From: an uncultured virus (IMG/VR IMGVR_UViG_3300027763_002034)
Taxonomy: Duplodnaviria; Heunggongvirae; Uroviricota; Caudoviricetes
DNA length: 20,000 nt
IMG/VR virus record: IMGVR_UViG_3300027763_002034
Location: 51,515 to 71,514 of that record
Strand: one strand, 5' to 3'
The notes under the pieces were generated by a model. It was not told the origin of the DNA, ran no database searches, and saw only the letters and a program-made list of their open reading frames with translations. Each line of letters begins with the position of its first letter. The first letter of the stretch is position 1. Shown here piece by piece: positions 1-20,000 of this stretch. A program made the position numbers and the translations under genes.

Positions 1-562
1 CAAGTTGGAATATAGGTTCTTTAGGATTTCCTGGTAGATGTGTTAAAACACGAATAGCATTATCTTTGTCGATAGGATATTTACGAGAACTATATTTTAA
101 TAATGGCCAAATTGCTCTTAATAGACCACCTTGATTTTCACCTGGTGTTAACCAAATTTTTCCCTCAACCATCATATCTGCCGCAATTTCCTTTGTGTCT
201 TCATTAACCCATCCTCTTTGTCCTGTAACAGTTACTTCCACATTGATACAAATTTCATCCCCAATCCACATCCCTTGTTGAGGACATATTATGGAATAAA
301 TCCTACCTTCATTGGTGTATCCTATTCTAGAAATATAAGGAGCAAATTGTACATAACAACGCTTTGGGTCCTTTTCTCCATTTAGGGTATTCCAACTAAA
401 CATTGGCCATTTAACACCCCATTGTCTTTGTAGTAAATTAATGTTATCCATATTACCCAACATAGGTAATGAAGTTAAATCCGTAGTAGGATATAACATT
501 TTCTTTTGTTTTTCAGATGGAAAGCCACCTTGCCATCCCGTAGGAATTTGTTCTTCTATCAT
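1..562 (-). CDS. Hypothetical protein, 3' end runs off the window (absent from the supplied ORF track)
   Basis: Manual translation from ATG at 562 (MIEEQIPTGWQGGFPSEKQKKMLYPTTDLTSLPMLGNMDNINLLQRQWGVKWP...RIYSIICPQQG...) is open to position 1 and has an A-rich leader. Confidence 0.85.
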   Translation of the reverse strand, partial: MIEEQIPTGWQGGFPSEKQKKMLYPTTDLTSLPMLGNMDNINLLQRQWGVKWPMFSWNTLNGEKDPKRCYVQFAPYISRIGYTNEGRIYSIICPQQGMWIGDEICINVEVTVTGQRGWVNEDTKEIAADMMVEGKIWLTPGENQGGLLRAIWPLLKYSSRKYPIDKDNAIRVLTHLPGNPKEPIFQL

Positions 563-581
563 ATTGTATTTTGTTTTATAT

Positions 582-848
582 TTATTTTTTATTTATTAAT
601 TCTTCAACATACTTATCCCTTTGTTCTTGAAGATATTTGGTTCTCTCAAGTAATCTTGTTCTTTCGTCGTCGGTTAATTTTAAAACTAATGTTTCCTTCT
701 CATCTACCATTTTCTTGTATTCATTAATTTGATTACTGAAATTGACGTTTTGATAATACAATATACCTACCAATAAAATGATGGTAAATGATTGTTCTTT
801 TAATTTAGTAAAAAATACGTCTGTCCCGTTTTGTGATTGTCCCGCCAT
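582..848 (-). CDS. Small membrane protein with one TM segment and a C-terminal coiled coil
   Basis: 88 aa; hydrophobic FTIILLVGILYY followed by a charged helical tail; TATTTATA motif upstream. Confidence 0.75.
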   Translation of the reverse strand: MAGQSQNGTDVFFTKLKEQSFTIILLVGILYYQNVNFSNQINEYKKMVDEKETLVLKLTDDERTRLLERTKYLQEQRDKYVEELINKK

Positions 849-860
849 AAAATACTTTAA

Positions 861-868
861 TATAAATA
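861..868 (-). promoter_or_regulatory. Putative phage promoter motif TATTTATA
   Basis: Lies between the terminator at 872-897 and the 848 start. The same octamer occurs at 9069-9076, upstream of the long minus-strand operon. Confidence 0.4.
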
Positions 869-871
869 CAC

Positions 872-897
872 AAAAAAGGGAGTTTTTAACTCCCTTT
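872..897 (-). terminator. Rho-independent terminator
   Basis: Minus strand reads AAAGGGAGTT-AAA-AACTCCCTTT-TTT directly after the stop of 901..1149. Confidence 0.85.
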
Positions 898-900
898 CAT

Positions 901-1149
901 TTAACCTTCCGTTTCGTCTTTCTTTTTGTGAGAGAATTTATCCAAAGTATCAGCACCCATTCCAATTCCCGTGATTAACATTACCGCATTCACCAATTCA
1001 GGTGATGGGGCAAAATCCGCGTGAGAGAACGAATTTAACATCATTGTTATACATAGGAATAATGCACCTATCATTGCTATTACCGGTTTTACCGATATTG
1101 ATCCTCTTTCGTCTTTGAAAATTTCAACTACCCATTCTTTAAAGTTCAT
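901..1149 (-). CDS. Two-TM small membrane protein, holin-like
   Basis: 82 aa; DERGSISVK followed by two hydrophobic helices and a highly charged C-terminus (KKKDETEG). Confidence 0.6.
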   Translation of the reverse strand: MNFKEWVVEIFKDERGSISVKPVIAMIGALFLCITMMLNSFSHADFAPSPELVNAVMLITGIGMGADTLDKFSHKKKDETEG

Positions 1150-1174
1150 AATTATTATTTTTTGTCTTGTTTAT

Positions 1175-1747
1175 TTATCCCTCAACGTCTTCACGTAAAA
1201 GTCCACATTTTTGACACTCCTCGTGTCCATCATGGTCAGAATCTCCCCACTCATGTACACATTGTCTGTGAGCGTGATGTTCAAATTCCAATTTTTCCAT
1301 TTCTTGTTCATGTTCTTGTTGGTCTTTTTCCAACTCAAAATTTTGTTGGTTTTCAACTACAGCCAATTCTCTCGCAGCTTGAGCTCCTTGAACAAATGCA
1401 TCAGGAATAATCGGTGTAAATGGTTTGTTACTTTCCTTTATGTCATTAACACTACCCAATGATACACCATCTTCCTCATCCATTTTTTGAACTAACATTT
1501 TGTCCTTATCAGTATCACTAAACCAGTAATCTATGATTTTACCATAACTACCAATAAATGCACCTAACAATAATAAAAGTAATTCCTTCCATTCAGCCGC
1601 CATTGGGGTTTTCAATGCGATTGCTGTAAACATACCTGCAATTATCATCATAAAACCTCCCAACACCATTGCAGATATGAACCATCTGCGTTGCATCATT
1701 GAGTTTAATAATTCTTTAAATCCACTTGGCGGTTGTTGATTACTCAT
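1175..1747 (-). CDS. Two-TM membrane protein (holin-like N-terminus) with a His/Cys-rich C-terminal tail
   Basis: 190 aa; two TM helices ending GAFIGSYGKIIDYWF; tail HHAHRQCVHEWGDSDHDGHEECQKCG. Confidence 0.7.
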   Translation of the reverse strand: MSNQQPPSGFKELLNSMMQRRWFISAMVLGGFMMIIAGMFTAIALKTPMAAEWKELLLLLLGAFIGSYGKIIDYWFSDTDKDKMLVQKMDEEDGVSLGSVNDIKESNKPFTPIIPDAFVQGAQAARELAVVENQQNFELEKDQQEHEQEMEKLEFEHHAHRQCVHEWGDSDHDGHEECQKCGLLREDVEG

Positions 1748-1828
1748 CTTTTTTTAATTTAAAACTATATCTTATTAAAAACGTTAATAATCCAATAAAG
1801 AATATTACCGTTCCTATTTGATAGTATA

Positions 1829-2140
1829 TTACCATTTAGGTGCTTCTTCTTTAAACTCATCACCTTCTTTCTTCTTAGGTTTTGCAACTGGTTGAGCTGG
1901 TTTACCGTCACCACCTTTATTGATGATTATAGTTTTACCTCCACCCGCTTGCTGAGTTTGAGTGTTTTGAATGTTGATTACAGGTGCCGCTTGTTGAACG
2001 GGAGCCTCTTTTTCGTCACCACCTGTTAATTTTGTTGTAAACCAACCACCAACACCTAATGTGATAGTGCTTACTAATCCGATAATAATGTTCTTAATTG
2101 AACCACCGGTACTTTCTGATTTTTCTTGTTCTTCTGCCAT
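1829..2140 (-). CDS. Single-TM protein with a low-complexity Q/P/G/K tail
   Basis: 103 aa; IIIGLVSTITLGVGGWF TM segment; same orientation as the neighbouring genes. Confidence 0.75.
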   Translation of the reverse strand: MAEEQEKSESTGGSIKNIIIGLVSTITLGVGGWFTTKLTGGDEKEAPVQQAAPVINIQNTQTQQAGGGKTIIINKGGDGKPAQPVAKPKKKEGDEFKEEAPKW

Positions 2141-2172
2141 AATTTTGTGTTTTTTGTCTTTATATAATTATC

Positions 2173-2538
2173 TTAAATTTTATTAAAGTCCGTTATTGTT
2201 AACATATTACCTGCGGCGTCATATAAAGCGATTCTATACGCTGAGGACGGTAAAGCGGATGTATACACCCTTAAAATGTTATCACCAACCTTAACTTCAC
2301 TTGTTGATTTTGATACGATTCTATTAGAAATATCAAATATTTTAACGGTTACGGTTTGATTTACATCACTTTTTATGTTCATAGCAACCTCACTTGTTAC
2401 AAATGGAGTTTCTAATTTTAACCCCACTGAACTTGAGATTTTAAGGTTGTCACTAATCACCTGTGGCATTGGGGTATCGTTTTTTCTACACCCAACCAAT
2501 AAGATTAGTCCAAAGAGTACGAGAGATACTTTTTTCAT
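2173..2538 (-). CDS. Lipoprotein consisting of a T9SS C-terminal-sorting-domain-like Ig fold
   Basis: Signal MKKVSLVLFGLILLVG-C; mature part VTVKIFDISNRIV...GDNILRVYTSALPSSAYRI matches the Por/T9SS CTD pattern. Confidence 0.7.
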   Translation of the reverse strand: MKKVSLVLFGLILLVGCRKNDTPMPQVISDNLKISSSVGLKLETPFVTSEVAMNIKSDVNQTVTVKIFDISNRIVSKSTSEVKVGDNILRVYTSALPSSAYRIALYDAAGNMLTITDFNKI

Positions 2539-2550
2539 TTTTTGTCTTGT

Positions 2551-2898
2551 TTAATTTATAATTATTCTTGTTTTACCTATCTGTTGATTATTTTGGTCTT
2601 TTAATACGACACTTAGGTTTTTTGTCGGTAAGGTATTAGTAAATATTTTAAGAGAGTTTAATCCTACTTTACCAGTAAATCTTTCCCTTGATACTACTTG
2701 GTTTTGAGCCGTATCAATCATTGTTAAAGTGTATACTCCTCCTGTAGTTAAATTAATATTAATAACATCCCCGTTTTTAACCGTGTTTTCGGACACACTA
2801 AAAAATTCTTTGTTATTGATTGACACAACGGGCGCCGAAGGTTCTATTTTTTTACACCCTACTAAAGTCAATACTAATATGAATAATATCTTTTTCAT
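2551..2898 (-). CDS. Lipoprotein, likely paralog of 2173..2538 (T9SS-CTD-like)
   Basis: Signal MKKILFILVLTLVG-C; NQVVSRERFTGKVGLNSLKIFTNTLP aligns with NRIVSKSTSEVKVGDNILRVYTSALP of the neighbour. Confidence 0.7.
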   Translation of the reverse strand: MKKILFILVLTLVGCKKIEPSAPVVSINNKEFFSVSENTVKNGDVININLTTGGVYTLTMIDTAQNQVVSRERFTGKVGLNSLKIFTNTLPTKNLSVVLKDQNNQQIGKTRIIIN

Positions 2899-3791
2899 TA
2901 AAATTGAAAGTTTGTTCCTATCATAAACATTATTGGGTTACTCTTTTTATAACCAACTGACTCACTTAGTTTATCCCAAGTTTTATTAAATCTGATATTA
3001 GTATTCAAAATAAATCTTTTAGTTATTTTCCAATCCATAGATGTACCATAATATAAGTCCAAATTGAAATCGTCTAAGTACGCTAAATCGGATGACGTTC
3101 CATCTTTGAAATCTTTATAGATATCACTCATAGCAAATACTTGTGGTGAGATATTAACTAACTTTGTTTTGAATGTATACGTATACATCATCATACCTTT
3201 ATAAGTTATTTGACTTGACGATGGAACCATTGGATAAATTAAATCTACAAAATTACCGTTTGCACCAACCGTATATTTTCCTTCCCACGTACCTTCATAT
3301 GACCCCCAAAATGATTTTGACGCAATTAAACTATAACCAAATGTTCCAAACTTTTTAGTTCTAAATACATCTATGAATGATAAGGTAATATCTTTTTGGA
3401 AATTAAAATCGGTTGAATAGAATGATTGTAATGTAGTAGTTCTTGTATTCGTATTTCTACTAAAACCATATCCTACTCCATAATAATTCCATATCGGATT
3501 TATTGATGATGTGAATGAGTGACCCCATTTACCATTATTTGATGTTTTACTATATCCTAAATTTAAGGTAGTAGATACTTGCTTTCCAATTATACCTACT
3601 GAAAGGTTTGAAGATGAAAGAACATCTTTTGAAAAATCAATATACGACTCTAATATACCTAAATTATTCCAATCACCACTTTCTCCAAATAATTCTTTTG
3701 GTGATAGTTGTAATGTATCAGGTTTTACGATTTGTGCGTTTGCAACAAATCCAATTAAAACTAACGATATAATTAATAATATTTTTTTCAC
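2898..3791 (-). CDS. Putative outer-membrane beta-barrel protein
   Basis: Signal peptide ending ANA-Q; many alternating aromatic/Gly beta-strands; C-terminal MIGTNFQF resembles a BAM beta-signal. Confidence 0.65.
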   Translation of the reverse strand: MKKILLIISLVLIGFVANAQIVKPDTLQLSPKELFGESGDWNNLGILESYIDFSKDVLSSSNLSVGIIGKQVSTTLNLGYSKTSNNGKWGHSFTSSINPIWNYYGVGYGFSRNTNTRTTTLQSFYSTDFNFQKDITLSFIDVFRTKKFGTFGYSLIASKSFWGSYEGTWEGKYTVGANGNFVDLIYPMVPSSSQITYKGMMMYTYTFKTKLVNISPQVFAMSDIYKDFKDGTSSDLAYLDDFNLDLYYGTSMDWKITKRFILNTNIRFNKTWDKLSESVGYKKSNPIMFMIGTNFQF

Positions 3792-3796
3792 TTATA

Positions 3797-4081
3797 TTAT
3801 AAATTTAATAGTTTATTTTTCATCTCTTTGTAAAAAGCCGATTCAACATTCCACATCATAAGGCTATCTTTTCGTTTATTTTCACCATTACATAACCATT
3901 CTTCACTTGCAATATCATCTATTTGGTATGCCACTTCTATAAATTCTTCTTCTTCCGTATATTGCCAATTATTAGAAGGGTTAGGATGAATCCAACTAAA
4001 ACACTTAACATTTACGATTTTATATTTTCCACCTTTAATGATAAAATTTTTCATTTCATCATATCCAAAATTAATTTCCAT
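3797..4081 (-). CDS. Hypothetical cytoplasmic protein
   Basis: 94-aa ORF that fills the gap between two secreted-protein genes with 5-nt spacers; no signal peptide. Confidence 0.65.
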   Translation of the reverse strand: MEINFGYDEMKNFIIKGGKYKIVNVKCFSWIHPNPSNNWQYTEEEEFIEVAYQIDDIASEEWLCNGENKRKDSLMMWNVESAFYKEMKNKLLNL

Positions 4082-4086
4082 AATTT

Positions 4087-6684
4087 TTAATTTATTTTTA
4101 TTTTTAATGTTTTTCCATCTTTATTAACTGCGTCCGTTGAACCTATTGAAATTAAACCCAATATGTTATCCAATTTTGTGTTTGACGAAAATGAAATCTT
4201 ATATGTTGTTGTCTTATCTAAACTTGTACTACCATCACTCACCAAAGAACCTAAATTAATGTAATTACCCTTGTTGGTTGCATAGTTGGTAGGTGAACCT
4301 TTTGTGGTAAATTGTATTCCTTTAAAATTTAAGACCGAATTATCATAGTTTAATTGAAATTGAGTTCCTACCACGTTTTGTTGTAATGGGTCAAATGTGA
4401 TGTAAGCATAAACACTATCACCAATTACTTCTGTTATTATAGATGCGTTAATATCGGTTGATATGGAGGTACTCATTGATGTTCTAACCGACATTGTCGT
4501 AATATTATTTGATGGTGGTGTTGCTGAATGTGATAAGTTTACATCACCTTTCCAACTAACCGCTAAATCATAGTTATAACTTATTACATCATCTAATAAA
4601 CTGAATGAGTATGTTTTTCCTTTATATGATGTGAATGAACTCCACGTTGACTTACCTATTAAATTATAGATTGAGTCCGGTATTACTTTTATTGTATTGT
4701 CTAATGTGTAACTACTAACTAAGTTTTGAGTACCTGTTAGATTTTGTAATAATTTGAAACAATCTGCTTCGTTAAAATATCCATCATCATTTACATCTGC
4801 ATTTATATACTGAATACCATATGTAAATTCATTTCCACTTTGATTTCCAAATATACCACCATTTGCCAATTCCTTAAATGCCAAATAAACATCCGATACC
4901 GTTACAACACTATTATATAAAGTTCTCAATTGAACACTATCATATTCATTCAATTCCATTCTATGTTGTTTGTATGTACCTAATTGTGTAAATCCAAATT
5001 CCGCTTTTACCCCATAAAATCCATTTGCACTTCTTAAACTTGATGTATATGATGAACCCGTATAATTAAATTGCGTCGGTGTATAAACATAATATTCAGC
5101 CCAACCATTTGGGTCATATGAATTAAATGTTACTGCACCATTCCATAAATCAAATAATTTTAATTTAGTTACATTACTCGGTGTTATATTTGTTCCTATA
5201 AATTCTCTTGCATCAACACCAATTCTATATCTACCATTTGATGCATCATAATCATAAATTACACACCATTCAACTTGACCAGGAGATGTAGTTGCTTTAT
5301 ATGACATTGGTGCCGATACAAATTGATAACTTAAATCCCAACCACCCCAATCAGATGTTGTTATACCATTACGGGTTGATGCGGTATAATTATTTTTTCC
5401 TTCAACTACTTTAATATAAATTTCTTTTGTTTGTCCAATTGTTAAAACTCCAGCATGTACAGCCATGGCAGGAATATAAGAGTCGTTTGTGTAAATATCA
5501 GTTCCCCATCCACCACCACTTGCACCGGTTACGGTCATTTTATATATTTTACCGATATCTGCAGTAGTGAATTGTGTCATATCACTTACTCCATTTAAAG
5601 GTATTGCAACTGACGTGAATATTTGTGCAGTATCTATTTGGTTTGAAAGATATACTTTACCCAAACCACTTAATGATTTATATCCATCTGCTGCAGTCCA
5701 ATTAGATGTGTTATCGTTTCTTTTGAATATTTGAGCGGTGAATTTAGTTTTATCAATTGAACTATTAAACTTAAATCCAAATAGTGCTTTTATAGTTTGT
5801 CCGTTTGAGTGAGCAACACTATTAGTATAAAATTCAGTAAATGTTGCATCATCAGGATTACTCCAAGTCCCATATTCAATTACATAAGCACAACTAAAGT
5901 TATTTGGTAAATCATTCCATTGAGTGCCACCACCCCATTTAGTTACTGCGTAATCTTCGTTACCACTATTGTTTGGTTCACCACCTGCCCAGTTATTATA
6001 TTGACCTGGAATGTTTCCGTTTGTTTGTCCATTGTTAATTTTAATCAGAGTTCCTTTTTCAGGTCCAGCATCTATTGTCCATCTAGCTTCACTTACTTCA
6101 TCGGTTAATGCAAACCAAATATTTGATTGAGGTACATTATTATAAATAAATGCATCTTCATCTGCAGAAGTAATTGTTACCAAATATCCTGTCTGTCCTT
6201 TGAATGTTGTTTGCAATGCTGCGGCTCTTGCTACTGTGTAATATGCTCCAGTTGATACGGGTTTGTAAAAGTGTCCGTTTACACCATTAAAATAATATCC
6301 CGTTGGGTTTACAGTTGCAGCCACTGAAATATTAATATCTCCCGTTATTGTTCCTGTGTTTATCTTTAATGTTGCTAATGCTGTATTGATACTAGCCATT
6401 GTTCCAGTTACCACCAAACGAGTTTTATTACCACTTAAAGTAAATCCACTTGCAGCAGTTAAACCTGTTGTTGTTCCTAAAGAAAATGTTGTACCGGATG
6501 GAGGATTAACTAAACTGATTGAAGTTAGTAAAGTTGCTGTTGTACTAAATCCAGTTAATTCAAATCCACTAGCGTCTTGTCCTGTGGTATTCACAGTAAA
6601 TGATTTAGGGTCTGGTGCCGTTACTGACTGACCAAACCCTAAAAATGATATAAATAAAAATAATACTATTAATAGTTTCTTCAT
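4087..6684 (-). CDS. Large secreted modular protein: C-type lectin, LCCL, dockerin-like and C-terminal cohesin-like domains
   Basis: Signal peptide (GFG-Q). CTL motifs NGHFY, GYLVTITSADE, YNNWAGGEPNN, WNDL. LCCL motif WGTDIYTNDSYIPAMAVHAG. EF-hand ADVNDDGYFNEAD. Cohesin-like VVGTQFQLNYDNSVLNF. Confidence 0.8.
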   Translation of the reverse strand: MKKLLIVLFLFISFLGFGQSVTAPDPKSFTVNTTGQDASGFELTGFSTTATLLTSISLVNPPSGTTFSLGTTTGLTAASGFTLSGNKTRLVVTGTMASINTALATLKINTGTITGDINISVAATVNPTGYYFNGVNGHFYKPVSTGAYYTVARAAALQTTFKGQTGYLVTITSADEDAFIYNNVPQSNIWFALTDEVSEARWTIDAGPEKGTLIKINNGQTNGNIPGQYNNWAGGEPNNSGNEDYAVTKWGGGTQWNDLPNNFSCAYVIEYGTWSNPDDATFTEFYTNSVAHSNGQTIKALFGFKFNSSIDKTKFTAQIFKRNDNTSNWTAADGYKSLSGLGKVYLSNQIDTAQIFTSVAIPLNGVSDMTQFTTADIGKIYKMTVTGASGGGWGTDIYTNDSYIPAMAVHAGVLTIGQTKEIYIKVVEGKNNYTASTRNGITTSDWGGWDLSYQFVSAPMSYKATTSPGQVEWCVIYDYDASNGRYRIGVDAREFIGTNITPSNVTKLKLFDLWNGAVTFNSYDPNGWAEYYVYTPTQFNYTGSSYTSSLRSANGFYGVKAEFGFTQLGTYKQHRMELNEYDSVQLRTLYNSVVTVSDVYLAFKELANGGIFGNQSGNEFTYGIQYINADVNDDGYFNEADCFKLLQNLTGTQNLVSSYTLDNTIKVIPDSIYNLIGKSTWSSFTSYKGKTYSFSLLDDVISYNYDLAVSWKGDVNLSHSATPPSNNITTMSVRTSMSTSISTDINASIITEVIGDSVYAYITFDPLQQNVVGTQFQLNYDNSVLNFKGIQFTTKGSPTNYATNKGNYINLGSLVSDGSTSLDKTTTYKISFSSNTKLDNILGLISIGSTDAVNKDGKTLKIKIN

Positions 6685-6687
6685 AAA

Positions 6688-8331
6688 TTATTCAACAATC
6701 AAATTAATCTTGTTTCCGTTTCCATCAACCGCGTCAGCTAAAACTGTATAGAATAAACCTGCGGTATTTGTTATGGTTTCTTTTGGTATAAAAGTTAATT
6801 TATATGGTGTTCCTATTTTAATTCTTGCTGTTTTTGTTTGATCCATAGAACCAAATGTTAATCTACCATCTCCGTTTGTTGAGAAGTTAGTTACACTTGG
6901 ACCCGCATCAAATGAGATATTATCAAATGTTAATTTTGTATTGTCGTATTGTAAGATTACTTCTAATCCCGCCAATCCATCTTTTGTTAATGTTCCTGTT
7001 AATACTACTTTACCATTAACTATTGTAGAATTTAATCCTAATGTTGCCTTTTCTGATGTTGGTGTATATGCCATTGATTGAACTGCAAATGATTTAATTG
7101 TTGTACCATCTTTTATTGAATTAAAGTATGTACCAGCTGCAATTCTACTTGCAATCTCAGTTGGGTCAGATGAATGAGACCAATCCAAATCTCCACCCCA
7201 AGCATAAACCATATCTACCGCTTGATTTGAAGATGTTACTTTTGTTTTATAAGTAGGAACACCATCTAACCAACTTTGATTTAATAATCCACTAAACCAT
7301 TTGTATAATCCACTATTTGTACTTAATGGAACCCATGCCTTTTCTTTTACATCAATACCCATCACATATGCAAACATATAATATGAATCACTCTCACTAA
7401 ATGTAGTTTTATCTTTTGTAATTTGAGCTATATTCTTTTGTAATGTTGGTCTTGTAAAATATGTTGGAGTACCTGTTAAATCTACTTGTGAAATACCTAA
7501 AAATGCTTTATATGCGTCCGATACTGTGATGATGTTATTCATAAACGACTTCCCTGTTGCTCCATACATCCATAATGCTAAACTATCACCTACTTTAACT
7601 CCCGATGTGAATGTTGCCTCACCACTTGCGTCCAATACTTTAGTCGCAATTGGTGTTACCGTAAAATCAATAGTACCATCCGTTTTTATTGGAAATAACG
7701 CAACACTATGTGCTGTAATATCGTATCCTGTTGGGAATAATACCCTTACTTTGAATTGAGATGTGTTACCCGTTACATTTGATAAAGACATTGTGCCTGG
7801 ATCAGTTGTAATTGGTGTGATATATGCACTCGCAGCGTCAATTGAATATGATAAGTCCAATTTATGAATGTTTGTGTATTCACCTAAATCTTTAATTACA
7901 TATTTTTGAGTTGCTATATCTCCGTTGATTGATGCATCCGTTCTTTGAACAGTTAATTGACCTGCGTTCCAATCTGAATTAGTTGCGTATCCCCAAGGTG
8001 TCGCACCATATTGAGCATATAAACTTGTTGCGGTAATACTATTTGCAGTACTTGCGGTAAACTTATAAGATGACCAACTTGTATAGAATGTTTGAACTGA
8101 TGTTCCTTGTGAGAACGTTGTTGAGACATATGCAAGTGCTTTGTTATTATAGTTATATCTTAACCAAAAATAACGAGGAGTTGTTGTGCCTCTAGCAACC
8201 GTATACTTTACCGAAACCGTATCACCAACCTTTAACCCTGTTGTTGGTGTTACAGATTGGTTAACCGTTAATTGCGCATTTGTTGCTATGGATATTACTA
8301 GTATTCCAAGTAGCGTTAATAATTTTTTCAT
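6688..8331 (-). CDS. Secreted protein with N- and C-terminal cohesin-like domains and a degenerate dockerin-like region
   Basis: Signal peptide (TNA-Q); VGDTVSV...LRYNYNNKAL; ITVSDAY; WGGDLDWSHS; LAGLEVILQYDNTKLTFDNI. The C-terminal half resembles that of 4087..6684. Confidence 0.75.
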   Translation of the reverse strand: MKKLLTLLGILVISIATNAQLTVNQSVTPTTGLKVGDTVSVKYTVARGTTTPRYFWLRYNYNNKALAYVSTTFSQGTSVQTFYTSWSSYKFTASTANSITATSLYAQYGATPWGYATNSDWNAGQLTVQRTDASINGDIATQKYVIKDLGEYTNIHKLDLSYSIDAASAYITPITTDPGTMSLSNVTGNTSQFKVRVLFPTGYDITAHSVALFPIKTDGTIDFTVTPIATKVLDASGEATFTSGVKVGDSLALWMYGATGKSFMNNIITVSDAYKAFLGISQVDLTGTPTYFTRPTLQKNIAQITKDKTTFSESDSYYMFAYVMGIDVKEKAWVPLSTNSGLYKWFSGLLNQSWLDGVPTYKTKVTSSNQAVDMVYAWGGDLDWSHSSDPTEIASRIAAGTYFNSIKDGTTIKSFAVQSMAYTPTSEKATLGLNSTIVNGKVVLTGTLTKDGLAGLEVILQYDNTKLTFDNISFDAGPSVTNFSTNGDGRLTFGSMDQTKTARIKIGTPYKLTFIPKETITNTAGLFYTVLADAVDGNGNKINLIVE

Positions 8332-8333
8332 AG

Positions 8334-8981
8334 TTACTTTTCAAATAATTTGGTTATTAGTTTATCTGCCGACTTTTTCAAAGCATTACTTAAAGATGTT
8401 TGATTGAATTGACCACCTTCATCCACGATTAATGTTGACATGGATATTTCTGAAGATGATTCTTCTACCATTATTTCTTTTTCTTTCTTACCATCCTTAT
8501 ATAAAATTCCTTTCATACGAATGACAACTTCTTCTTCATTTTTGTGAAAAACCGAAATGTTCTTTTTTGTTGTAAGAACGTCTAAATAAACGATTTGAAC
8601 TTTTAATTTGTACGGAGCCGACGGTGTCAAATCATACCCCTTCTCTTGTAAGAATTCTTCCAATGTGTTTTTAACACCGAAAGCTAAATTTCTATTACCT
8701 GCCAATTTACCCATCTTAACTTCATTGGTAACACTTTCAACCCAAATATGGTCTTCAGCATTGTATAATATATTTTCAGGTGAGTTCTTGAACGTACCGT
8801 CAATCCTCCACATAATCCAATTTGACACATCTCTTGTTATTTCTCTTTGACCTGAAAATTCCAAAACCGCCATTGATATCGCAAACAAAAGTGCGAATAT
8901 AATCCATAATAAAAACAAGGATAAAAATACCTGTGCTAATTTTTCTTTAATGTTAACCGATAATGTTCTTAATTTTTCCAT
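8334..8981 (-). CDS. Membrane-anchored alpha/beta envelope protein, possibly distantly CsgG/TolB-N-like
   Basis: ATG at 8981 preferred over the GTG at 9014. N-terminal TM, then GNRNLAFGVKNTLEEFL helix, beta-strands and a C-terminal LSNALKKSADKLI helix. The fold assignment is tentative. Confidence 0.6.
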   Translation of the reverse strand: MEKLRTLSVNIKEKLAQVFLSLFLLWIIFALLFAISMAVLEFSGQREITRDVSNWIMWRIDGTFKNSPENILYNAEDHIWVESVTNEVKMGKLAGNRNLAFGVKNTLEEFLQEKGYDLTPSAPYKLKVQIVYLDVLTTKKNISVFHKNEEEVVIRMKGILYKDGKKEKEIMVEESSSEISMSTLIVDEGGQFNQTSLSNALKKSADKLITKLFEK

Positions 8982-9148
8982 AATGTTCCGAGTTTTTAAT
9001 TCCCTCAGAACCACATATTATAATAATATGTCATATCTTGAGAGAGATACGTTTATTTTTTGTCTGTTTATAAATACTTTACTTTAATGGACTGACAATA
9101 GTCATTTATTATTTTTTAAAATAATTTCGTATATTCATATATATTTAT

Positions 9149-9156
9149 TATCTTTG
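9149..9156 (+). promoter_or_regulatory. Bacteroidota sigma-A -7 element driving the tRNA array
   Basis: TATCTTTG matches TAnnTTTG and ends 11 nt before tRNA-Thr; only an imperfect -33 element near 9125. Confidence 0.65.
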
Positions 9157-9167
9157 TAAAACAATAA

Positions 9168-9240
9168 GCCTTCTTAGCTCAGCAGGTAGAGCGCGAAATT
9201 TGTAATTTCGATGTCATTGGTTCGATTCCGATAGAAGGCT
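9168..9240 (+). tRNA. trnT: tRNA-Thr(UGU)
   Basis: Acceptor GCCTTCT/AGAAGGC; D arm GCTC/GAGC; anticodon arm CGAAA-TTTGTAA-TTTCG; T loop TTCGATT; CCA not encoded. Confidence 0.95.
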
Positions 9241-9242
9241 CA

Positions 9243-9418
9243 ACAGGTGACGACGGTGGTGTAACCCCACTGTCTATGAATCCCAAAAGATCCGTCTGAC
9301 TCGCGAGGTAGGGCGGTGAGGGTAGAGTTACTATAAGTCGGGAGTAATTAACCCAATACGAAAATGTAACCGCAGATTATGTCTGTTATGATGTACATAG
9401 ATGGTACAAAAAACCTGT
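9243..9418 (+). ncRNA. Unidentified structured RNA in the tRNA array (spacer A)
   Basis: Closing helix ACAGGT/ACCTGT; hairpin GACGGTGG/CCACTGTC; nested GCGGT/ACCGC, GGGT/ACCC and AGTTACT/AGTAATT; TGTAC/GTACA. Confidence 0.55.
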
Positions 9419-9430
9419 AACTTTTTGAAA

Positions 9431-9495
9431 CTAACTCAACGAGGACTTTGTCAACCAGAGCAGTGACTCGGATGGTGCAACTTAAGGTGAGTTAG
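9431..9495 (+). ncRNA. Small structured element
   Basis: CTAACTCA (9431-9438) pairs with TGAGTTAG (9488-9495); internal CGAG/CTCG; a T8 tract follows nearby. Confidence 0.35.
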
Positions 9496-9521
9496 AATCA
9501 AATTTTTTTTGGCTATTAAAA

Positions 9522-9606
9522 TGACACGTTGCCATAGAGGCCGAATGGTCCAGACTGTTAATCTGGTGAGTAAAATCCACCGTAGGTTCGACTCCTACCG
9601 TGTCAG
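9522..9606 (+). tRNA. trnN: tRNA-Asn(GUU) with a long (class II-like) variable arm
   Basis: Acceptor TGACACG/CGTGTCA with G73; anticodon arm CCAGA-CTGTTAA-TCTGG; 15-nt variable region; T arm GTAGG-TTCGACT-CCTAC. Confidence 0.9.
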
Positions 9607-9615
9607 CAAACAATA

Positions 9616-9688
9616 GGACTTGTAGCTCAGCTGGTAGAGCAAGACACTCATAATGTCGAGGTCGGGGGATCATACCCCTCCGGGTCCA
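9616..9688 (+). tRNA. tRNA with CAU anticodon (Ile2 more likely than elongator Met), atypical T loop
   Basis: Acceptor GGACTTG/CGGGTCC with A73; loop CTCATAA; T loop ATCATAC. No C1:A72 mismatch and no triple G-C anticodon stem, so not an initiator. Confidence 0.85.
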
Positions 9689-9689
9689 C

Positions 9690-9885
9690 ACGGTTCGGTT
9701 GGTCACCGAATAGTATGTCCAATATGAAGAGAAATGGTTTGACGACCATATGGAACTGATGATAGGACAAGGTTCTATTTAGATTGACCGTCTACTATAA
9801 GGGGTAAATATAGTAACCCAATGGTCTATTCCTAACCTGAAAGGGGACAGCTAAGACACCTGTGAGTTGGATAAATAAAGGTGTC
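9690..9885 (+). ncRNA. Unidentified structured RNA(s) in the tRNA array (spacer B) with two potential pseudoknots
   Basis: ACGGTT/GACCGT encloses TTCGGT/ACCGAA, TGTCC/GGACA and ATGGTT/GACCAT. Then TACTATA/TATAGTA crossed by GGGT/ACCC, and GACACCT/AGGTGTC crossed by CAGCT/AGTTG. Confidence 0.5.
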
Positions 9886-9888
9886 AAC

Positions 9889-9972
9889 GGAAGAGTACTT
9901 CAGGCGGCCCTGAATCCAGTCTTGAAAACTGTGAGTACTGCAAGGTATGGCGATCGACACGTCACTCTTCCG
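9889..9972 (+). tRNA. trnS: tRNA-Ser(UGA), foldable as an 8/4 acceptor/T-stem type
   Basis: GGAAGAGT/ACTCTTCC (8 bp) with G73; 6-bp D stem TTCAGG/CCTGAA; loop CTTGAAA; long variable arm; T arm GGCG-ATCGACA-CGTC. Confidence 0.88.
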
Positions 9973-10015
9973 CACGGGTCTTAGCCCAAGGAGAAATCTA
10001 GAATACTAAGTGGCA

Positions 10016-10040
10016 CCTCGGAAAGACGAGGATTTTTTTT
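10016..10040 (+). terminator. Rho-independent terminator-like hairpin
   Basis: CCTCG-GAAAGA-CGAGG-A-TTTTTTTT, ending immediately before tRNA-Glu. Confidence 0.65.
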
Positions 10041-10112
10041 GATCCTATCGACTAAGGGTTAGGTCACCACCCTTTCACGGTGGTAATACGGGTTCGAATC
10101 CCGTTGGGAGTA
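10041..10112 (+). tRNA. trnE: tRNA-Glu(UUC) with a weak acceptor stem
   Basis: Anticodon arm CCACC-CTTTCAC-GGTGG; T arm ACGGG-TTCGAAT-CCCGT. Acceptor GATCCTA/TGGGAGT has G1-U72, an A2:G71 mismatch and U6-G67. Confidence 0.85.
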
Positions 10113-10119
10113 CAAATTT

Positions 10120-10782
10120 ATGAGTAAAACTTTATGGACATTCGGAGATTCATTTACACAAGGATTTTGTTGTGTACCGGTTGTGGGATACCCAATGCCC
10201 AAATATTATGAATATAAAAAATTAGGGGAAGATATTTGGTCTAATTTATTAAGTAAATATTTAGGTAACAAATTGATGAATAAAGGTTTAGCTGGAATTT
10301 CCAACGATTCTATAATCGATATAATCATAGATAATTGGGATTACATTAAACCAAATGATATTGTAATAATAGGAATAACCGCTAATGTTAGAATTGATGT
10401 TCCGATTAGAGAAAATAAAAAATTAAACATTGATAAACCATGTCTGTATTCTATGAGTAATCTTTTAAATTCGGAATTAATGAATGATATGACGGAAATA
10501 GAAAAAGAAACAATATTCAATTTTCAATACTATTTTTCGAATTCAGTGTTATATCAAGAAAGAAACTTAAAAAGATTTAATTATATAAAAAAATTATTAG
10601 AATTAAATGGAATTTTAGTGTTTATATGGGAATTGGAAAAAGAAATAAATAAATATGAAACAATATCAACCGCAACAAATGATGTTATAAAAGACAATCA
10701 TTGGTCATTTAAAGGAAATTATGATTTTTGTCAAAATATTATTATGAATTTAAAATTAGAATATAGTACCAAATTAATATAA
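10120..10782 (+). CDS. SGNH/GDSL hydrolase-like protein (putative esterase/acyltransferase)
   Basis: FGDSFT nucleophile block, NKGLAGISN block II, C-terminal DNHWS (DxH). Confidence 0.75.
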   Translation: MSKTLWTFGDSFTQGFCCVPVVGYPMPKYYEYKKLGEDIWSNLLSKYLGNKLMNKGLAGISNDSIIDIIIDNWDYIKPNDIVIIGITANVRIDVPIRENKKLNIDKPCLYSMSNLLNSELMNDMTEIEKETIFNFQYYFSNSVLYQERNLKRFNYIKKLLELNGILVFIWELEKEINKYETISTATNDVIKDNHWSFKGNYDFCQNIIMNLKLEYSTKLI

Positions 10783-10790
10783 TAAAAAAT

Positions 10791-10922
10791 AAGTAGATGA
10801 CGAAGGATTCAGTAGAAACTGATGAGGCCGTCACACAATATCGGGGTCGGTTATACTTTGGTTTAACCTATACGTGATGTAACCCGAGGCCAAACCCCTG
10901 CTTTGGGTGCTGTCATCTATTT
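10791..10922 (+). ncRNA. Unidentified structured intergenic RNA
   Basis: 11-bp closing helix AAGTAGATGAC/GTCATCTATTT; internal TCAGT/ACTGA, GGCC/GGCC and GGTTA/TAACC; crossing CGTCAC/GTGATG and TCGGG/CCCGA. GC-rich island in AT-rich DNA. Confidence 0.55.
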
Positions 10923-10968
10923 TACACCATCTCCTTTATTTTTTACGTTTTATTGTATATATTTCAGT

Positions 10969-12681
10969 ATGGCGTATAGAAAAATTTTATTCATTATTAA
11001 TAATGAAGAACAAAGAGAATTAGTCACATTTATTGATGATATGTTAGTTAGGTCTGATATTAATTCGAGCGTTTGGTTAATGACAAATATTGAAGATTCA
11101 TTATCCGTCATTAAGGAATATAACCCAAGTCATGTTTTTATTGAGGGTTCTTTTATTAATCCTACCGATTATAATCATCTACCTCATACGTTTCCAAAAG
11201 TAAAATTTATCATTAGATTATTGAATGATTTGACTTTTACAGATAAAGATAATATTAACTATGATTGGTTACCTGGTTATTATAGTTTTAATAACACAGT
11301 AATTGGTGTTAGTTCAACAAAAACATTTGATAATCTTAAAACATTTTTGAAAATAAAAAATCATTGGGTTGGTGAACAAGGTAGTGACAAAGTTCAGTAT
11401 TTACCAAATTATTACCCTATTGATTTAAAATCAAAAATTTTCAATAGACATAAAGATACTATTGACATTTCTTTTTTCGGGCACAATATACCATTAAAAA
11501 AATATATTTCAAATGCATTAGTCACTATCAATTTTGTTGATCACATGGACCATAAACAATTAAGATTTTATATCAATTCAAATGATCTTAATGAAACAGA
11601 TTTGGAAACGTTAAAAAATGTTTTTAACGGTTTATATACAAATCCTGAATTGGTTGAATGTAAATGGAAAACAAAAGAGGAATTTATTGAGATTTCATCT
11701 CAAATTGATATTGCATTAGGAAGTTCATTTTCAAACAATGATAACCTATATGAAATGATTATGGTTAGTCAAGGTACACAATTAATTACATCGAATGACA
11801 TACCTTGGGTAGAAAATTCACATTGTATCGACACCGAAATTATGAACAATATTTTTGTAAAATATGTTAGATTATATGAGGAACCATATTCAAATATATT
11901 TTCTTGTCAAGGTGGATTAAAAAAACAAATGGACATTAATAGAGATGTGTGGTTGGAATTTCTCTATAAAAATAAAATTGCAATTTTTATTAATGGTCAA
12001 TTTAGAGAGTTTGATACTGCGGTAAAATCATGGGGATTTTTAGAGGAATTTGATTATGATATATATGTGTCCACTTGGAGTAAATCTAAACAAGTAAATA
12101 AGAGATTAGATATTGATATTGAAGAAGAGATTACTAGTGATATGATTACTAAACATTTTCCAAATGCAAAAATATCAATTTTAAATCAAGATGATTATGA
12201 ATTTCCTGGTGACGTCACATATCATAATGGTAAACAAATATTTCATTGGAAAAATTGTTTACAGATGTCAAAAGAATCTGGTGTCAAATATGATCAAATA
12301 ATGTTAATTAGACCTGACGATTATTTATTCTATAATGAACCATATGAACATTTTTACCATTGTAAAGACGGAAGAATTATTTATGGTCAATCAAAAATAC
12401 ATATATCACCAAAAATGGAATATTTTCTTCCTGATTATTTTTTCTTCGGTAATTCGGTTCCAATGTCTAAAATGATTGAAACTTTATCAATTGATATGCC
12501 AGGTAATATTCACACCGAATTGGCATTACACATCCTATCGTTGGGTTTTGATGTATTTCAAATAAGTGGATTTGACCTATGTTTAGTTAGACCGACCACA
12601 CGAGGTATTGATGAGTCGACAATAACCAGAGAACTACTCCAAGAAAAATGGGAAAAGTGGGGAAACAACACATTAATTTAA
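10969..12681 (+). CDS. Fusion of a divergent glycosyltransferase-like (GT-B) region and a C-terminal 'GQFR...STW...RPD' putative glycan transferase domain
   Basis: ATG at 10969 preferred, since the TTG at 10903 lies inside the structured RNA. N-terminal half has YLPNYYP...DISFFG...DIALGSSF. C-terminal domain has KIAIFINGQFR, DIYVSTW and YDQIMLIRPD. Confidence 0.65.
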   Translation: MAYRKILFIINNEEQRELVTFIDDMLVRSDINSSVWLMTNIEDSLSVIKEYNPSHVFIEGSFINPTDYNHLPHTFPKVKFIIRLLNDLTFTDKDNINYDWLPGYYSFNNTVIGVSSTKTFDNLKTFLKIKNHWVGEQGSDKVQYLPNYYPIDLKSKIFNRHKDTIDISFFGHNIPLKKYISNALVTINFVDHMDHKQLRFYINSNDLNETDLETLKNVFNGLYTNPELVECKWKTKEEFIEISSQIDIALGSSFSNNDNLYEMIMVSQGTQLITSNDIPWVENSHCIDTEIMNNIFVKYVRLYEEPYSNIFSCQGGLKKQMDINRDVWLEFLYKNKIAIFINGQFREFDTAVKSWGFLEEFDYDIYVSTWSKSKQVNKRLDIDIEEEITSDMITKHFPNAKISILNQDDYEFPGDVTYHNGKQIFHWKNCLQMSKESGVKYDQIMLIRPDDYLFYNEPYEHFYHCKDGRIIYGQSKIHISPKMEYFLPDYFFFGNSVPMSKMIETLSIDMPGNIHTELALHILSLGFDVFQISGFDLCLVRPTTRGIDESTITRELLQEKWEKWGNNTLI

Positions 12682-12686
12682 TTCAA

Positions 12687-13103
12687 ATGAAAAAAATTTA
12701 TACGGGAGGTACGTTTGATTTATTTCATAAAGGACATGTTAATTTCTTAAGACAATGTAGGGAAATTGGTGATTATCTAATCATATCACTTAACACCGAC
12801 GATTTTATATATCGATATAAAGGTTCGTATCCCGTTATTTCATATGAAGACCGTAAAGAAGTTTTATTGTCTTGTAAGTATGTTGATGAAGTTGTCCCTA
12901 ACACTGATGGTGAAGATTCGAAACCGACAATATTAAATGTAAAACCAAATTTTATAATAATTGGTAGTGATTGGGCAAAAAAAGATTATTATAAACAAAT
13001 GAATTTTACACAAAAATGGTTAGACGATAATAACATAATTTTGGTCTACTTACCGTACACCGATAGTATTTCAACTACATTAATAAAAACTAAATTAAAA
13101 TGA
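12687..13103 (+). CDS. tagD: Cytidylyltransferase, TagD (glycerol-3-phosphate cytidylyltransferase)-like
   Basis: YTGGTFDLFHKGH (HxGH), GSDW and ISTT motifs; start reassigned to ATG at 12687. Confidence 0.85.
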   Translation: MKKIYTGGTFDLFHKGHVNFLRQCREIGDYLIISLNTDDFIYRYKGSYPVISYEDRKEVLLSCKYVDEVVPNTDGEDSKPTILNVKPNFIIIGSDWAKKDYYKQMNFTQKWLDDNNIILVYLPYTDSISTTLIKTKLK

Positions 13104-13873
13104 AGATAGCAGTTTTTGTTTATGGTATGTATAGGGAATTTGATGTTGCGGTTAAATCGTGGGACTTTCTTTTTAAAATGGATTGTGATTTTTATTTCTC
13201 AACTTGGTCAAAATCAACAATATTACATTATCCAACTAACACTTTTATTGAAAAACCCGTTTCAATAGAAATGATAACAAATCATATACCAAATGCAAAG
13301 GTTGAGTTATTAGACGAAGAAAAATATATGATTGACAATGAAAACGTCAAAGATGATTATAACAATAAGTTAGTTAATTCAGAAAAGATGATACGCCATT
13401 GGAAAAATTGTTTAAAAATGTGTAAAAATTCTGAAATTAAATATGATCAAATAATGTTAATAAGACCTGATGATTATTTTTTATTAAAGTTTCCATATGA
13501 AAATTTAATAAAATTTAATAGGGATAATGTTTTATATGGTAAAGGTAATGGAATTCAAATTGGCCACGATTTAACACACACAATTAATGATGTTTTTTTT
13601 ATTGGTAATGAATCTACAATTAGTCGTTTTATTGAGGTGTTACCCAACAAATTGGATAAGTTTAATGGTAATAATATCCATAGTGAATTATCGGAATCTA
13701 TTTTATTAAATAAATTTTTTTATGTCGGTATCATTGGATTCGATTCATATATAATAAGACCAAATATTGTTGAACTAAATGGTATTGACTTAAATGAAGA
13801 AAATTTACACCTTAAATTATATGAATGGGCACAAAAAAAGGAATCTATAACATTTTTAAATAATATAAAATAA
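13100..13873 (+). CDS. Putative glycan transferase-like protein, paralog 2
   Basis: KIAVFVYGMYREFD, DFYFSTW, YDQIMLIRPDD; ATGA overlap with the upstream gene. Confidence 0.7.
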   Translation: MKIAVFVYGMYREFDVAVKSWDFLFKMDCDFYFSTWSKSTILHYPTNTFIEKPVSIEMITNHIPNAKVELLDEEKYMIDNENVKDDYNNKLVNSEKMIRHWKNCLKMCKNSEIKYDQIMLIRPDDYFLLKFPYENLIKFNRDNVLYGKGNGIQIGHDLTHTINDVFFIGNESTISRFIEVLPNKLDKFNGNNIHSELSESILLNKFFYVGIIGFDSYIIRPNIVELNGIDLNEENLHLKLYEWAQKKESITFLNNIK

Positions 13874-14625
13874 TGAAAACCGCAATATTCGTTTATGGAC
13901 AATATAGAGATTTTGACGTAGTGGTGAAATCTTGGAATTTTTTAAATAACCTCGATTGTGATGTTTATTTCTCAACGTGGGACAAATCGTATCAAGAAAA
14001 TCCAGCACTTAACTATTACATTGAAAAAGATGTAACTGAAGATATGATATTAAAATATGTCCCCAATGCTAAAATATCAATTTTAAACGAAAAAAACCAT
14101 TACGGTAATAAATTACTACAAACATATAATCCTGAAAAAATGATTTTTCATTTTAAAAAGTGTTTGGAGATGTCCAAAGAAAATAACATTAAATATGATT
14201 TTATAATGTTAACTAGAACGGATAACTTTATAAAATGTAATTTTCCAAGTGAGAATTTTTATTTAATGAATAAAAAAGATAGAATTTACGGTACCAATTC
14301 TGTGGAATTATGTGGACCTAAAAAATTCTTTGTTATGGACATCTTTTTTTGGGGGGATTATGATGTTATGTCAAATTTTATAAACACACTAAAAGATAAT
14401 ACTAAAGATATTCACAATGGTTTAGCTGAACATATTTTTGAATCTAATTTATTTGTTGAAAGTACAAGTGATAAAATATTTATCGCATCTGTTAGAGGTA
14501 ATATTAAAGAATTAAATGAAGAAGAACAATTAATACAAGAATTAGTTTTTTTGAAAACTATTGATTGGAACGATTCGTTATTTAAATATATACGTAAATT
14601 AGAAAACAATGAAAACAATACATAA
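13873..14625 (+). CDS. Putative glycan transferase-like protein, paralog 3
   Basis: KTAIFVYGQYRDFD, DVYFSTW, YDFIMLTRTD; TAATG stop/start coupling. Confidence 0.7.
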   Translation: MKTAIFVYGQYRDFDVVVKSWNFLNNLDCDVYFSTWDKSYQENPALNYYIEKDVTEDMILKYVPNAKISILNEKNHYGNKLLQTYNPEKMIFHFKKCLEMSKENNIKYDFIMLTRTDNFIKCNFPSENFYLMNKKDRIYGTNSVELCGPKKFFVMDIFFWGDYDVMSNFINTLKDNTKDIHNGLAEHIFESNLFVESTSDKIFIASVRGNIKELNEEEQLIQELVFLKTIDWNDSLFKYIRKLENNENNT

Positions 14626-16519
14626 ACCTTGGGGTAAAGAAGAATGGATAGAATTGAACGATTCTTATTGTTATAAAAGAATTTATATAAATGCAGGATA
14701 CAAAACATCCTACCAATATCATATATATAAAAAAGAGACAAATTATATTATTTTGGGTCAAGCGGAAGTTTGGTTAGAAAATGATGAAGGGATTATCGAG
14801 AAAAAAATAATGGGTCCAAATGATTATTTTAATGTTAGTCCACCTAAAAAACATAGAGTGATTGCATTAACTGATTTAATTATGCAGGAGGTTTCAACAC
14901 CCGAAGTTAATGATGTTATTCGAATTGATGACGAATTTAGTAGAGGTGACGGTAAAATTGAAGGTGAACATAAAAATCCGGCGGTTTTAATTTTATGTGC
15001 TGGATTAGGTACAAGATTAAAAAACCTAACAAAAAATATTAATAAAGCATTATTACCAATTAATAATAAAGCAATCATTTCACATATAATTGATAAATTT
15101 CCAAACACATATGATTTTGTCATTGCTTTAGGTTATAAAGGAGATTCCATAAAGAAATATTGTGAAATAACTCATCCTAAACACAAATTTACATTTGTGG
15201 AAATAGATAAATATGATTCGGAAACAACAGGTCCTGGTTATAGTGCATTAATGTGTTCTAAACATTTACAAAAACCATTCTATTTTATAATGGGAGATTG
15301 TTTAATAGATTCACCTTTACCACACATAGATGGTAATTGGTTAGGTGTTTCGCCAACATCTTTTCCTGAAAAATATTCAACTATCAATGTCAATAATGAT
15401 GATGATATCATTTCATTTATGGATAAGAATATAGATGGATACGATTTGGCGTTCATTGGGTTAGGTTCAATTTTTAATTATGAAACATTTTGGAGTGAAC
15501 TACAAAGTAACATAAAAAATAATGAATTAGTTTCTGCGTTTGAAAATCCAAAAAACTATCCAACATTTAAAATAAAAAAATTAAAGTGGTTGGACACCGG
15601 AAACTTAGATGATTTGGAAAAAGCTAAAGAATATTTTAATGACAACCCATTATCTTTGAAAAAAGATGTGAGTGAGATAACATACAAAGATAATAATATT
15701 TTTTTAAAGTTCACTCCCGATACCGAAATACTCAAAAGGAGAATCATTAGGGCAAAACATTTAGGTCATAACATACCTAATAATTTTGGTTTTACCGATG
15801 ATTTCATTTATTATGATTGGATTGAAGGAGATACTCTATATGAGTTAGATGATTTATTCCTATTTAAAAATTTCTTAAGGGTTTTTGAGGAGAAAATTAA
15901 AATTACAACTAAAGGTAATGTTGATGATATACGTAAATTCTATATAGATAAAACAAATAAAAGAATTAATTTATTTTTACCAAAGTATCATTCAGATTAT
16001 TATAACTTAGAGCATGAAATTAACGGTATTAAATTACCATCTATGAAATCAGTACTTGAAACTATCGATTTCCAACAACTTGATAACAATCCTTTTTATA
16101 ATCTATTTCATGGTGATTTACATTTTGATAATATAGTCTATAATAAAAATGAAGACAAATATTATTACATTGATTGGAGAGATAGTTTTGGTGATTCGGT
16201 GGATTTTGGTGATTTATATTATGATTTATCTAAATTTTATGGTGGTTTACTCATACCGTATAATCTAATGAAAAATGAGAATTTAATAACATATAATGAA
16301 GGTTCATATTCAATTAATTATTCCTACCCAATATCGGAAAATTTAATTAAGTTTAAAACAATATACGAAAAATGGGTTATTGATAATGGATTTGATTTGA
16401 AAAAGATTAAATTCATTTCAGGATTAATTTTTCTTAATATGTCACCATTACATGACGGTAAATTTGGTAAAATGTTATGGTTTAAATCGATAGAAATGTT
16501 ATCCAATTATGATAAATAA
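14609..16519 (+). CDS. Three-domain fusion: cupin, nucleotidyltransferase and APH/choline-kinase-like phosphotransferase
   Basis: KPWGKE...SYQYH...KHRV...EVSTPE (cupin); LCAGLGTRL...KALLP...GD (NTP transferase); HGDLHFDN...YIDWR...YDLSK (kinase). Confidence 0.85.
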   Translation: MKTIHKPWGKEEWIELNDSYCYKRIYINAGYKTSYQYHIYKKETNYIILGQAEVWLENDEGIIEKKIMGPNDYFNVSPPKKHRVIALTDLIMQEVSTPEVNDVIRIDDEFSRGDGKIEGEHKNPAVLILCAGLGTRLKNLTKNINKALLPINNKAIISHIIDKFPNTYDFVIALGYKGDSIKKYCEITHPKHKFTFVEIDKYDSETTGPGYSALMCSKHLQKPFYFIMGDCLIDSPLPHIDGNWLGVSPTSFPEKYSTINVNNDDDIISFMDKNIDGYDLAFIGLGSIFNYETFWSELQSNIKNNELVSAFENPKNYPTFKIKKLKWLDTGNLDDLEKAKEYFNDNPLSLKKDVSEITYKDNNIFLKFTPDTEILKRRIIRAKHLGHNIPNNFGFTDDFIYYDWIEGDTLYELDDLFLFKNFLRVFEEKIKITTKGNVDDIRKFYIDKTNKRINLFLPKYHSDYYNLEHEINGIKLPSMKSVLETIDFQQLDNNPFYNLFHGDLHFDNIVYNKNEDKYYYIDWRDSFGDSVDFGDLYYDLSKFYGGLLIPYNLMKNENLITYNEGSYSINYSYPISENLIKFKTIYEKWVIDNGFDLKKIKFISGLIFLNMSPLHDGKFGKMLWFKSIEMLSNYDK

Positions 16520-17132
16520 AGACACTAAAATATACGGTTCATTTTCTAATAATCCAGGTAATAATGGGTGCGAATTTTTTAATAAAGGATTTAAAAAACA
16601 TAAAATTGATGCAATTTATAAATCTTTCTATTCAATAGATATAAAAAAAACAATTGGGTCAGTTAAACATCTTGGTTTTTCGGGGTTTGCATTAAGTATG
16701 CCATTAAAAATGGAAGTTGTACCATATCTCGATGTTCTTTCAGAATCGGTTAAATCTATTGGTGCTGCAAATACTGTATTATTAAAAGATGATTTATTAT
16801 GGGGTTATAATACCGATTACATCGGTGTTTATGAATATTTTAAAAATAAGGATTTAAAATTTGTAAGTATAATTGGTGATGGTGGATTTAGTAAATCAAT
16901 ACAATTTACTTTTGATATGTTAAAAATTGGTTATGTTATATATAGAAGAAATGACGTAGATAGTATTGATGAGGTTGAAAATCAATATTTTATAAACGCA
17001 ACACCAATAGAAATCACATCTAAAAAAAATATAATAATTGACGGAAGACCATTTACTGAAACAGGAAAAGAAATATTCAAATATCAAGCATTAGAGCAAT
17101 TTAAATTATACACTGGAAAAGATTATGAGTAG
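16509..17132 (+). CDS. Shikimate dehydrogenase (AroE)-like oxidoreductase, shortened
   Basis: SMPLK, IGAANT, YNTDY, IIGDGGFS, INATP and QALEQF motifs; 207 aa. Confidence 0.8.
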   Translation: MINKDTKIYGSFSNNPGNNGCEFFNKGFKKHKIDAIYKSFYSIDIKKTIGSVKHLGFSGFALSMPLKMEVVPYLDVLSESVKSIGAANTVLLKDDLLWGYNTDYIGVYEYFKNKDLKFVSIIGDGGFSKSIQFTFDMLKIGYVIYRRNDVDSIDEVENQYFINATPIEITSKKNIIIDGRPFTETGKEIFKYQALEQFKLYTGKDYE

Positions 17133-18087
17133 AGTTAGATATTTTATATGTCCAATGTCTAAAAACATTGTTGATAGTGTCATTGAAATGGATTCACCTT
17201 TATTAGGTTTATTACCAAGCTTAAGACAAATTGATTACAACGGTGGGTATGTTAATGAATGGAATACTGAAACGTTTTATCAATATGTAAGGAAGAAATC
17301 AGGTATTATTATTGAGAGAGATCATAGTGGAATTGGTCAAAGTGATAACAATTTGTATGAATCATTTAATGCCGATTCCAAATATACCAACATCATTCAC
17401 ATTGACCCATGGAAACACTACCCATTTTTTGAAGATGGGTTTAAGGAAACAGTTAATAGCATCAACTATATTCATAATTTAAATCCAAATATGAAATATG
17501 AAATTGGTACGGAAGAGGCGTTAAGACCTTTTAATGTAAAAGAGTTAGTTGAACTTATAAATGAATTAAAGATTGAATTAACTCCAGTGCAATTTAAAAA
17601 CATAGAATATATTTGTATTCAATCGGGAGTCGGTTTAGATTTAGTTAATAGAAAAAACACGGGAACATTTAATCTTGAAAAATTAAGATTAATGAACGAA
17701 GTTTGTAAAAAATTTGGTAAGAGGTCTAAAGAACATAATGGTGATTACCTTAGTAAAGAAGAAATTGAAATCAGATTCGATAATGGGTTGGATTCATTAA
17801 ACATTGGGCCCGAATTTGCACAGATAGAAACACAGATTTTTTTAGATTTAATGACCGATTCAGAAATTGACGATTTCTATAATGTTTGTTTAGAGTCAGG
17901 TAAATGGAAAAAATGGGTAAACAATGATTTTGATATTACAAATAAAGAAAATTTAATATCGATTTGTGGTCATTATAACTATGGCAAATTAAAAATCAAT
18001 TCCATATATTTGGATATTGAACATATTGATAATTACATAAAAAGTGAATTAAAGAAAAAATTAAAACAACTACTAAGTTATGTCTAA
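17125..18087 (+). CDS. GatZ/KbaZ-like TIM-barrel sugar-phosphate aldolase/epimerase
   Basis: RQIDYNGGY, ERDHSG, IHIDP, YEIGTEE, KEHNGDY and NIGPEF motifs. Confidence 0.7.
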   Translation: MSRVRYFICPMSKNIVDSVIEMDSPLLGLLPSLRQIDYNGGYVNEWNTETFYQYVRKKSGIIIERDHSGIGQSDNNLYESFNADSKYTNIIHIDPWKHYPFFEDGFKETVNSINYIHNLNPNMKYEIGTEEALRPFNVKELVELINELKIELTPVQFKNIEYICIQSGVGLDLVNRKNTGTFNLEKLRLMNEVCKKFGKRSKEHNGDYLSKEEIEIRFDNGLDSLNIGPEFAQIETQIFLDLMTDSEIDDFYNVCLESGKWKKWVNNDFDITNKENLISICGHYNYGKLKINSIYLDIEHIDNYIKSELKKKLKQLLSYV

Positions 18088-18436
18088 AATATATGCATTT
18101 GATTTAGATGATACTTTATGTTATAGAGATAAAAATGTCGAACATTTAGGTCCCGACAAGTATAACCATTGTCATCCAATTAATGAGATGATAGATAAAG
18201 TAAATAAACTTTATGATGATGGGAATACTATTTATATATATACCGCTAGAGGTATGGGGCAATTTAATGGGGATTTAGTTAAAGTTTATAACTCATTATA
18301 TGTCATCACTTTAGATAGCTTAAAAAAATGGGGTATTAAACATCATGGTCTTGTTATGGGTAAGTTACATTATGATTATTTAATAGACGATAAGGCTTTA
18401 TCGATAACGGATTTTACAAATAATTTGTATTTGTGA
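18080..18436 (+). CDS. Small HAD-superfamily phosphatase (capsule-biosynthesis phosphatase-like)
   Basis: FDLDDTL, YTARG, MGK and IDDK motifs I-IV; 118 aa with no cap domain. Confidence 0.85.
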   Translation: MSKIYAFDLDDTLCYRDKNVEHLGPDKYNHCHPINEMIDKVNKLYDDGNTIYIYTARGMGQFNGDLVKVYNSLYVITLDSLKKWGIKHHGLVMGKLHYDYLIDDKALSITDFTNNLYL

Positions 18437-18455
18437 TATTTTTATTGTATTTTTG
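18424..18455 (+). promoter_or_regulatory. Bacteroidota -33/-7 promoter
   Basis: TTTG (18424-18427), 20-nt spacer, TATTTTTG (18448-18455), upstream of the 18471 ATG. Confidence 0.6.
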
Positions 18456-18470
18456 TAAAAATCAGAAATT

Positions 18471-18701
18471 ATGTTAGTTGGATATTATGTTATTTGTGTG
18501 ATTTATTGTTTCTACCAATTGTTTAAAAATTTAAATCATAGGTATAGTAATGACCCTACAGGTGGTTCACCAGAACTAGATTCTATAATGGTTTTAGTAA
18601 TGGCTTGGGTGTTGGCCCCCATTGACGTTTCATTAACTTGGATTCGTTGGTATAAAGAAGCTGAGGAAGTAAGAATTAGACAAAATAAAAGAGTTTTATA
18701 A
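18471..18701 (+). CDS. Small two-TM membrane protein
   Basis: 76 aa; two hydrophobic segments and a basic C-terminus; has its own promoter. Confidence 0.7.
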   Translation: MLVGYYVICVIYCFYQLFKNLNHRYSNDPTGGSPELDSIMVLVMAWVLAPIDVSLTWIRWYKEAEEVRIRQNKRVL

Positions 18702-18703
18702 GA

Positions 18704-18815
18704 TATGGGTCTACGATGGAAGACCGCAAGGAGAATAGATGTTTTTCATCCATCGAATGTCAATAGTGCTGACTGATACGGAGAGACAAGACAGAAGTGA
18801 AGGAACTGTCCCTAT
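18704..18815 (+). ncRNA. Putative short structured intergenic RNA
   Basis: CGATGGA/TCCATCG encloses a CC-GCAA-GG GNRA hairpin; GTCA/TGAC and GACAG/CTGTC stems follow. Confidence 0.4.
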
Positions 18816-18865
18816 TGATTATTTTGTTTTACAAATTTAAATGTGTATATTATATTAATTAAAAC

Positions 18866-19081
18866 ATGGAGGAAACTATGAAGTGCTTAAAAAATACAAA
18901 AACAGGAAACATCATCAGAGTATCTGATACACAAGCTAACCAAATGGCAGGAAACCAATGGAAGTATGTACCTAAAACAGAGTGGAAAGGTTCACCAAAA
19001 GAAGAAACTGTAAGTGAATCAACAGAAGTTGTTACTTCTAACAAATCAAAAGAAAAAAAATCTAAAAAAGTTTCAAAATAA
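18866..19081 (+). CDS. Small basic hypothetical protein
   Basis: 71 aa (alternative start at 18878); KTGNIIRVSD...WKYVPKTEWK core with a Lys-rich tail. Confidence 0.75.
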   Translation: MEETMKCLKNTKTGNIIRVSDTQANQMAGNQWKYVPKTEWKGSPKEETVSESTEVVTSNKSKEKKSKKVSK

Positions 19082-19113
19082 TTTGGAATATTAGAAAACA
19101 TTTCTTATCTTTG
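19082..19113 (+). promoter_or_regulatory. Consensus Bacteroidota -33/-7 promoter upstream of the large ncRNA
   Basis: TTTG (19082-19085), 20-nt spacer, TATCTTTG (19106-19113). No plus-strand ORF follows. Confidence 0.75.
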
Positions 19114-19144
19114 TAAAAGAAGGGTAAATAACCCAAAAGATAAA

Positions 19145-19153
19145 GTTCTTTGA
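19145..19153 (+). promoter_or_regulatory. boxA-like antitermination motif
   Basis: GTTCTTTGA about 30 nt downstream of the promoter, resembling rRNA-leader boxA. Confidence 0.4.
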
Positions 19154-19160
19154 ATAAAAA

Positions 19161-19976
19161 TATTGGCCGTCTATAGTCAATAAAATAAACCATGAAAGTG
19201 GGATAAAGTGACAAACCCTTGGTTGGGGCAAGTTGCGGATTCAGTAATGGATCTCGAGTAGACAAGTGGAATATCGTTTGACCTGAAGTAGTGAGGGTAA
19301 CTCCGTAGCGAAATGGTTAGATGACCAAGCAATCCGAGTTGTTTGGTTGAGGTGGGAACACCAATAAGAATAATCCATAGAATAAATGTGAGAAGTATAG
19401 TTATCCAATTATACAATTGCGTAATTCAATACAATGGTGGTCTTAAAACCGTAGCGTCGTAAGATGGAAGGTATGACAAAAAACAGGTGGTGCTGTTAGT
19501 GTCCTTGACTAAATCCTACCAAGGGTTTAATCTCGAAGGAAACCAAAAATATGGAGGTGGGGACACTTCAGAAAGTAGTTTAGTATCGAGTTGTTCAAAA
19601 GATAACTTGGCTAGGTGACGAACCACTACTTTCCCAATTCGGAAAACTAAATTTTTATTTTGGTATAAAAATCATACATAAAAAGAAAAAGTGTTCGTCA
19701 GTCATTGGAGACAGGTGACTACTTAGTCGTGAGAGGTTCACGGCCATAAAGGGACTCAATCCCAATATGATTTTTAAGAAAGTTCTCTAAACCCGCAAGG
19801 TTGAAACAGGTCGGCAGATTTGTTGAGTAATAAGTAATAAAAGAGTATCTGATGACTTTAGGATTGGTTAATCTAATTGACCGTCATTGATCGGTACGAA
19901 TCAAAAGTTCGTGGAAAAGGAAAGAAACAAATAATGTTCCTAAGTCGGTTGTTAAAACTTGTATTCTCAGAGTTTT
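19161..19976 (+). ncRNA. Giant structured non-coding RNA, GOLLD/ROOL-like (size closer to GOLLD)
   Basis: Over 800 nt with no plus-strand ORF, dense G-U-containing helices, GNRA loops (GGAA, GTAA, GGGA, GCAA), long-range GAAAGTAGT/ACTACTTTC and a terminal AAAACT/AGTTTT hairpin. Family not verified. Confidence 0.65.
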
Positions 19977-20000
19977 ATTTTCTTTGTTTAGAAAAACAAA

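What the first reader, a model, noticed from the sequence alone, without database searches (positions are those of the whole stretch)
19082..19976. ~830-nt giant structured ncRNA with its own host-type promoter (GOLLD/ROOL-like or a new class)
Seen: a perfect TTTG-N20-TATCTTTG promoter is followed by over 800 nt with no plus-strand ORF, visibly richer in G than the flanks. Helices include TATTGGC/GTCAATA (19161-19182), GACCAAGCAAT/GTTGTTTGGTT (19323-19348), GGTG-GGAA-CACC, CGTC-GTAA-GATG, GAAAGTAGT/ACTACTTTC (19571-19633), CGTGA/TCACG and AAAACT/AGTTTT. G-U pairs and GNRA loops indicate that the plus strand is the structured one. An A/U-rich linker (~19645-19690) splits it into two domains. 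Known: GOLLD (~800 nt) and ROOL (~600 nt) are giant RNAs of unknown function, often found in phages near tRNA genes and reported to form multimeric RNA-only assemblies. Inference: this is a Bacteroidota-phage member or relative.
Basis: partly seen in the sequence, partly recalled or inferred. Interest (0 to 1): 0.85.

Follow-up and report, generated by a model that had tools for sequence, protein, structure and literature searches.

The report
GOLLD RNA of huge lake phage
This gene-free stretch is an ordinary member of GOLLD, a known family of giant phage RNAs that build hollow RNA cages of unknown purpose; its one extra feature is a start signal like the one its likely hosts put before their ribosomal RNA.

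Summary
Real, and of a known family. Window 19571-19973 (+) matches the whole Rfam GOLLD model (RF02032, 294 bits, cut-off 150). Rfam does not model the 5' part (19164-19570); by eye it follows the env-38 GOLLD solved as a 14-mer cage. The RNA is about 810 nt. In 68 aligned sequences (window plus 67 phage homologs) all 50 top covarying column pairs are base pairs (background 1.7%). Sites for all ten env-38 cage bridges can be located; B4 is shorter. The contig is a fragment of a huge tailed phage (98% to a 336-kb record), probably infecting Bacteroidota. It lies upstream of 61 of 66 homologs (shuffles 0.45) and in 16 of 20 Bacteroidia 16S leaders, so the phage probably borrows the host rRNA antitermination complex. 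Metatranscriptome contigs cover the RNA. The A/U linker lies inside the 3' region, not at the domain boundary. This scan already reported GOLLD with an rRNA-style leader on other DNA (e1-8125475, e1-5895524). Cage function stays inferred.

The parts
19082..19113 (+). Bacteroidota-type -33/-7 promoter (TTTG-N20-TATCTTTG); start predicted 4-5 nt downstream, about 19118-19119
   Evidence: -7 element upstream of 59 of 66 homologs; consensus and spacing from PMC6847099 passages; start not mapped
19122..19134 (+). small leader hairpin ahead of boxA (boxB-like position; sequence not conserved)
   Evidence: sequence; 37 of 56 homologs with promoter and box fold something of -1.5 kcal/mol or lower between them, no shuffle control
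19145..19153 (+). boxA-like motif GTTCTTTGA, as in Bacteroidia rRNA leaders and spacers
   Evidence: 61 of 66 homologs, shuffle mean 0.45; 16 of 20 Bacteroidia 16S leaders, 6 of 9 spacers; binding of Nus factors not tested
19164..19570 (+). GOLLD 5' domain of the env-38 type (cap of the cage), not covered by the Rfam model
   Evidence: 107 pairs in 24 helices, 98.0% of cells paired, 85 pairs changed on both sides; by-eye match to env-38 from its first nucleotides
19571..19973 (+). GOLLD conserved 3' domain
   Evidence: Rfam RF02032, 294.2 bits, E 1.3e-83, model 1-416 of 416
19644..19684 (+). variable A/U-rich linker inside the 3' region (disordered and facing the cage interior in env-38); 40 nt here, no embedded tRNA
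   Evidence: 30-57 nt in the 68 aligned sequences; env-38 residues 497-538
19333..19643 (+). long-range pseudoknot: loop 19333-19337 pairs with 19639-19643, linking the 5' and 3' regions
   Evidence: 19336-19640 canonical in 67 of 67 with four pair types
19685..19757 (+). bridge B7 kissing pair: 19685-19686 with loop 19756-19757 (intermolecular in env-38)
   Evidence: 19686-19756: CG 33, GC 29, AU 6 of 68; env-38 B7 in Suppl. Table 2
19404..19563 (+). bridge B4 kissing loops 19404-19406 with 19561-19563 (3 bp here, 5 bp in env-38)
   Evidence: 68, 68 and 64 of 68 canonical; next pair canonical in only 15 of 68
19488..19521 (+). bridge B5 kissing loops 19488-19491 with 19518-19521
   Evidence: all four pairs canonical in 68 of 68 but nearly invariant, so no covariation support
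19793..19817 (+). self-kissing loops L21a (GC at 19795-19796, bridge B8) and L21b (GC at 19814-19815, bridge B9)
   Evidence: env-38 B8 and B9

Best explanation
A full-length, env-38-type GOLLD RNA gene of a huge freshwater tailed phage, probably of Bacteroidota. Shown: family membership, conserved secondary structure in both domains, and conserved sites for the inter-chain bridges. Inferred, step 1: host RNA polymerase starts at the -33/-7 promoter near 19118. Inferred, step 2: the boxA-like motif loads the host NusB:S10 rRNA antitermination complex, which lets an untranslated RNA of over 800 nt escape Rho and fold during transcription as rRNA does. Inferred, step 3: 12-14 copies assemble into a hollow RNA-only cage like env-38. 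For the job of the cage my best guess (about 35%) is that it belongs to the phage's stable-RNA kit with tRNAs and tmRNA and binds or shelters translation components to keep phage protein synthesis going. The confidence given is for identity plus cage architecture; the boxA step is about 0.6.
For: Rfam GOLLD 294 bits. 109 full-length homolog loci among the 332 loci fetched, 68 sequences at under 95% identity, 781-834 nt. Top 50 of 50 and 87 of 100 structure-blind covarying pairs are canonical, background 1.7%. The window keeps 199 of 206 consensus pairs. Bridge sites conserved, B7 covarying. env-38 forms a D7 14-mer and S. agalactiae GOLLD a 12-mer. Phage head genes on the contig. boxA statistics; two close relatives carry promoter plus boxA before their tRNA cluster too. 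tRNA calls within 300 nt of 21 of 67 homologs; tmRNA about 2 kb downstream in both near-complete relatives examined. Contigs of 4 of 4 laid metatranscriptomes cover the RNA. Ribosome pull-down is reported second-hand in PMC12286853.
Against: No function of any GOLLD is established. Oligomer state was not tested; B4 is 3 bp instead of 5, and the P11a extension differs from env-38, so the cage size may differ. Most bridge loops are invariant, which fits binding but gives no covariation proof. In this window the nearest tRNA is 9 kb away, and 46 of 67 homologs have no tRNA within 300 nt. The linker (30-57 nt) cannot hold a tRNA in this clade. 5 of 66 homologs lack the strict boxA, and the window's own tRNA-cluster promoter lacks it. 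Homologs were collected with exact motifs taken from the window, so they are env-38-like by construction, and they are related (effective number about 31). RNA data are contigs: no strand, no ends, no reliable level.
Confidence: 0.88

Rival explanations
1. Same RNA, different job: a very abundant, nuclease-resistant decoy or sponge that ties up host RNA-sensing or RNA-cleaving defence proteins during infection.
For: Many surface loops are invariant without covariation; contigs of high depth cover it in metatranscriptomes; phage RNA decoys are known (recalled, no call).
Against: The invariant loops are already explained by the inter-chain bridges of env-38. No defence-linked gene sits beside it. 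Neighbours are tRNAs and tmRNA in part of the homologs.
Confidence: 0.25
2. Structural RNA of virion assembly or DNA packaging, like the phi29 prohead RNA.
For: It multimerises by kissing loops, and GOLLD expression rises during lysis (PMC12286853).
Against: It lies about 36 kb from the head and terminase genes on this contig, uses a host-type promoter, and env-38 forms a closed D7 cage, not an open ring.
Confidence: 0.1
3. The boxA-like motif is a processing-stem half or a relic of a captured rRNA promoter and recruits no Nus factors.
For: The motif is missing in 5 of 66 homologs and from the window's tRNA-cluster promoter. Bacteroidota boxA function was not found tested in the passages read.
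Against: It is kept while its distance to the RNA varies from 17 to 121 nt and its flanks diverge; downstream flanks hold it in only 4 of 67. I saw no convincing complementary trailer in the window.
Confidence: 0.3
4. A new class of giant RNA, or ROOL, an intron or an rRNA fragment.
For: The 5' 400 nt have no Rfam hit, and GenBank phages hold only one partial match, 74% over 23% of the query.
Against: The Rfam GOLLD model is 416 positions and covers only the 3' domain, which matches in full; the 5' part follows env-38 GOLLD.
Confidence: 0.01

Closest known systems
GOLLD RNA, Rfam RF02032; env-38 GOLLD (PDB 9MEE, 833 nt, 14-mer; Kretsch et al. 2025, PMC12286853)
   Same: Full 3' domain match; by eye a colinear 5' domain from the first helix on; similar length; sites for bridges B1-B10 present; variable A/U linker at the same place; phage origin.
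   Different: About 810 nt; B4 kissing loop 3 bp instead of 5; different P11a extension with a GUAA loop; an internal loop in P4 (5 of 8 consensus pairs kept); nearest tRNA 9 kb away instead of directly upstream; own promoter and boxA-like leader, which the parts of the paper I read do not describe.
Streptococcus agalactiae GOLLD (700 nt, 12-mer, PDB 9L0R; from the review PMC12990946)
   Same: Conserved 3' domain and cage-forming contacts.
   Different: It lacks P9, P11a-c and P21b; the window has the P11 arms and both L21a and L21b loops, so it is the env-38 type.
Leader of bacterial rRNA operons (promoter, 5' hairpin, boxA; NusB:S10 antitermination complex)
   Same: Same promoter type and the same GTTCTTTRA motif as 16 of 20 Bacteroidia 16S leaders.
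   Different: It precedes a phage non-coding RNA, not rRNA; no leader-trailer helix was found; Nus binding is untested.
ROOL RNA (8-mer or 6-mer cages)
   Same: Large ornate phage RNA forming RNA-only cages near tRNA islands.
   Different: Unrelated sequence and structure; no ROOL hit at cut-off.

Membership tests
GOLLD RNA | Conserved 3' domain scoring above the Rfam RF02032 cut-off | tested here: met
   294.2 bits against 150, model 1-416 of 416
GOLLD RNA | About 400-nt ornate 5' domain upstream of the 3' domain, total about 800 nt | tested here: met
   107 pairs, 98% paired, 85 with two-sided change (structure derived from the same alignment); by-eye colinearity with env-38; no computed alignment to env-38
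GOLLD RNA | Covariation-supported helices and pseudoknots | tested here: met
   50 of the top 50 MI-APC pairs canonical, background 1.7%; 42 helices including crossing ones
GOLLD RNA | Sequence sites for the inter-chain bridges B1-B10 of env-38 | tested here: met
   Donor loops and kissing pairs counted; mapping to env-38 residues by eye from Suppl. Table 2; A-minor receptors checked only by eye; B4 shortened
GOLLD RNA | Assembly into an RNA-only cage | not testable with these tools
   needs mass photometry or cryo-EM
GOLLD RNA | Encoded by a phage or prophage, often near tRNA genes | tested here: met
   PHROGs major head, protease, portal and terminase hits; tRNA cluster 9 kb upstream here, about 1 kb in relative G001
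GOLLD RNA | Expressed as a discrete abundant transcript | tested here: inconclusive
   contigs of 4 of 4 RNA runs cover it, but contigs give no strand, ends or level
ROOL / OLE / introns / rRNA | Match to the respective Rfam models | tested here: not met
   only GOLLD and four tRNAs reach cut-off in the window; 5' part best E 0.4
rRNA-operon-type leader (boxA antitermination) | boxA motif of the host type downstream of the promoter | tested here: met
   the name boxA rests on likeness to the E. coli and B. subtilis consensus in PMC5725501 and PMC13753749 and on its place in rrn leaders and spacers
rRNA-operon-type leader (boxA antitermination) | Recruits NusB:S10 and suppresses termination | not testable with these tools
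   needs binding and transcription assays

The most novel reading that the evidence does not exclude
Huge Bacteroidota phages transcribe GOLLD, and often their tRNA clusters, as mimics of host rRNA operons. A conserved boxA recruits the host Nus antitermination and RNA-chaperone complex so that the giant RNA is made and folded like a ribosomal RNA. This gives the first host factors for GOLLD biogenesis and ties the cage to the ribosome-production pathway.
Probability: 0.55. Interest if true: 0.5.

Novelty: new member of a known kind. Interest (0 to 1): 0.22.

Why it matters
As a sequence it adds one more GOLLD to a large, known and structurally solved family, and near-identical copies were already reported by this scan. 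The function of GOLLD cages is an open question, and this locus does not settle it. Two points are useful. The conserved boxA-like leader gives a concrete, testable link to host Nus factors. The RNA is also present in lake metatranscriptomes as near-identical sequence, so field samples could be used to map its ends and timing.

Tried and rejected
Rfam E-value scan of the 5' part: 5 chance-level hits, best E 0.4. GenBank phage search: 1 record, partial, so no cultured phage to name a host. Motif scan of genome contigs: 92 matches, only 2 are homologs (L258, 1.6-kb contig of a Cyanobium MAG; L272, 2.1-kb contig of a Bacteroidetes MAG); they disagree and are probably mis-binned, so not used for host assignment. 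Of the 120 loci from the 3' motif scan, 38 matched the window's 5' domain; the rest are chance matches or short loci. T9SS sorting-domain hit for ORF 2173-2538 is below cut-off (17.6 against 23 bits), so weak host evidence. Three minus-strand ORFs of 55-79 aa overlap the RNA; not pursued, since the alignment is full of indels that are not multiples of three (by eye). The combined promoter-plus-boxA pattern is not specific by itself: in the Bacteroidia genome G009 it gave 7 matches against 11 for the reversed control; the evidence is its fixed place before GOLLD and 16S. The first rrn check was thin (1 of 2 leaders), so it was repeated on a wider sample. Depth was not used to rank genes. Bins without cover are no evidence of silence. 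Embedded-tRNA storage model rejected for this clade (linker 30-57 nt). The original GOLLD paper and the Mycobacterium GOLLD paper were not held.

Full report
Observation. The described features are in the sequence. The promoter motif is at 19082-19113, with the -33/-7 consensus of Bacteroidota and a start expected 4-5 nt after the -7 element (PMC6847099 passages). No plus-strand ORF of 50 aa or more overlaps the region. G content is 23.3% against 15.8-18.6% in the flanks. The plus strand folds better than shuffles (z -3.13) and better than the minus strand (z -1.67).

Identity. Rfam gives one non-tRNA hit in the window: GOLLD RF02032 at 19571-19973, 294.2 bits against a cut-off of 150, all 416 model positions. 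The model covers only the 3' domain; the upstream 400 nt have no meaningful Rfam hit. I read the env-38 GOLLD sequence and contact table in the supplement of Kretsch et al. 2025 and compared them by eye. The window follows env-38 from its first helix at about 19164, so the RNA is a full-length env-38-type GOLLD of about 810 nt. The A/U linker corresponds to the disordered env-38 linker (497-538) inside the 3' region; the domain boundary is at 19570/19571.

Homologs and covariation. A profile built from first hits found 109 full-length homolog loci among these 332, all viral. With the window, 68 sequences remain at under 95% identity, 781-834 nt, 57-85% identical to the window. A structure-blind mutual-information ranking gave canonical pairs for 50 of the top 50, 87 of 100 and 109 of 150 column pairs, against 1.7% for random variable columns. 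Extending these seeds gave 206 pairs in 42 helices, of which the window keeps 199. For the 5' domain alone: 107 pairs, 98.0% of cells paired, 85 pairs changed on both sides, against 36-42% paired in slid controls. That structure was derived from the same alignment, the sequences are related (effective number about 31), and they were collected with window-derived motifs, so these counts lean in favour.

Cage contacts. Mapped by eye from Suppl. Table 2 and counted. B1 donor loop GAAA is in 68 of 68. The B2 G and C are invariant. B3 loop GGAA is in 67 of 68. B4 has three pairs canonical in 68, 68 and 64 of 68, while the next pair is canonical in only 15, so the window has 3 bp where env-38 has 5. 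B5 has four pairs in 68 of 68, nearly invariant. The B6 and B10 A-rich loops are conserved. B7 19686-19756 reads CG 33, GC 29, AU 6. The B8 loop has GC in 58 and a shifted CG in 7, as the paper describes. The B9 columns read GC or CG in 68 of 68. A 5-bp pseudoknot joins loop 19333-19337 to 19639-19643. Cage formation itself is inferred from env-38 (14-mer) and S. agalactiae GOLLD (12-mer).

Genome and host. The window is the last 20 kb of a 71.5-kb virus record. It encodes major head protein, head protease, portal, terminase and DNA polymerase (5 of 7 proteins scanned hit PHROGs). The region is 98% identical to a 335,630-base record rated complete. A Bacteroidota host is inferred from the promoter, from Shine-Dalgarno-like words before only 3 of 68 ORFs (their absence is typical of the phylum, abstract start of PMC6847099) and from the leader below. 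In relative G001 the order is tRNA cluster, three small genes, GOLLD, terminator-like hairpin 74 nt downstream, two genes, tmRNA. The window has an extra 8.3-kb block between the tRNAs and GOLLD. ARAGORN calls a tRNA within 300 nt of 21 of 67 homologs, one of them without an assigned anticodon.

The leader. Between promoter and RNA lie a small hairpin (19122-19134) and GTTCTTTGA (19145-19153). GTTCTTTRA is within 300 nt upstream of 61 of 66 homologs (one of 67 dropped for a short flank), against 0.45 in shuffles and 4 of 67 in downstream flanks. Its distance to the RNA varies from 17 to 121 nt. It was not part of the search motifs. The same motif is in 16 of 20 Bacteroidia 16S leaders with at least 300 nt of flank (20 of 20 with one relaxed position; shuffle mean 0.16; 2 of 22 loci dropped as too short) and in 6 of 9 spacers. 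It resembles the boxA consensus of E. coli and B. subtilis, which binds NusB:S10 (passages of PMC5725501 and PMC13753749). Relatives G001 and G002 also have promoter plus boxA before their tRNA cluster, whereas the window's copy lacks it. I infer that the phage loads the host rRNA antitermination complex on its long untranslated RNA (about 0.6). Binding is untested.

Expression. 14 RNA runs of 14 studies (lake, freshwater, river, estuary, one marine) hold 42-59% of the sampled words of 18700-20000. In the 4 runs laid, contigs cover the RNA, including pieces of 199-460 nt with 0-3 differences at depths of about 150-1,600. Near-identical pieces of neighbouring coding DNA in X1, X2 and X4 have depths of 2-6. 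This fits an abundant RNA, but the runs were chosen for holding it, depths sum over related phages, and contigs show no strand, ends or level.

Mechanism. Shown: GOLLD identity, structure, bridge sites. Inferred: host-polymerase transcription, boxA-assisted elongation, cage assembly. For the job of the cage I favour support of translation (about 35%), from the company of tRNAs and tmRNA, the rRNA-like leader and a ribosome pull-down cited in PMC12286853. A defence decoy (25%) and a packaging RNA (10%) are the rivals; the rest is unassigned. Storage of an embedded tRNA does not apply here, since the linker is 30-57 nt in all 68 sequences.

Literature seen. PMC12286853: main text parts 1-3 of 9, search passages, supplement file 1 (search and part 2 of 2), file 3 (parts 1 and 5 of 5). 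PMC12990946, PMC5725501, PMC13753749, PMC5389517, PMC6847099: passages only. Not seen: Weinberg 2009, Morgado 2020, the Chen thesis and Wang 2025; these or their supplements may already describe the leader. Searches for GOLLD with boxA (four unrelated plant papers) and for boxA with phage non-coding RNA (15 of 64 listed, none on this) found no report in the held library, and 'promoter' occurs once in PMC12286853, for T7.

Earlier findings of this scan. Two look-alike windows were already filed as GOLLD and one as GOLLD behind an rRNA-style leader. I found the boxA, before those look-ups; they are AI notes and add no independent support.

Verdict. Interest 0.22; the boxA leader is the only part with novelty, and it has been noted before in this scan.

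Noticed in passing
window 9889-9971 (+): tRNA with a UGA anticodon (Ser) missed by ARAGORN; by eye an 8-bp acceptor stem, 4-bp T stem and long D stem, scoring 37 bits to tRNA-Sec, below cut-off. Fits the 8/4 tRNA-Ser described from phages (PMC5389517).
   Followed up: partly
window 9242-9500 (+): Structured, GC-richer non-coding stretch between tRNA-Thr and tRNA-Asn with no Rfam hit; 80% identical over 274 nt in G003 and present in G001 and G002; covered by RNA contigs. Candidate unnamed RNA.
   Followed up: partly
window 9690-9885 (+): Second hairpin-rich non-coding stretch in the tRNA cluster, no Rfam hit; RNA contigs cover it, one of them skipping 9756-9826.
   Followed up: no
window 10795-10935 (+): GC-rich intergenic multi-hairpin closed by a long-range stem, no credible Rfam hit; inside the block that G001 lacks.
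   Followed up: no
window 10115-18456: 8.3-kb block absent from close relative G001: nucleotidyl- and cytidylyltransferases, a shikimate-dehydrogenase-like gene and a HAD phosphatase; looks like a variable sugar or capsule modification island.
   Followed up: partly
window 9149-9167; L354, L352: The tRNA-cluster promoter has the -7 element but no boxA in the window, while G001 and G002 have boxA there in the form seen in Bacteroidia rRNA spacers.
   Followed up: yes
window 18866-19081 (+): 71-aa basic ORF of no known family directly upstream of the GOLLD promoter; similar small ORFs sit at the same place in G001 and G003 (by eye).
   Followed up: partly
window 2173-9014 (-): Operon of secreted or lipoprotein-like ORFs with cohesin, LCCL and a weak T9SS sorting-domain match, unusual for a phage and conserved in G001 and partly G003.
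   Followed up: no
window 19980-20000; L335 8450-8545: After the GOLLD 3' end comes a hairpin followed by a GTGGTGG-like motif shared by many close homologs, then a terminator-like hairpin in G001. The window's contig ends before it.
   Followed up: partly
window 19285-19312: By eye the hairpin around bridge B2 resembles a stretch of the raiA motif RNA printed in the same supplement; probably a shared bulged-G module, not tested.
   Followed up: no
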